Shown here: positions 1-48,502 of the stretch, in pieces
Numbering within the stretch: the stretch's first letter is position 1
Layout: every line of letters begins with the position of its first letter
Origin: Candidatus Thorarchaeota archaeon SMTZ1-45
GTDB lineage: Archaea > Asgardarchaeota > Thorarchaeia > Thorarchaeales > Thorarchaeaceae
Reading direction: 5' to 3'
DNA length: 48,502 nt
Assembly (NCBI GenBank): GCA_001563335.1
Contig: LRSL01000054.1
Span: 1 to 48,502 of the forward strand
Translations under genes and position numbers: made by a program
The notes under the pieces: generated by a model
The model's input: the letters and a program-made list of their open reading frames with translations, nothing else
What the model was told of the DNA's origin: nothing
The model's database searches: none

Positions 1-410
1 CCTTTGATGACTTTGCACAGTATATGAAAGAAACTAAGATTCAGGTAGTCACTGATGACCTTACTGTGTCAAATCCTGAGATTGTAAAGAGGGCGATTAA
101 GGATAAGGCTGGAAACGCACTCCTACTCAAAGTGAACCAAATTGGCTCTGTTTCAGAAGCCATTGAAGCAGCTACGATTGCCAACAAGGCTGACTGGGGT
201 GTTGTTGTCAGTCATAGGAGTGGTGAAACTGGGGATACTTTCATTTCAGACCTGTGCGTCGCACTCGGAACAGGACAGCTCAAGACTGGAGGTCCCGCTC
301 GAAGCGATCGAGTTGAGAAATACAATCGACTCATTGAGATTTATGACATTCTTGATGGTAACTGTGGATATCCAGGTTCTGAGTTCAGAACCGCTTGGAG
401 GAGCTACTGA
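1..410 (+). CDS. eno: Enolase, C-terminal part (gene starts upstream of the window)
   Basis: The frame is open from nt 3. Motifs VVTDDLTVSN, LLLKVNQIGS, VSHRSGET and GQLKTG..RSDRVEKYNRL are the enolase C-terminal signature. Confidence 0.96.
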   Translation, partial: FDDFAQYMKETKIQVVTDDLTVSNPEIVKRAIKDKAGNALLLKVNQIGSVSEAIEAATIANKADWGVVVSHRSGETGDTFISDLCVALGTGQLKTGGPARSDRVEKYNRLIEIYDILDGNCGYPGSEFRTAWRSY

Positions 411-1652
411 ATGAGTGACCAAAAAACTGCTGTCTTTGTTGTTATGGATGGTGTTGGTGATAGACCATTAAAGGAGCTGGGAGGTAAGACACCTCTCCAA
501 GCTGCAAAGACACCTACTTTTGATAGGTTAGCTGATGAAGGTCAGAATGCCTTAATGGATGTGATTGGTCCAGGCATCACACCAGGGTCAGATACTGCTC
601 ATCTTGCACTTTTCGGATATGACCCAATTACAGATTATCCTGGTAGAGGTCCGTTAGAGGCTTTTGGAGCTGGTCTAGAAACGAAACCAGGTGATGTTGC
701 CTTTAGAGCTAACTTTGCAACAGTAGACTCTAACATGGTTGTATTGGACAGGAGGGCTGGAAGGGATTTTGAACCTAAGGAACAGGCTGAGCTACAGACA
801 GCTCTCGATGGCATCGAGATTGATGATGTCAAGGTTCGATTCATTGCAACCGTTGAGCATAGAGGTGCTCTCATTCTCAAGGGGGAAGGTCTCTATGCAG
901 AAATCAGTGATGCAGATCCACACGAAGCTGGGAAGAAGATTCTGACAGTTCGTGCTCTCAAACCTGAAGCTGAAAAGACTGCTCAAGTTGTAAACAAGCT
1001 TATGCGAGTTGCACATGAGCGAATGAAGGATTTAGAAACAAATAAAGAACGAGCGAAGAAAGGAATTCCTCTTGCCAATGCACTTCTTCTCAGAGGTCCA
1101 GGGAGGCACAGCGATGTCCCTCCATTACCAGTCCGTTATGGAATTAAAGCAGCTGTGATTGCTGGCGGAGCTTTGTATATTGGAACAGCAAAATATGTCG
1201 GCATGGAACACATCCCCGTTGAGGGTCAGACGGGAAGAATCGATACAAACTTCGATAACATCGCCAAGAAGACAATTGAAACAATCGAAGCTGGCTATAA
1301 CTATGTCTTCGTGCACATAAAAGCAACAGATAATGCCAGCCATGATGGAAACGCAAAGGAGAAGATTCTTGCAATCGAGAGGACTGATTCTATGGTCAGC
1401 AAGATCATTGAGAAGGTCAGCGACAAAATAGTCATTGCAATCACTGGTGACCACACAACCCCTATTTCAGTTGGAGAACATCAATGTGATCCCGTTCCAA
1501 TTGTGTTTTGGTCGAATTTCATTCGTCCCGATTCCGTCAAGAGATTCTCTGAGATTGATGCTGCAGCTGGTGCACTTCACACAATCAGAGGAATTGATGT
1601 CATGCCTCTTCTCCTCGGATACTCAGGATATATTGAGAAATTCGGAGCTTAG
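411..1652 (+). CDS. apgM: 2,3-bisphosphoglycerate-independent phosphoglycerate mutase, archaeal type
   Basis: MDGVGDRP...GKTPLQAAKTP, PGSDTAHLALFGYDP, GRGPLEA, DRRAGR, HIKATDNASHDG and TGDHTTP motifs. The ATG directly abuts the eno stop codon. Confidence 0.95.
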   Translation: MSDQKTAVFVVMDGVGDRPLKELGGKTPLQAAKTPTFDRLADEGQNALMDVIGPGITPGSDTAHLALFGYDPITDYPGRGPLEAFGAGLETKPGDVAFRANFATVDSNMVVLDRRAGRDFEPKEQAELQTALDGIEIDDVKVRFIATVEHRGALILKGEGLYAEISDADPHEAGKKILTVRALKPEAEKTAQVVNKLMRVAHERMKDLETNKERAKKGIPLANALLLRGPGRHSDVPPLPVRYGIKAAVIAGGALYIGTAKYVGMEHIPVEGQTGRIDTNFDNIAKKTIETIEAGYNYVFVHIKATDNASHDGNAKEKILAIERTDSMVSKIIEKVSDKIVIAITGDHTTPISVGEHQCDPVPIVFWSNFIRPDSVKRFSEIDAAAGALHTIRGIDVMPLLLGYSGYIEKFGA

Positions 1653-1677
1653 TGGAAAAAGGCAGTATGAACAGTGT

Positions 1678-3021
1678 CTACACTCTTAGACCAGACTTCC
1701 CAATTGCCCTATATTCAAAATCATGAGAAAGTAGCTCTTCTTCCTCGTAGACATTTCGACCATCCACGAGAGTGCAGGTTCTCATTACCTCTCCCAGTTT
1801 AGAAAAGTCCGGATTATAGTAATCCCTATGTCTTGTCACAAGCGCAAGACAGTCCGAACCTGTCGCAGCAGTATAGAGATTCCTCTCTATCTTTAGTGTA
1901 CCAAGATCCCAGACCTTTACATACGGGTCATGAAGAACCACCCTTGCACCCTTGGCTTCAAGAGCGTTTATCAAGCCTAAAGCTGGAGTGTTCCTGGTGT
2001 CGTCAGAGTTCTCCAAATACGCAATTCCAAGTATTGTCACAGTTGCATCTTGAATCTTGACTCCTCGTTTGTCAAGAGCATCCTCAATTAAGTGTGCCAT
2101 GTGAATAGGCATGTGGTTGTTGATTTCCCGAGCAAGAGAGATAAACCGTGCCTCTACCTTTTGAGTTCCATATTCATTCAGTCCGTGTCGTAATAACCAA
2201 GTGTCTTTCGGTAGACAGTGACCACCAACTCCTGCGCCTGGGATATGCATCATCCTGCTTGGAAGCTCGTTTACAAGCTTTATGACTTCATAGACATTTA
2301 CACCAAGACTCTCACAGACGAGAGCCATTTCGTTGGCAAAAGCTATATTCACATCTCTAAATGCATTCTCAATGGTCTTTGAAATTTCAGCAGTTAGAAC
2401 ATCTGTCTGGTGAACATTTGCTTTCGTAATCTTTGAATAAATATCCACTGCACGCTTAGTACTCTTTGGGGTTATTCCTCCGACAATTCTGGGGAGATTT
2501 ACTATGTTCTCAATCAGCTTACCTGGCATCACGCGTTCGTAAGCAAACGCAAGGTCAAAGTCCTCTCCACCTTTCAAACCTGAGTGTTCCTCGATGATTT
2601 TCTGAACAACATTCTGGGTTGTTCCGGGAGCAACAGTTGACTCAACGATGACCAGTGTATCCTTCCTTAGACGCTCGCCAATTTGCCTACTTACGTCTAT
2701 TAAAGACTCGTACTGAGGAACATGATCTTTGTCCGTGGGTGTTTGAACATCAATCAGAATTACATCAGAGTTCTTCAAGATATCAACGTCATCAGTGACC
2801 TTGAATGATCCTTTTGCAACAACTTTCGCAATCAGCTCAGCGAGACCTGGTTCATCTCCCCCAAATGGCGATTTTCCAGCATTGAGATGTTCGATTTTCC
2901 ACCCAGACCTCTTTGACCTCCTCTGAAGTCCTGTCACCAGAAAACCATCCACATCAGCGAGTATTGCTGCACACGGGATTCCCACATACCCCATTCCGAT
3001 AACAGTGATTCTTGTGGTCAT
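1678..3021 (-). CDS. Nucleotide-sugar dehydrogenase (UDP-ManNAc/UDP-GlcNAc 6-dehydrogenase, WecC/WbpA family)
   Basis: Rossmann motif VIGMGYVG, ESTVAPGTT, ERVMPG, KTIENAFRDVNIAFANE and catalytic GVGGHCLPKD. Start trimmed to the ATG at 3021 (MTTRITVIG) because the longer ORF overlaps the neighbouring gene. Confidence 0.9.
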   Translation of the reverse strand: MTTRITVIGMGYVGIPCAAILADVDGFLVTGLQRRSKRSGWKIEHLNAGKSPFGGDEPGLAELIAKVVAKGSFKVTDDVDILKNSDVILIDVQTPTDKDHVPQYESLIDVSRQIGERLRKDTLVIVESTVAPGTTQNVVQKIIEEHSGLKGGEDFDLAFAYERVMPGKLIENIVNLPRIVGGITPKSTKRAVDIYSKITKANVHQTDVLTAEISKTIENAFRDVNIAFANEMALVCESLGVNVYEVIKLVNELPSRMMHIPGAGVGGHCLPKDTWLLRHGLNEYGTQKVEARFISLAREINNHMPIHMAHLIEDALDKRGVKIQDATVTILGIAYLENSDDTRNTPALGLINALEAKGARVVLHDPYVKVWDLGTLKIERNLYTAATGSDCLALVTRHRDYYNPDFSKLGEVMRTCTLVDGRNVYEEEELLSHDFEYRAIGKSGLRV

Positions 3022-3100
3022 GTGATGCACACTCTTATTGAGTTCTATAAGCAAGCCTGCACGATGCCAAGTTGCTAATATAAAAAGTATTGTTCTCGAT

Positions 3101-3928
3101 TCACTCGACATCTACGACTGAAGATACCCTCTTAATAGAATCCGAAATGAATTGGTCATTGTTTATGCTCATCTTGATGGCATTATCAGGGCAGACCTCA
3201 ATGCATCTCCCACAACCTCTACATTGGTCAGAGATTACCGCTTTTCCATCTAGTAGAGTTATTGCATTCACAAAGCAGATGCTTTCTGTGCATGTACCGC
3301 AACCTGCACACGAATCCGTGACCTCGACATTTACTCCTTGCATCTTGGTGACTTTCCTACCAATTTCAGGGTTCAAATCTGGTAGAATCTTCCATAGACA
3401 GCAACAAGGACAACAATTACACACAGTCAAGAGCTTCTCTCCTGGAGATACTCCTAACCAAGAAGCATCAAGTTTGTTGCGCCCAATCAGGTGAACTAGT
3501 CCTGCCTCCCGACACTTTCTTGCATATTCATGTGCCTCTTCTTTTGTGACACGACGACCTAATTTCGGATTAATCCCTTCAACAGCCTCCCCCAGAAATA
3601 GGCATCCATAATTGATGGGATAATCCTCACATTTGGACGAATCTCGACATATACAGAAATCCATGATCCAATGATGATTTGCCTGCTCAATGAAATGATG
3701 AACAATCTCAGACGGAAGGGGTATTTCCTCAGGTCTTTCTAATTGTTGATTGATCAGAATTGTTTTTTGCGCAACACTGTCCTTTGGTAGGTAGATGATA
3801 TCATCCCCCTCGAAGAGCATCTTATCAACAACTTTTCCTAGGAGTGGAATGTTTGTTGCTTTCGCAATCAATCCTCTATTTGGGAAGGTCTTCTTCAATA
3901 GCTTGACAAACCACATTGGTCGTGCCAT
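3101..3928 (-). CDS. Fe-S protein with a C-terminal 2x[4Fe-4S] ferredoxin domain
   Basis: CICR...C...C and CNCCPCCC clusters, plus C-terminal CAGCGTC...C and CRGCGRCIEVCP. Likely start is the ATG at 3928 (MARPMWF). Confidence 0.85.
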   Translation of the reverse strand: MARPMWFVKLLKKTFPNRGLIAKATNIPLLGKVVDKMLFEGDDIIYLPKDSVAQKTILINQQLERPEEIPLPSEIVHHFIEQANHHWIMDFCICRDSSKCEDYPINYGCLFLGEAVEGINPKLGRRVTKEEAHEYARKCREAGLVHLIGRNKLDASWLGVSPGEKLLTVCNCCPCCCLWKILPDLNPEIGRKVTKMQGVNVEVTDSCAGCGTCTESICFVNAITLLDGKAVISDQCRGCGRCIEVCPDNAIKMSINNDQFISDSIKRVSSVVDVE

Positions 3929-4023
3929 AAAACTGAGGGCTACATTACCACTGATATTCCTATCGTAGTAGACCCAGATGTCAATGGTCATCTTCATATC
4001 GGATATATGTGTGAGAGTTTACG

Positions 4024-4533
4024 ATGACAGTTCGTGAAATTCTCCAGCTTGGAAACCCTCAATTATACGAAAGATCTGAGCATGTTACCTTCTCAGAGCT
4101 TGATAGCATATCTGAGATAGTCGATGATCTCCATGACACCATGATGGAGTTCAGACGGAAATACAGTGTAGGCAGGGCTATTGCAGCACCACAAATTGGT
4201 ATAATGAAACGTATTATCTATATGCACATCGATTCTCCCACTGTCTTCATTAATCCAACTCTCATGAATCTTAGTGATGAGCTGTTTGAAGTCTGGGATG
4301 ACTGTATGTGTTTTCCAGACCTTCTCGTAAGGGTGAGGCGACATAAGCACTGTTCTATTGAATATCGTGATGAAGAGTGGAATCTCAAATCTTTGGATTT
4401 GGAGGATGACCTGTCAGAACTGCTTCAACATGAGTATGATCATTTAGATGGCATTCTTGCAGTTATGCGAGCCATTGATGGGAAATCATTTACTTACAAG
4501 AATCAACTAAAACTTCACACACCTCAAACATAA
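4024..4533 (+). CDS. def: Peptide deformylase-family protein (variant motifs)
   Basis: ILQLGNPQL, GRAIAAPQIG (motif 1), INP, DDCMC (variant of EGCLS) and QHEYDHLDG (HExxH). Confidence 0.88.
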   Translation: MTVREILQLGNPQLYERSEHVTFSELDSISEIVDDLHDTMMEFRRKYSVGRAIAAPQIGIMKRIIYMHIDSPTVFINPTLMNLSDELFEVWDDCMCFPDLLVRVRRHKHCSIEYRDEEWNLKSLDLEDDLSELLQHEYDHLDGILAVMRAIDGKSFTYKNQLKLHTPQT

Positions 4534-4605
4534 AGAGTGTTGAAAACAGTATCCTCATATGCCCCATATCTATTGGATATTCAGTATTGAGAGAGGAAAC
4601 GGGTC

Positions 4606-7600
4606 ATGAGATACTTACGCATAATTATCATTCTCACTATCATTACAGCTGTTGGATTGGTTGTCGGAGGTGCTGCTTACGGTTGGTGGCTTGGCCAGAC
4701 AATTTACATCCATACATTCGACATCAAAGCAGGTGTTGGATTCTGGGAAACTTGGACATTAGAAAACAATGTGTTCACAGCATCACTGCTTCTAGCCATC
4801 TTAACTAGTGTCTTTACACTCTGGACCCGTTCGACATCTCTCTCCTTCATATCAGCACTCGCACAAACTGGCACGCATCTGAAGAAATTGGACATTCGTA
4901 CTGGAGTCCTGTGGAGGTTGCTTCAGATTGGTGGATTTTTCCTCTATTATGTGTCAATTGGGGGCTATTCTCTCACTGGCCAGAATGTTGCATTTCTAAT
5001 GATGCTTATGGGGGATGGAGCAATCTCAGTGACGCCTGCCGAAGTCGGAGTTCTTTTCTCATTACCATTTGCTCCGGGAACTACAGCCTCTTCAATCCAG
5101 AGTCTAATTCCAGCGATGGAGGCATATCAGCTCTATGTCGGACTGATTTCAACCGTAATTGTGGCTACAGCAGCACGATTAGTGCTCAGTGTGATTACTG
5201 ACCTTATGTTGCAACGAAGAGACATCTTTGTTGTGCTGTCTAAGGCGCTTCTCGTGGTTTCATTAGTGTTGATTCTAGAAATCCTCAGTGTACCTACATG
5301 GACTGTCAATGCTGGTACTTGGATGAGCTATCTAGCACTGATAATAGCTCTTGGTGCAAGTCTTGTTGGCTCTGTTGTTTTCATGGTTGTACGAGTTCGT
5401 TCAGGCGACGTGCAACAACGACTAAGGAGCAAAATCGCTTCTCTTGAGGGAGACCTGGCCCGACTACAGGGCGAACTTCTCTCACTTCGTCAGGAGTACG
5501 AAGCTGGAGCGATCGGTGCTGAAGATTACAGAACAAGGGTTAACATGCTTATGGAAGACCGTGTGAACATCTCAAACGAGCTTCGAAGGCTGAAGATCGA
5601 ACGACTACTACCAATAGGTGGTTCCCAGAAGTCATTTGCCATAGTTGCAGGTTTCCTGATTGTGATTGTTATTATGCTTCCCATTATCCAAGGGCTATAC
5701 TATGGAATTCAGATGGATGGAGACCGTTACATAGACTGGAAATTCAATCTGCAAACTAACAAGGAGATTAATATTACTACATGGGCTGCTGGATTGAGTG
5801 ACTTTGAAATAAAACCGATCGAAGATCTAACATTTAATGCCACTCCCGAGAGTGAGGTCGAATCACTCACAACAGTCCGTCAGTGGGACCAAACTGCAAG
5901 TTATTTGCGGATGCGGAATCAGATAGGAACGAATTGGATGCAACTTGCAGACTCAGATATAGTCCTGTTGAAGGATCATGAGTATTGGATTGCCCCACTT
6001 ACTTTCGATACAAGTGCGACTTGGACAAGTTTCATCAATCGCTATATCCTGTACACTCACACGGAAGGTATCGTTGTTCTTGATGCCTTCAGTGGTGAGC
6101 TAGTAGAGGGAGCCAATCTTGTTTCACTCTTCAATCGAACGAAGGATGTGAACATCTATTATGGCGAAGGAAGGGGATTCAATGACATTGTATTTGTCAA
6201 TGTACCAAGCTTTCAGGAAGTAGGAAATACTTCCTTTGAAGGAACTCCTGACTACACTCTTCAAGGCTTTGAGTCCTTCTTCTACTTCCTCACAATGGGT
6301 CCCGAAGCTTGGTCATATCTTGGCAGAGATATGGACATGTTGGTCGAACGGGATGTCCTCTCAAGGGTCGATTCAATAATGTTACAGGGACTATCTGTAG
6401 ACAATGATCCCTACATAGTAGTTGATCCTGATGGAACTCTCTTCTATGCAGTTTCTATCTTTATAGACTATCATCTCTCGACAGGCTACGCGCATGAGAA
6501 CTATATGCGATTCATGGGCGTCTGTCTTGTGAACATTGAAACAGGTGAGATGGAATTCTATTCTGCACCCCATTCTGATGAGGGGCTGTTCCTAGATATT
6601 ACATACAGAACCTACTACGATTGGCAAGATACTCCCGACTGGCTGCAGTCGCAGCTGAAATGGCCTGAAGACCTCTATGAGCGTCAGCTAGAGGTTGCGT
6701 ATATCTATCATGTGACTGAAGGCGAGCAGTGGAGTACTGGCGTTGATTTTCATCAGAAACCAGAGGAATCAGACACTCGATATGTGATCATGAATATTGA
6801 GGGCATTGAACGTTTCGTAGCATACCACAACAGCGAGTTTCGCCAGACTCTAGCTCACAATCTTGCAGGCATCTATATCATGGGGTGTGGTGATACTGAC
6901 TTTGGAAGATTCACATTTTATAAGGCAGGTGAAGATGGGTACGCGAACTGGCTTGGTCCCATTGCCGCTGTTCAGGCATTTGAAACGAATGATGTAGTGC
7001 GAACACAACTTCAGCTGTGGGGAGAGCATAGGTATGGAAACCGACTCCTTTACCATCTTGGTGGAGACCTATTCTTCGTAATCCCCGTGTTTCTCGAGGT
7101 GGAAACCTCTCAGAACCGTGTCATCCAGAAACTTGGTGGCGTAGGTCTCGTTGATGTGCAGACAGGTGACCGTGTGACGCTAGGCGCGAGCGTAGTAGAA
7201 GCCTATTACAAGATGTTTGGCCTTCTGAATCAGACAATTGTTGAGGAGGGTGAAGTTGGTTTCGAGAGTGTTAGCTTCAATCCAGTCACAATTGACTCTG
7301 GAGAGTTCGCAAATCTAATAGCTCTGATGCGAAACAATGACAACATCACACAACATCTCTATTTAGACATCGTAGTAGCATCAGAAAGTAACTTCTCAAT
7401 ATACTGGCATGGATCTGAAGTAATCCCAACCATCCATGTAGGTGATAATCAGACTTTCACACTAGACATTGGTAATGTTGGTGCGGGTGACTTGTATGGA
7501 ACGGCACCGCGTGTGACTGCATACTTGCCTGAGGGTTATGTTCTAGCACAATATCTGGTGCAGATAATCCTACGCACTGATGCCGGAATCGTCGACCAAA

Positions 7601-7626
7601 TCAATCTGCTCTTGACAGTTACCTAG
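4606..7626 (+). CDS. Large membrane protein, UPF0182/COG1615-like
   Basis: Multiple N-terminal TM helices, then a large extramembrane domain with T..A.GL, VRQWD, W.N..I.YTH..G, IYYGEG, D.DPYIV, P.WL..QL..PEDL...Q and YGN.L motifs typical of UPF0182. Confidence 0.75.
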   Translation: MRYLRIIIILTIITAVGLVVGGAAYGWWLGQTIYIHTFDIKAGVGFWETWTLENNVFTASLLLAILTSVFTLWTRSTSLSFISALAQTGTHLKKLDIRTGVLWRLLQIGGFFLYYVSIGGYSLTGQNVAFLMMLMGDGAISVTPAEVGVLFSLPFAPGTTASSIQSLIPAMEAYQLYVGLISTVIVATAARLVLSVITDLMLQRRDIFVVLSKALLVVSLVLILEILSVPTWTVNAGTWMSYLALIIALGASLVGSVVFMVVRVRSGDVQQRLRSKIASLEGDLARLQGELLSLRQEYEAGAIGAEDYRTRVNMLMEDRVNISNELRRLKIERLLPIGGSQKSFAIVAGFLIVIVIMLPIIQGLYYGIQMDGDRYIDWKFNLQTNKEINITTWAAGLSDFEIKPIEDLTFNATPESEVESLTTVRQWDQTASYLRMRNQIGTNWMQLADSDIVLLKDHEYWIAPLTFDTSATWTSFINRYILYTHTEGIVVLDAFSGELVEGANLVSLFNRTKDVNIYYGEGRGFNDIVFVNVPSFQEVGNTSFEGTPDYTLQGFESFFYFLTMGPEAWSYLGRDMDMLVERDVLSRVDSIMLQGLSVDNDPYIVVDPDGTLFYAVSIFIDYHLSTGYAHENYMRFMGVCLVNIETGEMEFYSAPHSDEGLFLDITYRTYYDWQDTPDWLQSQLKWPEDLYERQLEVAYIYHVTEGEQWSTGVDFHQKPEESDTRYVIMNIEGIERFVAYHNSEFRQTLAHNLAGIYIMGCGDTDFGRFTFYKAGEDGYANWLGPIAAVQAFETNDVVRTQLQLWGEHRYGNRLLYHLGGDLFFVIPVFLEVETSQNRVIQKLGGVGLVDVQTGDRVTLGASVVEAYYKMFGLLNQTIVEEGEVGFESVSFNPVTIDSGEFANLIALMRNNDNITQHLYLDIVVASESNFSIYWHGSEVIPTIHVGDNQTFTLDIGNVGAGDLYGTAPRVTAYLPEGYVLAQYLVQIILRTDAGIVDQINLLLTVT

Positions 7627-8570
7627 AGCGAGTACTCTCTGTACCATGAGATGGTCCAATCCAGTCCGGTTGTGAAAGGAACAGCTGGAGAGAACCTCAG
7701 GACATTTGAAGTCCTCCTCATACTTCCAATACTATCCTTCACGTCCCCCTCACGTGCGTCACGATGAATAATGCTTGAAGTTGATTCTGGGATTCTCTCT
7801 TTAACCATTCGAGCTAGGTCTAGAATGCTAGTAGCATCTTCTCCAGATATATTTAGAACCTGATTTGACGCACTCTCAAGCTGACTACCAAGAAGAGTAG
7901 CTCTCACTACATCATCGACATAGATGAAACTTCTAGTCTGCCTTCCGTCCCCATCAATAGTGATGTCTTTATTTCGGAGTCCCCGATTGATAAATATAGA
8001 AATCACTCCACTATACTCTGAATTCTCTTGGCGCGGTCCAAACACATTGAAGTATCTAAATATCGTTGAAGGAATACCATATAGGTCCCCATATGCAATA
8101 CTATACTTCTCAGCAGAGATCTTTGAGGCTGCATAGGGGCTCAGAGGAATTAAAGGCGCTTCCTCTGTAACAGGAAGAGTGTTTGGATTTCCATATACTG
8201 CTGCGCTAGAACTATATACGAATCTCTTTGCATTGTGTTTTCTAGCCATCTCTAAGGCATTTATGGTGCCATGAACATTGGTGTCATTTACAAGAATTGG
8301 GTCTTCAACAGAGAGCTTCACTGATGATATTGCCGCGAGATGGAAGATGACATCAACATCTTCCTTGACTGCAGCAGGGAACTTTTTCTCACAAACATCT
8401 CTCTCCAGGAATTGGAAGGTTTCATGTTTCAGAGCATGTGCCAAGTTCTGCATACTTCCAGTCCTCAGGTTATCTATCCCAATAACAAAGTATCCTCTCT
8501 CTAGTAGCATATCAACAAGGTGGCTTCCGATAAAACCAGCCGCTCCTGTAACAACAGCTCTTTTCGTCAT
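7623..8570 (-). CDS. NAD-dependent nucleotide-sugar epimerase/dehydratase (extended SDR, GalE/WbpP-like)
   Basis: VTGAAGFIGSH, SSSAAVYG, YAASK (YxxxK), RYFNVFGPRQ and GDGRQTRSFIYVDD. Confidence 0.93.
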   Translation of the reverse strand: MTKRAVVTGAAGFIGSHLVDMLLERGYFVIGIDNLRTGSMQNLAHALKHETFQFLERDVCEKKFPAAVKEDVDVIFHLAAISSVKLSVEDPILVNDTNVHGTINALEMARKHNAKRFVYSSSAAVYGNPNTLPVTEEAPLIPLSPYAASKISAEKYSIAYGDLYGIPSTIFRYFNVFGPRQENSEYSGVISIFINRGLRNKDITIDGDGRQTRSFIYVDDVVRATLLGSQLESASNQVLNISGEDATSILDLARMVKERIPESTSSIIHRDAREGDVKDSIGSMRRTSNVLRFSPAVPFTTGLDWTISWYREYSL

Positions 8571-8665
8571 TGCTAGTGTTACATGTAAAAAGAGTCCTGT
8601 TAATATTTTCCAAGGTATTCCAAAGGCCTATATTGTGCAAAGAATGACAATTCATTGGAACCCTC

Positions 8666-8953
8666 ATGTACTTCGTCTATATCATTGAAACAGAAGATGG
8701 AACTTACTATACAGGAATGACCAATGATCTTGCTAGACGGTTCCAAGAACACCTCTCAGGGAATTCTAAATCAGCTGCTTATCTCAAAATGCATAAACCA
8801 GAATATGTTGTCTATATGACGGAGTGCAGCACACGAGCAGATGCTATGTGTCTTGAACAGCAGCTCAAGAAAGATTACAATCTCAAAATGGAACGTATCG
8901 GTCCACGACGTGATATTAGAGAAGTTATTGACACTGAACTTAGTTATCGATAG
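8666..8953 (+). CDS. Small GIY-YIG nuclease-family protein (UPF0213/YhbQ-like)
   Basis: YFVYII...DGTYYTGMTNDLARRFQEH..G and A...EQQLK. Confidence 0.88.
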   Translation: MYFVYIIETEDGTYYTGMTNDLARRFQEHLSGNSKSAAYLKMHKPEYVVYMTECSTRADAMCLEQQLKKDYNLKMERIGPRRDIREVIDTELSYR

Positions 8954-9001
8954 CGCTCTTCTCGAAGTGTTCTTATCGAGGACTTGCCAGTCAAATAACA
9001 A

Positions 9002-10531
9002 GTGATGCTGATGACTGAGATAGTCTTGGCAATTGATGCAGGAACGACTGGTGTGCGGTCCATGTTCTTCGACAAGAAAGGACGGGTAATGGGCATGGCT
9101 TACTCTGAATATAAGAGTGAATATCCCAGTCCATCGTGGGTAGAACAGGATGCTGAGAGTTGGTGGTCAAAATCTTGTGAGACCATTAAAACCGCTCTGG
9201 CTGATACTGGTCAAGGACCTGAGAACGTCGTAGGTGTTAGCGTAACAAATCAACGAGAAACGATTGTTCCGATTGCTGAAAATGGAACCCCATTACGAAA
9301 TGCTATAGTCTGGCAGGACAGACGGACCATTCCTCAATGTGAGTGGATATGTAATCAGATGTCTGAGGATGAAGTCTACTCGATAACTGGACTCACAGTC
9401 GACCCTTATTTTTCAGCACCAAAAATACTCTGGATTAAGGAAAAGGAACAGTCCAGCTTCAAGAAAGCACACAAGTTCCTGCTTGTACATGACTACCTCA
9501 TTCATTGTCTATCTGACGAACTTATCACTGACTTCTCGAATGCCAGTAGGACTATGCTCTTTGATGTTCGAAGAGCCACTTGGTCTGAGAGAATGCTAGA
9601 TGTTCTCGGAATTCCAAACGAAAAACTACCCACTCCCGTTGAACCCGGGGCACGAATAGGTGAGATCACTGCAAGTGCTGCCAACGATACTGGTCTTGGG
9701 GAGGGCACGCCTGTTATTGCAGGTGGTGGGGACCAACAATGTGCAGCTCTCGGTGTTGGAGTGGTCAAGGAGGGCATGCTCAAATCAACAACAGGCACAG
9801 GTACCTTCATGCTTGCTCATTCCAAGACTATCCGGTTAGATCCAGGCAGACGAGTGCTTTGTAGTCGTCATGTTGTTCCCAATGCGTTCGTAGTAGAAGC
9901 AAGTATGTTCACAACTGGGTCTGCGCTTAAGTGGTTCAGAGATAATCTGGGGAGCGAAGAACGAACTGTTGCACATGACAAAGGCATAGACCCGTATGAG
10001 ATTATCACAGAAGAAGCTAGCAAGATACCTGCTGGCTCGGAAGGTGTACTTCACATCCCCCATTTTGTCGGAGCTGGAGCCCCAAATTGGAATCCTCACG
10101 CACGTGGTATCTTTGCTGGTCTTGCATTGGGTCACACCCGTGCTCACATCATTCGATCCATTCTCGAAGGTGTATCCTATGAGATTCGAACCAATGTTGA
10201 AGTGATGCGAGAACTTGGACTGCCATCCAAAGAGGTTCGTGTCACAGGTGGTGCAGCAAGAAGTAAGGTATGGATGCAGATTCAGGCTAACATACTTCGA
10301 ACACCAGTAATTCGCACTCAGTTAGAAGAAGCTACCGCTGTGGGTGCAGCTATTTTGGCGTTTAAAGGAATAGGGGTCTTCAAATCAGTGACTCAGGCAG
10401 CTGAGGAGATGGTGAAAACACTTCCTCCTTTGTCCCCAACAAAAGACACTCTTGAGGTGTATCAAAAGGGATACAAGAAGTTCAAGGAACTGTATTCTGC
10501 AATCTCTGACCTACGGCTTGATGAAGACTAG
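9002..10531 (+). CDS. FGGY-family carbohydrate kinase (xylulokinase/glycerol kinase-like)
   Basis: IDAGTTG, WVEQD, TNQRET, AIVWQDRRT, DFSNASRTMLFD, GGGDQQ and VTGGAARS. Confidence 0.92.
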   Translation: MMLMTEIVLAIDAGTTGVRSMFFDKKGRVMGMAYSEYKSEYPSPSWVEQDAESWWSKSCETIKTALADTGQGPENVVGVSVTNQRETIVPIAENGTPLRNAIVWQDRRTIPQCEWICNQMSEDEVYSITGLTVDPYFSAPKILWIKEKEQSSFKKAHKFLLVHDYLIHCLSDELITDFSNASRTMLFDVRRATWSERMLDVLGIPNEKLPTPVEPGARIGEITASAANDTGLGEGTPVIAGGGDQQCAALGVGVVKEGMLKSTTGTGTFMLAHSKTIRLDPGRRVLCSRHVVPNAFVVEASMFTTGSALKWFRDNLGSEERTVAHDKGIDPYEIITEEASKIPAGSEGVLHIPHFVGAGAPNWNPHARGIFAGLALGHTRAHIIRSILEGVSYEIRTNVEVMRELGLPSKEVRVTGGAARSKVWMQIQANILRTPVIRTQLEEATAVGAAILAFKGIGVFKSVTQAAEEMVKTLPPLSPTKDTLEVYQKGYKKFKELYSAISDLRLDED

Positions 10532-11814
10532 TTTGCATAAACTGCAATCTTGTTTCCTTTGTCAAGTACTAGTATTTTCACATCTGGATCCTCATTTATC
10601 CACTCATCTATGACAGTTTGTGGATTTTCTACACTCTCAAGATGAGCTGCCTGCACTGTTTCTTTGTCAAGCTTTGAATATAACAGGACCCGTGACACTC
10701 GCTTCAAGAGCTCCGCAAACTTGTATGCTTTATGCTCATAGAGGTGATACCTACCACTAATCGATTCAATAACATCATCAAGAGGCGCAGTAAGTTTGTT
10801 GTAGAAATTCTCGATTGCTGAATCTGGGGCGATACCATCTCGGCATTCAGCAAGAAACAGAATCTGACCACCATCAACAATGGCATTCTTTGTAAGTTCA
10901 ATTGCTCGCTGAGCATGATAGAGGCTCTTGTCTTGAGGATACCCCCCAGGCGAAACAACTACTCTGGTTCGTGGAGTGACTGTGAAGCTCGAGGTTTCAT
11001 CCAATAGCTCCATTCCACGTGCTGTAACTGGCTCCGGATGCCCTGCATCTGCCCACACAAGTTTCCTGTTACTTGTTATGATAGCAACAAGGAAAATCTT
11101 TGCCTTGCGAGTGATAATTCCCATGGCTTCTCTCATATCATCAGCCAAAGGATTGTTTCTTCTGGACTCATCAGGATGAAATGGATGGATTCCAAATGTC
11201 GAGCGTGGATTGAGTGCTAGAGAATGGTTAGCTTCAATGGTCTTGAAGGCACATAAACCCGGAAGGAAGTTCTTCACCACGTTCGAATAACCCGCGAAGT
11301 AATGTGCCTTCATATCGGACAGACTCACATACACATCATGCCCAATTGCTGAAGCATTTACTATTACTGGAGTCCCTCTTCTGGTTTCTCCCAGGTCAAT
11401 CATGTCTTTCGACTGGCAGTCGTGAATTGTGACATCATAGTTTGTGAGTTTTACATCATCTGCAGCACGCTTAATCATGTCAACAATCTCTAGGTTTCCA
11501 GGATGGTTGACCTCATGTGATCCGGTAGTAATGATGAATTGGACACGATTAGCATCCGTGAGGCGTGGGACAACAGCTGAAATCATCGCCCAGTGTGGTG
11601 CATCACGAGTGTGATCCTCAACCAATACGCATACACTCTTACTCTTCGAAATGTCAGAGAGGAGAGGACCATGAGGATTGTCAAGAACTCTTTCAATCCC
11701 AGATTGCACATCTGCCGAGGTCTTAGTGGTCTTTGGTTCTATAATTCCTGCAAGGTTCTTTTCAGGAATTACAAGCTTGATAGTGCCATCACCATATGTC
11801 ACGTTTACATCCAA
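10528..11814 (-). CDS. Lactate racemase LarA-family (nickel-pincer-dependent racemase/epimerase)
   Basis: EDHTR, TGSH, IHDC, GETRRGTPV.VN, HYFAGYS...K..LPG, NH, SPGGYPQD.SLY.AQ and AECRDG motifs. Confidence 0.85.
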   Translation of the reverse strand: MDVNVTYGDGTIKLVIPEKNLAGIIEPKTTKTSADVQSGIERVLDNPHGPLLSDISKSKSVCVLVEDHTRDAPHWAMISAVVPRLTDANRVQFIITTGSHEVNHPGNLEIVDMIKRAADDVKLTNYDVTIHDCQSKDMIDLGETRRGTPVIVNASAIGHDVYVSLSDMKAHYFAGYSNVVKNFLPGLCAFKTIEANHSLALNPRSTFGIHPFHPDESRRNNPLADDMREAMGIITRKAKIFLVAIITSNRKLVWADAGHPEPVTARGMELLDETSSFTVTPRTRVVVSPGGYPQDKSLYHAQRAIELTKNAIVDGGQILFLAECRDGIAPDSAIENFYNKLTAPLDDVIESISGRYHLYEHKAYKFAELLKRVSRVLLYSKLDKETVQAAHLESVENPQTVIDEWINEDPDVKILVLDKGNKIAVYAN

Positions 11815-11925
11815 TGTTTTACCTCAATAATGGATGAGAGGAACACTCACAAAAACATTCACCATGGTGCACACTTTGATTTGAATCACCAAAACAGATA
11901 TTGCACATTACACAACTCAAGGCTC

Positions 11926-12279
11926 ATGAATGAGTCAAATAACAACAAAGAACAGTCAGGAACTGGTATGACGGGCATGGGTCGCTGGCTAGCTGTTTCA
12001 TCTGAGTTGCCTTGCGCTGTTGTTGCTTTGCTCCTTGTCGGTCAAATTGTAGGGAGTTCGATTGCAGGGCCATCTGGAGCCACATGGGGGGCACTTCTTG
12101 GAGCTGTTTTTGGTTTTTTATTTGGTGTTTACAGTGTCTTTGTTACCATACGCTATTTTGACAGACTTGATATCCAGTCAAAGCGTAAAACGACCTATAT
12201 GCCACCCATGGAAGAAATTCTTGAAGATGTTCGTTTTGACCTAGATGACACTAGCTCCGATGAAACGGATGACTCGTAA
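11926..12279 (+). CDS. Small 2-TM protein resembling the AtpZ/AtpI (ATPase_gene1) family
   Basis: Start trimmed to the ATG at 11926. Two Gly-rich TM helices (ELPCAVVALLLVGQIVG; WGALLGAVFGFLFGVYSVF) and an acidic tail; lies upstream of the ATPase genes. Confidence 0.55.
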   Translation: MNESNNNKEQSGTGMTGMGRWLAVSSELPCAVVALLLVGQIVGSSIAGPSGATWGALLGAVFGFLFGVYSVFVTIRYFDRLDIQSKRKTTYMPPMEEILEDVRFDLDDTSSDETDDS

Positions 12280-12288
12280 TATTTTCAC

Positions 12289-12885
12289 TTACTCCAAAAA
12301 CTCAGAATCGTCCGCATCCAGAACCTCAATGATTAACCGTGTTGCAGTTCTTCCAACTCCTGCAACGATGATTTGGATAAGTAATGCAATGAAGAATGCT
12401 CCGAGCGCAATTCCAAAGATTCTGATTGAGATTGAGTCCAAGGTGACAGCCCAAGGGGTAAGAAAATACAGATCAATGAGATACCATGCATAGACACCAG
12501 TGATTCCCATCAGTGCGACAAGAAGACCGAAAGCAACTACAACAGTCTTCACTCTAGGCGTGTTCATCTTAACTTCTTCAATACCAGGTCCGACGACAGC
12601 ATCTCCAATCCGTCTTGAGAACCTGATGAACACGCTCATTGCAGCTAGAAAAACTAGCAGAGCAACAATACTGGTGAGCAGAAGGACAAGGATTTTCAAT
12701 TCATTATTCATGGCAAAGAACAAATCGCCTACGGCATAGGCTGACAGCGACCCTATCATCATAATGACCGCTACAATCTGTATGACGAAAGTGATGGTTG
12801 CTGAGCTTCTGAAGAGGCTTCCAAGATTGATATAATCTTCACGAGGTGCCGTCATATTGACCATCAAAACCGTTGTAGATTGCAT
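12289..12885 (-). CDS. Hypothetical 4-TM membrane protein
   Basis: 198-aa ORF with four hydrophobic segments arranged as two hairpins, each followed by an amphipathic basic helix. Confidence 0.7.
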   Translation of the reverse strand: MQSTTVLMVNMTAPREDYINLGSLFRSSATITFVIQIVAVIMMIGSLSAYAVGDLFFAMNNELKILVLLLTSIVALLVFLAAMSVFIRFSRRIGDAVVGPGIEEVKMNTPRVKTVVVAFGLLVALMGITGVYAWYLIDLYFLTPWAVTLDSISIRIFGIALGAFFIALLIQIIVAGVGRTATRLIIEVLDADDSEFLE

Positions 12886-13000
12886 GTTATTTGAATTCTT
12901 CTACTCTCAATACAAATCATACAGCGCCTTCGTCAAGCTTATATCGTGCATAAATTGTCTGTCGCTAGTCCTCATCAGATTATGAGGAGAAAAAAAATCT

Positions 13001-14065
13001 ATGATGGCCTCCAAGTCTGCAAATGAATATGGCTTTGTCAATGCAAGGATCAGAGGTATGAAGTCTCGCTTCCTTACAGTTGGCAATTATGAAAGCCTCC
13101 TTTCAAGTGGCAGCTATGAGGATTTTATCAAGATACTCTCCGGAACTTATTATGGTCAGGTTATTAGTAGAGACTCAAGTACTAGCAGACCTGGTCCTGA
13201 GGAGCTAGCTCTTATCCTATCCCATGACTTTGCCAATGTGAGCACGAATCTCTCACGCACACTAACTGGTAAGGTTCGTGACTTCACGAATACCTACTTG
13301 GAGATGTTCATGGCAGAGAGTGTGAAATCGATAATACGAGGTGTCCATGTTGGTCTTGATAAGGATGAGATTTTACGCTTTGCAGTTCCTCAAACACCCG
13401 AACAAGCAATGTTGTTTGAAACTCTCGTGGATGCTGGTTCAGTAAGTAAGCTTATTGACCTTATCCCACAGTGGGATCTCAGAGTCGCTTTATTAACCAA
13501 ATTTCCTAGCTATGAAGAGTTCAACTCAACTGCTCCCCTAGAAGTAGCTATTGAAGAATGGTACCTCAAAAATGTCTTGGAGGCATTGAAGGAATTCTCA
13601 GCTGATGAAGCAAAACGAGTTCTAGATATCTTGGAGTCAAGAGTGATTCTAAGAAATGCACTGACAGCACTTAGGGCTGTCATACTTCAACTCGAATCCC
13701 GTGCTTTGGAGCAGTCATTGATTAGATTTGCCAAAGCTAGGGAGTTTACAGACTCTCTCAAAACTGTGAATACCTGGAGAGATGTCATTAATAGGTTGGA
13801 CACAACTCGTTTTGGTCAGTTTGCTGGAAGAATCGCCCGACTCTATGAGGAAACCGAGGACCTCTCAGATGTGGAGCTGGCAATTGAGGATTATATAGCT
13901 CAGAGAGTAAAACAACAGCTGACCGCATATCCCTTTCACCTAGGAACAATCATTGGATTTTTCAGTCTCAAATATTACGAGGTTAGAAATATCCGTTCGA
14001 TTGCTGTTGGTGTCGAACGAGGACAGTCAGCCGAAAATATTAGGAAAATGATTATAATCTGGTGA
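13001..14065 (+). CDS. atpC: A/V-type ATPase subunit C (V0 d-like)
   Basis: YGFVNARIRGMKSRFL at the N-terminus; C-terminal YPFHLGTIIGFFSLKYYEVRNIRSIAVG. Confidence 0.92.
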   Translation: MMASKSANEYGFVNARIRGMKSRFLTVGNYESLLSSGSYEDFIKILSGTYYGQVISRDSSTSRPGPEELALILSHDFANVSTNLSRTLTGKVRDFTNTYLEMFMAESVKSIIRGVHVGLDKDEILRFAVPQTPEQAMLFETLVDAGSVSKLIDLIPQWDLRVALLTKFPSYEEFNSTAPLEVAIEEWYLKNVLEALKEFSADEAKRVLDILESRVILRNALTALRAVILQLESRALEQSLIRFAKAREFTDSLKTVNTWRDVINRLDTTRFGQFAGRIARLYEETEDLSDVELAIEDYIAQRVKQQLTAYPFHLGTIIGFFSLKYYEVRNIRSIAVGVERGQSAENIRKMIIIW

Positions 14066-14085
14066 GATTTGGAGGAAACGATCAC

Positions 14086-14490
14086 ATGAAAATCGACAAT
14101 CGAATCAAGTTCATAGCCATGATGTTTATGGGCATAGTACTACTTACACTGGCAGTATTTGCAATTTCTATGGCGGATACTTCGACAGTTCTAAGAGCAC
14201 TAGGCGTACCAGTTGATAATGGGTATGTGCCCGCGCAACTTGCCGATGGAGACGGTTGGGCCATTCTTGGTCTTGGAATTGGTGCTGGTCTTGCCCTAGG
14301 TCTAGCTGGAATTGGTGCTGGTCTTGGAATGGGTACAGCTTCTGCAGCAGCACTCGGAGCCATCACCGAGAAACCTGAAACCTTCGGAAAGAGTATTCTA
14401 TATGTAGTATTCATCGAAGCTGTAGCAATCTATGGCTTTGTCATTGCATTCCTTCTTGTAGGATACATCCCCACTATTCTCGGTCACTAG
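14086..14490 (+). CDS. atpK: A/V-type ATPase proteolipid subunit K (c) with N-terminal hydrophobic extension
   Basis: GAGLALGLAGIGAGLGMG...GAITEKPETFGKSILYVVFIEAVAIYG with the ion-binding Glu. SD GGAGG precedes the ATG at 14086. Confidence 0.93.
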   Translation: MKIDNRIKFIAMMFMGIVLLTLAVFAISMADTSTVLRALGVPVDNGYVPAQLADGDGWAILGLGIGAGLALGLAGIGAGLGMGTASAAALGAITEKPETFGKSILYVVFIEAVAIYGFVIAFLLVGYIPTILGH

Positions 14491-14529
14491 TAAGACACAG
14501 AGAAACTAGTAGAGGTGATCTTCCTCCCT

Positions 14530-15159
14530 CTACTCTTTCTTTTCTTCAGTACCAAATAGGATTGATGAGATAGTGTCGCGTATCTTATCTCCATAACGTT
14601 CGAGTCTCGCTTCGAATGTATTGTCAACCCATCTGGTTAAGTCCTTGTTCCGCACAACCGCTCCGCCTGTTGCGCGCAGGTTTTCTTTCGCAATACTGAG
14701 TTTTGTCTTTTGGCCGGACTTTTTATTCACAGCCGCTTCAACTGCCTTCAGATCGATGTTAGAGGCGTGTCCCTTTGGCACTACAATCTCCAACTCTGAC
14801 TCTTCCAGGGGTGCTGCCGCATCAACAATCAAACTCTCTAGAGTTGCACCATAGGCTTCCTTTTTCACCAACTCTTCAAGATGTTTCCTTGTCTTTGACA
14901 TGACCTCTTCGATTAAGGCTTCTTTCGCCTCAAGAAGTTTGTATTTTGACTTGAGCTTAGCACTTGCTTCATATCTTGAAACCTCTGCATTTGCCTCAAT
15001 CTCAGCCTTGCTAGTGATTGATGCAGTGATACTCTTTGCCTTGGCTCGTGCTTCTTTCAGCTTCTCCTGTTTATGTTCCTCTGCCTCGGAAAGGATATCT
15101 TTCTCTTTTTCAGCAGTCTTCAAATTTATGATCTCAATTATGTTTGTCAATCCACTCAT
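14530..15159 (-). CDS. atpE: A/V-type ATPase subunit E
   Basis: MSGLTNIIEII, a long charged coiled coil, and GGAVV......VDNTFEARL. Confidence 0.92.
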   Translation of the reverse strand: MSGLTNIIEIINLKTAEKEKDILSEAEEHKQEKLKEARAKAKSITASITSKAEIEANAEVSRYEASAKLKSKYKLLEAKEALIEEVMSKTRKHLEELVKKEAYGATLESLIVDAAAPLEESELEIVVPKGHASNIDLKAVEAAVNKKSGQKTKLSIAKENLRATGGAVVRNKDLTRWVDNTFEARLERYGDKIRDTISSILFGTEEKKE

Positions 15160-15163
15160 GACA

Positions 15164-15493
15164 TCATACCTCCCCTAGTAGGATCTTCACGACTGCTTGA
15201 TATGCTACATCCTTCTTCTTTTGGGCGGTTTCTTTCATTTTCTTTATGGTCTTCTCTGTTTCCTTGAAAACCTTTGATTCAATCTCCACCTTTCTACTCT
15301 CAATATCACTGAGCATTCTAGTAGCAGAGTCTTTTGCCTCTCTCTCTGCAACCTCGATAATCATCCTTGCTTCTTCGTCCGCATCCTCATGGATCTTACG
15401 TGCTTTCTTCTTAGCATCTTCGATTCTCTTTTTAGCTGCTTTCTCAGTTTCATGAATCTGGTCGATTTCATCGTGTGGGGTACTCATGACCAT
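15164..15493 (-). CDS. atpH: A/V-type ATPase subunit H/G (peripheral stalk)
   Basis: I..IHETEKAAKKRIEDAKKKA coiled coil ending in AVVKILLG; directly upstream of subunit E. Confidence 0.8.
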   Translation of the reverse strand: MVMSTPHDEIDQIHETEKAAKKRIEDAKKKARKIHEDADEEARMIIEVAEREAKDSATRMLSDIESRKVEIESKVFKETEKTIKKMKETAQKKKDVAYQAVVKILLGEV

Positions 15494-15662
15494 TCCTCAT
15501 AGTGCACGATAGTAGTTCATCACCGATACCATCCCCCTTTAAAGATTAATGTCAGCACGTAAAGGTTATTTAGAGCATAGGATGCATCCCGTGCTTACAC
15601 AGCTCAGTATAAAGTGCCACTTGGAACGTCAATTCTGAATCTGTGATACTGGTGATTATACA

Positions 15663-17822
15663 ATGAATCTTCGAATGAGTCCTCAGGAAATGATTGTGGC
15701 CAAGGTTGTTTCACATAAGGATTTTGAGAGACAGGTCTTGAAGTCAATAGAGGAATTCGCTCTCTTTGAATTCATTGATGTTCGACGACAAGCTGGAATT
15801 GTTGATGTTAAGAGGACACGCGAAGAGGAAACCGTTTACTCTGCTCTCGAACGATTGACAAAGATTCTCGAATCGCTTGAGATTGACAACACAAAACGGA
15901 CTGGAGTCTACACTGAGGTTGAGGATACAACACTTCAGAACTCACTTACACTAGCAGCAGAGGTTATCTCTGCTGTCGAAGCAGAGGTCCTAGATATTGA
16001 CTCCAAGGCAACGATAGCTCGCCTAGAGATGGAGCGTCAAAGGGGAATTGCTGATGTTGCTATGTCCCTTAAACCGCTTGGTATAGATCCTAGTTTTATT
16101 GGCACTACTGACTTCACATTCACCACTGCTGGAATTATTCCCTCAGGAAGAGAGTCTGAATTGGAATGGAGTATCAATGAGGTCACTGAGGGTGCTTTTA
16201 CAATAGGTCGACTACCACTGAAACGAGGGGGCTCTGCATGTGTCATCACTGTGCCTGTTGAACTGAAAGACGCTGTTGAACGAATTCTCTCTGCAATGCA
16301 GTTTGAAGCATTTGCTATTCCTGAAGACTCTGCAGGTCAACCAGAGAAGATTGTGACTGATGCTGAGAATCAGATTGCTGAATTGAAACAAGAGGTCGAG
16401 CAACTCGAGATCAGTAAAGAGCACATAGCACTGGAATGGGGGTCACGAATTCTAGCTGCTTGGGAAACCCTTGATATCGAGCGACGGAGAATTGACAAAA
16501 AGAGTTTCATTGTTTACACTGAGCAGTCTATAAAGATGTGGGGGTGGATTCCAGAGGGTAAGGAAGCTGAGCTAGAGTCTATTCTACATGCAAATGTGGG
16601 CCCTGCTCTCGAAGTGACCTTCGATAAGCCTGATTTCGCAGAGGTTGAGGCACCTACCTACATCTCAAACCCTTCATTCATGAAGCCAACAGAGGATGTT
16701 GTCAAGGCTTTTGGGATTCCCTCTCGACATGATTTAGACCCTACAAAGTTCATGGCACTCTCTTTCCCAATAATCTTCGGGTTGGTTTTTTCGGATGTTG
16801 GACAAGGTTTCCTGATCCTCCTCATTGGATATGCTGCCCTAAGAGCAAACAAGAAGGGTCAGGACTGGGGTTCTATTCTAGGATATGTCCAGAATGGAGC
16901 TCAAGGTTTGATGCTGATGGGCATTTTTGCGATGATAGGTGGGTTCCTGTTTGGGAGCTTTTTTGGCGCAGAAACCGTCATTGAACCCTTGTGGCCAATA
17001 TTTGCACATACTGATCCAAACCGTGCAACACATATGCTCAAACTCTCGATCGAAGTTGGAGTCATTCATATCTCATTGGGAATAATTCTGAGCCTCTATA
17101 ACGAATTGAAACACAAGCACAGACGAAAAGCCCTGATTGCAGTATCATATCTGTGGTTATATCTTGGCTTCATTAACCTTCTTTTTGGTGTTAGCTACAA
17201 TAGTATTGGAAGCTGGTTCTCTGCAACTGGTACCGTTTCCCTATGGCTTCCAATAATTGGTATTGGGTATGGTACCGGCTCTCACAATCCGTTTTATCCC
17301 GTCCTTCCAATAGCCCCGATGATGTTCACACTATTGATGTTTGTTATTCCACTTGTAATCATGATGATTGCCTCGTTTTTAGGAAAAATGGATGGCATTG
17401 TATATTTCTTAGAATATGTCATTGGAATGATTAGTCACACTGTCAGCTATGCACGTATCTTTGCGCTGAATACAGTCCACATTATCCTCAGCAGTGTATT
17501 CATTATACTTCCTGAGCTGTTCTTTATCTACTTCCCTCCCCTCTCATTGTTTGGGGTTGAGATTATTCCTCATGAAGTACATACTCTGCACTACAGTGGA
17601 GTACCAAGAATGCCTTTCCTTGGTGCTGCAATTGGTACATTAATAGTTGGAATTCTTGAGGGTCTCCTTGGATTTATGCACACACTCAGGTTACACTTTG
17701 TTGAGTGGTTCAGCAAGTTCTATCATGCTGGCGGTGTTGAGTTCCAACCATTCCGTGTGAAACGTCTACACACAGCGAAAATCACACCACAGGCTATTGC
17801 CTCAAACATTCCGGTTTCATGA
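15663..17822 (+). CDS. atpI: A/V-type ATPase subunit I (a)
   Basis: P.EM, GWIP, APT...NP, DPT....SFPIIFG..FSDVGQG, essential-Arg motif SHTVSYARIFAL, and LRLHFVEWFSKFY. Confidence 0.95.
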   Translation: MNLRMSPQEMIVAKVVSHKDFERQVLKSIEEFALFEFIDVRRQAGIVDVKRTREEETVYSALERLTKILESLEIDNTKRTGVYTEVEDTTLQNSLTLAAEVISAVEAEVLDIDSKATIARLEMERQRGIADVAMSLKPLGIDPSFIGTTDFTFTTAGIIPSGRESELEWSINEVTEGAFTIGRLPLKRGGSACVITVPVELKDAVERILSAMQFEAFAIPEDSAGQPEKIVTDAENQIAELKQEVEQLEISKEHIALEWGSRILAAWETLDIERRRIDKKSFIVYTEQSIKMWGWIPEGKEAELESILHANVGPALEVTFDKPDFAEVEAPTYISNPSFMKPTEDVVKAFGIPSRHDLDPTKFMALSFPIIFGLVFSDVGQGFLILLIGYAALRANKKGQDWGSILGYVQNGAQGLMLMGIFAMIGGFLFGSFFGAETVIEPLWPIFAHTDPNRATHMLKLSIEVGVIHISLGIILSLYNELKHKHRRKALIAVSYLWLYLGFINLLFGVSYNSIGSWFSATGTVSLWLPIIGIGYGTGSHNPFYPVLPIAPMMFTLLMFVIPLVIMMIASFLGKMDGIVYFLEYVIGMISHTVSYARIFALNTVHIILSSVFIILPELFFIYFPPLSLFGVEIIPHEVHTLHYSGVPRMPFLGAAIGTLIVGILEGLLGFMHTLRLHFVEWFSKFYHAGGVEFQPFRVKRLHTAKITPQAIASNIPVS

Positions 17823-17833
17823 CAGATTAAGAA

Positions 17834-20179
17834 TCATTGTTCCGCTGACCCAAGGTAGAGTGCAATAAGCTCAGTTTCGCCCTTCTCGCTTGGGTCTTGG
17901 TCTCTCTCTAGCCGTTGTCTGTTGTCCCAGATACTCCTTGCCAGTAGGTCCGTAGTCTTCGCACGATTATCGACATTCTGAGCTGCTTGTGCATCACCTA
18001 CTGACTGAAAGACCTGTGCTGCCACTGTATAGTTGCCAACAGCTTCTCGAAGCTGGTCGTTTGCATCTGTGTAATGCATCTTTGCCTTGGATTTCTTTCC
18101 TGTCTTGAACATGTATTCTGCCATGAAGTCACTTCGGGCTCCCAGGATTCTAGAGAGGTCTCCTTTGAACTTCATTACTACACCTTGAAGCTGCTTCACT
18201 TGAATCTCAACATTATTCCTGATACGTATCATTTCACCCTTCACGCTGTCAAGCTCATTAGCAGCCGACTCGAATGATGCTACAGTCTGCTTTATTCTAG
18301 ATATTGCCCCATCATGTATTTCCAACGCATCCTCAATTGGATCCTCCTCCTCGAGCTGTGCTAACTCATCCTCTAGTTTCCTGAAAGCATTCATCCTCTC
18401 GATCTGTGCTCTGAATGACCATTGCTCAGACTGTCTTGAATATACTTGTGCCTCTGAAGCGAAAGCTGTAGCCAATGCAAGCTTTCCTAAATCTGTAAGC
18501 TCTGCAGCCTTGGCTTTTTCACCAAGGACTTTGTAATATGAGGCTGCTTCAGCGGCGTGAAGATTCTCAAGAATACGGGACATGATGAACTTCACTCCAT
18601 GTGTCAGCTGAGAACTCAATTGAAACTGAATCATGTACTTGACATTATTGAGGAGTGCAAGTGTTCTGTTTCGAAGGTTTCCCACTTCTTGATCTTCCGC
18701 CTCAATGCTCAAAAGAATGCCCAGACTGTTTAGACCCTCGCGAATCGCATCCAGTGCTTCGGCTGGATTGCTTACCATTAGTTCCTCGGCTTCATCTAGG
18801 TCTTTGCCCACGTCTTGAATGAGCCCAGTCTTTCGAAGGTCTTTGGCAAACTCAATCTGGTCAATTATATTGCTGATATCGTCAGTCTTTTTCTTACGTT
18901 TGTCAAGAAGGTCCTTAACGAATGTGTATGTCTTTAGGTCCTCCTTGATGGCGCTAGTGAGTTCTCGTGTCTTCGCCAGTTTTTCTGCCCTTTCCAGATT
19001 TTTGAAAATGTCCTTCAAGACAAGATTTGCTTCGCTCTTATTGTTGAGCGTAATTAATTCTGAAAGAGTTTGTACACTTGCCTCCACGCTACAATACAGA
19101 GACTGGGCTTTCTTCTGCTCTTTGTCAATACGTGATTGCTCAGCATTGGTCTGAAGCGCAAGCACTTCTCTGAAACATTTCTCTGCCCGACCAAAGGCAT
19201 CAGAAGCCACTTGGTAGAGTTTTGAAGCGTCCTCTAAGTTACCTGCACGCATCTGAGCATCGGCAATGTCAGTGTAGGTCATGGCGAGGTATACCTCGCT
19301 AAGTCCTGCGGTGTTCTGTTTCCAGGATTTTATCATTGATAGTCTATCTTTTTCCTCACGTTTTTTTCCGAAGTGTGGAATCGCCTCATTGTAGAGGTCT
19401 GTTGCTTGTTCAAATATGAAAGAGCTAATGATGTCCCGCCAGACAAGCTCATCGAATGGATTGAATGCTTGTCTGAATGTGCTCTCTTGACTGATGAGTT
19501 CGTTCAAGAACTCGTCATAGAACTCAGCCTCCGCACTCTTGTTTCTTCCAAGTATGGATGAAAGCTCAGCATCTTTTGCTTCATGGCTCTCTTTCAAGAG
19601 GGCGTAGGCTTGCATACCTAGCGCAACTCGCCGGAGTTTTTGTGTCCCATCAACTTTCATAGGAACCGCAGAGAATGGTTTCTCGAGCATCGTATAGACT
19701 GCTGCAAGATACTTAGAAGCACTTTTCATCTTGTCCACATGTTCCTCCTCAACTAAAGGTCCACTTGCCGCGGCGGCTTGATGAAGCCATGCCATAACTC
19801 GAGCCATCCAAACATCAGCCAAGTTTCCCTGAGCCTGCGCTGTTAGCTCTTCAAGCGCTCCCTCGAGTTGTTTCTTAGCCTCTCCCTCACTCTGTGCAAT
19901 CCTATTTCTCAAGTATGCAAGATCAAAGTCATCAATCATGATCTGTTCACTGAAGGCTGCAATATTATCGTAAAGCTCTGTGAATGAGTCATGCATCTCT
20001 ATACGCTTTTTCTCAAGTCCCTCACGGTCATCTATATCATGGAGCGCAAACTCTCTCACAGCATCTTGTGCTTTAATATTCTGCTCGAAAAGTAGACTAG
20101 TAAAAATTGTAGTATCGTCTATATCAGCGTCATCCTGTTGACTTGCTTTCTTCTTCGAGCCAGGTAGAACATCACTCAA
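17834..20179 (-). CDS. Large all-alpha-helical hypothetical protein (TPR/SNAP-like solenoid suspected)
   Basis: 781 aa, Ala/Glu/Leu/Lys-rich, very few Pro. Repeated A...Y..A...F...G patterns. TTG start preceded by SD GGAGGA. Confidence 0.75.
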   Translation of the reverse strand: MSDVLPGSKKKASQQDDADIDDTTIFTSLLFEQNIKAQDAVREFALHDIDDREGLEKKRIEMHDSFTELYDNIAAFSEQIMIDDFDLAYLRNRIAQSEGEAKKQLEGALEELTAQAQGNLADVWMARVMAWLHQAAAASGPLVEEEHVDKMKSASKYLAAVYTMLEKPFSAVPMKVDGTQKLRRVALGMQAYALLKESHEAKDAELSSILGRNKSAEAEFYDEFLNELISQESTFRQAFNPFDELVWRDIISSFIFEQATDLYNEAIPHFGKKREEKDRLSMIKSWKQNTAGLSEVYLAMTYTDIADAQMRAGNLEDASKLYQVASDAFGRAEKCFREVLALQTNAEQSRIDKEQKKAQSLYCSVEASVQTLSELITLNNKSEANLVLKDIFKNLERAEKLAKTRELTSAIKEDLKTYTFVKDLLDKRKKKTDDISNIIDQIEFAKDLRKTGLIQDVGKDLDEAEELMVSNPAEALDAIREGLNSLGILLSIEAEDQEVGNLRNRTLALLNNVKYMIQFQLSSQLTHGVKFIMSRILENLHAAEAASYYKVLGEKAKAAELTDLGKLALATAFASEAQVYSRQSEQWSFRAQIERMNAFRKLEDELAQLEEEDPIEDALEIHDGAISRIKQTVASFESAANELDSVKGEMIRIRNNVEIQVKQLQGVVMKFKGDLSRILGARSDFMAEYMFKTGKKSKAKMHYTDANDQLREAVGNYTVAAQVFQSVGDAQAAQNVDNRAKTTDLLARSIWDNRQRLERDQDPSEKGETELIALYLGSAEQ

Positions 20180-20222
20180 TAGAGCATCCTCCTATTATGT
20201 CGCGCCCAAAGAAGAAACAGCT

Positions 20223-20240
20223 TACTCTTACTTAAGAGTA
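20223..20240. promoter_or_regulatory. Perfect 8-bp inverted repeat TACTCTTA-ct-TAAGAGTA overlapping a TATA-like element; candidate operator
   Basis: Seen directly in the sequence, about 45-60 bp upstream of the 20179 start. Confidence 0.35.
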
Positions 20241-20312
20241 CTTACGCTGAGCGCCTTCTCAAAAACCGACAATATACTCGTCGCTACCAATGATACAATG
20301 CCACTTGTATAA

Positions 20313-20693
20313 CTACTCGTCGTCAGCAGTTCTGAATCTTATCTGTCGCCCATCTCGAAACTTTATGAGATGACCATCATCTACAAGCTTGTTCAGAACT
20401 TCACTGGTTCTTGATCGGGATCTTCCCCATTTCTCAGCCAACTCCGTGGCTGTGAGTCCTAGATCCTCCTTCTGAAGGAGGTTCACAAGTCTGGACCAGC
20501 TAATGTCTCCTTCTAAACAGTTACCAGGATCGCTGAAGACATTGTACTGCCCTGAGTCATAAGGAGAACCCGCATCTGAGGTATGTTTCAACCTGCTGGT
20601 GAGCTCTACTATGGTGTCTTTTAGAGTGTAAACAGTCTGTTTCAACTCGTGAACTTCCTTTCGAAGCTCTTTCAACTCCTTATTTTCAGTCAT
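20313..20693 (-). CDS. Coiled-coil plus winged-helix DNA-binding protein
   Basis: N-terminal heptads (LKELRKEVHELKQTVYTLKDTIVEL) and C-terminal GLTATELAEKWGRSRSRTSEVLNKLVDDGHL...RDGR wHTH. Confidence 0.8.
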   Translation of the reverse strand: MTENKELKELRKEVHELKQTVYTLKDTIVELTSRLKHTSDAGSPYDSGQYNVFSDPGNCLEGDISWSRLVNLLQKEDLGLTATELAEKWGRSRSRTSEVLNKLVDDGHLIKFRDGRQIRFRTADDE

Positions 20694-20707
20694 GATACAT
20701 CTCCTTC

Positions 20708-21055
20708 TTAGCTCTTTTCATAGTCTGGACGGAACTCGATATAGTTCCTTCTTTTCTTCTTCTTCTCCAGACAATCTTTAATCTCATCAACTTCGAAGTC
20801 CAATTCCTGAGTGGGCTTGTAGTTTTCCATTTCCTCCAATCTGCCCTTTCTACTCAATATTACTTCCGTTTCACCAGGTAGAATATTGACTTTCTTACCA
20901 TCTTTCCTATCACTAGGTTTAGATGTGGTGGATGAAACAGACATATCGAGTAATTCATATTCAGACTTCTTCATCCGAAGGATATTGTCGAGAATTTCCC
21001 TTGTTTCCTTCATACAACGGTCTCGTTTATGCTGGTATGTCATCGTGTCCGACAA
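20708..21055 (-). CDS. Hypothetical charged protein
   Basis: 115-aa ORF filling the gap between trmI and the wHTH gene, with a TATA-like TTATATA about 45 bp upstream. Confidence 0.6.
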   Translation of the reverse strand: MSDTMTYQHKRDRCMKETREILDNILRMKKSEYELLDMSVSSTTSKPSDRKDGKKVNILPGETEVILSRKGRLEEMENYKPTQELDFEVDEIKDCLEKKKKRRNYIEFRPDYEKS

Positions 21056-21131
21056 CCGTCAACAACAATCAACAATAAACACATAATGGTCTCTTGAGTA
21101 TATAAGCCTTTGGTAAAATACGTCTTGTCTG

Positions 21132-21914
21132 CTATCCGTCTACGTACATAGTCCTGGCAAAGGTTATGTATCCTGTATGAGCGACCATCCATGTCGTGGG
21201 TCGCGTCTTGTTCTCACGCACCATTATCTCTCGCTCCAGAATCTCAAGAGTCTTTATCATGCCCCATTTCCCACCTTCTCCGAGTGCCTTACACGTCTTC
21301 ATGGTTTGCTCTATGGTTGGACTATAACTCGCGATATATCGACTTGGTCGCAACACACGATGTGCCTCATCTGTGATCTCCCATGGCGTGGCAAGATCGA
21401 GAACCACTGCATCAAGATTGTCTTCTTTTATGCCCTCCAGAATATCCTGATTGTGCATTGTGATGTTCTCGATGAGTCCATACTTTTCTAGATTCTTCTT
21501 TGCCCCATTATACATGTCTTCCCTGATTTCATAAGTGTAGACATGACCAGATGGTCCTACAGCTCGAGCGAGGATGCCAGTTAATGCTCCAGAACCTGTA
21601 CCAGATTCAACAACTCGAGCTCCTGCACCAATAGCAGCTTCAATAAGTATAGTTCCTGTATCCTTGGGATAGACAATCTGTGTGTTTCTGCCCATTGCAA
21701 TCTGAATGTCTGTGGGACTAGGTCTGTGGATCTGGAATATGATCCCTGAGTGACTCTCAATTTTTATTCCATAGGGTCTACCAATCAGGTCATCGAACTT
21801 AATTATTCCCCTATTGGAATGAAATTCCTCACCTGCTACAACTTTCCGTATCCAGTTTCGTTTTGCATCAAGGAATATGAAGACATGACTGCCTTCTTGA
21901 ATCTGGTCTTGCAT
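21132..21914 (-). CDS. trmI: tRNA (adenine-57/58-N1)-methyltransferase
   Basis: RNTQIVYPKD, VVESGTGSGALT, YEIRED, VLDLATPW, YSPTIEQ and RP...MVAHTGYI. Confidence 0.95.
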   Translation of the reverse strand: MQDQIQEGSHVFIFLDAKRNWIRKVVAGEEFHSNRGIIKFDDLIGRPYGIKIESHSGIIFQIHRPSPTDIQIAMGRNTQIVYPKDTGTILIEAAIGAGARVVESGTGSGALTGILARAVGPSGHVYTYEIREDMYNGAKKNLEKYGLIENITMHNQDILEGIKEDNLDAVVLDLATPWEITDEAHRVLRPSRYIASYSPTIEQTMKTCKALGEGGKWGMIKTLEILEREIMVRENKTRPTTWMVAHTGYITFARTMYVDG

Positions 21915-22019
21915 GATGTGCCACTAATGAACTGATGTTTTGAGTTTTGCTGACAACCCATTCTTCCTATAATTGGTGCCGCGCGCAACTACAAAGCTTT
22001 ATTCGAAGTCAGATTTGAG

Positions 22020-24209
22020 TTGTCCAGAGGTGTTCATTTGAGAAAACCATCCACGCCAGATGAAGACGAGATTGACGCCGCCAGCCAAACAGACAAACCA
22101 GTGGATCTTCTACCTAAGTCCGCGCTTCCGTACCATCCTCGTGTAAGCGACCCACTTGATCTGCTTGTTGATCTTAGCGTTGGTGTCGTACTAGGTCGCT
22201 CAGAATCATTCCACAGAAAATACCATACTGGTGGTCTAGGAACTATAGGAGGTGTCGCTGAAACTTCCGATGATATCCTCACTTCATTGATGGGAATGCC
22301 TGTCACTCTTGATCTAATGAGCCCTCATGTTATGTTTGTTGCTGGAAAGAGAGGCTCAGGGAAGAGCTACACTCTAGGAATAATCGCTGAAGAACTGGCT
22401 CTTGCGATGGAACGAAGGGAGATTGAGGTTGCCGTAGTCGTCGTGGACACTGTGGATGTCTTCAGACAGATGGTTGACGCGAATGACGAACAGGTTGACC
22501 TCCTGAAGAAATGGAACCTTGAAGCCAAGGGTTTCTCTGTCGCAGTATACATTCCACGAAGGACCTATGTAGGACTTCCAGATGAGGTCAAGAAGAAGGC
22601 TCGATTGTTCCCCCTATCCATTGGACCAAGAGAATTGACTGTTTCAGACTGGAGTTATGTGCTTGAGAAGGGAGGATCTTTGAGTACTACCATGGAGAAC
22701 CTCATTGGAGAGACCTTGGAAAGCGTTCGAAAGGGATATACACTCGCCTCTGGTGAAAAAGTACCCCTCAAGCGTGACTTCAGCATCAAAGATATGATTC
22801 AGTGTATCGAGTCCAACCCTGCAATAGAAGAGCTCTATAAGCCCGCAACAAAAACAGCGCTTATACAGCCATTGAAACGCGCTGATAGATTAGGAGTCTT
22901 CCATCCTGGAGGAACTAGTGCGCAAGACCTTGCGGTCGCTGGACAGATTACAGTGATTGATGTTGCCCCTCTTGGGTCTGATGCAGAAGCTGTACTAGCC
23001 ATTTTGACTAATATGCTCTGTCGACAAGTTTTGACATATAGAATGGCTTGGACTGATGAGGGGACCAGCGCTCGTGAAGAACTACCTCCCACATGGTTGA
23101 TTATCGATGAAGCACACACACTTGTTCCAAGAGGTGGGAACACTCCTGCGAAGGATGCCATCATCGGATATGCTAAACTTGGTCGTAGATTTGGTTGCAG
23201 TCTTGTCCTCTGCACGCAGCAACCCTCTGCGGTTTCTGACGATGCCATATCACAGGCTGACATCATCATTTCACACTCTCTCTCACATGATAATGACATC
23301 AGAGCGCTCCAACAGAGGGCTCCAGCTGTGATGCCTGACCAGTTCCGGGATAAGGTATTCATCAGTAGTCTGCCTCGTGGTGTTGCTCTTGTTTTTGATC
23401 AATGTACGGAAAACAAACGAGGGTTTATCATGCAGGTGAAACCTCGCCTTTCACGACACGGGGGAACTGATAGACTCTCTGGACTTTTTGAAGCAGTACG
23501 TCTTCTTATTCCTGAAGATATTGAAGACGAAACTGAACCCGAAGTAGAAGAAGAAGAACTTGAGGTGGTTGAAGAGGAGCCTATTGAAGACCTTCCAGAG
23601 GTCCCGAGACCACCACTAAAGCTCAGTAAGGAGGACTGGAAGGTTCTTGATGGCTGGATGAAGGACTACATCAAGACACTATTCGATCAAGAAAAGCAAG
23701 AATATGATATTATTGATGAATCTGCACCTCGTATAGAAGAACCTCCTCTAGAGCCAATGTCAACTTCTATGGAATGGGAGCTAGAGAGAGTACCAATTAC
23801 CGAGCTTGATACTGACCAGATTCGAATACATAAATTCGGTCCCCTGTCCGCACTTCTCCTTGGGAAGGCCATGACCAGACAGGTCCTTTACAGTCGAGCT
23901 TCTCACGAATTCCTTTTCACATCCGAGAAGGATGTACGAGAAACCTGTCTTGTGGAAAGAGATAGCGGGGACCCGCTTGAACTTATAGAAGATGTGACCT
24001 CTGCGCTGATATCTGCTGGCTTGACATTGGATGAACTAATTCATGAGCATAATTTCACCTTCGTGTGCTTCAGAATGGATGACCTGAGGGTTGCGTTCAC
24101 GGTGGGAACCAGCGAAGAGAAAGTGTCTATTCCTGTTGTTATTATTGGCAGTAATAGGAGCAAAGTTGGGAAGCTTGCAGGTCAAATCAGAGGCATCCTG
24201 CCCTCTTAG
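22020..24209 (+). CDS. HerA/FtsK-superfamily ATPase (DUF87-like) with acidic linker and extra C-terminal domain
   Basis: PHVMFVAGKRGSGKS (Walker A), VVVDT, WLIIDEAH (Walker B), GRRFG (Arg finger) and TQQPS. Confidence 0.88.
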   Translation: MSRGVHLRKPSTPDEDEIDAASQTDKPVDLLPKSALPYHPRVSDPLDLLVDLSVGVVLGRSESFHRKYHTGGLGTIGGVAETSDDILTSLMGMPVTLDLMSPHVMFVAGKRGSGKSYTLGIIAEELALAMERREIEVAVVVVDTVDVFRQMVDANDEQVDLLKKWNLEAKGFSVAVYIPRRTYVGLPDEVKKKARLFPLSIGPRELTVSDWSYVLEKGGSLSTTMENLIGETLESVRKGYTLASGEKVPLKRDFSIKDMIQCIESNPAIEELYKPATKTALIQPLKRADRLGVFHPGGTSAQDLAVAGQITVIDVAPLGSDAEAVLAILTNMLCRQVLTYRMAWTDEGTSAREELPPTWLIIDEAHTLVPRGGNTPAKDAIIGYAKLGRRFGCSLVLCTQQPSAVSDDAISQADIIISHSLSHDNDIRALQQRAPAVMPDQFRDKVFISSLPRGVALVFDQCTENKRGFIMQVKPRLSRHGGTDRLSGLFEAVRLLIPEDIEDETEPEVEEEELEVVEEEPIEDLPEVPRPPLKLSKEDWKVLDGWMKDYIKTLFDQEKQEYDIIDESAPRIEEPPLEPMSTSMEWELERVPITELDTDQIRIHKFGPLSALLLGKAMTRQVLYSRASHEFLFTSEKDVRETCLVERDSGDPLELIEDVTSALISAGLTLDELIHEHNFTFVCFRMDDLRVAFTVGTSEEKVSIPVVIIGSNRSKVGKLAGQIRGILPS

Positions 24210-24276
24210 AGGTCAAATTGCCCCCAATGCTTGCCCTTATAAGGCTCTGAAAGCAGTCCGCACAACGGTGCAAGAA

Positions 24277-24636
24277 ATGACTCGGGAAGATATTCAACCT
24301 CCAGTCAATCTGAAGATTGCCTCAATGATAGACTTGGCTCGAATGCTCGTTTCGTGGTCACAGAGAGACCGACCTGCAAGTATGCTATATTTTGAGCATA
24401 ATGGAAAGCACATCTACGGGACACTCATTTCCAATCATGGTTATTATCAGTACTATGGAATGCCTTTATGGGTTCATGCAGAAGGTGATAGTCCGCCTAA
24501 GGGTAGTTTCTTAGCTTACAAAGCTCGACCAAAAGAAGCCTTGGACTGGGTTGACAATCTCGAAGGATCAGAACCAATGACCGTTCACCTTCCCATCATT
24601 AAGTTGGCTGGGAAGCTTGATATTCTTGATTTCTAG
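24277..24636 (+). CDS. Conserved-looking archaeal hypothetical protein
   Basis: Start trimmed to the ATG at 24277. The pattern P..LKIASMIDLAR...GYYQYYGMP...F.AY...LPIIKL recalls small TACK-archaeal hypotheticals (from memory, unverified). Confidence 0.65.
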   Translation: MTREDIQPPVNLKIASMIDLARMLVSWSQRDRPASMLYFEHNGKHIYGTLISNHGYYQYYGMPLWVHAEGDSPPKGSFLAYKARPKEALDWVDNLEGSEPMTVHLPIIKLAGKLDILDF

Positions 24637-24746
24637 AATCAACTCCGAAATTGCACTATAAGCGATCTCTCAGGAAATAGTTTTGTCTTATATGTACACA
24701 TCATTGAGTTCATAGGCAAATCTGTTTCGTGAAACATTGTTGATTT

Positions 24747-26687
24747 TTGGTTTTAGAGGTGCTCTATTTGGTTTCCAGTGATGAAGCTACTCCCCAGGCA
24801 GCGAGGGTGGCACTGAAGAGGGATATCGGCTGGTTTGGATCCTTCTCCATGGGTTACGCTGATGTAGGTGCAGACATCTATGTAGCCTTAGGCTTAGTCG
24901 CTGCTTATGCAGCTGGGTGGGCACCCGTGGCTTTCATCATCGCCTCAATCACATATATCGCAACAGGTCTGGCATATGCTGAGCTGGCTACTGCATATCC
25001 CTATGCTGGTGGTGCTCAAGTTTATTCAATGAAGGCATTCAATGACTTTGCAGGATTCCTCGCAGGATGGCTTGTTATGCTAGATTATACTGTCTGCACA
25101 GCACTCTTCGCTATCGCTACAACTGGATACCTTACCTTCTTCTTTCCAATCCTAGCACAGACAAGTTTCATTATTTCAATTCTGGGTCTTGAATTCACTG
25201 TCAGCGCCATTGGCCTCTTTGCATTTGTGATGGTGATACTTCTCATTAGTATCAACATTATGGGGATAAAAGAGGCATCCAATCTCAATATCACTATGGT
25301 TGGACTCAATATTGGCGTGCTTTCCATAATTATCATTCTGGGAATACTGCTATCCTTCAATGCTGGTCTATTCAGCACTCAAGTTGTGATTCGTGGATTG
25401 CCTGATCAAGTTGGACACATCTCCTATATCTGGAGTGCTGACTATAGCAATCAAAACTTCCTCTATGCGGTAACCTTGGCAATGAGCTCATTCATAGGCA
25501 TAGAATCGATAGCACAGGCTGCTGAGGAAACAAAGCGTCCTGACAGAATCATCCCTCGTGCTACTAAGATGTCAATTATCTCAGTTCTTGTCTTTGCTGT
25601 GGGTCTTTCTCTCATAAGTCTTGGAATGATTCCATGGGATACACTGGCTGCAAACCTATCAAATCCCATCTCTGCTCTAGTCCAGACCATTCCCTTTTTT
25701 GGTCAGTCAGTGTATTTTCTCGCAATCATTGCATTCACCGGGTTTGCGATTTGCCTAGTTTCTTCAAACACGGGAATCATTGGTGTTTCACGCGTGGTTT
25801 TTTCGATGAGCAACTTTGGATTGTTTCCTCAATGGTTTTCGCAGGTCAATCCAAAGACAAGAACTCCAATCAGAACGATTATTGTATTTGGTGCTATTGG
25901 TGCTTTGATGGCTCTCATCGGGCACTTGGACTGGGTTGCAGATCTCTACAACTTTGGTGCTCTTCTCTCCTATCTGATGGTCAACATCTCTCTCATCGTC
26001 TTACGCCATACCGACCGTGAAACCTATCGTTCTTGGAAAGTGCCATTTTCTTTCCAACTGAATATAAGAGGCACAAGATATGAGATTCCTCTTCCAAGTT
26101 TTCTTGGGATTATCGCATGTTCTTCTATCTGGATTTTGGTGGTACTATTCCATCCAATGGGTAGGCTCTTGGGTTTCAGCTGGATGGGGATTGGAATCCT
26201 AATTTACACCTTACACCGACGTCATATTGGTAAACCGTTCTTGAGTAGGGATATTGGCTCAATGATCAAACCAATGACATACAAGATGAATGCTCTAGTG
26301 CTTCTTCGTCCTGAAGAGAAGGAGGAAGTGGCTGAATCGATCTCCAGTAGTCTGGATGCAAGATTTCGCCTAACTCTGATGAGCATAATCTCAACAGACA
26401 AGTGGGAATTGTCTCTTTCCAAGGCTGATGAGTATAGACGACTCCTTGAATCAGATCTCAAGGAGATTGCTTCAAACCTTGAGTCATCAGGATTCGAAAC
26501 AGAGTCAAATGTGCAATTGGGCTCATTAAAAAGAATCGTAGCGGAGGCGGCTGTTTCGGAAAAATACGATTTCATTGTGTTGCTACGTGGAAAGGTGTTT
26601 AAGAAAGGAAAGCGAAATGGCTTCGAGGATATGATATCCTTTGTTTCTACTGTGGCTCCTGGCAAACTTATGGTGGTGCGCAGATAA
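24747..26687 (+). CDS. APC-superfamily permease with C-terminal USP-like cytoplasmic domain
   Basis: LKRDIG, GLAYAELATAYPYAGGAQVY, FIGIESIAQAAEETKRP and SRVVFSMS..G..P motifs, about 12 TMs, and a soluble alpha/beta tail. The start may be the TTG at 24768. Confidence 0.9.
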   Translation: MVLEVLYLVSSDEATPQAARVALKRDIGWFGSFSMGYADVGADIYVALGLVAAYAAGWAPVAFIIASITYIATGLAYAELATAYPYAGGAQVYSMKAFNDFAGFLAGWLVMLDYTVCTALFAIATTGYLTFFFPILAQTSFIISILGLEFTVSAIGLFAFVMVILLISINIMGIKEASNLNITMVGLNIGVLSIIIILGILLSFNAGLFSTQVVIRGLPDQVGHISYIWSADYSNQNFLYAVTLAMSSFIGIESIAQAAEETKRPDRIIPRATKMSIISVLVFAVGLSLISLGMIPWDTLAANLSNPISALVQTIPFFGQSVYFLAIIAFTGFAICLVSSNTGIIGVSRVVFSMSNFGLFPQWFSQVNPKTRTPIRTIIVFGAIGALMALIGHLDWVADLYNFGALLSYLMVNISLIVLRHTDRETYRSWKVPFSFQLNIRGTRYEIPLPSFLGIIACSSIWILVVLFHPMGRLLGFSWMGIGILIYTLHRRHIGKPFLSRDIGSMIKPMTYKMNALVLLRPEEKEEVAESISSSLDARFRLTLMSIISTDKWELSLSKADEYRRLLESDLKEIASNLESSGFETESNVQLGSLKRIVAEAAVSEKYDFIVLLRGKVFKKGKRNGFEDMISFVSTVAPGKLMVVRR

Positions 26688-26953
26688 TGTCGAAGATACG
26701 TGTCATACTCAACATAACAATAGAGTCGAGAGACCTCGATGATGTTTCAAAAGCTCTCGCGGAATTACCTGAGGTTGCTGATGTCTATGAAGTGACTGGA
26801 GAGTCCGACATAGTGGCAATCGTAGAGGCTGATGATGTGGTAGACTTCAGAAACATGTTGAAGAATAAAATTCTGAAGATTGATGGTGTGAAAACCACTG
26901 TTTCAAGCGTCATCATGTATATTCACAAGAAAGATGGTGAAAGTGTAGACTAG
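26687..26953 (+). CDS. Stand-alone Lrp/AsnC ligand-binding (RAM) domain protein
   Basis: L..LPEV..VYEVTGESDIVAIV...ILKIDGVKTT; no HTH. Confidence 0.88.
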   Translation: MSKIRVILNITIESRDLDDVSKALAELPEVADVYEVTGESDIVAIVEADDVVDFRNMLKNKILKIDGVKTTVSSVIMYIHKKDGESVD

Positions 26954-26969
26954 TTTAGGAGGGCGATAT

Positions 26970-27398
26970 ATGGGCACTATCGATGATGCGGTTCTGATGC
27001 CAGTTTCAGGTCAGATTGAGTATTCCGACATGGTCGCAGCGATGCTACCACTCTTAAAGTTCCAAACAAGTCATATCACATTACTTCATGTCATTGAAGC
27101 TCCTGTATCCACTCCCCTCGAATCTGAGGGCATGGATGAGATATTCAGAGAAGCAGAAACGAAAGTTCAACCATTACAAGACTGGTTAAACAAGCAAGGA
27201 TATATTGCTGAGATAAAGCTCGTTACTGCTCGCGATGTGTCATCTGCAATAGCTGAAGAGGCCGGCACCTCAAAGTATTCCATGATATTCATGATGAAGC
27301 GACGTAGGAAAAAGGGTATTCTTGGACTCTTTTCAAAGAGCGTTACTGAATCTGTGATTCGAAATGTGGATTGTCCAGTTGTGACTATTCTTGTTTAG
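26970..27398 (+). CDS. Universal stress protein (UspA family)
   Basis: VLMPVSG, ITLLHVIE and SVTESVIRNVDCPVVTI. Confidence 0.88.
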   Translation: MGTIDDAVLMPVSGQIEYSDMVAAMLPLLKFQTSHITLLHVIEAPVSTPLESEGMDEIFREAETKVQPLQDWLNKQGYIAEIKLVTARDVSSAIAEEAGTSKYSMIFMMKRRRKKGILGLFSKSVTESVIRNVDCPVVTILV

Positions 27399-27504
27399 AT
27401 AGTAATCTGATTATTCTGTAGTCAAATCATCATCGAGTCGTTGTGGATGTTTGACAAATTGTGTGAGTTTGTAGGTCCTTTTCAAGGTCTATCAGTACAC
27501 AATC

Positions 27505-27672
27505 TTGGTGTACAAGTTGTGTGACAAGATCAAGCTGAAAAGCGGTGCTAGTTGGCAGACTCTTCGCAAAGCAAGCAAGCAGGACCTTGCGGCTGGTGAG
27601 ATGGTTGTGGTCTGTCCTCGATGTCATGTGGCCTTCGTAGTAAAGGATAAAGAAATGGAAATAGCAGTTTAA
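27505..27672 (+). CDS. Possible 55-aa small protein with a CPRC motif (below the ORF-track cutoff)
   Basis: Manual translation from TTG/GTG gives MVYKLCDKIKLKSGASWQTLRKASKQDLAAGEMVVVCPRCHVAFVVKDKEMEIAV*. Confidence 0.35.
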   Translation: MVYKLCDKIKLKSGASWQTLRKASKQDLAAGEMVVVCPRCHVAFVVKDKEMEIAV

Positions 27673-27723
27673 AATGTTAAGACTATGATTATTTTCCATG
27701 GATCTAGCTCACTTTTGAAAACC

Positions 27724-27912
27724 TTATTCTCTTTCTTTTCTACTTCTAACATAATAGATCAAATAGATTGAATCAATGATGACCAAGATAATTACACCCG
27801 CAATAAAAATCAGTCCAAATCCTATGACCAATCCCAGTGTTACAAGACAAATTATACCAACTGTGATTATGATTATGTCTGTAATGGAAAATCGAGTTCC
27901 TAGTACTTTCAT
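27724..27912 (-). CDS. Small 2-TM membrane protein
   Basis: 62 aa with a long Ile-rich hydrophobic hairpin and basic C-terminus (RSRKERE); locally AT-rich. Confidence 0.5.
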   Translation of the reverse strand: MKVLGTRFSITDIIIITVGIICLVTLGLVIGFGLIFIAGVIILVIIDSIYLIYYVRSRKERE

Positions 27913-27983
27913 AATTGAAACTCGCCTTGTTCTAATATAGCTGGATTTGCATTTAGGTTCTTACACAAACCCAATCCCAGCTA

Positions 27984-29042
27984 TCAATGAATCTCTCGCG
28001 AAGATGCTCTGAGATAGCTGACACTAGTTAGCGCCGCATAGACCAAGAATGCAAGCCAGATAATTGCTGTAATTAGCAGCAGGTCTGTCTTAAAGAACAA
28101 CTCAACAACTAAGAAGAGACCTATCACAAACAGGTTTGAAACTCCACCTATTGTCGTGTCATTCTGGACCTTGAGGACAAATTTCACGATATACATGATC
28201 CCAACTATTGACAACGAAATCCAGTTTATGATGCTGGTGAACAGAATGGATTGATTCAAGAATGGAATTGTGCCTAGTGGAGTAGGGATCGGTGGAAGAT
28301 ATAGAATCAGAAACACCATGAAGAGGATGAACTCCAGAAGGCGTATCCATCCTGCGGGTGTTTTAGTGTAAACCTCACCATAAAGCCCCCTGTCATATTC
28401 TTGTGCTCCAAAGTAGATGAAATAGATGGGTGCTCCAAAACTAAGTGCGTTGACCAAGCATTGAGCGAAACCATATACAACCTGTAACCAAAACGACTCC
28501 CATGTCGCTAGTATGTATTCCCAAACATCTAAGTAGCTTGGAAGGAACTCAAGCATAACGAAGGTGGGAAGTATGCAAAGGGCAAGCGCTCCGAGTACAG
28601 CAAGTGCTGCTCCAGGCTTGCCACCACCGAACTTTCCTATACCAATCCTGTAAAACACAGTTCCTGCGACAAAGAGGCCAAGTATAATCGCCAAGGGTGG
28701 AGTAGTCATTGGCAATACAAACAGCATAAGCACGAAAGCCGCGTTGATTCCATAGAACACCCGCCATCTGAGTGGAACACTAGAAATGGTCTCATCCATT
28801 ATGTGTACTGTATTTGCCAACCTATACCGTTGATAGTAGATCAGTCCAAGCCATGGTGCAGAGAATACAATTGGGACTGCAATGTAGTGGAAAAGCCAAT
28901 CAAGCAGTGTATCTCCAAATGGCATCATTTGTGGTATGAATAGCATTAGTAAAAAGAAATAAACTGGCCCAATTATTGCGAGCAGGACGACTGCAACCCG
29001 TGTGGCTATCCAATCCGGACTCACTTTGACTTCTCCATGCAT
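27984..29042 (-). CDS. Hypothetical polytopic membrane protein
   Basis: 352 aa with about 9-10 hydrophobic segments and no recognised motif. Confidence 0.75.
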   Translation of the reverse strand: MHGEVKVSPDWIATRVAVVLLAIIGPVYFFLLMLFIPQMMPFGDTLLDWLFHYIAVPIVFSAPWLGLIYYQRYRLANTVHIMDETISSVPLRWRVFYGINAAFVLMLFVLPMTTPPLAIILGLFVAGTVFYRIGIGKFGGGKPGAALAVLGALALCILPTFVMLEFLPSYLDVWEYILATWESFWLQVVYGFAQCLVNALSFGAPIYFIYFGAQEYDRGLYGEVYTKTPAGWIRLLEFILFMVFLILYLPPIPTPLGTIPFLNQSILFTSIINWISLSIVGIMYIVKFVLKVQNDTTIGGVSNLFVIGLFLVVELFFKTDLLLITAIIWLAFLVYAALTSVSYLRASSREIH

Positions 29043-29140
29043 TCGTTTTCTTGATTTAGATATAAGTGTACACGAGATTTATTTAGTAGGACAGTGAGCG
29101 TGTACCCAAACCATTAGAGCATGGAATAGGTGAGATTCGC

Positions 29141-29923
29141 GTGTATAAAAGAAAACTTACCGCATCGAGTTTTGTGAGAAAAAGCAAACTGATTATTGGT
29201 CTTGATTTGACTGCTGAGATGGCGGGAAAGAATGAAGCTGCAATTAAGGTCGAGAAGGAACGACTAGAGAAGGAGGCTCTTCGAATAATATCTCTAACAG
29301 CTGAGCATGCAGTTGCTTTCAAGATCAATCGTCATCTGATTCTACCAGTTGGTCTCTTCGACGGAATTCCACGTATCATAAAAGCTATTCATGATGCTGG
29401 GATTACTGCGATTGCAGATGTTAAGCTCAATGATATAGGAAACACCAACAAGACTATTGCAAAGTACTATTTCGATGCAGGCTTTGATGCGCTTATTGTG
29501 AATCCCCTTGTTGGAATGGAGGGTGGTCTCGATAGTGTGTTTGAGATGGCTCTAAACAGGAAGCGCGGAATCATCACGTTATGTTACATGTCTCATCCAG
29601 GAGCGAGGGAGGGATATGGACTCTATGTTTCTCCGGATGGTAAGAAGAAACCAGAGCCCTTCTACCACCATTTTGCTCGAATAGCTAGGAAGTGGGACAC
29701 TGATGGTGTGATAGTTGGAGCCACGTATCCAGAAATAATCACTGAGGTCCGAGAGGTCTTAGGTTCAGAGATTCCAATCTTGAGTCCTGGGGTTGGTGCG
29801 CAGGGTGGAGATGCTCGGGCTGCCATTGATGCAGGTGCTGACTTCGTTATTGTTGTGCGATCGATTATTGAAGCTGCTGATCCTGCAGCCGCAGCTGCTC
29901 AATTTGCCGCAGAAACTCGATAA
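29141..29923 (+). CDS. pyrF: Orotidine-5'-phosphate decarboxylase
   Basis: IIGLD, AFK, ADVKLNDIGNT (DxKxxDIxxT), MSHPG, VGATYP and SPGVGAQGG. Confidence 0.95.
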   Translation: MYKRKLTASSFVRKSKLIIGLDLTAEMAGKNEAAIKVEKERLEKEALRIISLTAEHAVAFKINRHLILPVGLFDGIPRIIKAIHDAGITAIADVKLNDIGNTNKTIAKYYFDAGFDALIVNPLVGMEGGLDSVFEMALNRKRGIITLCYMSHPGAREGYGLYVSPDGKKKPEPFYHHFARIARKWDTDGVIVGATYPEIITEVREVLGSEIPILSPGVGAQGGDARAAIDAGADFVIVVRSIIEAADPAAAAAQFAAETR

Positions 29924-30105
29924 ACAACTGTTTGTGCAGATGCACATTATGAACGTTCACTTTTGTACATTACAGCTCGGAAGGGCACAATAAAATGATT
30001 TCCGATGTGGAAAAGAATAAAGGATAATTTACGAAGTTCATGTACAGAAGTGTTCATGCTTCGTGATTTGGGGATTAGCTGCAAATCCTCCGGAGCGAGT
30101 AGATA

Positions 30106-31383
30106 ATGGCAAACACAACAGGCAATGGCTATGGCTTTGCTACCTGGACTAATTTTATCGAAGAATCTCAGATAAGAGCTCTTCTCAAGTATAATGTCAA
30201 GTACTATTTTGCTGGCGGAAAACCTGGTATAATACCCACTGGTATCTTCGCAGACATCATGGCAGACTTGAGTGTCAAATACAAAGAGAACCCGAAGTTA
30301 GCGCTTGACGACTTTAACTATGGTCCAACCGGTGGTGAAACCTGGTTCCTAAAGACGCTCGCTAAAAGACTCTGTGATGTTAGAGGCATTCCTATTGACT
30401 GCGAAACCGAATGGGATAGAGTCGCAATCACAAATGGCTCTCAGCAGGCAATCTACGCGCTACTTGACACTTTGATTGATCCAGGAGATGTGATAATCAC
30501 ACCATCTCCAGCCTATCTTGGGTTCTTGGCACCCGCTGAGAAACTCGGAGGGCGTGTCATCACGATTCCAACTGATCTTGATGGAATCATCCCGGGGGAT
30601 GTTGAAAAAGCAATCGAAGTTTCAAAAAAGAAATTTGGTAAGTGTCCGGATATAATCTATGTAGTTCCTGACTCTGATAATCCAAAAGGCACAACACTCC
30701 CAATGAAACGACGCCAAGCACTCTTTGATATTGCAGAAACATATGAGATACTCCTCATTGAAGACGCAGCATATGCAGAGATTCAATTCAAGGAGAATCC
30801 AAAAGCTATCAAAACTCTAGATAAAGAAAATAACCGTGTAGCCTACCTAGGGACTAGTAGCAAGGAGGCTGCTGTCCTAAGAGTTGGATACTCGGTACTT
30901 CCATCAGATGTTAAGGAACAAGTACTCAAGGATAAGGGTTACCTTGATCTCTGTACTACAACATTGGTACAGCGTATTCTTGATGAATACTACAAGAACT
31001 ATATTGATGAAGCAATGCGTGCTGGAATTCCAAAATACAAGAAACGCTATGAAGCAATGGCAAAGGCAATTGATGCCTCATTCCCAGCTGGTGTGAGGAC
31101 AGATCCTACTGGGGGATTCTTCATCTGGTGGCAGAGTAATGATAAGAAGTTTGATGCAGGGGAGTTCATGAAGCGTGTGGCAATTCCAAACGATATACTC
31201 TATGTTCCAGGAGCTCCATTCTATCCTCAATCCGGACATAGGTTAACAAAGGATAACACAGACCTTCGGAAGAGTCTTCCCCAGCCAAATACTATGAGAC
31301 TTGGATTTTCATATTTGCCACCTGAAACAATCTCAGAGGGAATTGAGCACTTAGGTGACCTTCTATCAAAGGAACTTGGATAA
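30106..31383 (+). CDS. PLP-dependent aminotransferase class I (LysN/Aro8-like)
   Basis: FAGGKP, NYGPTGG, ITNGSQQA, P..DNPKG, EDAAY, GTSSK....LRVGY, GGFFIW and MRLGFS. Confidence 0.9.
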   Translation: MANTTGNGYGFATWTNFIEESQIRALLKYNVKYYFAGGKPGIIPTGIFADIMADLSVKYKENPKLALDDFNYGPTGGETWFLKTLAKRLCDVRGIPIDCETEWDRVAITNGSQQAIYALLDTLIDPGDVIITPSPAYLGFLAPAEKLGGRVITIPTDLDGIIPGDVEKAIEVSKKKFGKCPDIIYVVPDSDNPKGTTLPMKRRQALFDIAETYEILLIEDAAYAEIQFKENPKAIKTLDKENNRVAYLGTSSKEAAVLRVGYSVLPSDVKEQVLKDKGYLDLCTTTLVQRILDEYYKNYIDEAMRAGIPKYKKRYEAMAKAIDASFPAGVRTDPTGGFFIWWQSNDKKFDAGEFMKRVAIPNDILYVPGAPFYPQSGHRLTKDNTDLRKSLPQPNTMRLGFSYLPPETISEGIEHLGDLLSKELG

Positions 31384-31385
31384 TC

Positions 31386-33101
31386 TTAGAAAAAGAAGTT
31401 CACGAATATTGTAGCTCCATTTTTCATTGGACCAATATAGGCTCGTTCAAATGGTCCGAAGAGGTCTGAGAATCCAGAGTTTATTGCCCACTCTATCCAT
31501 GCCCATGACGATTCTTGTCCCAATTTATTCTCAGAATATTGCCCAAATTGCCAGGACAAATACCGTTCCAAATCTAGTTTTTGAAACTGGAGCTTTTCAT
31601 AAGCATCTCCTGATGCTTGTGCAATCTTGCTATCGATATTCTCTAGACTTTCGTTTAGACTCGCATGAGTATCAAGAATTAGTTTCTTCAAATTGACAAG
31701 CTGTTTGTTCATCTCATCAAATTGGTTCTTTCTTCTACACTTGGAAATCTGTCCCGTCAGTTTGAACATATCCTTACTATGAAAGACCTCAACACCTTCA
31801 AACTCAAGACTCTTAGCTAGTTCCTCATTCCATGGTGTGTTAAAGTAAACTCTCGGATATTTGATGAACAGTGGGAAAGGAATCTCCATTGCTCTTGTAG
31901 ATGGAATAACTTGCGCATAATATGCTGTTTCTCCAGGACCCCCAACATGTACTACTGTTGGAATGAGTGTGTCAATCAAAATCTGTCTAGTATCTACTCG
32001 TGGTGACAGTTGAGCCGCAATCTCTCCAAGATATGGGCTATCTGTTGAAGTTTCAATTTCGATTGACTCGGAGCAAGATGGACACTTGCCTGTCAGAACA
32101 GCTGTAGCTCCTAGGTCCTCATAATGGAGCTCTGTTCGACTATTGTTACATCCTGGATTAGGACACTCATAAAAGAAGGGAACATAATCCGTGCCTCTAC
32201 GTCCAATTCCTGGTTCATATCCGTGAAACTCAATGAGATCTGTCATTTCGTCGAAAGTGTTCAGAAACCGTTCTCTGTTATTTCTTACAAGTAGAAACTC
32301 CATTCCCTCAACAAGAAGCTCGCGTACCTCTTTTTCAGAAGCAATGAGTAAAGGTATGCCAAGATCCCCTACTATATTGAATAAGTATGCAATAATCCTT
32401 TCTGCCCACTCTCCAAGTGTCTTAGAGTTATAGAACGCGCTCCTAATAATTGTCAACGATTGTTCAAGACGCTCCTCGAATAATATTCGCGCATGTTGTT
32501 CTAGATTCTTGAACATAGGTCTGTAATTACTTCTGATGTCATCTTCAACATGGCTTAGCCAATCATTCTCTGGTAGTGGCAGAACACTAACAGGCGAGTT
32601 CTCAAAATCCTGAGGGACAGGTATACTGATTAAATTCCCATCTTTACCCATTAAAGGAGTTCGAATGTTTGTTAACTCTGATTGCACAGTATCATAATCT
32701 GCAAAGCAAAAGAATGGTACTAGAGGAACACCTTGGTTGGCTGCGAGAGTTGCGACTTGAGCTGCTGTTGTTGCCTTGTTCAAAATATAAGCTGGTCCCC
32801 CCATCACGACTGGTTGGTGTGCAGATTCTACTGCGCCTATATCCAGTTTCTCTATGTTCTCTCTGACTTTAGGTGTCAAAGAACCTAGTTTTTTATTGCT
32901 TTCAACAAGTGCCTTCTTGAGAGAACTCATTTTCTCTGGAATATGCCAGAGCATGTCTTCGTATGAATCCAGAAGCGCAGGGACTCTATCAATAATACCG
33001 TCAAGGGTAAGTGGAGGTGTATTATAGAGATTTTTAGCAAGTTCTGCCCTTTGTCCATTCCAGATGAATTCCTCATAGACTTTGTATACACTAGGGCTCA
33101 A
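31386..33101 (-). CDS. bshC: Bacillithiol biosynthesis cysteine-adding enzyme BshC-like
   Basis: ESAHQP..MGGPAYILNK, VPFF..ADYD and LSP.VDTR....DTLIPTV.HVGGPGETAYYAQ match BshC motifs. Co-oriented 12 bp downstream of bshA. Confidence 0.8.
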   Translation of the reverse strand: MSPSVYKVYEEFIWNGQRAELAKNLYNTPPLTLDGIIDRVPALLDSYEDMLWHIPEKMSSLKKALVESNKKLGSLTPKVRENIEKLDIGAVESAHQPVVMGGPAYILNKATTAAQVATLAANQGVPLVPFFCFADYDTVQSELTNIRTPLMGKDGNLISIPVPQDFENSPVSVLPLPENDWLSHVEDDIRSNYRPMFKNLEQHARILFEERLEQSLTIIRSAFYNSKTLGEWAERIIAYLFNIVGDLGIPLLIASEKEVRELLVEGMEFLLVRNNRERFLNTFDEMTDLIEFHGYEPGIGRRGTDYVPFFYECPNPGCNNSRTELHYEDLGATAVLTGKCPSCSESIEIETSTDSPYLGEIAAQLSPRVDTRQILIDTLIPTVVHVGGPGETAYYAQVIPSTRAMEIPFPLFIKYPRVYFNTPWNEELAKSLEFEGVEVFHSKDMFKLTGQISKCRRKNQFDEMNKQLVNLKKLILDTHASLNESLENIDSKIAQASGDAYEKLQFQKLDLERYLSWQFGQYSENKLGQESSWAWIEWAINSGFSDLFGPFERAYIGPMKNGATIFVNFFF

Positions 33102-33113
33102 AGTAGTTCTCTC

Positions 33114-34286
33114 CTACTTAGATAGTATATCCTCGAAGACTCTCTCGTACATACTCACAACACGTTCCGCAGCGAATGAGTCCTCAACGCGTTTTCTACC
33201 GGCTTTTCCTAAGTTTTTCCGTTTTTCATCATTCTCCAGTAACTCAATAATCGCTTGCGCATACTCTTCTTGGTCAAATCCTTTCGTGACCATTCCATCT
33301 GTCCCTGGACGAACTAATTCAGGAATTCCTCCCGCTGGAGTCGTGATTACAGGAAGGCCGCATGCCATCGCCTCAAGCAGCACAAGCGGCATTCCCTCCA
33401 ATGTTGAGTTTAGCAGGAATAGGTCTGCAGAGCACATAATCTCCTGCATATTGCTCTTAACACCAAGTAGGTGAATATTATTACATAGATCTAACGCCTC
33501 TATTTTCCTTTCAACCTCAATACGTGTTGGTCCATCACCTGCAATAATCAATCTGGCTTTTTGAAAGTGGTCCACCACTATTCTCATTATTTCAACGAGT
33601 TCGACGACTCGCTTTACTTTTCGGAAGTTGGATGCATGTAACAGTATCTTCTCTTCTGGATTGAGCTCAATAGCTTCCTCCTCCTTTCGAAGTCCCACAC
33701 AACCACTTTCAACATAGAGTCGTACACCATTCAGGTGTGAGAATTTTGTGATGTCAATAAAGTTTGGAATCACATGTATCTCTCGCTCAATCCCGAGTTC
33801 CTCATGTGCTTTTTTCTTCAAAAATTCCGAAACCGCTGTTACAGCATCTGCTTTTTCGATAGTGTGTTGAACAACTGGTTTGTATGCAGGGTCTTGACCC
33901 AAAGAGTGAACATCTGAACCATGTAGTGTCACTACATACGGAATTCCAGCAATCTCTCGTGCCATGTAGGCGGCCATTGCATGTGGAATTGCGTAATGTG
34001 CATGGATTAGATCAAGCTTCGAGTCTGTCGCAACTTTGATTATTTTTGATGTTAGAGCCATAGCATAAGGTGGTCCAGTTCCCTCAAAGAGAGGATATTC
34101 AAAGCTATCCACTAGGTCTACGTGTACTCCTCTCGTCTGTTCCCACATAAGAGAGAACGGCCTCTGGTAAGTGATGAAGTGGATAATGTGGCCTCTATGG
34201 GCTAATTCTTGACCCAGTCGCGTTGCAAGGTAACCACTGCCGCCAACTGTGGGATATAGATTAACTCCAATCCTCAAGTAGTACAC
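33114..34286 (-). CDS. bshA: N-acetyl-alpha-D-glucosaminyl L-malate synthase (GT4)
   Basis: YPTVGGSG.LAT.LGQELA.RGH.IHFIT, FE..PY.MALTSK, HAHYAIPHA, TLHGSD and HASNFRKVKRV are BshA-diagnostic. Confidence 0.9.
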   Translation of the reverse strand: MYYLRIGVNLYPTVGGSGYLATRLGQELAHRGHIIHFITYQRPFSLMWEQTRGVHVDLVDSFEYPLFEGTGPPYAMALTSKIIKVATDSKLDLIHAHYAIPHAMAAYMAREIAGIPYVVTLHGSDVHSLGQDPAYKPVVQHTIEKADAVTAVSEFLKKKAHEELGIEREIHVIPNFIDITKFSHLNGVRLYVESGCVGLRKEEEAIELNPEEKILLHASNFRKVKRVVELVEIMRIVVDHFQKARLIIAGDGPTRIEVERKIEALDLCNNIHLLGVKSNMQEIMCSADLFLLNSTLEGMPLVLLEAMACGLPVITTPAGGIPELVRPGTDGMVTKGFDQEEYAQAIIELLENDEKRKNLGKAGRKRVEDSFAAERVVSMYERVFEDILSK

Positions 34287-34383
34287 CTACCTTCTCCCTG
34301 AGCTGGCTGTCCCTTTAAGGCAAATGGTTTGGACAACTCATGGTTGCCAAACCTTGATTAGAAGGTGTTCGGGAAGTTGTTTT

Positions 34384-35052
34384 ATGAGCGGTTCGGATGA
34401 GGGAACAATTCTCGTAGTCGTCGCACATCCTGATGATGAGTGCATTGGAGCTGGTGGAACCATAAAGCGACATGTGGACCAGGGTGTGAATGTTGATGTT
34501 CATTGTATGACAGGAAATGATGAGCGTAATGCAGAGCTTCAAAGAGCCTGTGAAATTCTTGGTGTGCGAAATCTGTACCTGAGTGAGCGGGATGATTTTG
34601 CAATTGGTCTGGAACTCACAAACGAGGTAGTCGGAGCAATTCTAAAATCACGTCCCAATTTCATCATCACTCATCATTCCTCTGATTACAACCGCAACCA
34701 TCAGCAGTGTGCAACGATTGTCAGCCAGGCGGCTGAGTGGGCGTCACATGTTACGATCTTTGATGATGCACATAGAGTAGAGCGTATCTACAATATGGAG
34801 ATCAACACAATGATCTCTAGACCCAATGTGCATGTTGATATTACCGCGTCTTATCCTACAGCTTTGGCTGCTCTCAAGAAGCACAAGTCCCAGGTAAAGA
34901 AGGCTGACTCCTACTATGAACAACTATATGATGCAAGAACACGACTACGTGGAGTCCAAGCGAACTGTGAGAGAGCTGAAGCTTTTTCAATAACCCTTCC
35001 AGAACATGCTGGTCCTTTCTATGAGAAAAATAGTGTAGAAAGTCTATTTTAG
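34384..35052 (+). CDS. bshB: PIG-L/LmbE-family deacetylase, probable BshB
   Basis: VVAHPDDE..GAGG, R.AE...A..ILG, VDIT, H.SQ and RG......AEAF; divergent from bshA. Start trimmed to the ATG at 34384. Confidence 0.78.
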   Translation: MSGSDEGTILVVVAHPDDECIGAGGTIKRHVDQGVNVDVHCMTGNDERNAELQRACEILGVRNLYLSERDDFAIGLELTNEVVGAILKSRPNFIITHHSSDYNRNHQQCATIVSQAAEWASHVTIFDDAHRVERIYNMEINTMISRPNVHVDITASYPTALAALKKHKSQVKKADSYYEQLYDARTRLRGVQANCERAEAFSITLPEHAGPFYEKNSVESLF

Positions 35053-35061
35053 CTCAATCCA

Positions 35062-35469
35062 TTACTCCGGACCTTCAGTCTTTCTTCTACGAGCTGCCAA
35101 GAGGGCTTTTAATTCTCCCATCATACTCATACCACCACCAGGCGCACCTGCTGGTTTGGGAGTGGGTGCTCTAGCCATGGTTGGAATTGGTTCCGCGCCA
35201 GCTGCAGGGGCTGCTGCAGGTCCTCCGGTTGATGCTGCCGCCGCAGGAGCGCGAGCTGCCATGGATGACATCCTGTTTTCCAGTGCATCAACTTTACTCT
35301 CTAAATCCATGACGGAAATCTGCAGGTTAGTTATAGCTTCAGTCAACTTAGTCGTGATTATACTGACTACTTCTCCAAGCTGCCGGATTTTTTCCTCGTT
35401 TGGATCCTTCAGTGCCCATTCGAATTCTCCAAGAATTTCTTCTTCAAGTTCTTTCTTTTCATCCGGCAT
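35062..35469 (-). CDS. Coiled-coil / Ala-Pro linker / basic amphipathic helix protein (WH2- or VASP-FAB-like C-terminus)
   Basis: 135 aa with heptads LTEAITNLQISVMDLESKVDALENRM, a low-complexity APAAA..PTPKP linker and GGGMSMMGELKALLAARRRK. TATA-like TTTATA about 45 bp upstream. Confidence 0.75.
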   Translation of the reverse strand: MPDEKKELEEEILGEFEWALKDPNEEKIRQLGEVVSIITTKLTEAITNLQISVMDLESKVDALENRMSSMAARAPAAAASTGGPAAAPAAGAEPIPTMARAPTPKPAGAPGGGMSMMGELKALLAARRRKTEGPE

Positions 35470-35530
35470 TATATTGACCCCAATATTTCAGATTGAAAAG
35501 CTGCAGTTCCGCTATAAACCTTGTTTGGAG

Positions 35531-36907
35531 CTAAGCTGAAGCTATTGTAGCTCTAACAACTTCCTCTGAGGTCCTTAATATTTCTTCTACAGCTTCTCTG
35601 GTCTGCCCCTCGCAGGTAATCCTGATAATGGGTTCTGTCCCTGATGGTCGGACCAGAATCCATCCTTGCTCCATAGTGATTCCAAGTCCATCTACAGTAA
35701 GAACCTCTTTTACATTCCTCATCTTGCTTGGAAGTGTTTCTGAAATAGACTTCATCACACTCTCCTTCTTGTCATTGGGGCACTCCAGCTTACTCCGTAT
35801 GATCGGATATTGAGGAATTGTAGCAATCAACTCTCCAAATGTCTTTTCAGTTCTAGCCATCAGTTCAAGAACTCTACATACTGCTAAAAACGGTTCAGGG
35901 GCGAGATGTGCCTCTGGAAATATATATACTCCACACGCCTCTCCACCAATTACTCCATTTGACTCCGCCACTTTGATTGCCACTTGGATGTCTCCAACAG
36001 GTGTTCGAATTATGTTTCCACCCGCTCTTCTTACGGTTTCATCTAAAACAAGTGAACTGTCGACAGTTGTAACTACTGTGCCACGTTTCGATGCTAACAT
36101 GGCCTGCTGTGCCAGAAGAGCTATAGTTCTGTCTCCCTTGATCACTTCTCCCTGCTCAGTCACAAAGATGACTCTGTCTGAATCACCATCATGTGCTATT
36201 CCTAGATCTGCACCTGTCTGCTTGATCATCTGAATGAGGTCTCCAAGAGATTCTTCATCGGGCTCAGATCGTCTTCCTGGAAAATGACCATCCAATTGAC
36301 CATTTATTGTCACAACATGACAATTGAGACGTTGCATCAAATATGGTGTTAACACACATGCTGCCCCATTACCTGGGTCCACAATAACCCTGAAGGTCTT
36401 CGACCTAATAGCATCCGCATCACATCTCTTCAGCAGTGCTTCAATGTGCTCTTCGACACTATCTTCAAATCTTGACTCCTTCCCAAGTTCATCCCAGTTA
36501 GCAACTTTGAAGTTCTTCTTGTTGTAAATCTCTTCCAGTTTGGTTTCTTCCTTCGCTGTGAATCCCATGCTGTTTCGCGACCAGAACTTGAGTCCAGTGT
36601 ATTGGGGTGGATTGTGCGATGCAGTTATCATGACCCCTGCATCAAAACCATGCTTCATTGTGATGAACGCAAGTGTTGGAGTTGGGATGATTCCAGCACG
36701 TATCACATTGACGCCTGTCGATAATATACCAGCAGTAACAGTATCTGCAATCATGAGGCCTGTGGTACGAGCATCACGAGCAATAACAACAGACCCACTA
36801 CCAACATAGGTCCCAAGAGCTTTGCCGAGATTCAGTGCCATCTCAAGATCAAACTCTTCACTGTATACCTTTCTCACGCCTGTTGTACCAAAGAGCTTAC
36901 CAGTCAT
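35531..36907 (-). CDS. glmM: Alpha-D-phosphohexomutase (phosphoglucosamine mutase/PMM-PGM)
   Basis: LFGTTGVR, ITASHNP (phospho-Ser), HDGDSDR (metal loop), GGE..G and RPSGTEP. Start trimmed to the ATG at 36907. Confidence 0.9.
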   Translation of the reverse strand: MTGKLFGTTGVRKVYSEEFDLEMALNLGKALGTYVGSGSVVIARDARTTGLMIADTVTAGILSTGVNVIRAGIIPTPTLAFITMKHGFDAGVMITASHNPPQYTGLKFWSRNSMGFTAKEETKLEEIYNKKNFKVANWDELGKESRFEDSVEEHIEALLKRCDADAIRSKTFRVIVDPGNGAACVLTPYLMQRLNCHVVTINGQLDGHFPGRRSEPDEESLGDLIQMIKQTGADLGIAHDGDSDRVIFVTEQGEVIKGDRTIALLAQQAMLASKRGTVVTTVDSSLVLDETVRRAGGNIIRTPVGDIQVAIKVAESNGVIGGEACGVYIFPEAHLAPEPFLAVCRVLELMARTEKTFGELIATIPQYPIIRSKLECPNDKKESVMKSISETLPSKMRNVKEVLTVDGLGITMEQGWILVRPSGTEPIIRITCEGQTREAVEEILRTSEEVVRATIASA

Positions 36908-37017
36908 GGGGGTCACACGTCTGTTCGTTACGAATTCAGAAAAAAAGGTACCTACTGTCAAAATACGACTTTGAGCCACAAATCTCTATATTGATTATCT
37001 GCTGTTGACTGGTTGTC

Positions 37018-37812
37018 ATGCCCTTCTTCGAGCACAAAGGTACCAAGATTCACTTTGTAGATGTGGATAATAGAACCGACAAGACATCTAGTTTCACTCT
37101 TGTCTTTGTGCATGGTGCAGGCTCTTCACATCTTATCTGGTCTTTACAACTGAGGGAATTTTCAACTCAGTATCGCACCATCGCTTTAGATCTATCTGGC
37201 CATGGAAAGTCAGAAGACCCTGCGGTTGAACCATCAATAGAGCTGAGCTATGTAGAGGAAGTGGCAGCTCTGGTAAACCACCTCAATCTCGAGAATTTCA
37301 TTCTAGTTGCTCACTCGATGGGGGGCGGTGTGGTGATGTGTTATACTTTGAGAGAGAATGTGCGAAAACCCAAAGCCTTGGTCCTTGTGGACACATCATC
37401 AGACCTGGATCTCTCAAAATTAAGGTCTGGTCTTGTCAAGGAGACCATTGAGGACCGAGTGTTCTTCTTCAAGAGCTGTGTCTTTGAAAACTATACTGCG
37501 ACCTACCAGTTGAAGAAACTCGATGATGATATGAGGCTGGCTAATCCTCAAGTCTTAGCGAGAGACCTCTCTGCTTGTAATAAGTTTAACATAACCGAGA
37601 GGCTTGGAGAGATTGACATCCCTGTCTTTGTCTTGGTTGGATCGAATGATGATATCATCACTCCTGCAATTGCTGCTGACTTTGAGAAGAAATTACCTCG
37701 AGCCGACATCGCGGTCGTAAAGGACGCTGATCATATCCCCATGGTGGAACAACCTGAGGAGTTCAATCAGCTATTTAGGAAATTTATCGAGTGGGTCGCT
37801 CAAAATACTTGA
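37018..37812 (+). CDS. Alpha/beta-fold hydrolase
   Basis: FVHGAG, DLSGHGKS, AHSMGG nucleophile elbow, G..DDI acid and ADHIPM His. Confidence 0.92.
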   Translation: MPFFEHKGTKIHFVDVDNRTDKTSSFTLVFVHGAGSSHLIWSLQLREFSTQYRTIALDLSGHGKSEDPAVEPSIELSYVEEVAALVNHLNLENFILVAHSMGGGVVMCYTLRENVRKPKALVLVDTSSDLDLSKLRSGLVKETIEDRVFFFKSCVFENYTATYQLKKLDDDMRLANPQVLARDLSACNKFNITERLGEIDIPVFVLVGSNDDIITPAIAADFEKKLPRADIAVVKDADHIPMVEQPEEFNQLFRKFIEWVAQNT

Positions 37813-37932
37813 TTCATATTATAAATAGACCATATCTTACCAGTCGGCATAATCTTACGAAACCTTATTAGTCGCATAGACCCTCTATCGCTTTGTCGTC
37901 GTACCGCCTACCACATATGGGTGACTATACAC

Positions 37933-38481
37933 ATGAGCAGCTCTTACGATTACCTGTTTAAAATCGTCGTGTTAGGAGAGGGCGCAGTAGGAAAAACAGC
38001 AATAGTCACTCGATTCTCGCATGGTTTCTTCCGGACTGACTATAAAACCACTATTGGAAGTCAGTTCGCTGTCAAAAATGTCAACATCCCCCGTGATGCT
38101 GGTGATGTCACTGTGAAGCTGCAGATCTGGGATGTCGCTGGGCAAAGCCGATTCCAAATTCTTCGGCCCATGTACTACCGTGGGTCAAGTGGTGGTCTTC
38201 TCGTGTATGATGTTACTCGACGAAGGACCTTCATAGTACTTGAAGAATGGCTTGAGGAGCTTCATAAGGCATTAAACAAAGAAATTCCTCTCGTACTAGT
38301 GGCGAACAAGACAGACCTTCCTGACAGGGTGGTTGAACCTTTAGAGGGGCGCGACTTTGCTGATAGGCACGGAATGCCCTATATCGAGTCTTCTGCTAAG
38401 ACTGGAGAGGGTATTATTGATATCTTCAGTGAGCTTGCAGAAATTCTAGTGGTAACTCGTGAAAAGGGCGGCAACTACTAA
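37933..38481 (+). CDS. Rab-like small GTPase (Ras superfamily)
   Basis: YDYLFKIVVLGEGAVGKT (G1), TIG (G2), WDVAGQ (G3), NKTD (G4) and ESSAK (G5). Confidence 0.95.
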   Translation: MSSSYDYLFKIVVLGEGAVGKTAIVTRFSHGFFRTDYKTTIGSQFAVKNVNIPRDAGDVTVKLQIWDVAGQSRFQILRPMYYRGSSGGLLVYDVTRRRTFIVLEEWLEELHKALNKEIPLVLVANKTDLPDRVVEPLEGRDFADRHGMPYIESSAKTGEGIIDIFSELAEILVVTREKGGNY

Positions 38482-38550
38482 TCTACTATCAGCAATTTTT
38501 GTAGACATCTCAACTAATATCAGTGTAAGTTTTTGATGTGAATTAGCACA

Positions 38551-39132
38551 ATGAGCAAGCCTGACGAATCACATCCAGTAAATGCAATTCCCCCATTAGC
38601 TTGGGCTCTGGAACTCTATCTGAAAGCAGGTGGCAAGTTCAGAGAGGGCAAAATGATTGAGCTCATTTTTCCAGTCGGAGACCATAGGGAAATGATGAGG
38701 AAGAAAGGAGCGCATGACATCTACATGTGGTTCTCAAAGGGTAAAATCAATCTCCGTTCAAGATGCAACTTTGATAAAGCTTGCAGTTTCAACTCTGAGA
38801 GGATAGATGGAGCTGACAGAGAGGCTGTGAAGAGCTTAGAGTGGGGCGAAGCCCGAGCTGACACCTTTTTCAAAGCTCTTCGAAAATGGATAGTTCGTCT
38901 TGATCTTGATTTTGTTACATTCATCAGGGCACTCAATACTGTGTGCGACAAACGTGTGGAGATTCCATTAACCACAAAGTATGGTCGAACATTTCAGAAG
39001 TTTGATGAGTATCGCAGGAACCGTTGGCCTGAGGATGCAACTCCAGACAATCGCGAGCGGTTCATCGAAGAAGTACTTGTTCGAGTCGCATTCTGGATAC
39101 AGTCAGCTCATCAAGTTGGTGCACTGAAATGA
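38551..39132 (+). CDS. Hypothetical protein
   Basis: 193-aa ATG-started ORF filling the gap between the GTPase and the kinase; no motif recognised. Confidence 0.75.
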   Translation: MSKPDESHPVNAIPPLAWALELYLKAGGKFREGKMIELIFPVGDHREMMRKKGAHDIYMWFSKGKINLRSRCNFDKACSFNSERIDGADREAVKSLEWGEARADTFFKALRKWIVRLDLDFVTFIRALNTVCDKRVEIPLTTKYGRTFQKFDEYRRNRWPEDATPDNRERFIEEVLVRVAFWIQSAHQVGALK

Positions 39133-39202
39133 AGCGACTTTGACCTATCAAAACTGCTTTAGAGCACGCATGTCTCTCAAGGATTGAGGTTGTATCAATT
39201 AA

Positions 39203-40339
39203 ATGAACATTGGCCTACTTGTAAATCCCATAGCTGGAATGGGTGGTCGTGTCGGTCTAAAGGGCACAGATGGGGTTGTAGAGGAGGCCATCAAGAGAGG
39301 AGCAACTCCGGTTGCTCCAGGTAGGGCTCTTGAGTTCCTTACAGCTTTGGAATCAATCATCATTGCATTGAAGCTCAGGGATCAGATACGTATCATCACA
39401 TGTCCTGGAAAGATGGGTGAGGATGTTGTTCAAGAGGCAGGTCTAAAACATGAGGTGGTGGAGGTTGATATTGAGAACTCCACAAACGCAGAAGACACAA
39501 AGGACTGTGTCTTAGCCCTCTATGAGGATGAGGTCCGGTTACTAGTTTTCGTTGGTGGAGATGGTACTGCCAGAGACATTCTTGATGCTGTGAATGCCTA
39601 TGATCTTGATGACCTTCTTGTTTTAGGAGTTCCATCAGGAGTCAAGATGTACAGTGGGATTTTCGTGGTGAGCCCTGCTGATGCTGCCGAAGTTGTGCGG
39701 CTGGTCTTTGATGGAACAGCACAGACCACAGAGTTTGAGATTATGGATGCTGATGAAAAATCTATCAGAAGGGACCAGTTCATTATCAATCTCTATGGAT
39801 ATCTAAAAGGACCATCAGTTCCTGCTAGGTTTCAGGGAGCTAAGCAGGCAAGTCCAGAAACCTCTGATGAACACGAGGCACAAGAGGCTATTGCCAAGTA
39901 TGTTATCGAACAGATTGACCAAGATGGGACATACATCCTTGGACCTGGTACCACCTTGAAGACATTGACCGATTTGCTCAATGTCAAAAAGACTACCCTT
40001 GGTGTTGATGTATATAAGAAGGGAAAAATGCACCTTGATGTCAATGAGGATAAAATACTAGCACTTGTTGACGATTTCAGCAAAACATGGATCATCGTGT
40101 CCCCTATTGGTCATCAAGGCATGTTGTTTGGAAGAGGAAATCAACAGATTAGTCCTAAAATCATTGACCTTGTTGGTCGGGATCATATCATTGTGATAAG
40201 CACACCTTCAAAACTGAAGGGCATTGCAGATGAAATTCTTCGAGTTGACACAGGTGATAATCAGGTAGACAATATGCTTCGTGGCTATATCAGAGTGGTT
40301 ACTGATTACAATGAGATGCGCTTGATAAAAATCGAGTGA
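39203..40339 (+). CDS. ATP-NAD/AcoX kinase-family protein (COG3199-like)
   Basis: VNPIAGMGGRVGLKGTDG, GGDGTARD, GVPSGVKMYSG, TTLGVD, GRGNQQIS and LRVDTGD. Confidence 0.88.
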   Translation: MNIGLLVNPIAGMGGRVGLKGTDGVVEEAIKRGATPVAPGRALEFLTALESIIIALKLRDQIRIITCPGKMGEDVVQEAGLKHEVVEVDIENSTNAEDTKDCVLALYEDEVRLLVFVGGDGTARDILDAVNAYDLDDLLVLGVPSGVKMYSGIFVVSPADAAEVVRLVFDGTAQTTEFEIMDADEKSIRRDQFIINLYGYLKGPSVPARFQGAKQASPETSDEHEAQEAIAKYVIEQIDQDGTYILGPGTTLKTLTDLLNVKKTTLGVDVYKKGKMHLDVNEDKILALVDDFSKTWIIVSPIGHQGMLFGRGNQQISPKIIDLVGRDHIIVISTPSKLKGIADEILRVDTGDNQVDNMLRGYIRVVTDYNEMRLIKIE

Positions 40340-40489
40340 CTCTGTTGACAACAAAACAGTACATGATATTGCAGTTTTGGACCTATGGATAAAATAAAAA
40401 ACCATCATAAAACTCAAATGATAAAAAGAAGAACTATCACCACTTAATAGAACATCGGGAACCCTATCAGACATTACATAGTTTACTAA

Positions 40490-40501
40490 AACGATATCGT
40501 T
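40490..40501. promoter_or_regulatory. Perfect 12-bp palindrome AACGATATCGTT next to TATA-like TTTACTAA, upstream of the radA-paralogue operon
   Basis: Seen directly in the AT-rich intergenic region about 170 bp before the first operon gene. Confidence 0.3.
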
Positions 40502-40671
40502 CTGTATCCCCAGTTCTCGGAAATTTGAAGATTATTCTTCCCTTCTTTTTTTGTTAGGTGAATACGATTGTCATTGAAGTTCGCACAGGTGGTTCAGTAT
40601 GATGACGTGTTGATTGACATATTGCACATGTTACTAGCTTCGATTGAATTTGACTATGTGATGGAGGCGAT

Positions 40672-41118
40672 GTGATGTACGTTCAAGAGCATTTGACAGG
40701 TGATATGATTGGATTTGAGGAACACCCGGATCCAGCTTGGATTGCTGGAGCAAAATCTGGAATGACCGAAGCACTCTATCGTGCAAGGTCCAGTGGATGG
40801 AGAGAGTTCTTCGATTCTCTTGAAACCCTCTTCAGACATATGATTGAAGTGCCACCAGCAGAGCCAGGCACATCAACACAGAATGGTTCATTGTACGAAA
40901 CCCTTGGCGGGTATGTTAGTGTTGTGGGAACAATGACCTCTGAGGGTCTCACGTTCTCTGTTCCTCCAATTCGTCAACAAGTGGTAGCATCACTCTTCGC
41001 AGGAATGCAACTCTATCGCAATGGGAAGGAATTACTTGTCCCACATTCGGAGCTTGATATATTCAGCAGACTTGTTCCATTAAGAGGTCCCATTGAGCTG
41101 GAGGTGTTCAACAGATGA
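40672..41118 (+). CDS. Hypothetical protein, first gene of operon
   Basis: SD GGAGG at 40663-40667; the stop overlaps the next start (ATGA). Confidence 0.75.
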   Translation: MMYVQEHLTGDMIGFEEHPDPAWIAGAKSGMTEALYRARSSGWREFFDSLETLFRHMIEVPPAEPGTSTQNGSLYETLGGYVSVVGTMTSEGLTFSVPPIRQQVVASLFAGMQLYRNGKELLVPHSELDIFSRLVPLRGPIELEVFNR

Positions 41119-42203
41119 CTGATGTCGAGGCAGTCCCAGGTGTTGGTCCTGCAGCAGCAAAACGTCTACGTGATGCTTTCATCACTACTGCAGAGATTCT
41201 CAGTGTTCAGAACCCAATCGAACTTCAAGAACGAACAAAGCTAGGGGAAGCCACGGTACGAAAGATAATACGAGCAGCTCGTGATACAACTGGCAAGTTT
41301 GGATTCCGATCAGGTATTGAGCTAGAGAAAGAACAAGCAAAGATCCCTCGACTGTCTTTTGGTATTTCCTCAATTGATGAGAAACTAATGGGTGGATTGG
41401 AGGCTGGTTCCATCATAGAATTCTATGGTGGTTTTTCAAGTGGCAAAACGCAGTGGTGCCATCATCTTGCAGTGCGTGCGCAACTCTCAATAGAGAAGGG
41501 CGGACTTGAGGGAAGAGTGCTGTGGCTTGACTCAGAATCATCATTCAAGACCAATATCATCCGTGCGAATGCAATTAGATGGGGTCTTGACCCTGATGTG
41601 GCTCTTGGCAACATTAACGTCGCGCCAATGGCATTGAGTAGTCAGATCGAGGACACCTTTGAGCAGATTCAACTTCTTCTCGCGGAGGGAGAGTTCAAAA
41701 TGCTCGTGATAGACTCTCTTACTGGTCTATTCCGTGCAGAGTATAGGGGTATTGGAACTCTAGCAACAAGGCAACAGACAATCAATGGTATATTGAACAG
41801 TATGAGACGCATGGGGATTGCTACTGAAGCTGTTTTTGCATATACAAATCAAGTCACCACTCAGATATCAAATTACGGAGGAAATGCCTATGCTCCAGCT
41901 GGTGGGCATGTTGTGAGCCATGCATCCGACTATCGATTCTATGCAGGAAAAGGGTCAGAGGGTAAGCGGAAACTAGTTCTAAGAGACAATGCAGGAGTAC
42001 CAGAATTCACAGTTGAGGTGCATATCGGATGGGGTGGATTCTACAAAGAAAAGAGCGAGAAGACAAGTATGGAAAAGATAATCAAAGAAAAGCTTGGGGC
42101 GCAGCTTGGAGCTCCAGAAGAGGATGAGGAATCCTCCAAGAAGAAGACCACTAAGAAGGCAAAGAAGGGCGAAGATGAACAGACGGAGGAACAGGAGGAG
42201 TGA
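41115..42203 (+). CDS. RadA/Rad51-family recombinase paralogue with charged C-terminal tail
   Basis: N-terminal HhH VPGVGPAAAKRL, linker GFRSG, Walker A GGFSSGKT, LDSE, Walker B LVIDS, LFRAEY.G...LATRQQ, TNQV and GGHVVSHAS. Confidence 0.9.
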   Translation: MTDVEAVPGVGPAAAKRLRDAFITTAEILSVQNPIELQERTKLGEATVRKIIRAARDTTGKFGFRSGIELEKEQAKIPRLSFGISSIDEKLMGGLEAGSIIEFYGGFSSGKTQWCHHLAVRAQLSIEKGGLEGRVLWLDSESSFKTNIIRANAIRWGLDPDVALGNINVAPMALSSQIEDTFEQIQLLLAEGEFKMLVIDSLTGLFRAEYRGIGTLATRQQTINGILNSMRRMGIATEAVFAYTNQVTTQISNYGGNAYAPAGGHVVSHASDYRFYAGKGSEGKRKLVLRDNAGVPEFTVEVHIGWGGFYKEKSEKTSMEKIIKEKLGAQLGAPEEDEESSKKKTTKKAKKGEDEQTEEQEE

Positions 42204-42643
42204 GCTCGGAGGGGAAGACATACAGAGTGTTCACATGTCCCAGATGCAACTACACTGGATACAAATTAGTGCATAACCAAGATGATGAATCAACATGCAA
42301 CCTCTGTTCTACGACAATCCGACACTCACCCGATATGAAGTATGCAAGTTCAGTTGATGAAGCACTCAATGCTATGCAGAGGATGGTAGCGAAATCTCAC
42401 CTAAAGTCTAGACCAAAGACAAGGTATGGACTAGGAGTGAAGAAACGCGTATTGAACATTGTTTCTGATCTCAGCGAGCTCAACAGAAGGAGCGGTGTGA
42501 GTCTATGGCGAGTACTTCAGGAGTGTGAAGAAGCCAGTATTGATATCGAGCGTGCTAAGAGGTTTCTTAACCAACTTGAGGAGGAGGGTTTGATAATAAA
42601 CAATGATGGTGAACTCTTGGTTGCGGAGAGTGATGACTGGTGA
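42200..42643 (+). CDS. Zn-ribbon plus C-terminal winged-helix protein (DUF1922/DUF5817-like architecture)
   Basis: YRVFTCPRC...CNLC and C-terminal VLQECEEASIDIERAKRFLNQLEEEGLI. Confidence 0.78.
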   Translation: MSSEGKTYRVFTCPRCNYTGYKLVHNQDDESTCNLCSTTIRHSPDMKYASSVDEALNAMQRMVAKSHLKSRPKTRYGLGVKKRVLNIVSDLSELNRRSGVSLWRVLQECEEASIDIERAKRFLNQLEEEGLIINNDGELLVAESDDW

Positions 42644-43227
42644 CAGTCGTTCTTCCACCAACCCACAGCTCACACGCTTCTGTAATTAATATGACAAACC
42701 TGCTAATGCGCGACACATCACACAGATTAACCACTGTTCCCCTAGCGTATCCTGAACCTGACCCGGAACTGTATGTGATAACAACAATTGCATGGAGAGA
42801 TGCAACTAAGCCAATTCTATCACAGTTGCCCCGACTTCTATCATACCTTGAGGCATTAAGAGGCACACGGGGAGTTCCCTCTGAGGTATATCTTGATAGT
42901 GGAGAGGGAATGGTCGTATATCTATCCTCAGAAACAAGGGTTTCTGAGATTCCCAATTATGCAAAAGAAGCAGTAAAGTTCCTGAAAGATCTTATTGCAC
43001 AGACTCTGTATTTCTACAAAACGACTGTTGAGGATGTTGAGAAGACATTCTGGAGGATTGCTCGTACAAGGGGCTTCAGTCCTGAGATAGTAGAGCGCTT
43101 AACCACAAAGACAGAAGGTTTCAGATCCCCTGCGGCAATTGAGAGTTTTCACATGATTCTACGTTCTTACTTCTCACTTAGGTTCAGGATTCACAGAGCC
43201 GAGAACTGTCTGCATGTGGAGGGTTGA
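42640..43227 (+). CDS. Hypothetical protein
   Basis: 195 aa; GTGA overlap with the upstream stop and overlap with the downstream helicase start. Confidence 0.75.
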   Translation: MTVVLPPTHSSHASVINMTNLLMRDTSHRLTTVPLAYPEPDPELYVITTIAWRDATKPILSQLPRLLSYLEALRGTRGVPSEVYLDSGEGMVVYLSSETRVSEIPNYAKEAVKFLKDLIAQTLYFYKTTVEDVEKTFWRIARTRGFSPEIVERLTTKTEGFRSPAAIESFHMILRSYFSLRFRIHRAENCLHVEG

Positions 43228-45197
43228 CAATGACTACCACAGCTTCAGATCCAATGACATGGTTTCCATATCAGCCCAGACGACATCAAGAGCGTGTCGT
43301 CTATTTTTCAGAGCAGATATTTTCAGAGGGGACTGTTGGTCTTCTATCTGCAGACTGTGGAATTGGGAAGACAATTGCAACTCTTTCTGGATACCTTTCC
43401 TCACGCTATAATGATCCCACTTCACGATTGCTTGTTCTCACTAGGACACATTCCCAATCGAAAGTGTTTGAAGAGGAGCTAACACAGCTGCGAATCCACT
43501 CAGCAGACCACTTGCTCACTGCTACGAGTATGGTTTCACGAAAACATGTCTGCCCGATGAAGTCATTGATGCAAAACCTCTCCACACTCGGATTCATGCG
43601 AGGTTGTGCAGCTCTAGTCCGAATGGGAGAATGCACACGCTACTGGAACTGCTACAAGAGAAATGGGGATGGACGAACAGTACCCCGACAGAAGTTCCTT
43701 GAGAATATTGATGAGATGCTCAATGACCATGTAGTCAGTCGAATCATCGCTGAAGAAACCAGTGACGAACTAGGACAATGTCCCTATGAGGTTCTCAGGT
43801 GGTGCGCCAAGAAGAGTAGGGTTGTTGTTGGTCCATATGACTACATCTTCAGAAGCAGAGTGAGAATGGCTTTACTAGCATCGCTAGGCGCAGAACTTCA
43901 TGAGATAGACATACTCGTTGATGAAGCACACAATCTCTCCTCGCATGTTCTTGAGGCTGAGGCTGCAGAACTTCGTGGCTCGGACCTGACATGGCTTAGG
44001 GACCATAAGCGGGATATTGTGAATGAAACCAAAGTCCAGTGGCTTGAAGAAACTGTAGACTTCCTCTGGGAAACCACCATGGTAAATCTCGACACACTTA
44101 GAGGTGAGCATCGTCTTGACAAATGGGATGCTTACCCACGTTTCGCAGCACATGGGGATCTTGACAGACTCATTGAGTATAGTACCCCTATGGAGGGTGT
44201 TGATGATTCAGTCCCGATGGACACACCAGTAGACAAGCTAGTTTCTTTCCTATATGCAGGAAAGAGAGCTACTGAGAGTGATGACTGGTTAGTCACAATC
44301 GAGCTTTCCTCAGGATGGGAGGAGCATTTTAGCAAAGACCTCTCTCGAGTTGCTCTTAAGATTAGACCTCTGAATGCTGCTGGACTTGTTGCACAGATAC
44401 TCCGGTCTGCACGATCTGCGTTTCTTATGTCTGGTACATTACGACCATTATCACACTATAAACGGATACTGGGAATTGGAAGCGCTAAGGGGGAGGAGCT
44501 GTCAAGTCCTTATCCACGAGGAACACGCTTGATCCTAGTGGACAAAGAAATATCAACGAGCTACAAGACCCGAAACCCAAACCTGTGGAGGGCGATTGGA
44601 GAACGAATAGAGTTAGTCCTGAAAACAGTTCCTGCTAACAAGAGTGCTATGATTGCTTTCCCCAGCTATGCAATTATGCAGGATGTGCTGAGCTTCGGTA
44701 TAGACTCAGGCTTCAGGGAGCAATTGGTGGAGGACAGAACCATAAAGATTGAGGAAGCTAAGAGTGCACTTGCTGCAAGACCTCATGCATTGTTCTGTGT
44801 GTATGGAGGTAAGGTAAGTGAAGGAGTGGACCTTGTCGATACAGGATCAAGCATGGTTGACATCATCATAGGTGTGGGACTTCCTTTCAGTCCACCAACA
44901 AGCCATCAGAAGGCTCTGCAGGACTTCTATGATAGACGTTATGGACCTGGTTCTGGTTTCTATTACGCAGTGGTGGTCCCATCAATACGTAAAGTGGCAC
45001 AAATGGCTGGAAGACTCAGGAGGTCTCCCGAGGACCGGGGAGTCATTGTGTTGTTGGACAAGCGATTCATGAAACATATCGATGTGTTTGGTGAAGATAC
45101 AGCTGCAGACCTGTGGCCATACAGAGATGTTGATGAGCTAAAGGAGGCAATTGAGATGTTTGTGAAAGGAGGAGCATTTGGTGAAAAACTATCGTGA
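43224..45197 (+). CDS. XPD/Rad3/DinG-family Fe-S 5'-3' DNA helicase
   Basis: Q motif FPYQPRRHQ, Walker A variant ADCGIGKT, RTHSQ, four Fe-S Cys (VCP, GC, EC, CPYE), DEAHNL, MSGTLRP, FPSY, GKVSEGVD, GLPF and QMAGRLRRSPEDRG...LDKRF. Confidence 0.92.
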   Translation: MTMTTTASDPMTWFPYQPRRHQERVVYFSEQIFSEGTVGLLSADCGIGKTIATLSGYLSSRYNDPTSRLLVLTRTHSQSKVFEEELTQLRIHSADHLLTATSMVSRKHVCPMKSLMQNLSTLGFMRGCAALVRMGECTRYWNCYKRNGDGRTVPRQKFLENIDEMLNDHVVSRIIAEETSDELGQCPYEVLRWCAKKSRVVVGPYDYIFRSRVRMALLASLGAELHEIDILVDEAHNLSSHVLEAEAAELRGSDLTWLRDHKRDIVNETKVQWLEETVDFLWETTMVNLDTLRGEHRLDKWDAYPRFAAHGDLDRLIEYSTPMEGVDDSVPMDTPVDKLVSFLYAGKRATESDDWLVTIELSSGWEEHFSKDLSRVALKIRPLNAAGLVAQILRSARSAFLMSGTLRPLSHYKRILGIGSAKGEELSSPYPRGTRLILVDKEISTSYKTRNPNLWRAIGERIELVLKTVPANKSAMIAFPSYAIMQDVLSFGIDSGFREQLVEDRTIKIEEAKSALAARPHALFCVYGGKVSEGVDLVDTGSSMVDIIIGVGLPFSPPTSHQKALQDFYDRRYGPGSGFYYAVVVPSIRKVAQMAGRLRRSPEDRGVIVLLDKRFMKHIDVFGEDTAADLWPYRDVDELKEAIEMFVKGGAFGEKLS

Positions 45198-45774
45198 TAT
45201 TGAGTGGATAAAATGGGTAATACCTGCAGCTGTAATTGTTACATGGGTCACTCGAATCCTAATAGAACCTATAGAAGACATAATACTTGAGTCTGCTTTA
45301 GGGATTGGATTGATGGCTTTAGTAATCCTAACTTACGTTCTTTGGCGAAGACCGATTGTAATGATATGGGATGAAGCTACGGGAATCATGGCAATCCTAC
45401 GCACATGGACTATAGAGGTACAAGCGGGGTGTCTTCTGTCAAGTGTCCCACTGGGTATCGATGTGTCACTTTCTGCTAATAGAGTCCTAAAAGCGATGAG
45501 TGAGAGGTTCTCGAAGGAGAATCTATGTGAACTTAGATTCTTTGTCTGTCGGCCTCTTGCGAATAGCTCCACGCTTGTGGGGATGCAGGTTGTCAGGAGG
45601 TCTCTCAGACTAATGAATGGAGTAGGAGTTGTTCAGAAACTCTCAGAAAAGGTGCATGATGATGTCACCATATTGGAAAGTGCTTTGCATTCCTCCTATC
45701 CACACACACCAGTTGACCGCGCAGGACTCTATGAGATGCAACTTGTGAATAGTGGAGGAATAGTCGGTGGATAA
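45178..45774 (+). CDS. Hypothetical membrane-anchored protein (2 N-terminal TMs plus soluble alpha/beta domain)
   Basis: WVIPAAVIVTWVTRIL and ALGIGLMALVILTYVLW helices; SD GGAGGAG upstream. Confidence 0.72.
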   Translation: MVKNYRDIEWIKWVIPAAVIVTWVTRILIEPIEDIILESALGIGLMALVILTYVLWRRPIVMIWDEATGIMAILRTWTIEVQAGCLLSSVPLGIDVSLSANRVLKAMSERFSKENLCELRFFVCRPLANSSTLVGMQVVRRSLRLMNGVGVVQKLSEKVHDDVTILESALHSSYPHTPVDRAGLYEMQLVNSGGIVGG

Positions 45775-46045
45775 CGAGGTCTCATTAGACATTCCAAAGG
45801 GAGTTAAAGCCAGCTCAGTGATGGAATTCCTAGGGAGGGGTCATGGATATACCTGGTGGACTGTATCAAGAGAACCTGTGTATATGGTTCTTGGTCATCC
45901 CTCTAAGAGCGATCACCCTGAGGTTGTCATACTGAAAGACTCACTCGTAGTCCACACCTCCAGTGAGAATATGCTGATGAGAATGGAAACAATGCTTGAT
46001 GTGCTGGCACGTCAAGTCAAGAGTGGAACGAGAGGTGGAGTCTAG
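45767..46045 (+). CDS. Small hypothetical protein
   Basis: 92 aa with a GTG start after GGAGG; overlaps both neighbours. Confidence 0.65.
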   Translation: MDNEVSLDIPKGVKASSVMEFLGRGHGYTWWTVSREPVYMVLGHPSKSDHPEVVILKDSLVVHTSSENMLMRMETMLDVLARQVKSGTRGGV

Positions 46046-48396
46046 TGGCAAGGAAAAGAGGGAACATCATGGGCTCCAAACCTGCACAAGACCCAATGGA
46101 TCAACTAGAGAGTGCACGCATGAGCATAACCACAGACACTCAAATCCGATGGGATGACCGATCTGTGAAGCCATCATGGGACTATATCTTTTGGCTCTCG
46201 CTTCTTGTAATGGCCTGTGTTTTGTGGTTTCCTTATTTGACAATCATCACAACTAGCATAGTACTAGCAATCATGCTCTTTCTACCATCAATCCAGAGGT
46301 ATCTCGAACTTCGCACCTTGAGTGATATTGATTGGTATGAGGTCCCTCAACCGGATGTGGATTTTGAAAAGAAGGAGAAGTCGCTTCTAAGTCAGGGTGC
46401 AGGTGATGAGAAGCACATCATTGCATTGAACATGAAGAAAGCACAATCCAACCTTCAGGGTGACTTGGGAAAGCTACTGAGAGGTCTTGACACATCACAC
46501 GGTTTCTTGTTGCTAGTGGATCTATTTCCAATAGAATCAAGTCACATTGTAAAGGATGGTGTGGTAACAGGTCCTATCGAGCGCTATCTTGATTATCTCT
46601 CATCATCTCAAAGGAAGGCTTACTTCCACAAAAGAGGCGGTGTTTGGCAGTCACAGCTATACTTTGTAGGACACTCTCGTACAGATCTTGAAGCCAGACT
46701 CATCGAGGGACAGTTTAAGGGAAGTGTTCCAGATGGAGGGCTCAAGAGGATAAAAGAAGAAGACCTCAGTCACAGACTAAAGCAGTGGGACCTGTGTGGT
46801 GGGTTTCCCTCCTTCTTTGCCACTGGAGATGAACTCTCAAATTGGCTTGTTCAGTTACCAAGTGAGCTTGGTCCCGAGGTAGGCAGTAATGTTCCAGGTG
46901 AATTTATTGCTCCAATCCGCAGTCGATCAGACGATTACCCACTGGGTGTAGTTGTGAACCCGGAAACACTCAAGACTGGTCCTTCTGTAGGACTCATGCA
47001 CTCAGACCTTGAACGGGGACTGCTTCTCTGTGGGGGTGATTGGAGGGATAGAAAACATGTTCTCAGCGTCTTGATAGACCATATTCTAGCTAAAGGGAAA
47101 CGGATCTTACTTGTTACTGTGAATGAGGACATGCTAGGACTAGCTGGTCTCAGACCAGAAGGTATGGTTTTAACCCTAGGTAAAGACCTCGTTCTGAATC
47201 CTGTAGATTCTGATGGGATACCAAGAGCTAAGTTTGTTTCTGAGCTACTCCTTTCTTTAGAAACCATTGCAGGAACGAACCTAAGCCCCGCGGCGGACTT
47301 TGAGATAGCACTAAGCAGAGTTGTATCGTTGGGGAATGGTACACTTGCTGATATTGTGATAGACTCGGAACATGAGGCGCTACAAGATGGTTCTACAACA
47401 CAACAGTCTATTCGAATATCAAAAGCCTCTGCTCTTGCTCTTGATGCCATAAAGCGATTACATCAGGGCTCTGGAGCAAAAGCATTCTACGGTACTCAAA
47501 CAGTATCTATGAATAGACTCACATCGCAAAGCCTTGCAGTTGTATTGTTGACAATTGGTGCATTTGACCTTGACATGTTTGCCATGGATCTCATGAGTTT
47601 GAAGTTGTCTGGGCTGCCGCCAGACCCAAATCTCGTAATCATTATCGATACTCCTGAACATCTGAATGTTGCAAAAACTGCTTTCAGATACACCAAAAGA
47701 GGCATCCTGTCAGAGCGTATAGCAAGAGCGTTTGTTAAGAGAGGTCCTCTCGTGCTAAGCACCAAGAATCCCTCAGCTTTGGAGTGGGACACCTCAGACG
47801 TACTAGGGTCATGTATCGCTTTAAGAATGAGGGAGTCTGCAGATATAGCGAATATCTCTGATATTCTGTCATTGAATGTTGTCAGTGGTGGAATACACAG
47901 TAAGGCAAGGCAGTCTTCCCGGGAGAGTTCATTCCTGAGAGTGATGGATCGAGGATATGCTCTCATGACCCATGAGCAGGCAAAGACTTGCATGCCCATC
48001 AAGATAGCACCCCCTCCTGAATTAAGGACAGTATCCAATGAGGGGGTAGACCTGCTAACTAGGTCTGAATCGCTTGGAGATGCATATTTAGAATCGTCAG
48101 ATAGACCTACTACACTCATAGAACAAATAGGTGGACGAGACAGTGAAGCTGTGAAGGAAGTACTTAGACTTCTAACACGATATGAACCCCTTACAGAAGA
48201 GTCGGTGAAGCGTTTCCTAATTGCCAAAGGGGGTGCAGATGTTGATGTTGAAGCCATTCTTTCAAGACTCGAGAATGCCAGTATGATCCTAAGAGGTCAC
48301 GAGATTCACACTGGAGTGTCCTACAAAAACTACCGGATTACTATGAAGGGGAGTATGGCACTAAGAAATGCAGAGGTGGTGAGTTCCGAAGGATGA
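46045..48396 (+). CDS. Membrane-anchored HerA/VirB4-like protein with degenerate Walker motifs and C-terminal winged helix
   Basis: N-terminal TM hairpin. DLERGLLLCGGDWRDRK occupies the Walker A position, with LVLNP, LVIIIDTPEH at Walker B and LVLSTKNPSAL...CIALRM. C-terminal LLTRYEPLTEE...LSRLENASMI...YRITMKG. Confidence 0.7.
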   Translation: MARKRGNIMGSKPAQDPMDQLESARMSITTDTQIRWDDRSVKPSWDYIFWLSLLVMACVLWFPYLTIITTSIVLAIMLFLPSIQRYLELRTLSDIDWYEVPQPDVDFEKKEKSLLSQGAGDEKHIIALNMKKAQSNLQGDLGKLLRGLDTSHGFLLLVDLFPIESSHIVKDGVVTGPIERYLDYLSSSQRKAYFHKRGGVWQSQLYFVGHSRTDLEARLIEGQFKGSVPDGGLKRIKEEDLSHRLKQWDLCGGFPSFFATGDELSNWLVQLPSELGPEVGSNVPGEFIAPIRSRSDDYPLGVVVNPETLKTGPSVGLMHSDLERGLLLCGGDWRDRKHVLSVLIDHILAKGKRILLVTVNEDMLGLAGLRPEGMVLTLGKDLVLNPVDSDGIPRAKFVSELLLSLETIAGTNLSPAADFEIALSRVVSLGNGTLADIVIDSEHEALQDGSTTQQSIRISKASALALDAIKRLHQGSGAKAFYGTQTVSMNRLTSQSLAVVLLTIGAFDLDMFAMDLMSLKLSGLPPDPNLVIIIDTPEHLNVAKTAFRYTKRGILSERIARAFVKRGPLVLSTKNPSALEWDTSDVLGSCIALRMRESADIANISDILSLNVVSGGIHSKARQSSRESSFLRVMDRGYALMTHEQAKTCMPIKIAPPPELRTVSNEGVDLLTRSESLGDAYLESSDRPTTLIEQIGGRDSEAVKEVLRLLTRYEPLTEESVKRFLIAKGGADVDVEAILSRLENASMILRGHEIHTGVSYKNYRITMKGSMALRNAEVVSSEG

Positions 48397-48502
48397 CCTC
48401 TATTACAGATGTCCCTGCAAACGTCACCCGTATACTAAAACAGGCAGGCATTACTCCTCGAGGAATTCAAACTCAAGCAGTGGAAAAAGGGCTTCTTGAT
48501 GG
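48393..48502 (+). CDS. 5' end of a probable Ski2/Hel308-like SF2 helicase (truncated by the window end)
   Basis: ATGA overlap. Translation MTSITDVPANVTRILKQAGITPRGIQTQAVEKGLLD matches the Hel308 Q-motif pattern L...GI....Q..AV..GLL.G. Confidence 0.65.
   Translation, partial: MTSITDVPANVTRILKQAGITPRGIQTQAVEKGLLD

Follow-up and report, generated by a model that had tools for sequence, protein, structure and literature searches.

Three adjacent genes on a contig of Candidatus Thorarchaeota archaeon SMTZ1-45 raise the question of whether an archaeon carries the pathway for bacillithiol or for a thiol resembling it. A complete bacillithiol-type cluster had been proposed here from the sequence alone, and we followed up this proposal across the window, that is, the whole stretch of 48,502 nucleotides that was analyzed. 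The three open reading frames lie where the sequence-only reading had placed them, with a gap of 12 bp (33102-33113) between the bshA stop and the bshC start and with the PIG-L gene divergent from the GT4 gene (bshA). The features of the locus are as follows.

30106-31383, plus strand: class I/II aminotransferase (PF00155), tail to tail with bshC
31386-33101, minus strand: archaeal-type bshC, 571 aa, BshC fold, presumed cysteine-adding step
32073-32165, minus strand: Cys-knuckle (zinc-ribbon-like) element of BshC with C313, C318, C340 and C343, from sequence and model strands
33114-34286, minus strand: bshA, 390-aa GT4 glycosyltransferase, presumed first step (N-acetylhexosaminyl-malate synthase)
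33372-33398, minus strand: BshA EX7E motif (E297-E305), which reads E-G-M-P (E-S-F-G in canonical BshA)
34287-34383, no strand: spacer between the divergently transcribed bshA and PIG-L genes, promoters presumed by position only
34324-35052, plus strand: PIG-L/LmbE-family deacetylase, BshB candidate, 242 aa, likely true start at 34384 (M21)
35062-35469, minus strand: 135-aa protein without known family, kept between glmM and the PIG-L gene in Thorarchaeota-type loci
35531-36979, minus strand: archaeal phosphoglucosamine mutase glmM (TIGR03990), a conserved neighbour

The contig is archaeal, Thorarchaeota-like and non-chimeric. The window encodes A-type ATPase subunits C, K, E and I, a RadA-like gene, an archaeal apgM and a small GTPase, with archaeal marker genes flanking the cluster on both sides, and its GC content is even (0.41-0.47). 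The source genome is 87.7% complete, with an estimated contamination of 5.82%. All sequencing runs among the listed matches to the stretch were DNA runs, with marine sediment or seawater metagenome as their label, and no RNA run was among them.

A BshA glycosyltransferase with an altered motif

Profile searches bore out the identification of the GT4 protein as BshA. It scored 389.2 bits against the BshA equivalog model TIGR03999 (cut-off 273.7; E 1.8e-116), which it covers from position 2 to 374 of 375, and 149.9 bits against the next GT4 family. Its scores against solved structures are 276.9 bits for B. anthracis BshA (2JJM/3MBO) and 266.3 bits for the B. subtilis enzyme (5D00), and it is 35% identical to one bacterial-type BshA.

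The archaeal protein departs from canonical BshA at the ESFG motif, of which the E and F contact GlcNAc in S. aureus BshA (residues 280-283; PMC10361700). The window protein reads E297-G-M-P300 at this site, keeping the glutamate but replacing the phenylalanine by methionine and the glycine by proline. EGMP is present in all 30 Thorarchaeota-type BshA rows, and the more general form E-x-x-P occupies the EX7E motif in 30/30 Thorarchaeota-type, 2/2 family f12 and 32/33 Bathyarchaeota-type rows, whereas the 10 Heimdall-type and bacterial-type rows retain ESFG or ESFN. The fourth position of this motif, Pro versus Gly, sets the use of Gal versus Glc in the N. meningitidis W enzyme (PMC10361700).

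A divergent BshC fold with a cysteine knuckle

The assignment of the 571-aa protein to BshC stands at the level of family, fold and conserved residues, but not at that of the NCBIfam equivalog model. The protein matches PF10079 over residues 58-413 (75.2 bits, GA 27; E 8.2e-21) and falls below the cut-off of TIGR03998 (86.2 versus 265.8 bits; E 2.2e-24). Other archaeal-type loci behave similarly against the latter model, giving 38-92 bits or no match, while two bacterial-type loci reach 386 and 382 bits. A Foldseek search with the AF2 model of the protein (pLDDT 92.9, pTM 0.92) returned B. subtilis BshC (4WBD) as the sole strong full-length PDB match, with an E value of 1.5e-19, TMq 0.67, TMt 0.71 and 17% identity. 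Nine residues, Q96, G102, K109, D137, E142, R322, G388, E391 and Y394, are conserved in 136 of 137 full-length BshC-family sequences, archaeal and canonical (31 of the 149 listed representatives were excluded from the residue comparison as shorter than 480 aa).

A distinguishing feature of the archaeal proteins is the Cys knuckle. All 44 archaeal-type BshC sequences have two to four cysteines in this element (four in 28, three in 13 and two in 3), compared with none or one in the same region of all 93 canonical sequences. The structural model places beta strands at the element, and the four cysteines of the window protein, as judged from sequence and secondary structure, may bind a metal ion. 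Cys knuckles inserted into the catalytic domain are common among class I aminoacyl-tRNA synthetases. In a FastTree phylogeny, the branch between the archaeal-type BshC clade (66 rows) and the 32 canonical rows has a support of 100.

A PIG-L deacetylase as the BshB candidate

The metal site of the PIG-L protein and the linkage of its gene to bshA and bshC agree with its proposed role as bshB; its scores, however, lie under both BshB cut-offs, with 80.9 versus 182.5 bits for TIGR04001 (BshB1) and 53.5 versus 195.25 bits for TIGR04000 (BshB2). Membership in PF02585 is clear (74.5 bits versus 28.2; E 1.4e-20), and the true start is probably 34384, because homologues begin at the residue aligned with M21. 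The best PDB match is the BshB protein BC1534 (2IXD, 47.1 bits), nearly equalled by an archaeal diacetylchitobiose deacetylase at 43.9 bits. The LmbE HxDD + H metal/general-base motif is retained, with H35, D37, D38 and H126 aligned with H12, D14, D15 and H113 of BC1534. Arg53, Arg109, His110 and Asp112 are the substrate/catalytic residues of BC1534 (PMC4101496); R68 aligns with the first of these, and Y122, N123 and N125 occupy the positions of the other three. By type, the deacetylase motif reads DYNRNH in Thorarchaeota-type proteins, DYH-x-(D/E)-H in the other archaeal types and DRHPDH in canonical proteins.

Gene linkage and distribution across archaea

We searched for related loci with a 12-sequence alignment as the query. 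The order GlmM, 135-aa protein, PIG-L, BshA, BshC, aminotransferase is repeated in 22 of the 30 Thorarchaeota-type loci, the other 8 being cut by contig ends. Among 18 loci from other Asgard families, bshC adjoins bshA in 13 and the PIG-L gene in 11. In a further set of 80 archaeal loci, from Asgard archaea and Bathyarchaeota, bshA is a direct neighbour in 69 and the PIG-L gene in 63, and 58 loci have both. Of the 201 genomes of the phylum, 108 carry the BshC-like gene, among them 43/43 genomes of the family to which the window belongs, and BshA exceeds its cut-off in 88. Two families depart from this pairing: f22 has the BshC-like gene in 9/10 genomes and no BshA over the cut-off, and f24 has it in 2/3 genomes with BshA over the cut-off in 0/3. 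Hence BshA need not be the partner of the BshC-like enzyme in every case. Two Asgard bins (G123 and G042) carry canonical bacterial-type bshC-bshB-bshA operons that exceed all cut-offs and nest among canonical sequences.

The nearby mutase, which had been suggested to supply UDP-GlcNAc, is indeed an archaeal GlmM (TIGR03990, 536.2 bits; cut-off 439) and keeps its place next to the cluster in the Thorarchaeota-type loci; its role in supply is presumed, and no glmM was observed next to the clusters of Bathyarchaeota. The 135-aa protein has no Pfam match. The aminotransferase adjoins bshC in two Asgard families, in the Thorarchaeota-type loci and in f22 (L027 and L028). Among solved structures it is closest to Pyrococcus PH0207 and a Thermococcus multiple-substrate aminotransferase, and we set it aside as a pathway member because it resembles a general archaeal aminotransferase.

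Redox partners and possible users of the proposed thiol

Searches of this 87.7%-complete genome gave no match to PF06491 (BrxA/B) or TIGR04019 (BrxC/YtxJ), and the best score against TIGR04018 (Bdr/YpdA) was 77.3 against a cut-off of 339.9. The genome does hold 10 matches to DinB_2, and the DinB/YfiT proteins include bacillithiol S-transferases (PMC5790435). Across the 201 genomes of the phylum, whose members are kin and hence not independent, 94 have both a BshC-like gene and DinB_2, 14 the BshC-like gene only, 5 DinB_2 only and 88 neither.

Proposed pathway and alternative explanations

The best explanation, in our view, is that the locus encodes an archaeal form of the bacillithiol-type pathway, whose product is probably a cysteinyl-aminosugar-malate thiol, be it bacillithiol or a close analogue. 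What had been described as a complete cluster holds in the sense that one conserved cluster of an archaeon unites a PIG-L deacetylase and a protein of BshC fold with a BshA over its equivalog cut-off; it holds less well in that two of the three proteins fall below the NCBI equivalog cut-offs, the GlcNAc-contact motif of BshA is altered, and searches of this genome found neither BrxA/B nor BrxC nor Bdr. From family membership, fold, conserved residues, linkage and distribution, we infer the chemical steps and the physiological role by homology. BshA would use a UDP-sugar to place an N-acetylhexosamine on L-malate, the PIG-L metallo-deacetylase would then take off the acetyl group, and the BshC-fold enzyme would join cysteine to the free amine, with the neighbouring GlmM feeding the UDP-GlcNAc pool. 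The resulting thiol would serve as a redox and detoxification cofactor, and it may act via the many DinB-type proteins rather than a Firmicute bacilliredoxin/Bdr system.

The ways in which the archaeal enzymes depart from the bacterial ones could change the product. The Thorarchaeota- and Bathyarchaeota-type BshA might use another donor sugar, such as UDP-GalNAc, or another hydroxy-acid acceptor, so that the same pathway logic would yield an analogue of bacillithiol, a reading that we consider rather unlikely. It draws on the E-x-x-P motif of the Thorarchaeota-type, f12 and Bathyarchaeota-type proteins, as opposed to ESFG/ESFN in the Heimdall- and bacterial-type proteins, on the contacts and sugar choice attributed to these positions (PMC10361700), and on the differing substrate-contact residues of the deacetylase. 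Against it stand the full-length match to the BshA equivalog model, the transfer of the motif argument from a distant GT4 enzyme, and the lack of a 4-epimerase in the cluster, the nearest epimerase-like gene lying ~25 kb off at 7623-8570. A more specific version, to which we likewise give little credence, is that these clusters make an undescribed archaeal thiol, for instance cysteinyl-galactosamine-malate, instead of bacillithiol, because BshA has Pro at the EX7E site which, in a related enzyme, governs the choice of C4 epimer, and that the Cys-knuckle BshC would be a form whose cysteine-adding reaction can be reconstituted.

It is also conceivable, although we judge it improbable, that no thiol is made at all, and that the GT4 and PIG-L proteins produce a glucosamine-bearing glycoconjugate, solute or lipid precursor while the BshC-fold protein ligates a substrate other than cysteine. 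In other systems, GlcN-lipids are also products of paired GT4 and PIG-L enzymes. The near-equal similarity of the PIG-L protein to chitobiose deacetylase and BshB, the BshC-like genes without BshA over the cut-off in f22 and f24, and the missing bacilliredoxins and Bdr would fit such a scheme, as would the undefined chemistry of BshC in bacteria (PMC5790435). The glycosyltransferase, however, is specifically BshA-like (389 bits, with ≤150 for other GT4 families), the 571-aa protein retains every core residue of the BshC family, the three genes travel together in Asgard archaea and Bathyarchaeota, and DinB_2 proteins co-occur with the BshC-like gene, all of which favour the thiol pathway. An origin of the cluster in mis-binned or chimeric bacterial DNA, or in a very recent bacterial transfer, deserves almost no weight and was rejected for the window, since the canonical operons of the two Asgard bins and the contamination estimate are outweighed by the archaeal flanking markers, the even GC content, the recurrent gene order and the separate, Cys-knuckle-bearing BshC clade.

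Prior knowledge and significance

The idea of archaeal bacillithiol is not new, being in print as a prediction and present in NCBI annotation. Rawat and Maupin-Furlow (2020) gave 39 archaeal InterPro matches each for BshA and BshC, mostly from Asgard archaea, and suggested that archaea may make bacillithiol (PMC7278568), and NCBI names close homologues of the window protein [quoted passage not shown]. The novelty implied by the sequence-only reading was therefore overstated. According to the same review, no bacillithiol- or mycothiol-type glycoside thiol has been measured in any archaeon (PMC7278568), and a survey of RefSeq from 2025, which applied strict BLAST thresholds, reported no archaeon with the pathway (PMC12719100).

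The value of the locus lies instead in its variant features, the basic prediction having already been published. In the accessible main texts on archaeal bacillithiol genes, we found no published description of a separate archaeal BshC clade with a Cys-knuckle insert, of E-x-x-P replacing ESFG in Thorarchaeota and Bathyarchaeota BshA, or of absent bacilliredoxins and Bdr alongside co-occurring DinB-type proteins; nor did the literature search return a paper on a BshC with a zinc ribbon. The archaeal clade adds a second and strongly divergent form of BshC, an enzyme with a reaction that is undefined in bacteria and is described as never having been reconstituted there (PMC5790435). If the reaction of the Cys-knuckle BshC could be reconstituted, the long-standing question of the activated cysteine donor of BshC would be settled. 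Production of such a thiol by Thorarchaeota, Heimdall-type lineages and Bathyarchaeota alike would alter the known distribution of cellular redox buffers among the domains of life, and the redox and detoxification chemistry of abundant sediment archaea would become readable from their genomes. Asgard archaea also bear on ideas about the origin of the eukaryotic cell.

Comparison with known systems

The archaeal cluster resembles the bacterial BshA/BshB/BshC pathway of Bacillus, Staphylococcus, Deinococcus-Thermus and Chlorobi, with which it shares the same three enzyme families in linked genes, a BshA over the equivalog cut-off, the fold and invariant residues of BshC, and the PIG-L metal site. 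It differs in its BshC, which is distant from 4WBD, below TIGR03998 and furnished with a Cys knuckle, in a deacetylase under TIGR04001/TIGR04000 that lacks equivalents of R109, H110 and D112, in a BshA with EGMP in lieu of ESFG, and in a genome in which BrxA/B, BrxC and Bdr were not found. Two further comparisons concern single proteins. The Thermococcales diacetylchitobiose deacetylase Dac (8BGN, 3WL4) has the PIG-L fold and metal motif in common with the window deacetylase and scores almost as well as BshB, but the window gene is linked to bshA and bshC rather than to chitin-use genes. Class I LysRS (1IRX) ranks second among the fold matches to the BshC-like model (E 1e-6), although with a TM score of only 0.36-0.42, no match to its anticodon-binding domain and no sequence match. 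The MshA/MshB/MshC pathway for mycothiol in Actinobacteria follows the same logic, in which a GT4 step and an LmbE-type deacetylase step precede the addition of cysteine to an aminosugar. The window proteins nevertheless score well below the mycothiol models (64.9 versus 462.5 bits for MshA and 27 versus 224.35 for MshB), and whereas MshC is a homologue of CysRS, the window protein has the fold of BshC.

A bacillithiol-type gene cluster on an archaeal contig

The best explanation for three neighboring genes on this contig is an archaeal bacillithiol-type pathway giving a Cys-aminosugar-malate thiol, a reading that we consider probable, if well short of certain. The sequence-only reading had described a complete bshA-bshC cluster divergent from bshB, and had taken the archaeon to make bacillithiol or an analogue. 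The three ORFs that it named lie exactly where it placed them, and their coordinates bear out both the 12-bp spacing and the divergent orientation:

31386-33101, minus strand: bshC-like ORF, 571 aa
33114-34286, minus strand: bshA ORF, 390 aa, 12 bp upstream of the 571-aa ORF on the same strand
34324-35052, plus strand: PIG-L ORF, 242 aa, divergent

Alignment of homologues suggests that the real start of the PIG-L gene is M21, at position 34384.

The window is an entire contig of a 3.54-Mb bin (119 contigs; 87.72% complete; 5.82% contaminated), and the contig is archaeal. The objection that it might be bacterial or chimeric fails because it carries archaeal markers (A-type ATP synthase subunits C, K, E, and I, a RadA-like recombinase, and an archaeal-type apgM), its GC content is uniform (0.41-0.47), NCBI labels the close homologues of the 571-aa protein Candidatus Thorarchaeota or Promethearchaeota, and the gene order GlmM, 135-aa protein, PIG-L, BshA, BshC, and aminotransferase recurs in 22 of 30 loci of the Thor-type archaeal group, the remaining 8 being cut by contig ends. 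The neighbor first described as glmM-like also proved to be an archaeal GlmM, scoring 536.2 bits (cut-off 439).

Several other genes lie nearby. The 135-aa protein (35062-35469, minus strand), with a helical N-terminal half, an Ala/Pro-rich tail, and no Pfam family, is kept between glmM and the PIG-L gene across Thor-type loci. A class I/II aminotransferase (30106-31383, plus strand), whose closest solved relatives are general archaeal aminotransferases, lies tail to tail with bshC, the ends 2 bp apart; this adjacency is common to Thor-type loci and family f22, although their BshC proteins share only ≈29% identity. About 20 kb from the cluster, a LarA-family gene (10528-11814, minus strand) encodes a protein closest to nickel-dependent malate racemases (247.1 bits, below the cut-off of 500); malate is the BshA acceptor. 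A small Ras/Rab-like GTPase gene (37921-38481, plus strand; TIGR00231, 92 bits) lies ≈3 kb from the cluster, and such genes are typical of Asgard archaea.

A BshA-type glycosyltransferase with a changed sugar motif

The assignment of the GT4 protein as BshA held under HMM scrutiny: it scores 389.2 bits on the NCBI equivalog (cut-off 273.7), against 149.9 for the next GT4 family. Matches to solved structures reach 276.9 bits for Bacillus anthracis BshA (2JJM/3MBO) and 266.3 bits for Bacillus subtilis BshA (5D00), and identity to a bacterial-type BshA from another bin is 35%. A stretch ≈20 residues longer than in bacterial BshA (residues ≈182-208; window 33663-33743, minus strand) sits between the two Rossmann-like halves in pairwise alignments.

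The ESFG motif (280-283) of Staphylococcus aureus BshA contacts GlcNAc, whereas in the Neisseria meningitidis W enzyme a proline rather than glycine at the fourth position goes with the use of Gal, not Glc (PMC10361700). The window BshA differs from the S. aureus enzyme here, with E297-G-M-P300 in place of ESFG. Among 75 archaeal BshA rows (ORFs of at least 340 aa), EGMP is found in all 30 Thor-type rows, EGAP in both rows of family f12, and E-x-x-P in 32 of 33 Bathyarchaeota-type rows; the 10 rows comprising the Heimdall-type sequences and the one bacterial-type row have ESFG or ESFN. A changed sugar or aglycone within a bacillithiol-type pathway is a live possibility, if a rather unlikely one; the clear equivalog match counts against it.

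The 571-aa protein has a predicted BshC fold

Identification of the 571-aa protein as BshC stands on its domain and fold but falls short at the equivalog level. It exceeds the Pfam BshC domain threshold (75.2 versus 27) and fails the NCBI equivalog cut-off (86.2 versus 265.8), and a sequence search barely recovers the solved BshC (24.1 bits). Its predicted structure (44-sequence input; pLDDT 92.9, pTM 0.92) has only one strong full-length match in the PDB, B. subtilis BshC (4WBD; E 1.5e-19, TM 0.67/0.71, 17% identity); the next fold match is class I LysRS (E 1e-6).

Among 1.84 billion representatives, a profile search yielded 4257 family members at E ≤1e-10. We aligned 137 full-length sequences, 19 from the loci compared here and 118 representatives of at least 480 aa, drawn from 149 taken among the matches listed (150 of 4257). 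Across this set, Q96, G102, K109, D137, E142, R322, G388, E391, and Y394 are conserved in 136 of 137 sequences. Archaeal-type BshC is distinguished by cysteine knuckles predicted from sequence (C313/C318 and C340/C343): 28 of 44 archaeal-type sequences have four of these cysteines, 13 have three, and 3 have two, whereas 88 of 93 canonical sequences in the alignment have none and 5 have one. An unrooted FastTree phylogeny of a 98-row subsample separates 66 archaeal-type from 32 canonical rows with support of 100.

The deacetylase belongs to the PIG-L family

The proposed bshB is likewise only partly sustained: its divergent position and PIG-L/LmbE membership (74.5 versus 28.2) are clear, but it fails both BshB equivalog cut-offs (80.9 versus 182.5 and 53.5 versus 195.25). 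Its best solved relative is the BshB protein BC1534 (47.1 bits), closely followed by an archaeal diacetylchitobiose deacetylase (43.9 bits). Residues H35, D37, D38, H126, and R68 match the metal and general-base motif of BC1534 together with its Arg53. Unlike BC1534, which has Arg109, His110, and Asp112 (PMC4101496), the window deacetylase has Y122, N123, and N125; the motif reads DYNRNH in Thor-type, DYH-x-(D/E)-H in other archaeal, and DRHPDH in bacterial sequences. Two further PIG-L genes in the same genome (G000:C22:10137-10523, 77.7 bits; G000:C61:377-712, 34.9 bits) could each encode a second deacetylase or a Bca-type conjugate amidase.

Distribution and linkage

Within the phylum, 108 of 201 sampled genomes have a BshC-like gene and 88 have BshA over its cut-off. 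By family, the BshC-like gene occurs in 43/43 genomes of f1, which includes the window, 21/21 of f5, 17/19 of f12, 7/7 of f14, 9/10 of f22, and 0/40 of f9. Of 18 loci sampled in other Asgard families, 13 have an adjoining bshA and 11 an adjoining PIG-L gene. No BshA over cut-off was found in f22 or f24 (BshC-like gene in 9/10 and 2/3 genomes), where the BshC-like enzyme may be paired with another sugar donor system. In the f22 loci (entry L027, L028), the aminotransferase alone adjoins bshC.

A one-genome-per-species scan gave 80 loci: Bathyarchaeota 43, Thorarchaeota 19, Promethearchaeota 5, Hermodarchaeota 1, Heimdallarchaeota 1, bacterial phyla 2, and unranked 9, one of these titled Patescibacteria. 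The cluster is frequently linked: bshA adjoins in 69 of these loci and PIG-L in 63, and 58 have both. Bathyarchaeota and Thor-type BshC form sister clades (support 96; FastTree, unrooted), a hint of gene transfer between these two groups of sediment archaea.

Three short contigs labeled Desulfaltia, Krumholzibacteriaceae, and Patescibacteria (L080, L090, and L101) each carry an archaeal-type BshC gene, adjoined in L090 by bshA and PIG-L. All are probably mis-binned archaeal contigs, since L090, the sole bacterial-labeled row in the tree, nests among the Bathyarchaeota sequences (distance 0.04). Two Asgard bins (L034, G123:C20; L035, G042:C95) instead have a same-strand, canonical bacterial-type bshC-bshB-bshA operon. 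These are over all cut-offs (TIGR03998, 386 and 382; TIGR04001, 237 and 217) and nest among canonical sequences; they are either contaminants of the bins or recent acquisitions from bacteria.

Redox partners and the nature of the product

In the window's genome, at 87.72% completeness, BrxA/B (PF06491) and BrxC/YtxJ were not found, and the best YpdA/Bdr match scored 77.3 bits, below 339.9. The same genome has 10 matches to DinB_2, a Pfam family that we take to cover YfiT; copies reach 16 in f22. In a hand tally of the 201 genomes, 94 have both BshC-like and DinB_2 genes, 14 BshC-like only, 5 DinB_2 only, and 88 neither; DinB_2 occurs in 9 of 11 families with a BshC-like gene versus 1 of 16 without. 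Bacillithiol and mycothiol S-transferases occur among DinB/YfiT proteins (PMC5790435, section 8). Because related genomes are not independent, this co-occurrence is no more than suggestive.

Against the bacillithiol-type reading stand the equivalog failures of the BshC-like and PIG-L proteins, the altered BshA and deacetylase motifs, the Firmicute partners missing from an incomplete genome, the f22 and f24 BshC-like genes without BshA over cut-off, the chemistry of BshC, unknown even in bacteria (PMC5790435), and the lack of any such thiol measured in an archaeon (PMC7278568). A product other than a thiol nevertheless appears improbable.

Comparison with known systems

In searches of the main text of Creative Commons and bioRxiv papers, we found no account of a separate archaeal BshC clade with cysteine knuckles, of E-x-x-P in BshA or the changed motif of the deacetylase, of how widespread the cluster is in Bathyarchaeota, or of its co-occurrence with DinB_2. 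The core idea of an archaeal bacillithiol pathway is already in print. NCBI annotation calls these archaeal proteins BshC, and Rawat and Maupin-Furlow 2020 list 39 InterPro hits in archaea for BshA and the same number for BshC, most of them Asgard, and raise archaeal BSH synthesis as a possibility (PMC7278568). A 2025 RefSeq survey using strict thresholds reports no archaea with the pathway (PMC12719100), a discrepancy explained by the divergence measured here.

What the first reader, a model, noticed from the sequence alone, without database searches (positions are those of the whole stretch)
35062..35469. Small protein with an Ena/VASP-FAB/WH2-like actin-binding helix after a Pro/Ala linker and a coiled coil
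Seen: an N-terminal coiled coil, a disordered Ala/Pro linker (PAAAPAAGAEPIPTMARAPTPKPAGAP) and C-terminal GGGMSMMGELKALLAARRRKT (motif at about nt 35080-35139). Known (recalled): the VASP F-actin-binding segment reads approximately [20 protein letters not shown], and WH2/C helices of WASP-family proteins have the same amphipathic-helix-plus-basic layout, usually after Pro-rich profilin-binding tracts. Asgard archaea encode actin, profilin and gelsolin. Inference: an oligomerising, multivalent actin binder, possibly a minimal ancestor of VASP/WASH-type polymerases or nucleation factors. The coiled coil also loosely recalls Brick1/CCDC53 (weak).
Basis: partly seen in the sequence, partly recalled or inferred. 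Interest (0 to 1): 0.85.

Follow-up and report, generated by a model that had tools for sequence, protein, structure and literature searches.

The report
Asgard coiled-coil protein with actin-binder-like tail
A small, strongly conserved protein of Asgard archaea has a coiled-coil stalk, a flexible proline-rich arm and a very conserved short basic helix at its end, a layout like that of eukaryotic actin-assembly factors, but it shows no detectable homology to them and its binding partner is untested.

Summary
ORF 35062-35469(-) encodes a real 135-aa protein under purifying selection, with its own conserved TATA-type promoter. It has a helical N-terminal domain with a significant heptad seam, a disordered Ala/Pro/Gly linker, and a C-terminal helix (residues 116-131) ending in RRRK.

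The C-terminal motif is the most conserved part of the family. Over 162 proteins, L(+1) and R(+8) are invariant. Every taxon label is Asgard (Thorarchaeota, Helarchaeota, Promethearchaeota, one Hermodarchaeota) except one Bathyarchaeota-labelled short contig.

A divergent subtype places two to three tandem runs of five or more prolines directly before the same helix, and some members add a poly-Asp tail.

Against homology: no WH2, VASP, FH1, WASP or Brick1 signal in Pfam, NCBIfam, PDB sequence or profile searches, Foldseek or the ESM Atlas. The canonical WH2 LKKV leucine is absent. No actin-related gene is linked.

Best reading (confidence about 0.35): an oligomeric scaffold whose proline-rich arm and hydrophobic-plus-basic helix act on actin, analogous to PRD-WH2, VASP FAB or formin DAD modules. 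It works like them but is not a member. The main rival is the same scaffold with another partner.

The parts
35062..35469 (-). Complete ORF (135 aa plus stop), P0001
   Evidence: Purifying selection, 80:51:367 differences at codon positions 1:2:3 against 11 orthologues. 313 homologues with E<=0.01. 65 genome loci.
35509..35526 (-). Conserved archaeal promoter-like element AAACAAGGTTTATAGCGG (TATA core at 35513-35518), 43 nt upstream of the ATG
   Evidence: The core is invariant in 14 of 14 aligned upstream regions, which are the window plus 13 of 65 loci. Its function as a BRE/TATA element is inferred from position and sequence.
35477..35481 (-). GGGGT, a ribosome-binding-site-like element 7 nt upstream of the ATG
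   Evidence: G80, G81 and G83 are invariant in the 14-sequence alignment. Function is inferred.
35410..35463 (-). Helix 1 (residues 3-20) with the conserved FEWAL.DP block
   Evidence: AF2 model. F16, E17, W18, L20, D22 and P23 are >=90% conserved in A3.
35251..35403 (-). Helix 2 (residues 23-73), a coiled-coil or helical-bundle seam
   Evidence: AF2 block-mean pLDDT 94-96 for residues 31-60. Heptad-type periodicity, with 0 of 5000 shuffles reaching it.
35125..35250 (-). Disordered Ala/Pro/Gly linker (residues 74-115)
   Evidence: 31 of 42 residues are A/P/G (read from the sequence). No secondary structure and low pLDDT. High column entropy and indels across the family.
35152..35193 (-). Semi-conserved proline motif EPIPTMARAPTPKP (residues 93-106)
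   Evidence: EPIPTM is conserved among the close Thor-type proteins. P102 and P106 are 92% conserved across 24 non-redundant members of all subtypes.
35077..35124 (-). C-terminal helix (residues 116-131) carrying the family motif phi-[MQ]-x-E-L-K-x-L-[LF]-[AS]-x-R-[RK]-[RK]-K
   Evidence: Helix 116-131 in the AF2 model. L120 and R127 are in 162 of 162 proteins, E119 in 161 and K121 in 160. These are the lowest-entropy columns of the protein.

Best explanation
The gene encodes a small cytoplasmic scaffold specific to Asgard archaea. Its N-terminal two-helix domain, with a long heptad-patterned helix, is inferred to self-associate. Each chain then projects a flexible proline-containing arm ending in a 15-residue helix that has a hydrophobic face (M116/M117, L120, L123/L124) followed by a basic cluster (R127-K130).

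I propose that this terminal helix is a short linear motif that docks on Asgard actin, most plausibly in or near the hydrophobic groove used by WH2 domains and by arcadin-2. I also propose that the preceding proline motif recruits profilin or profilin-actin. That motif is PxPxP in Thorarchaeota and full tandem polyproline in the divergent subtype. Several arms on one stalk would then tether, bundle, nucleate or feed growing filaments, as clustered PRD-WH2 modules, Ena/VASP and formin tails do.

Shown: the gene is real and has its own promoter, the three-part anatomy holds, the terminal motif is extremely conserved, the family is restricted to Asgard, and a sister subtype has polyproline.

Inferred: oligomerisation, the identity of the partner (actin, profilin), and any effect on polymerisation. 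This is functional analogy, not family membership.
For: (1) The anatomy is conserved in three subtypes down to about 22-28% identity. AF2 models of P0001 and of polyproline-type P0162 both give a short helix, a long helix, about 40 disordered residues and a C-terminal helix.

(2) The C-terminal motif is the most conserved element and always lies 0-12 residues from the C-terminus. This is the signature of a partner-binding linear motif.

(3) In the third subtype, 14 of 18 proteins have at least 2 runs of at least 5 prolines, about 20-25 residues upstream of the helix. In the Helarchaeota-type, 12 of 16 have at least one P4 run. P102 and P106 are 92% conserved family-wide.

(4) PRD plus WH2 is sufficient for actin polymerase activity when clustered (PMC5753033, abstract). 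The VASP FAB and formin DADs are described as hydrophobic-plus-basic WH2-like motifs (PMC3034019 passages; PMC12871907 passages).

(5) A Thorarchaeota profilin and a Heimdall profilin bind polyproline weakly (PMC8410842 passages).

(6) There is an archaeal precedent: the conserved C-terminal helix of arcadin-2 binds crenactin's hydrophobic groove (PMC5173319 passages).

(7) Distribution is Asgard only, apart from one probably mis-binned label, and Asgard archaea are the prokaryotes with eukaryote-like actin.

(8) The field currently lists only profilins and gelsolins as Asgard actin regulators and notes the absence of formin or Ena/VASP polymerases, so a functional niche is open.
Against: There is no statistically supported similarity to any actin-binding motif.

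- Pfam WH2, VASP and FH1 models: no hit at E<=10 for P0001 or for 13 divergent members. None appears among the 25 of 75 families listed for 18 members.
- NCBIfam: only noise.
- C-terminal profiles against 177,635 PDB sequences: only chance hits, namely CgeA, designed coiled-coil peptides and plastocyanin.
- Foldseek against the PDB: best E = 4.7.
- ESM Atlas: no named look-alike.

The canonical WH2 LKKV box is absent. The residue before the basic cluster is A, K or R in 161 of 162 proteins. In PMC12871907, an mDia1 DAD lacking that Leu did not pull down actin.

The window's own Thor-type protein has no polyproline run; 0 of 128 Thor-type proteins have P>=4.

No actin, profilin or gelsolin gene was found in the window or among the 65 flank proteins scanned from the 65 loci. 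Conserved synteny is with metabolic genes and reflects block-wide collinearity.

Short hydrophobic-plus-basic helices are generic and also bind membranes, nucleic acids, MIT domains and other targets.

The named, significantly enriched proteins in the Lokiactin co-IP text are actin, an Arf GTPase, a profilin and five gelsolin-homology proteins. I did not see the full table.
Confidence: 0.35

Rival explanations
1. The scaffold logic is the same (oligomeric stalk, flexible arm, terminal linear motif), but the terminal helix binds a different hub protein. Candidates are the MIT domain of Vps4 (MIM1-like helix preceded by a Pro-rich MIM2-like stretch), the N-domain of Cdc48, a small GTPase, or an as yet unknown Asgard protein.
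For: The extreme conservation of a C-terminal helix argues for a specific protein partner but does not identify it. The C-terminal position, Leu spacing and basic end loosely recall ESCRT-III MIM1 tails, and a Pro-rich stretch before it recalls MIM2; both consensus forms are recalled and were not checked in a call. A Ras-family GTPase gene is syntenic 2.4 kb away in 45 of 65 loci. No actin-motif profile matches.
Against: No Snf7/ESCRT-III domain or other ESCRT signature appears in the N-terminal part. No ESCRT, Vps4 or Cdc48 gene was found in the window or among the 65 flank proteins scanned. Nearly invariant E119 and K121, and Leu in place of Arg at the central position, do not fit the recalled MIM1 consensus. 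Tandem P5 tracts in the sister subtype are not a known feature of MIM-bearing proteins. Synteny with the GTPase is part of a 15-kb collinear block.
Confidence: 0.28
2. The terminal helix plus polybasic cluster is a membrane-targeting sequence. The protein would be a peripheral membrane coiled-coil scaffold or spacer, with the Pro-rich arm acting only as a semi-rigid tether.
For: The hydrophobic residues followed by R-[RK]-[RK]-K resemble polybasic or amphipathic lipid anchors. Its position at the extreme C-terminus is typical of membrane-targeting sequences of bacterial cytoskeletal proteins (recalled). Polyproline can act as a rigid spacer.
Against: Amphipathic periodicity of the helix is not significant; 41% of shuffles reach it. 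The helix is Ala-rich, with few large hydrophobic residues. A nearly invariant Glu (161 of 162), an invariant Leu and a nearly invariant Lys indicate stereospecific recognition rather than bulk lipid binding. Six members add a poly-Asp tail directly after the basic cluster, which would repel anionic membranes.
Confidence: 0.14
3. The protein is a self-assembling structural coiled-coil protein in which the basic C-terminus mediates higher-order assembly or autoinhibitory back-binding to its own N-terminal domain. This would parallel a formin DAD binding its DID, or baculovirus P10, which is recalled to have a coiled coil, a Pro-rich region and a basic tail.
For: Weak, sub-threshold hits recur to coiled-coil families including NPV_P10, Baculo_PEP_C, ZapB and LPP. 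The N-terminal block FEWAL.DP..E.. is conserved beyond what a plain coiled coil needs. DAD motifs have dual autoinhibitory and actin roles.
Against: All of those Pfam hits are far below the gathering thresholds. There is no direct evidence for filament formation or for an intramolecular contact. The monomer model has pTM 0.31, so the placement of the helices relative to each other is not reliable.
Confidence: 0.1
4. The basic C-terminal helix binds nucleic acid or the ribosome, so the protein would be a small RNA-, DNA- or ribosome-associated factor.
For: An RRRK-type cluster. The layout of a stalk, a flexible Ala/Pro linker and a conserved C-terminal peptide resembles ribosomal P-stalk proteins. 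The only PDB sequence hits to the linker region are uL10/P0 linkers, at E 0.67-5.
Against: The uL10 hits are low-complexity linker matches and are not significant. The motif differs from the recalled archaeal stalk tail. The invariant hydrophobic positions and the Glu are atypical for nucleic-acid binding. The poly-Asp tails in six members would oppose it. There is no linkage to translation or nucleic-acid genes beyond general synteny.
Confidence: 0.06

Closest known systems
WASP-family PRD-WH2 module (distributive actin polymerase)
   Same: A proline-rich or polyproline tract lies immediately N-terminal to a short helix-plus-basic actin-motif-like element. It acts when several copies are clustered (PMC5753033 abstract). 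Six members of the polyproline subtype also end in an acidic tail, superficially like the A region.
   Different: There is no profile or sequence similarity. The LKKV-box Leu is absent. There is no C region, and no Trp in the acidic tail. There is no WH1, GBD or SHD domain. Clustering here would come from an N-terminal coiled coil rather than membrane recruitment.
Ena/VASP (EVH1, Pro-rich region, EVH2 with GAB, FAB and tetramerisation coiled coil)
   Same: It combines an oligomerising coiled coil, a Pro-rich region and a hydrophobic-plus-basic motif of the kind described as WH2-like for the FAB (PMC3034019 passages).
   Different: There is no EVH1 domain. The coiled coil is N-terminal, not C-terminal. 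There is one motif instead of GAB plus FAB. No detectable homology was found.
Formin C-terminal tail / DAD (WH2-like)
   Same: A short C-terminal motif with an N-terminal hydrophobic Leu-rich part and a C-terminal basic part forms a single helix in isolation. It lies downstream of polyproline (FH1) tracts and has roles in actin nucleation (PMC12871907 passages).
   Different: There is no FH2 or DID domain. The hydrophobic box reads LxxL[LF] rather than LLxxL. Non-canonical DADs such as that of mDia1 did not bind actin in that paper's pull-down.
Arcadin-2 of Pyrobaculum (crenactin regulator)
   Same: It is an archaeal protein whose conserved C-terminal alpha-helix (last 17 residues) is the sole actin-binding element. 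It docks in the hydrophobic groove and has no sequence similarity to eukaryotic actin binders (PMC5173319 passages).
   Different: Arcadin-2 is encoded in the arcade cluster next to crenactin, whereas this gene is not linked to actin. Arcadin-2 binding relies on a Trp, and none is present in this motif. The sequences were not compared here, because the peptide is shorter than 20 residues and so is not in the PDB set searched.
Asgard gelsolins with an internal WH2-like linker (LRRV / LKDV)
   Same: They are Asgard proteins in which a short WH2-like basic motif contacts actin (PMC7444086 passages; bioRxiv 10.1101/2025.11.30.690169 passages).
   Different: Those motifs keep the Leu-basic-basic-Val box and sit between gelsolin domains. 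This protein has no gelsolin domain and no LKKV-type box.

Membership tests
WH2 domain (Pfam PF02205) | Match to the family profile | tested here: not met
   No WH2 hit at E<=10 for P0001 or for 13 divergent members. None among the 25 of 75 families listed for 18 members. HMMER filters drop most matches above E of about 0.1, so very weak matches could be hidden.
WH2 domain | N-terminal hydrophobic helix with an LLxxL/I-type box (definition from PMC12871907) | tested here: inconclusive
   The helix is predicted. The hydrophobic positions phi(-3), L(+1), L(+4) and [LF](+5) are conserved in 159-162 of 162 proteins, but the box reads LxxL[LF], not LLxxL.
WH2 domain | LKKV box: an invariant Leu directly followed by a basic dipeptide, then usually V/T | tested here: not met
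   The residue directly before R(+8) is A (128), K (20), R (13) or L (1) of 162. The conserved L/F lies three residues upstream.
WH2 domain | Binds the G-actin barbed-end cleft | not testable with these tools
Ena/VASP | N-terminal EVH1 (WH1) domain | tested here: not met
   The N-terminus is two helices. There is no WH1 hit.
Ena/VASP | EVH2 with GAB, FAB and a C-terminal tetramerisation coiled coil (PMC3034019) | tested here: not met
   There is a single motif. The coiled coil is N-terminal. No VASP_tetra hit was found.
Ena/VASP | Central proline-rich region that binds profilin | tested here: inconclusive
   Tandem P5 runs occur in 14 of 18 third-subtype proteins but in 0 of 128 Thor-type proteins, including the window's. 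Binding was not testable.
Formin (FH1-FH2-DAD) | FH2 domain | tested here: not met
   No FH2 hit, and the protein is 135 aa.
Formin DAD-type motif | Short C-terminal motif: a hydrophobic Leu-rich part followed by a part containing at least a basic dipeptide | tested here: met
   L(+1), L(+4) and [LF](+5) are followed by R(+8) and [RK](+9) in 162 of 162 proteins. This layout is generic and does not establish homology.
WASP/WAVE VCA | V (WH2), C helix and an acidic A region containing Trp | tested here: not met
   An acidic tail is present in only 6 listed proteins, without Trp, and is absent from the window protein.
ESCRT-III (MIM-bearing) | Snf7-type core domain | tested here: not met
   No Snf7 hit at E<=10. 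The helical domain is only about 70 residues.
Brick1/HSPC300 or CCDC53 | Match to the family profile | tested here: not met
   Neither is listed among the sub-threshold coiled-coil hits shown.

The most novel reading that the evidence does not exclude
This family is the first archaeal actin-assembly factor of the PRD-plus-WH2-like kind: a minimal, coiled-coil-clustered polymerase or nucleation-promoting protein. Its polyproline-helix tandem would be the evolutionary precursor, not merely a convergent analogue, of the PRD-WH2/FAB/DAD modules of eukaryotic WASP, Ena/VASP and formin tails. That would place the origin of profilin-coupled filament elongation before eukaryogenesis.
Probability: 0.08. 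Interest if true: 0.95.

Novelty: new variant of a known kind. Interest (0 to 1): 0.74.

Why it matters
Asgard archaea build dynamic actin structures and crawl. In the papers I read, the only regulators discussed are profilins and gelsolins, and polymerases such as formins and Ena/VASP are treated as absent. What nucleates and elongates Lokiactin-type filaments is therefore an open question.

This family gives a concrete, cheap test. A 25-30-residue peptide and a 135-aa protein can be assayed against Asgard or rabbit actin and Asgard profilin.

A positive result would add a new class of archaeal actin regulator. It would also show that the polyproline-plus-short-helix logic predates, or arose independently of, eukaryotes. 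A negative result would still leave a near-universal Thorarchaeota protein with a strikingly conserved terminal motif whose partner is worth finding.

Tried and rejected
1. Co-folding of two copies of residues 1-76 with alignment A3 returned no answer: score 0.13 and 0.10 against a mark of 0.42, and the controls were not run. It counts neither for nor against self-association.

2. Co-folding with cognate actin was not possible. No actin, profilin, gelsolin or Vps4 is in the window, nor among the 65 flank proteins I scanned. Those 65 came from 258 non-window ORF clusters, and I chose clusters with at least 2 members or representatives of at least 200 aa, 109 in all, of which 65 were sent.

3. 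The search for longer, fused forms of the C-terminal module examined 65 candidates. The only hit, P0135, is a read-through of the upstream phosphohexomutase gene on a 2.1-kb contig and is not informative.

4. Gene neighbourhood: PGM lies upstream in 62 of 65 loci and PIG-L downstream in 64 of 65. The whole block from NAD kinase to OMP decarboxylase is collinear, so no specific functional link can be drawn.

5. Foldseek against the PDB gave nothing (best E = 4.7).

6. The ESM Atlas found only unnamed archaeal clusters for P0001 and no usable named hit for P0162.

8. The first search for related loci attempt, with the divergent alignment A1, failed for lack of a conserved stretch. The successful scan used Thor-type motif patterns, so it could only recover Thor-type loci.

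9. Brick1/CCDC53 and BLOC1_2-type resemblance: only sub-threshold coiled-coil noise, so rejected.

10. I did not open the supplementary co-IP and proteome tables of the crawling-motility study. bioRxiv supplements are closed and the 2026 Nature paper postdates the held supplements. They could show whether a homologue co-purifies with Lokiactin.
Full report
WHAT IS THERE

The quoted linker is residues 84-110. The quoted C-terminal string is residues 111-131, nt 35077-35139.

It is a genuine gene. Against 11 orthologues, nucleotide differences in the first 72 codons fall 80:51:367 at codon positions 1:2:3. The 61-nt spacer after the upstream phosphohexomutase gene contains AAACAAGGTTTATAGCG about 43 nt before the ATG and GGGGT 7 nt before it. 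Both cores are invariant in 14 of 14 aligned upstream regions, which are the window plus 13 of the 65 loci. I read these as an archaeal BRE/TATA promoter and a ribosome-binding site (inference).

The window is from a Thorarchaeota-type Asgard genome. The closest labelled relatives and 47 of 65 syntenic loci carry that name.

ANATOMY

AlphaFold2 with a 40-sequence alignment gives helix 3-20, helix 23-73 (10-residue block-mean pLDDT 94-96 for residues 31-60), no structure for 74-115, and helix 116-131.

The long helix carries a conserved 3-4 hydrophobic seam from residue 28 to 70, with one stutter near 42-46. The spectral power at period 3.5 is reached by 0 of 5000 shuffles. Self-association through this helix is therefore likely but was not shown.

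The linker is 31 of 42 Ala/Pro/Gly residues and is variable in length and sequence across the family.

The terminal helix is only weakly amphipathic by family-averaged hydropathy; 41% of shuffles match it.

THE FAMILY

A word-indexed search found 313 proteins at E<=0.01. The 120 listed are 64-90% identical. Of the 18 with a taxon label, 15 say Thorarchaeota, 2 Promethearchaeota and 1 Bathyarchaeota. The last is a partial protein on a 1266-bp contig, 81% identical to the window protein, and is probably mis-binned.

An exhaustive HMMER pass over 1.84 billion representatives found 14 proteins at E<=0.001, all with the family's sequence features.

A profile of the divergent members found 35 proteins. 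Four are labelled: three Helarchaeota and one Promethearchaeota.

One scan of species genomes recovered 65 loci: 47 Thorarchaeota, 6 Promethearchaeota, 1 Hermodarchaeota and 11 unclassified archaeon. That scan used Thor-type motif patterns, so it could only find this subtype.

Three subtypes share the same architecture:
- Thor-type: FEWAL.DP head, Ala/Pro/Gly linker, MMGELK.LLAARR.K tail.
- Helarchaeota-labelled type: PPPP-K-P-x-P-K-P, then SARAALQSELK.LFARRKQ at the very end.
- A third type: two to three tandem runs of five or more prolines (four runs of at least four in one protein), then SLRGSIMDELKSLFSKR[KR], and in six proteins a poly-Asp tail.

An AF2 model of a third-type member shows the same layout: helices 2-12 and 16-82, disorder at 83-126, helix 127-148.

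THE MOTIF

Over 162 family proteins the tail reads phi-[MQ]-x-E-L-K-x-L-[LF]-[AS]-x-R-[RK]-[RK]-K. L(+1) and R(+8) are in 162 of 162, E(0) in 161, K(+2) in 160 and L(+4) in 159. The motif always lies 0-12 residues from the C-terminus.

In 24 members non-redundant at 70% identity, these are the lowest-entropy columns of the whole protein, lower than the coiled-coil core. Two prolines about 13-17 residues upstream (P102, P106) are 92% conserved.

The motif occurs once in the window and nowhere else in the 65 loci.

This pattern is what a partner-binding short linear motif on a flexible arm looks like (inference).

The two computational refutation criteria were passed: the motif is conserved, and no homologues appeared outside Asgard archaea.

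The polyproline subtype is new circumstantial support. Runs of at least 5 Pro occur at least twice in 14 of 18 third-type proteins, and P4 runs occur in 12 of 16 Helarchaeota-type proteins, but in 0 of 128 Thor-type proteins.

The literature supports the functional logic:
- The abstract of PMC5753033 states that a proline-rich sequence binding profilin-actin plus a WH2 suffices for polymerase activity when clustered.
- Passages of PMC3034019 describe the VASP GAB as WH2-homologous and the FAB as proposed to be WH2-like.
- Passages of PMC12871907 define WH2 and formin DAD motifs as a hydrophobic Leu-rich part followed by a basic part.
- Passages of PMC8410842 report weak polyproline binding by a Thorarchaeota and a Heimdall profilin.
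- Passages of PMC5173319 show that the conserved C-terminal helix of arcadin-2 docks in crenactin's hydrophobic groove.

AGAINST HOMOLOGY AND MEMBERSHIP

- Pfam shows only sub-threshold coiled-coil noise for P0001, for 13 divergent members, and among the 25 of 75 families listed for 18 members. No WH2, WH1, VASP_tetra, FH1/FH2, Snf7, Brick1 or CCDC53 appears.
- NCBIfam shows noise.
- phmmer against the PDB shows coiled-coil and uL10-linker noise.
- Two C-terminal profiles against all PDB sequences return only chance hits.
- Foldseek's best E is 4.7.
- The ESM Atlas gives only unnamed archaeal clusters for P0001 and no usable named hit for P0162.

By the definition in PMC12871907, a WH2 needs an invariant Leu directly before the basic dipeptide. 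Here that position is Ala, Lys or Arg in 161 of 162 proteins. The same paper reports that an mDia1 DAD lacking this Leu did not pull down actin.

The domain order is the reverse of Ena/VASP, and only one motif is present.

The protein is therefore not a member of the WH2, Ena/VASP, WASP or formin families. What survives is a hydrophobic-plus-basic layout shared with the DAD and FAB class, which is generic.

CONTEXT

The neighbours are a BshC-like gene, a GT4 glycosyltransferase, a PIG-L deacetylase, a phosphohexomutase, an alpha/beta hydrolase, a Ras-family GTPase, NAD kinase and RadA. The rest of the window is metabolic and housekeeping.

The order is conserved across the 65 loci: PGM in 62, PIG-L in 64, GT4 in 58 and Ras in 45. 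Because a block of about 15 kb is collinear, this says little about function.

None of the 65 non-syntenic flank proteins I scanned is actin, profilin, gelsolin or Vps4.

The only longer protein carrying the tail is a read-through of the upstream gene.

VERDICT

The most likely mechanism is an oligomeric scaffold whose proline-containing arms and terminal hydrophobic-basic helices engage actin, with profilin on the proline tracts. That would make it an archaeal analogue of PRD-WH2, VASP and formin-tail modules. I give this about 0.35.

The strongest rival, at about 0.28, keeps the scaffold logic with a different protein partner. Membrane targeting (0.14), self-assembly or autoinhibition (0.10) and nucleic-acid or ribosome binding (0.06) follow.

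In five full-text searches and the papers read from them, I found no description of this family or of any Asgard VASP-, WASP- or formin-like factor. Two 2025-2026 texts state that Asgard archaea seem to rely mainly on profilins and gelsolins, and they discuss formin and Ena/VASP polymerases as belonging to eukaryotic migration machinery.

The decisive experiments are simple and are listed under next steps.

Noticed in passing
window 31386-35052: A BshC-like gene (31386-33101, -), a GT4 glycosyltransferase (33114-34286, -) and a PIG-L family deacetylase (34324-35052, +) sit together. This is the gene trio of bacillithiol-type low-molecular-weight thiol synthesis, here in an Asgard archaeon. They are conserved in 49, 58 and 64 of 65 loci respectively.
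   Followed up: partly
window 37921-39132: A Ras/Rab-like small GTPase (37921-38481, +; Pfam Ras 7e-49) is followed by a conserved 193-aa ORF with no Pfam family (38551-39132, +). They are syntenic in 45 and 42 of 65 loci. The second ORF could be a GTPase partner.
   Followed up: no
L016:1384-7527: In one Thorarchaeota genome a 2047-aa ORF with a Fascin domain (32.4 bits, cutoff 23.1), NHL and bacterial TSP3 repeats is inserted in the block upstream of the target gene.
   Followed up: no
P0135 (protein record; 2.1-kb contig): A 472-aa protein fuses the upstream phosphohexomutase with the complete target protein by translating the intergenic spacer. It is probably a lost stop, a sequencing error or a gene-calling artefact.
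   Followed up: yes
window 35477-35526 (-): A very strongly conserved promoter-like element (AAACAAGGTTTATAGCG) and a GGGGT site lie upstream of a small gene that follows another gene on the same strand by only 61 nt. This suggests independent, possibly strong, transcription.
   Followed up: partly
window 13001-17822: A/V-type ATPase subunit genes are split over both strands: C/AC39, proteolipid c, E, G/H-like and I.
   Followed up: no
window 17834-20179, 46045-48396, 27984-29042: Three large ORFs (781, 783 and 352 aa) have no Pfam family at the thresholds used. The 352-aa one is conserved in 39 of 65 loci.
   Followed up: no
L026:1288-4416: A formate-tetrahydrofolate ligase and a RuBisCO large-chain homologue lie next to the conserved block in one Thorarchaeota genome.
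   Followed up: no
family-wide: Sub-threshold Pfam hits to baculovirus P10 and PEP_C recur: Baculo_PEP_C in 7 of 18 and 4 of 13 members, NPV_P10 in 2 of 18 and 1 of 13. This is likely coiled-coil composition, though P10 is recalled to share the layout of a coiled coil, a Pro-rich region and a basic tail.
   Followed up: partly

Follow-up and report, generated by a model that had tools for sequence, protein, structure and literature searches.

A conserved 14-gene operon in Thorarchaeota links a RadA paralogue and two helicases to membrane-anchored proteins and looks like an undescribed DNA-handling machine

The window analyzed in this study is the 48,502-nt stretch at positions 1..48,502 (forward strand) of contig LRSL01000054.1 from Candidatus Thorarchaeota archaeon SMTZ1-45 (GCA_001563335.1). 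An earlier note on this DNA had described at least nine overlapping same-strand ORFs near its end. The ORF listing of the window contained nine such ORFs on the + strand between positions 40672 and 48502, and all eight junctions were confirmed to overlap, by 1-20 nt each, with a 4-nt overlap (ATGA, GTGA, or TTGA) at five of them. The features are listed below.

40340..40671, +, upstream intergenic region, 331 nt, AT-rich
40672..41118, +, g1, conserved soluble protein, 148 aa; stop overlaps the g2 start (ATGA)
41115..42203, +, g2, RadA paralogue, 362 aa; N-terminal HhH, RecA core, charged C-terminal tail
42200..42643, +, g3, 147 aa; CxxC...CxxC zinc ribbon, C-terminal winged helix
42640..43227, +, g4, conserved soluble protein, 195 aa; 24 invariant columns in 13 orthologues, including the sister family
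43224..45197, +, g5, XPD/Rad3-type FeS helicase paralogue, 657 aa; DEAD_2, Helicase_C_2, HBB
45178..45774, +, g6, 198 aa; N-terminal membrane hairpin (1-2 TM), then a conserved domain of ~140 aa
45767..46045, +, g7, small conserved soluble protein, 92 aa; in 15/17 and 22/22 loci of the two sets of relatives described below
46045..48396, +, g8, 783 aa; two N-terminal TM helices, N-domain, VirB4/HerA-fold P-loop domain, C-terminal winged helix
48393..48502, +, start of g9 (36 aa), Hel308-type helicase; remainder on contig C40

The 331-nt region was the sole sizeable gap ahead of the run of overlapping genes and is the likely promoter region. The window ended inside g9, and the operon carried on in two further contigs of the assembly and in relatives. 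The downstream contig sought in the earlier note was located through the final 27 nt of the window, which correspond to the reverse-complement end of C40, where g9 continues. The full operon consisted of 14 co-linear genes, followed by two linked downstream genes, one for a 4-5-TM protein and the other for a surface protein of 2295 aa; the nine ORFs first noted were real, and the system is larger. Its second half, outside the window, encodes two RadB-like paralogues, a FEN1-like nuclease with a PIP box, further membrane proteins, and the giant surface protein. Besides the RadA paralogue, the helicases, the nuclease, and the RadB-like pair, the operon encodes four membrane-anchored proteins.

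The order of g1-g14 was kept in 17/17 loci of a first set and 22/22 of a second set, hence in all 39 relatives' loci examined (one family plus its sister family), up to the point where each contig or fetched region ends. All 14 genes were present in 5/17 and 15/22 of these loci, respectively, and the two loci without g7 were broken off by the end of the contig or region. Sampling of 85 genomes of the family turned up g8 in 53, and the single genome sampled from the sister family carried it too (1/1); within the family, 15 of 16 sampled genera had the operon. Because all eight junctions in the window overlap, gene order is conserved, and g8 is widespread, g1-g14 form one unit. A reduced core recurred in other families of the phylum, in which the nuclease differed, being FEN-like or PLD-like (PLDc_2). 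At one locus in another family an Imm5-like gene adjoined the core, and in one family the neighbour of the core was an HhH-domain TM protein.

The earlier note had also allowed that the operon might lie within a provirus or conjugative element. A module for replication or recombination carried by an integrated virus, plasmid, or conjugative element would fit the VirB4-like fold of g8, the variation of flanking genes between genomes, the PHROG matches for g2 and g5, and the fact that large viral genomes carry helicases, a recombinase, and FEN together. However, the flanks were metabolic (genes such as NAD kinase, phosphoglucomutase, and OMP decarboxylase), no integrase or tRNA was found near the operon, tblastn with g8 against 50,697 phage and 72,556 plasmid records gave no match, and IMG/VR yielded no confirmed relative. 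In addition, orthologue identity fell from 70% to 23% in step with the divergence of the genomes, each of which carried a single copy. We therefore consider a mobile origin very improbable.

The assignment of g2 as a RadA paralogue was borne out. It matched Rad51 (about 170 bits, versus 328 bits for a better-scoring radA on contig C92) and HHH_5 in Pfam, fell under the NCBIfam RadA cut-offs (249.9 vs. 259 and 234.5 vs. 361), and had P. furiosus RadA (1pzn, E = 1.8e-59) as its best solved relative. The Walker A motif GxxxxGKT and the Walker B Asp were retained in 32/33 orthologues, and in the tree the g2 clade (SH-aLRT 99) branched apart from the clade holding canonical RadA from five families (94). 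For some Asgard archaea, Matsuo et al. (2025; PMC12722695) report full-length RadA paralogues that differ from the canonical copy in the same genome, and g2 resembles this second clade in its distinctness; the part of that text available to us makes no mention of synteny, operon, or neighbour, whereas the genomic context of g2 is given here.

The matches of g5 to DEAD_2, Helicase_C_2, and HBB agreed with its initial description as XPD-like, and its Walker A motif, DEAH motif, and four Cys (C110, C128, C137, and C186) were retained in 36-37 of 38 orthologues. Likewise, the 36-aa frame read as a Hel308-like start extended into a Hel308-type helicase, 77% identical to g9 of the closest relative. 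Hel308 NCBIfam models and solved Hel308 structures covered only residues ~7-445 of g9. A SWIM-type zinc insert, CxC-x(6-30)-CxH, was present in 36/36 orthologues, and Pfam SWIM was absent among the matches listed for g9. The core-linked helicases of other families are candidate orthologues of g9, a point on which the helicase tree gave no clear placement. Of the two RadB-like paralogues, g11 had an intact P-loop and g13 had lost it. The FEN1-like nuclease g14 ended in the PIP-box-like motif Q[ST]TLEQW[LIVF], which nearly all of the 28 listed orthologues share. Because motifs were intact in the orthologue alignments, g2, g5, g9, g11, and g14 are predicted to be active enzymes.

Further copies of these enzymes, which the earlier note had proposed to look for, were found elsewhere in the genome. 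In addition to the radA on C92, a canonical xpd lay on C24 next to PolD, RPA, and topoisomerase genes and scored better than g5, a separate Hel308-like gene without the zinc insert of g9 lay on C69, and a FEN1 fragment scoring better than g14 lay on C55. The existence of these copies and the distinct g2 clade indicate that the operon is not the housekeeping set.

Conserved hydrophobic helices were detected by hydrophobicity scan in g6, g8, g10, g12, and d15, which ties the operon to the membrane. The N-terminal hydrophobic hairpins of g6 (25 orthologues aligned) and g8 were called by Kyte-Doolittle scan, in agreement with the 2-TM description of g6. In the g10 model (pLDDT 77), a long helical hairpin separated two soluble domains. 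Profiles of g6 and g12 matched nothing among PDB sequences. The topology predicted for g6, g8, and g10 would place all their soluble domains in the cytoplasm, so these proteins resemble anchors rather than a channel.

The AF2 model of g8 had a pLDDT of 60 overall and of 70-90 over residues ~300-600 (medium confidence). Its top Foldseek match was HerA 4d2i (E = 4e-11), and its best structural score was to VirB4 4ag6 (Z 23.0, rmsd 3.6, 301 aligned), followed by DndH-C (Z 20.9), HerA (Z 19-20), and the HerA of the SIR2-HerA and DUF4297-HerA defence complexes (Z 16-20). Together with the hairpin, which we take to resemble VirB3-VirB4 fusions, the modelled fold supports the call of a TM-anchored HerA/VirB4-like protein. 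The Walker A motif of g8 was degenerate, with no GK[ST] in the 16 orthologues and 8 distant relatives inspected (24/24). Because the Walker A lysine is absent, g8 cannot be the usual translocation motor, and the suggestion that it acts as a scaffold fits.

In having a HerA-superfamily protein beside nuclease and recombination genes, and in the match of g8 to HerA structures, the operon resembles the archaeal HerA-NurA/Mre11-Rad50 operon. Unlike that operon, domain searches placed no NurA, Mre11, or Rad50 domain in any of its proteins, its HerA-like protein is membrane-anchored and without the P-loop lysine, and its nuclease is FEN1-like. The fold matches of g8 to defence proteins are also consistent with a system against viruses or mobile DNA, comparable with Zorya, Hachiman, and HerA-based systems, in which g8 would be a sensor or scaffold recruiting the helicases and nuclease, and incoming DNA would be destroyed or out-recombined. 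Matches of g9 to HamB and PDC-M23B helicase models and of g5 to a type IV CRISPR DinG model (249 bits), the exchange of the nuclease module between families, and the Imm5-like neighbour point the same way. In contrast, no PADLOC model matched any non-helicase gene of the operon, and there was no system-level match. A full-length recombinase with intact motifs, two paralogues, and a predicted PCNA-binding flap nuclease would be unusual defence parts, and the metabolic flanks, single copy, fixed order, and near-universal presence among genera are unlike patchy defence islands. This explanation is thus unlikely.

The cluster has the look of an undescribed machine that acts on DNA at the cell membrane; our literature searches found no account of it, and the earlier note knew of no described system with this composition. 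We infer its function to be DNA uptake or membrane-tethered repair. The reading that we tentatively prefer, without calling it probable, is a chromosomally inherited, membrane-anchored machine for DNA exchange and dedicated homologous recombination, loosely like Ced/Ted. According to the part of the source available, Ced/Ted of Thermoproteota are VirB4-based DNA importers domesticated from type IV secretion, and at Ted loci HerA and Rad50 lie close by, which was read as import coupled to homologous recombination (PMC9905601). As far as described there, these systems and the operon are alike chromosomal, non-mobile clusters with a VirB4/HerA-family protein and small membrane proteins, a likeness by gene content and by fold. 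Unlike Ced/Ted, g8 has lost the Walker A lysine and the operon contains no recognisable VirB6/CedA-like pore or VirB2-like pilin. It has, in addition, helicases of the XPD and Hel308 types, the RadA paralogue with two RadB-like proteins, a FEN1-like nuclease, and the giant surface protein, and its VirB4-like protein bears a winged helix. This protein is predicted from its sequence to be secreted with a C-terminal anchor, lay downstream of the operon in 12 genomes, and adjoined the reduced core in another family. A DNA-transfer flavour is thus suggested by the g8 core and hairpin, by the Ced/Ted parallel, and by the linked secreted giant protein and the TM/HhH neighbour.

In such an exchange machine, the VirB3/VirB4-like pseudo-ATPase g8, with its winged helix, would form a ring platform with the hairpin and multi-pass proteins g6, g10, and g12 at the inner membrane face, hold DNA, and recruit g5 (5'-3'), g9 (3'-5'), and the flap nuclease g14. 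The single-stranded product would be passed to g2, whose loading may be aided by g11 and g13, perhaps via the SWIM-type finger of g9, while the giant surface protein would mediate cell-cell contact. Chromosomal DNA would thereby be exchanged or imported in direct coupling to homologous recombination. We infer the complex itself, DNA as its substrate at the membrane, the direction of transfer, and the surface-protein role from gene content and models. Every gene call of the earlier note was borne out, and its three refuting outcomes (gene order not conserved, no other radA, xpd, or hel308 copies, and a provirus or conjugative element) were each contradicted; delivery of DNA to a specialised recombinase may be the function.

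The mediator step has eukaryotic parallels in the parts of the sources available: HELQ binds RAD51 and the BCDX2 paralogues (PMC13623763), and Shu2/SWS1-family SWIM proteins bind RAD51 paralogues (PMC6316741). These, with the invariant SWIM-type motif of g9, suggest a recombination-mediator logic. The operon resembles HELQ-BCDX2 in combining a Hel308/HELQ-type helicase, a recombinase, and two RecA-fold paralogues, one without Walker A, and g9 carries the CxC..CxH(xxA) signature defining the Shu2/SWS1 finger of Shu2/SWS1-SWSAP1. Unlike Shu2/SWS1, the motif lies inside a helicase rather than in a separate small protein, and unlike both modules as described there, the set is membrane-anchored and operonic.

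The same enzymes would serve membrane-tethered repair of the cell's own chromosome with no DNA crossing the membrane, a possibility that we regard as doubtful and yet nearly as likely as DNA exchange. Here the XPD-type and the Hel308-type helicase, a flap nuclease bound to PCNA, and a dedicated RadA filament would act at a membrane-attached site on stalled forks, crosslinks, or double-strand breaks, or pair chromosome copies in a polyploid cell. The PIP box of g14, XPD, and Hel308 suit replication-fork/crosslink repair at least as well as transfer, and Hel308/HELQ with RAD51 paralogues serve recombination and crosslink tolerance in the available part of PMC13623763. Cytoplasmic soluble domains, the pseudo-ATPase, and vertical inheritance of a near-universal operon in the family agree with repair. 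Further points weigh against DNA transfer: besides the missing pore, pilin, and Walker A lysine, domain searches revealed no ComEC, DprA, or secretin-like gene in the operon; nuclease variation and an Imm5-like neighbour are typical of conflict systems; and the giant protein could be linked for another reason. Repair, however, leaves unexplained the conserved linkage to the 2295-aa protein and d15 and the VirB4-like fold as the best-scoring match. Housekeeping copies of the same enzymes are already present, and our literature searches turned up no earlier case of a repair set like this being obligatorily membrane-anchored.

The remaining soluble proteins belong to no known family. No match to g1, g4, or g7 was found in Pfam, NCBIfam, PADLOC, or PHROG, and the g4 profile matched nothing among PDB sequences. 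Nine columns of g1 were invariant across 26 aligned orthologues. For g3, weak matches to DUF5817 and WHD_MCM8 and four Cys (C13, C16, C33, and C36) invariant in 10 orthologues agreed with the zinc-ribbon/winged-helix architecture first proposed.

The eight genes g1 to g8 and the start of a ninth, g9, are encoded on one strand, and all eight junctions between g1 and g9 are overlaps of 1 to 20 nt, with 331 nt of AT-rich intergenic sequence 5' of g1. The assembly consists of 119 contigs (87.7% complete, 5.8% contamination), and the window is the whole of contig C54. Its final 27 nt are identical to the reverse-complemented end of contig C40, indicating that the operon continues there. A multi-pass membrane protein gene (d15) and the gene of a giant surface protein, both linked downstream of g14, were located on contig C33.

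Genes of the operon and of its downstream continuation
40672-41118, +, ORF g1
41115-42203, +, ORF g2
42200-42643, +, ORF g3
42640-43227, +, ORF g4
43224-45197, +, ORF g5
45178-45774, +, ORF g6
45767-46045, +, ORF g7
46045-48396, +, ORF g8
from 48393, +, start of g9, a frame open past the window end
C40 (locus L043) 4766-6862, -, remainder of g9, continuing from the window end
C40, g10, 572-599 aa according to the start codon chosen, two central transmembrane (TM) helices
C40, g11, 225 aa, RadB-like, P-loop intact
C40, g12, 324 aa, 3-4 TM helices
C40, g13, 239 aa, Rad51/RadB-like without Walker A
C40, g14, XPG_N and XPG_I domains, truncated by the contig end
end of C33, d15, 199 aa, 4-5 TM helices
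C33 (locus L071) 11735-18622, -, giant protein, 2295 aa

The giant protein begins with a signal-type sequence and ends in a TM anchor and basic residues beyond it, and its domains comprise a prenyltransferase-like alpha-alpha toroid, Big_1, Big_3_5, and filamin Ig-like repeats. Giant secreted proteins with toroid and Ig-like domains were linked to the module in three families (including L032 16283-19528, - strand). The giant protein of the sister family (L029) also matched the macroglobulin domains MG2 and MG4, a hint of an architecture like that of alpha-2-macroglobulin.

The operon encodes one membrane-anchored set of DNA enzymes under strong constraint, a duplicate of the toolkit for recombination and repair that the same genome has for housekeeping. 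Canonical RadA is encoded on C92 (328 bits), canonical XPD on C24, where it adjoins topoisomerase, PolD DP2, and RPA genes, and a Hel308-like protein of 749 aa on C69; a FEN1 fragment lies at the end of C55. On C24 (L044 7572-11035), the 648-aa canonical XPD is followed by a 307-aa Rad51/KaiC-like paralogue, so that xpd adjoins a RadA paralogue at the housekeeping locus too.

As judged from its sequence, g2 is a RadA-family paralogue and not the housekeeping RadA. It matched Rad51 with 170 bits, carries an N-terminal HHH_5 domain, and scored below the RadA equivalog cut-offs (249.9 versus 259 and 234.5 versus 361), and its Walker A and B motifs were kept in 32 of 33 sequences. A quick maximum-likelihood tree covered 33 RadA-family sequences and was built without 16 further operon g2 sequences; in it, 17 operon g2 proteins formed one clade (SH-aLRT 99) and nine canonical RadAs of five families formed a separate one (SH-aLRT 94); the g2-like genes of other families fell outside the canonical clade, with their placement otherwise without support. 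Two RadA clades have been described in some Asgard lineages, and the accessible sections of that paper make no mention of gene context (PMC12722695). Long, highly charged C-terminal tails of variable sequence were seen in g2 (residues ~300-362) and g10 (~445-572) in all orthologues printed, and are probably disordered.

The product of g5 contains DEAD_2, Helicase_C_2, and HBB domains together with the four-cysteine FeS domain and DEAH box of XPD/Rad3 helicases; Walker A, DEAH, and the four cysteines were kept in 36-37 of 38 sequences. Its score of 172.6 against a TIGR00604 cut-off of 246.95 marks it as a divergent member of the XPD/Rad3 family. g3 has four invariant cysteines and gave weak Zn-ribbon and winged-helix matches. 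The GxxGxGKT motif is intact in g11 and absent from g13. In g14, XPG_I and XPG_N are both present and the acidic FEN motifs are conserved, as in FEN1; because it scored below the fen_arch cut-off (104.8 versus 351.95), it was assigned as a FEN1 paralogue. Almost every one of 28 g14 sequences has Q[ST]TLEQW[LIVF] at the C-terminus, which we take to be a putative PIP box.

The helicase g9 has kept Walker A, DE(I/V)Q, and motif VI, and scored 344 bits against the Hel308 model, whose cut-off is 887. Models and structures matched residues ~7-445 only, so that the five-domain Hel308/Hjm architecture with its ratchet and HLH domains was not recovered. The C-terminal ~280 aa contain a CxC..CxH insert (residues ~485-520) that is missing from the other Hel308-like gene of the genome. 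All 36 g9 orthologues had CxC-x(6-30)-CxH, 20 of them with the final Ala, suggesting a putative SWIM finger of the Shu2/SWS1 type (CxC...CxHxxA); the Pfam SWIM family was not among the matches listed for g9. According to the available part of PMC6316741, CxC...CxHxxA is the SWIM signature and Shu2/SWS1 binds RAD51 paralogues, and the accessible sections of PMC13623763 report an interaction of HELQ with RAD51 and BCDX2. A TM helix at the C-terminus of g9 appeared in a single orthologue and was rejected for that reason.

g8 was modelled with AlphaFold2 from 16 orthologues (mean pLDDT 60, with residues ~300-600 at 70-90). The top Foldseek matches of the model were HerA (4d2i, E 4e-11), VirB4/TrwK, and defence-type HerA. 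VIA-align superposed residues 289-661 on VirB4 4ag6 with a Z score of 23.0 (rmsd 3.6, 301 aligned), compared with 20.9 for DndH-C, 19-20 for HerA, about 17 for TrwB, and about 13 for FtsK; full-length TrwK/VirB4 7o43 gave Z 16.1 with residues 97-686. The model thus predicts a VirB4/CedB-like ATPase fold. At the P-loop position, g8 reads CGG(T/D)xxSR, and no GK[ST] of a competent Walker A (GxxGxGK[ST]) was found in the 16 orthologues or in 12 sequences including 8 distant relatives. A Kyte-Doolittle scan placed N-terminal hydrophobic hairpins on both g6 and g8, and the C-terminus of g8 is a winged helix, with distant homologues matching HTH_34, PadR, and HTH_24. The earlier note had described g8 as a TM-anchored HerA/VirB4-like scaffold; the hairpin, the fold matches, and the P-loop without GK[ST] together support that label. 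The family is small: a search of 1.84 billion proteins at E <= 0.001 yielded 169 representatives. If the system is real, a whole family of VirB4/HerA-fold proteins would have given up the P-loop lysine. A second HerA-family gene (729 aa, 22020-24209, +, DUF87 E 2.4e-9) lies ~20 kb upstream of the operon, and its neighbours at 17834-20179 (-) and 27984-29042 (-) had no Pfam match.

Several of the conserved proteins fall into no known family. g1, g4, g6, g7, and g8 had no match in Pfam, NCBIfam, PADLOC, or PHROGs, and profiles of g3, g4, g6, g8, g10, and g12 found nothing below E 0.1 among PDB sequences. g6 (198 aa) combines its hairpin with a conserved C-terminal domain, and g7 has no hydrophobic helix. 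The ESM Atlas held no usable match and no model for g10 and g12. Our model of g10 reached a pLDDT of 77 overall and >90 for residues 30-440, and predicts an alpha/beta N-terminal domain, a helical hairpin of ~80 residues with a hydrophobic stretch, a helical bundle, and a disordered tail. The whole model had no Foldseek match at E <= 0.001, and a wide VIA search returned only generic helical hairpins (Z about 8-10, residues 186-291).

The operon is conserved well beyond the window. g8 was detected in 21 of 41 relatives' genomes, the window's own included, and in 17 of 24 within the genus. A phylum-wide draw at E <= 1e-5 recovered it in 86 of 400 genomes, including 53 of 85 of the family and the one genome drawn from the sister family; about ten other families had weaker matches of reduced or extended length. 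Four of the five genus members without a g8 match (85-93% complete) had no g10 match either; the fifth has g10, which points to an assembly gap. In two surveys, the detected genes were co-linear from g1 to g14 on one strand in 17/17 and 22/22 loci. All 14 genes were found in 5/17 and 15/22 of these, the remaining loci being incomplete owing to contig or region ends, masking of one stretch, or search thresholds. An array of overlapping genes in the sister-family genome retains g2, g3, g4, g5, two small ORFs, g8, g9, a 503-aa ORF, d15, and the giant gene. d15 and the giant gene follow the operon in the window's own genome (G000) and in relatives G005, G001, G002, G016, G012, G339, G394, G386, G389, G391, and G025, and the distal flanks differ between genomes. 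No RNA dataset was listed among those with operon sequence; the four DNA datasets are marine sediment or seawater metagenomes, and one of them may itself be the source.

Five further families have a reduced core consisting of a g8-like protein, a Ski2/Hel308-type helicase, a g11-like RecA-fold ATPase, and several small TM proteins. In other families the g8-like protein is frequently encoded by two genes, one for the TM/N-terminal part and one for a core of roughly 520 aa, or else reaches about 1260 aa. Extras vary: a divergent full-length RadA (Pfam Rad51 170-245 bits, versus 304-338 bits for the five canonical RadA copies of those four genomes), a FEN-like or PLDc_2 nuclease, a TM protein with Peptidase_M28 or HHH_5, and, in one other family, a toroid-bearing giant protein directly upstream of the core. 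The g9 HMM matched the core-linked helicases at E 1e-123 to 1e-160, compared with 3e-102 for the canonical Hel308-like gene, and CxC-x(6-30)-CxH was present in 5/5 core-linked helicases of other families. The helicase tree was unresolved, with long branches, and was partly contradictory: two core-linked helicases of one other family grouped with the canonical Hel308-like gene (SH-aLRT 90), possibly a long-branch artefact. Orthology of g9 with the distant core helicases was therefore based on the HMM scores and the CxC..CxH insert. At one locus, the reduced core directly adjoins the gene of a TPR protein and that of a putative immunity protein resembling Imm5 (L102, G149:C1, 11751-12266, -; E 2.6e-44).

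We also weighed whether the operon belongs to a mobile element or a defence system. The window contains no tRNA, and the operon is flanked by genes for NAD kinase, a Ras-type GTPase, a hydrolase, phosphoglucomutase, a glycosyltransferase, OMP decarboxylase, and a permease. g8 had no match in phage and plasmid collections and no confirmed relative in IMG/VR, and a mobile-element origin of the operon appears extremely improbable. Among the signature proteins of PADLOC-DB 2.0, no family matched g1, g4, g6, g7, g8, g10, g12, g13, g14, d15, or the giant protein. Matches came from generic helicase models, namely typeIV_DinG for g5 and HamB/PDC-M23B for g9, together with weak partial ones of g3 to LmuB (E 3.5e-4) and of g11 to mad8 and AbiO. 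A defence function is accordingly considered unlikely.

Among known systems, the T4SS-derived Ced/Ted DNA import of Thermoproteota shares the VirB4/CedB-like fold with g8. g8 differs in lacking the competent Walker A expected of the VirB4-like protein in such a system. Candidates for a VirB6/CedA-like pore (6-7 TM) are g12 (3-4 TM) and d15 (4-5 TM), and the g12 profile matched nothing among PDB sequences, VirB6-type chains included. No small two-helix secreted pilin of the VirB2/CedA1 type was seen among g1-g14 (ORFs of at least 50 aa), and none of these genes had a NurA, Mre11, or Rad50 Pfam match that would point to a HerA-NurA/Mre11-Rad50 system. In the available part of PMC9905601, Ced and Ted are described as T4SS-derived with VirB4, VirB6, and VirB2 homologues, and Ted loci as carrying HerA, Rad50, and ParA. 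The accessible sections of PMC12993045 do not mention such a cluster, and no description of it was found in full-text searches of main texts outside subscription journals. We rate the cluster as belonging, at the system level, to no described kind, and its recognisable parts are all of known protein families.

Regarding function, DNA exchange coupled to recombination is tentatively our first choice, because of the VirB4-like platform, a giant surface protein in fixed linkage, and the Ced/Ted precedent. Membrane-tethered repair, which the earlier note had proposed beside DNA uptake, follows close behind as a possible though doubtful reading; it is favoured by the dead P-loop of g8, by anchors with a predicted cytoplasmic topology, by the putative PIP-box nuclease, and by the fact that no pore or pilin was recognised. 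The probability left over goes to functions other than exchange, repair, defence, or a mobile element.

An extension of the DNA exchange reading, which we regard as rather improbable, is that Asgard-type archaea exchange DNA between cells by means of an ancient apparatus passed on vertically, a prokaryotic forerunner of the eukaryotic HELQ/BCDX2 and Shu modules. The giant protein, as an adhesin, and the VirB4-derived membrane platform would then deliver DNA directly to a dedicated RadA filament. A HELQ-like helicase with an SWS1-type SWIM finger and mediators resembling RAD51 paralogues would serve to build this filament; the apparatus might also be a forerunner of recombination tied to cell contact. 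If real, the operon and its linked genes would be a lineage-wide system of roughly 16 genes in the archaeal group held closest to eukaryotes, physically linking a VirB4-type membrane platform, a second RadA with RAD51-paralogue-like helpers, and HELQ/XPD-family helicases, that is, platforms, dedicated recombinases, and helicases that are otherwise studied separately. It would offer testable handles on DNA exchange or repair in these uncultured archaea, and candidate sources of the partnerships that RAD51 paralogues, HELQ, and SWS1 form in eukaryotes.

Other genes of the window were also identified. Two genes upstream of the operon, a Ras-family small GTPase (37921-38481, +; Ras 166 bits, Roc 109 bits) fits an Asgard-type origin; this gene and the archaeal replication genes are the basis on which the Asgard designation stands. 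Further upstream, genes for a BshC-like Rossmann protein (31386-33101, -), a GT4 glycosyltransferase (33114-34286, -), and a PIG-L-type deacetylase (34324-35052, +) form a group that, by predicted family, resembles in this archaeon a bacillithiol-type bshC/bshA/bshB trio.
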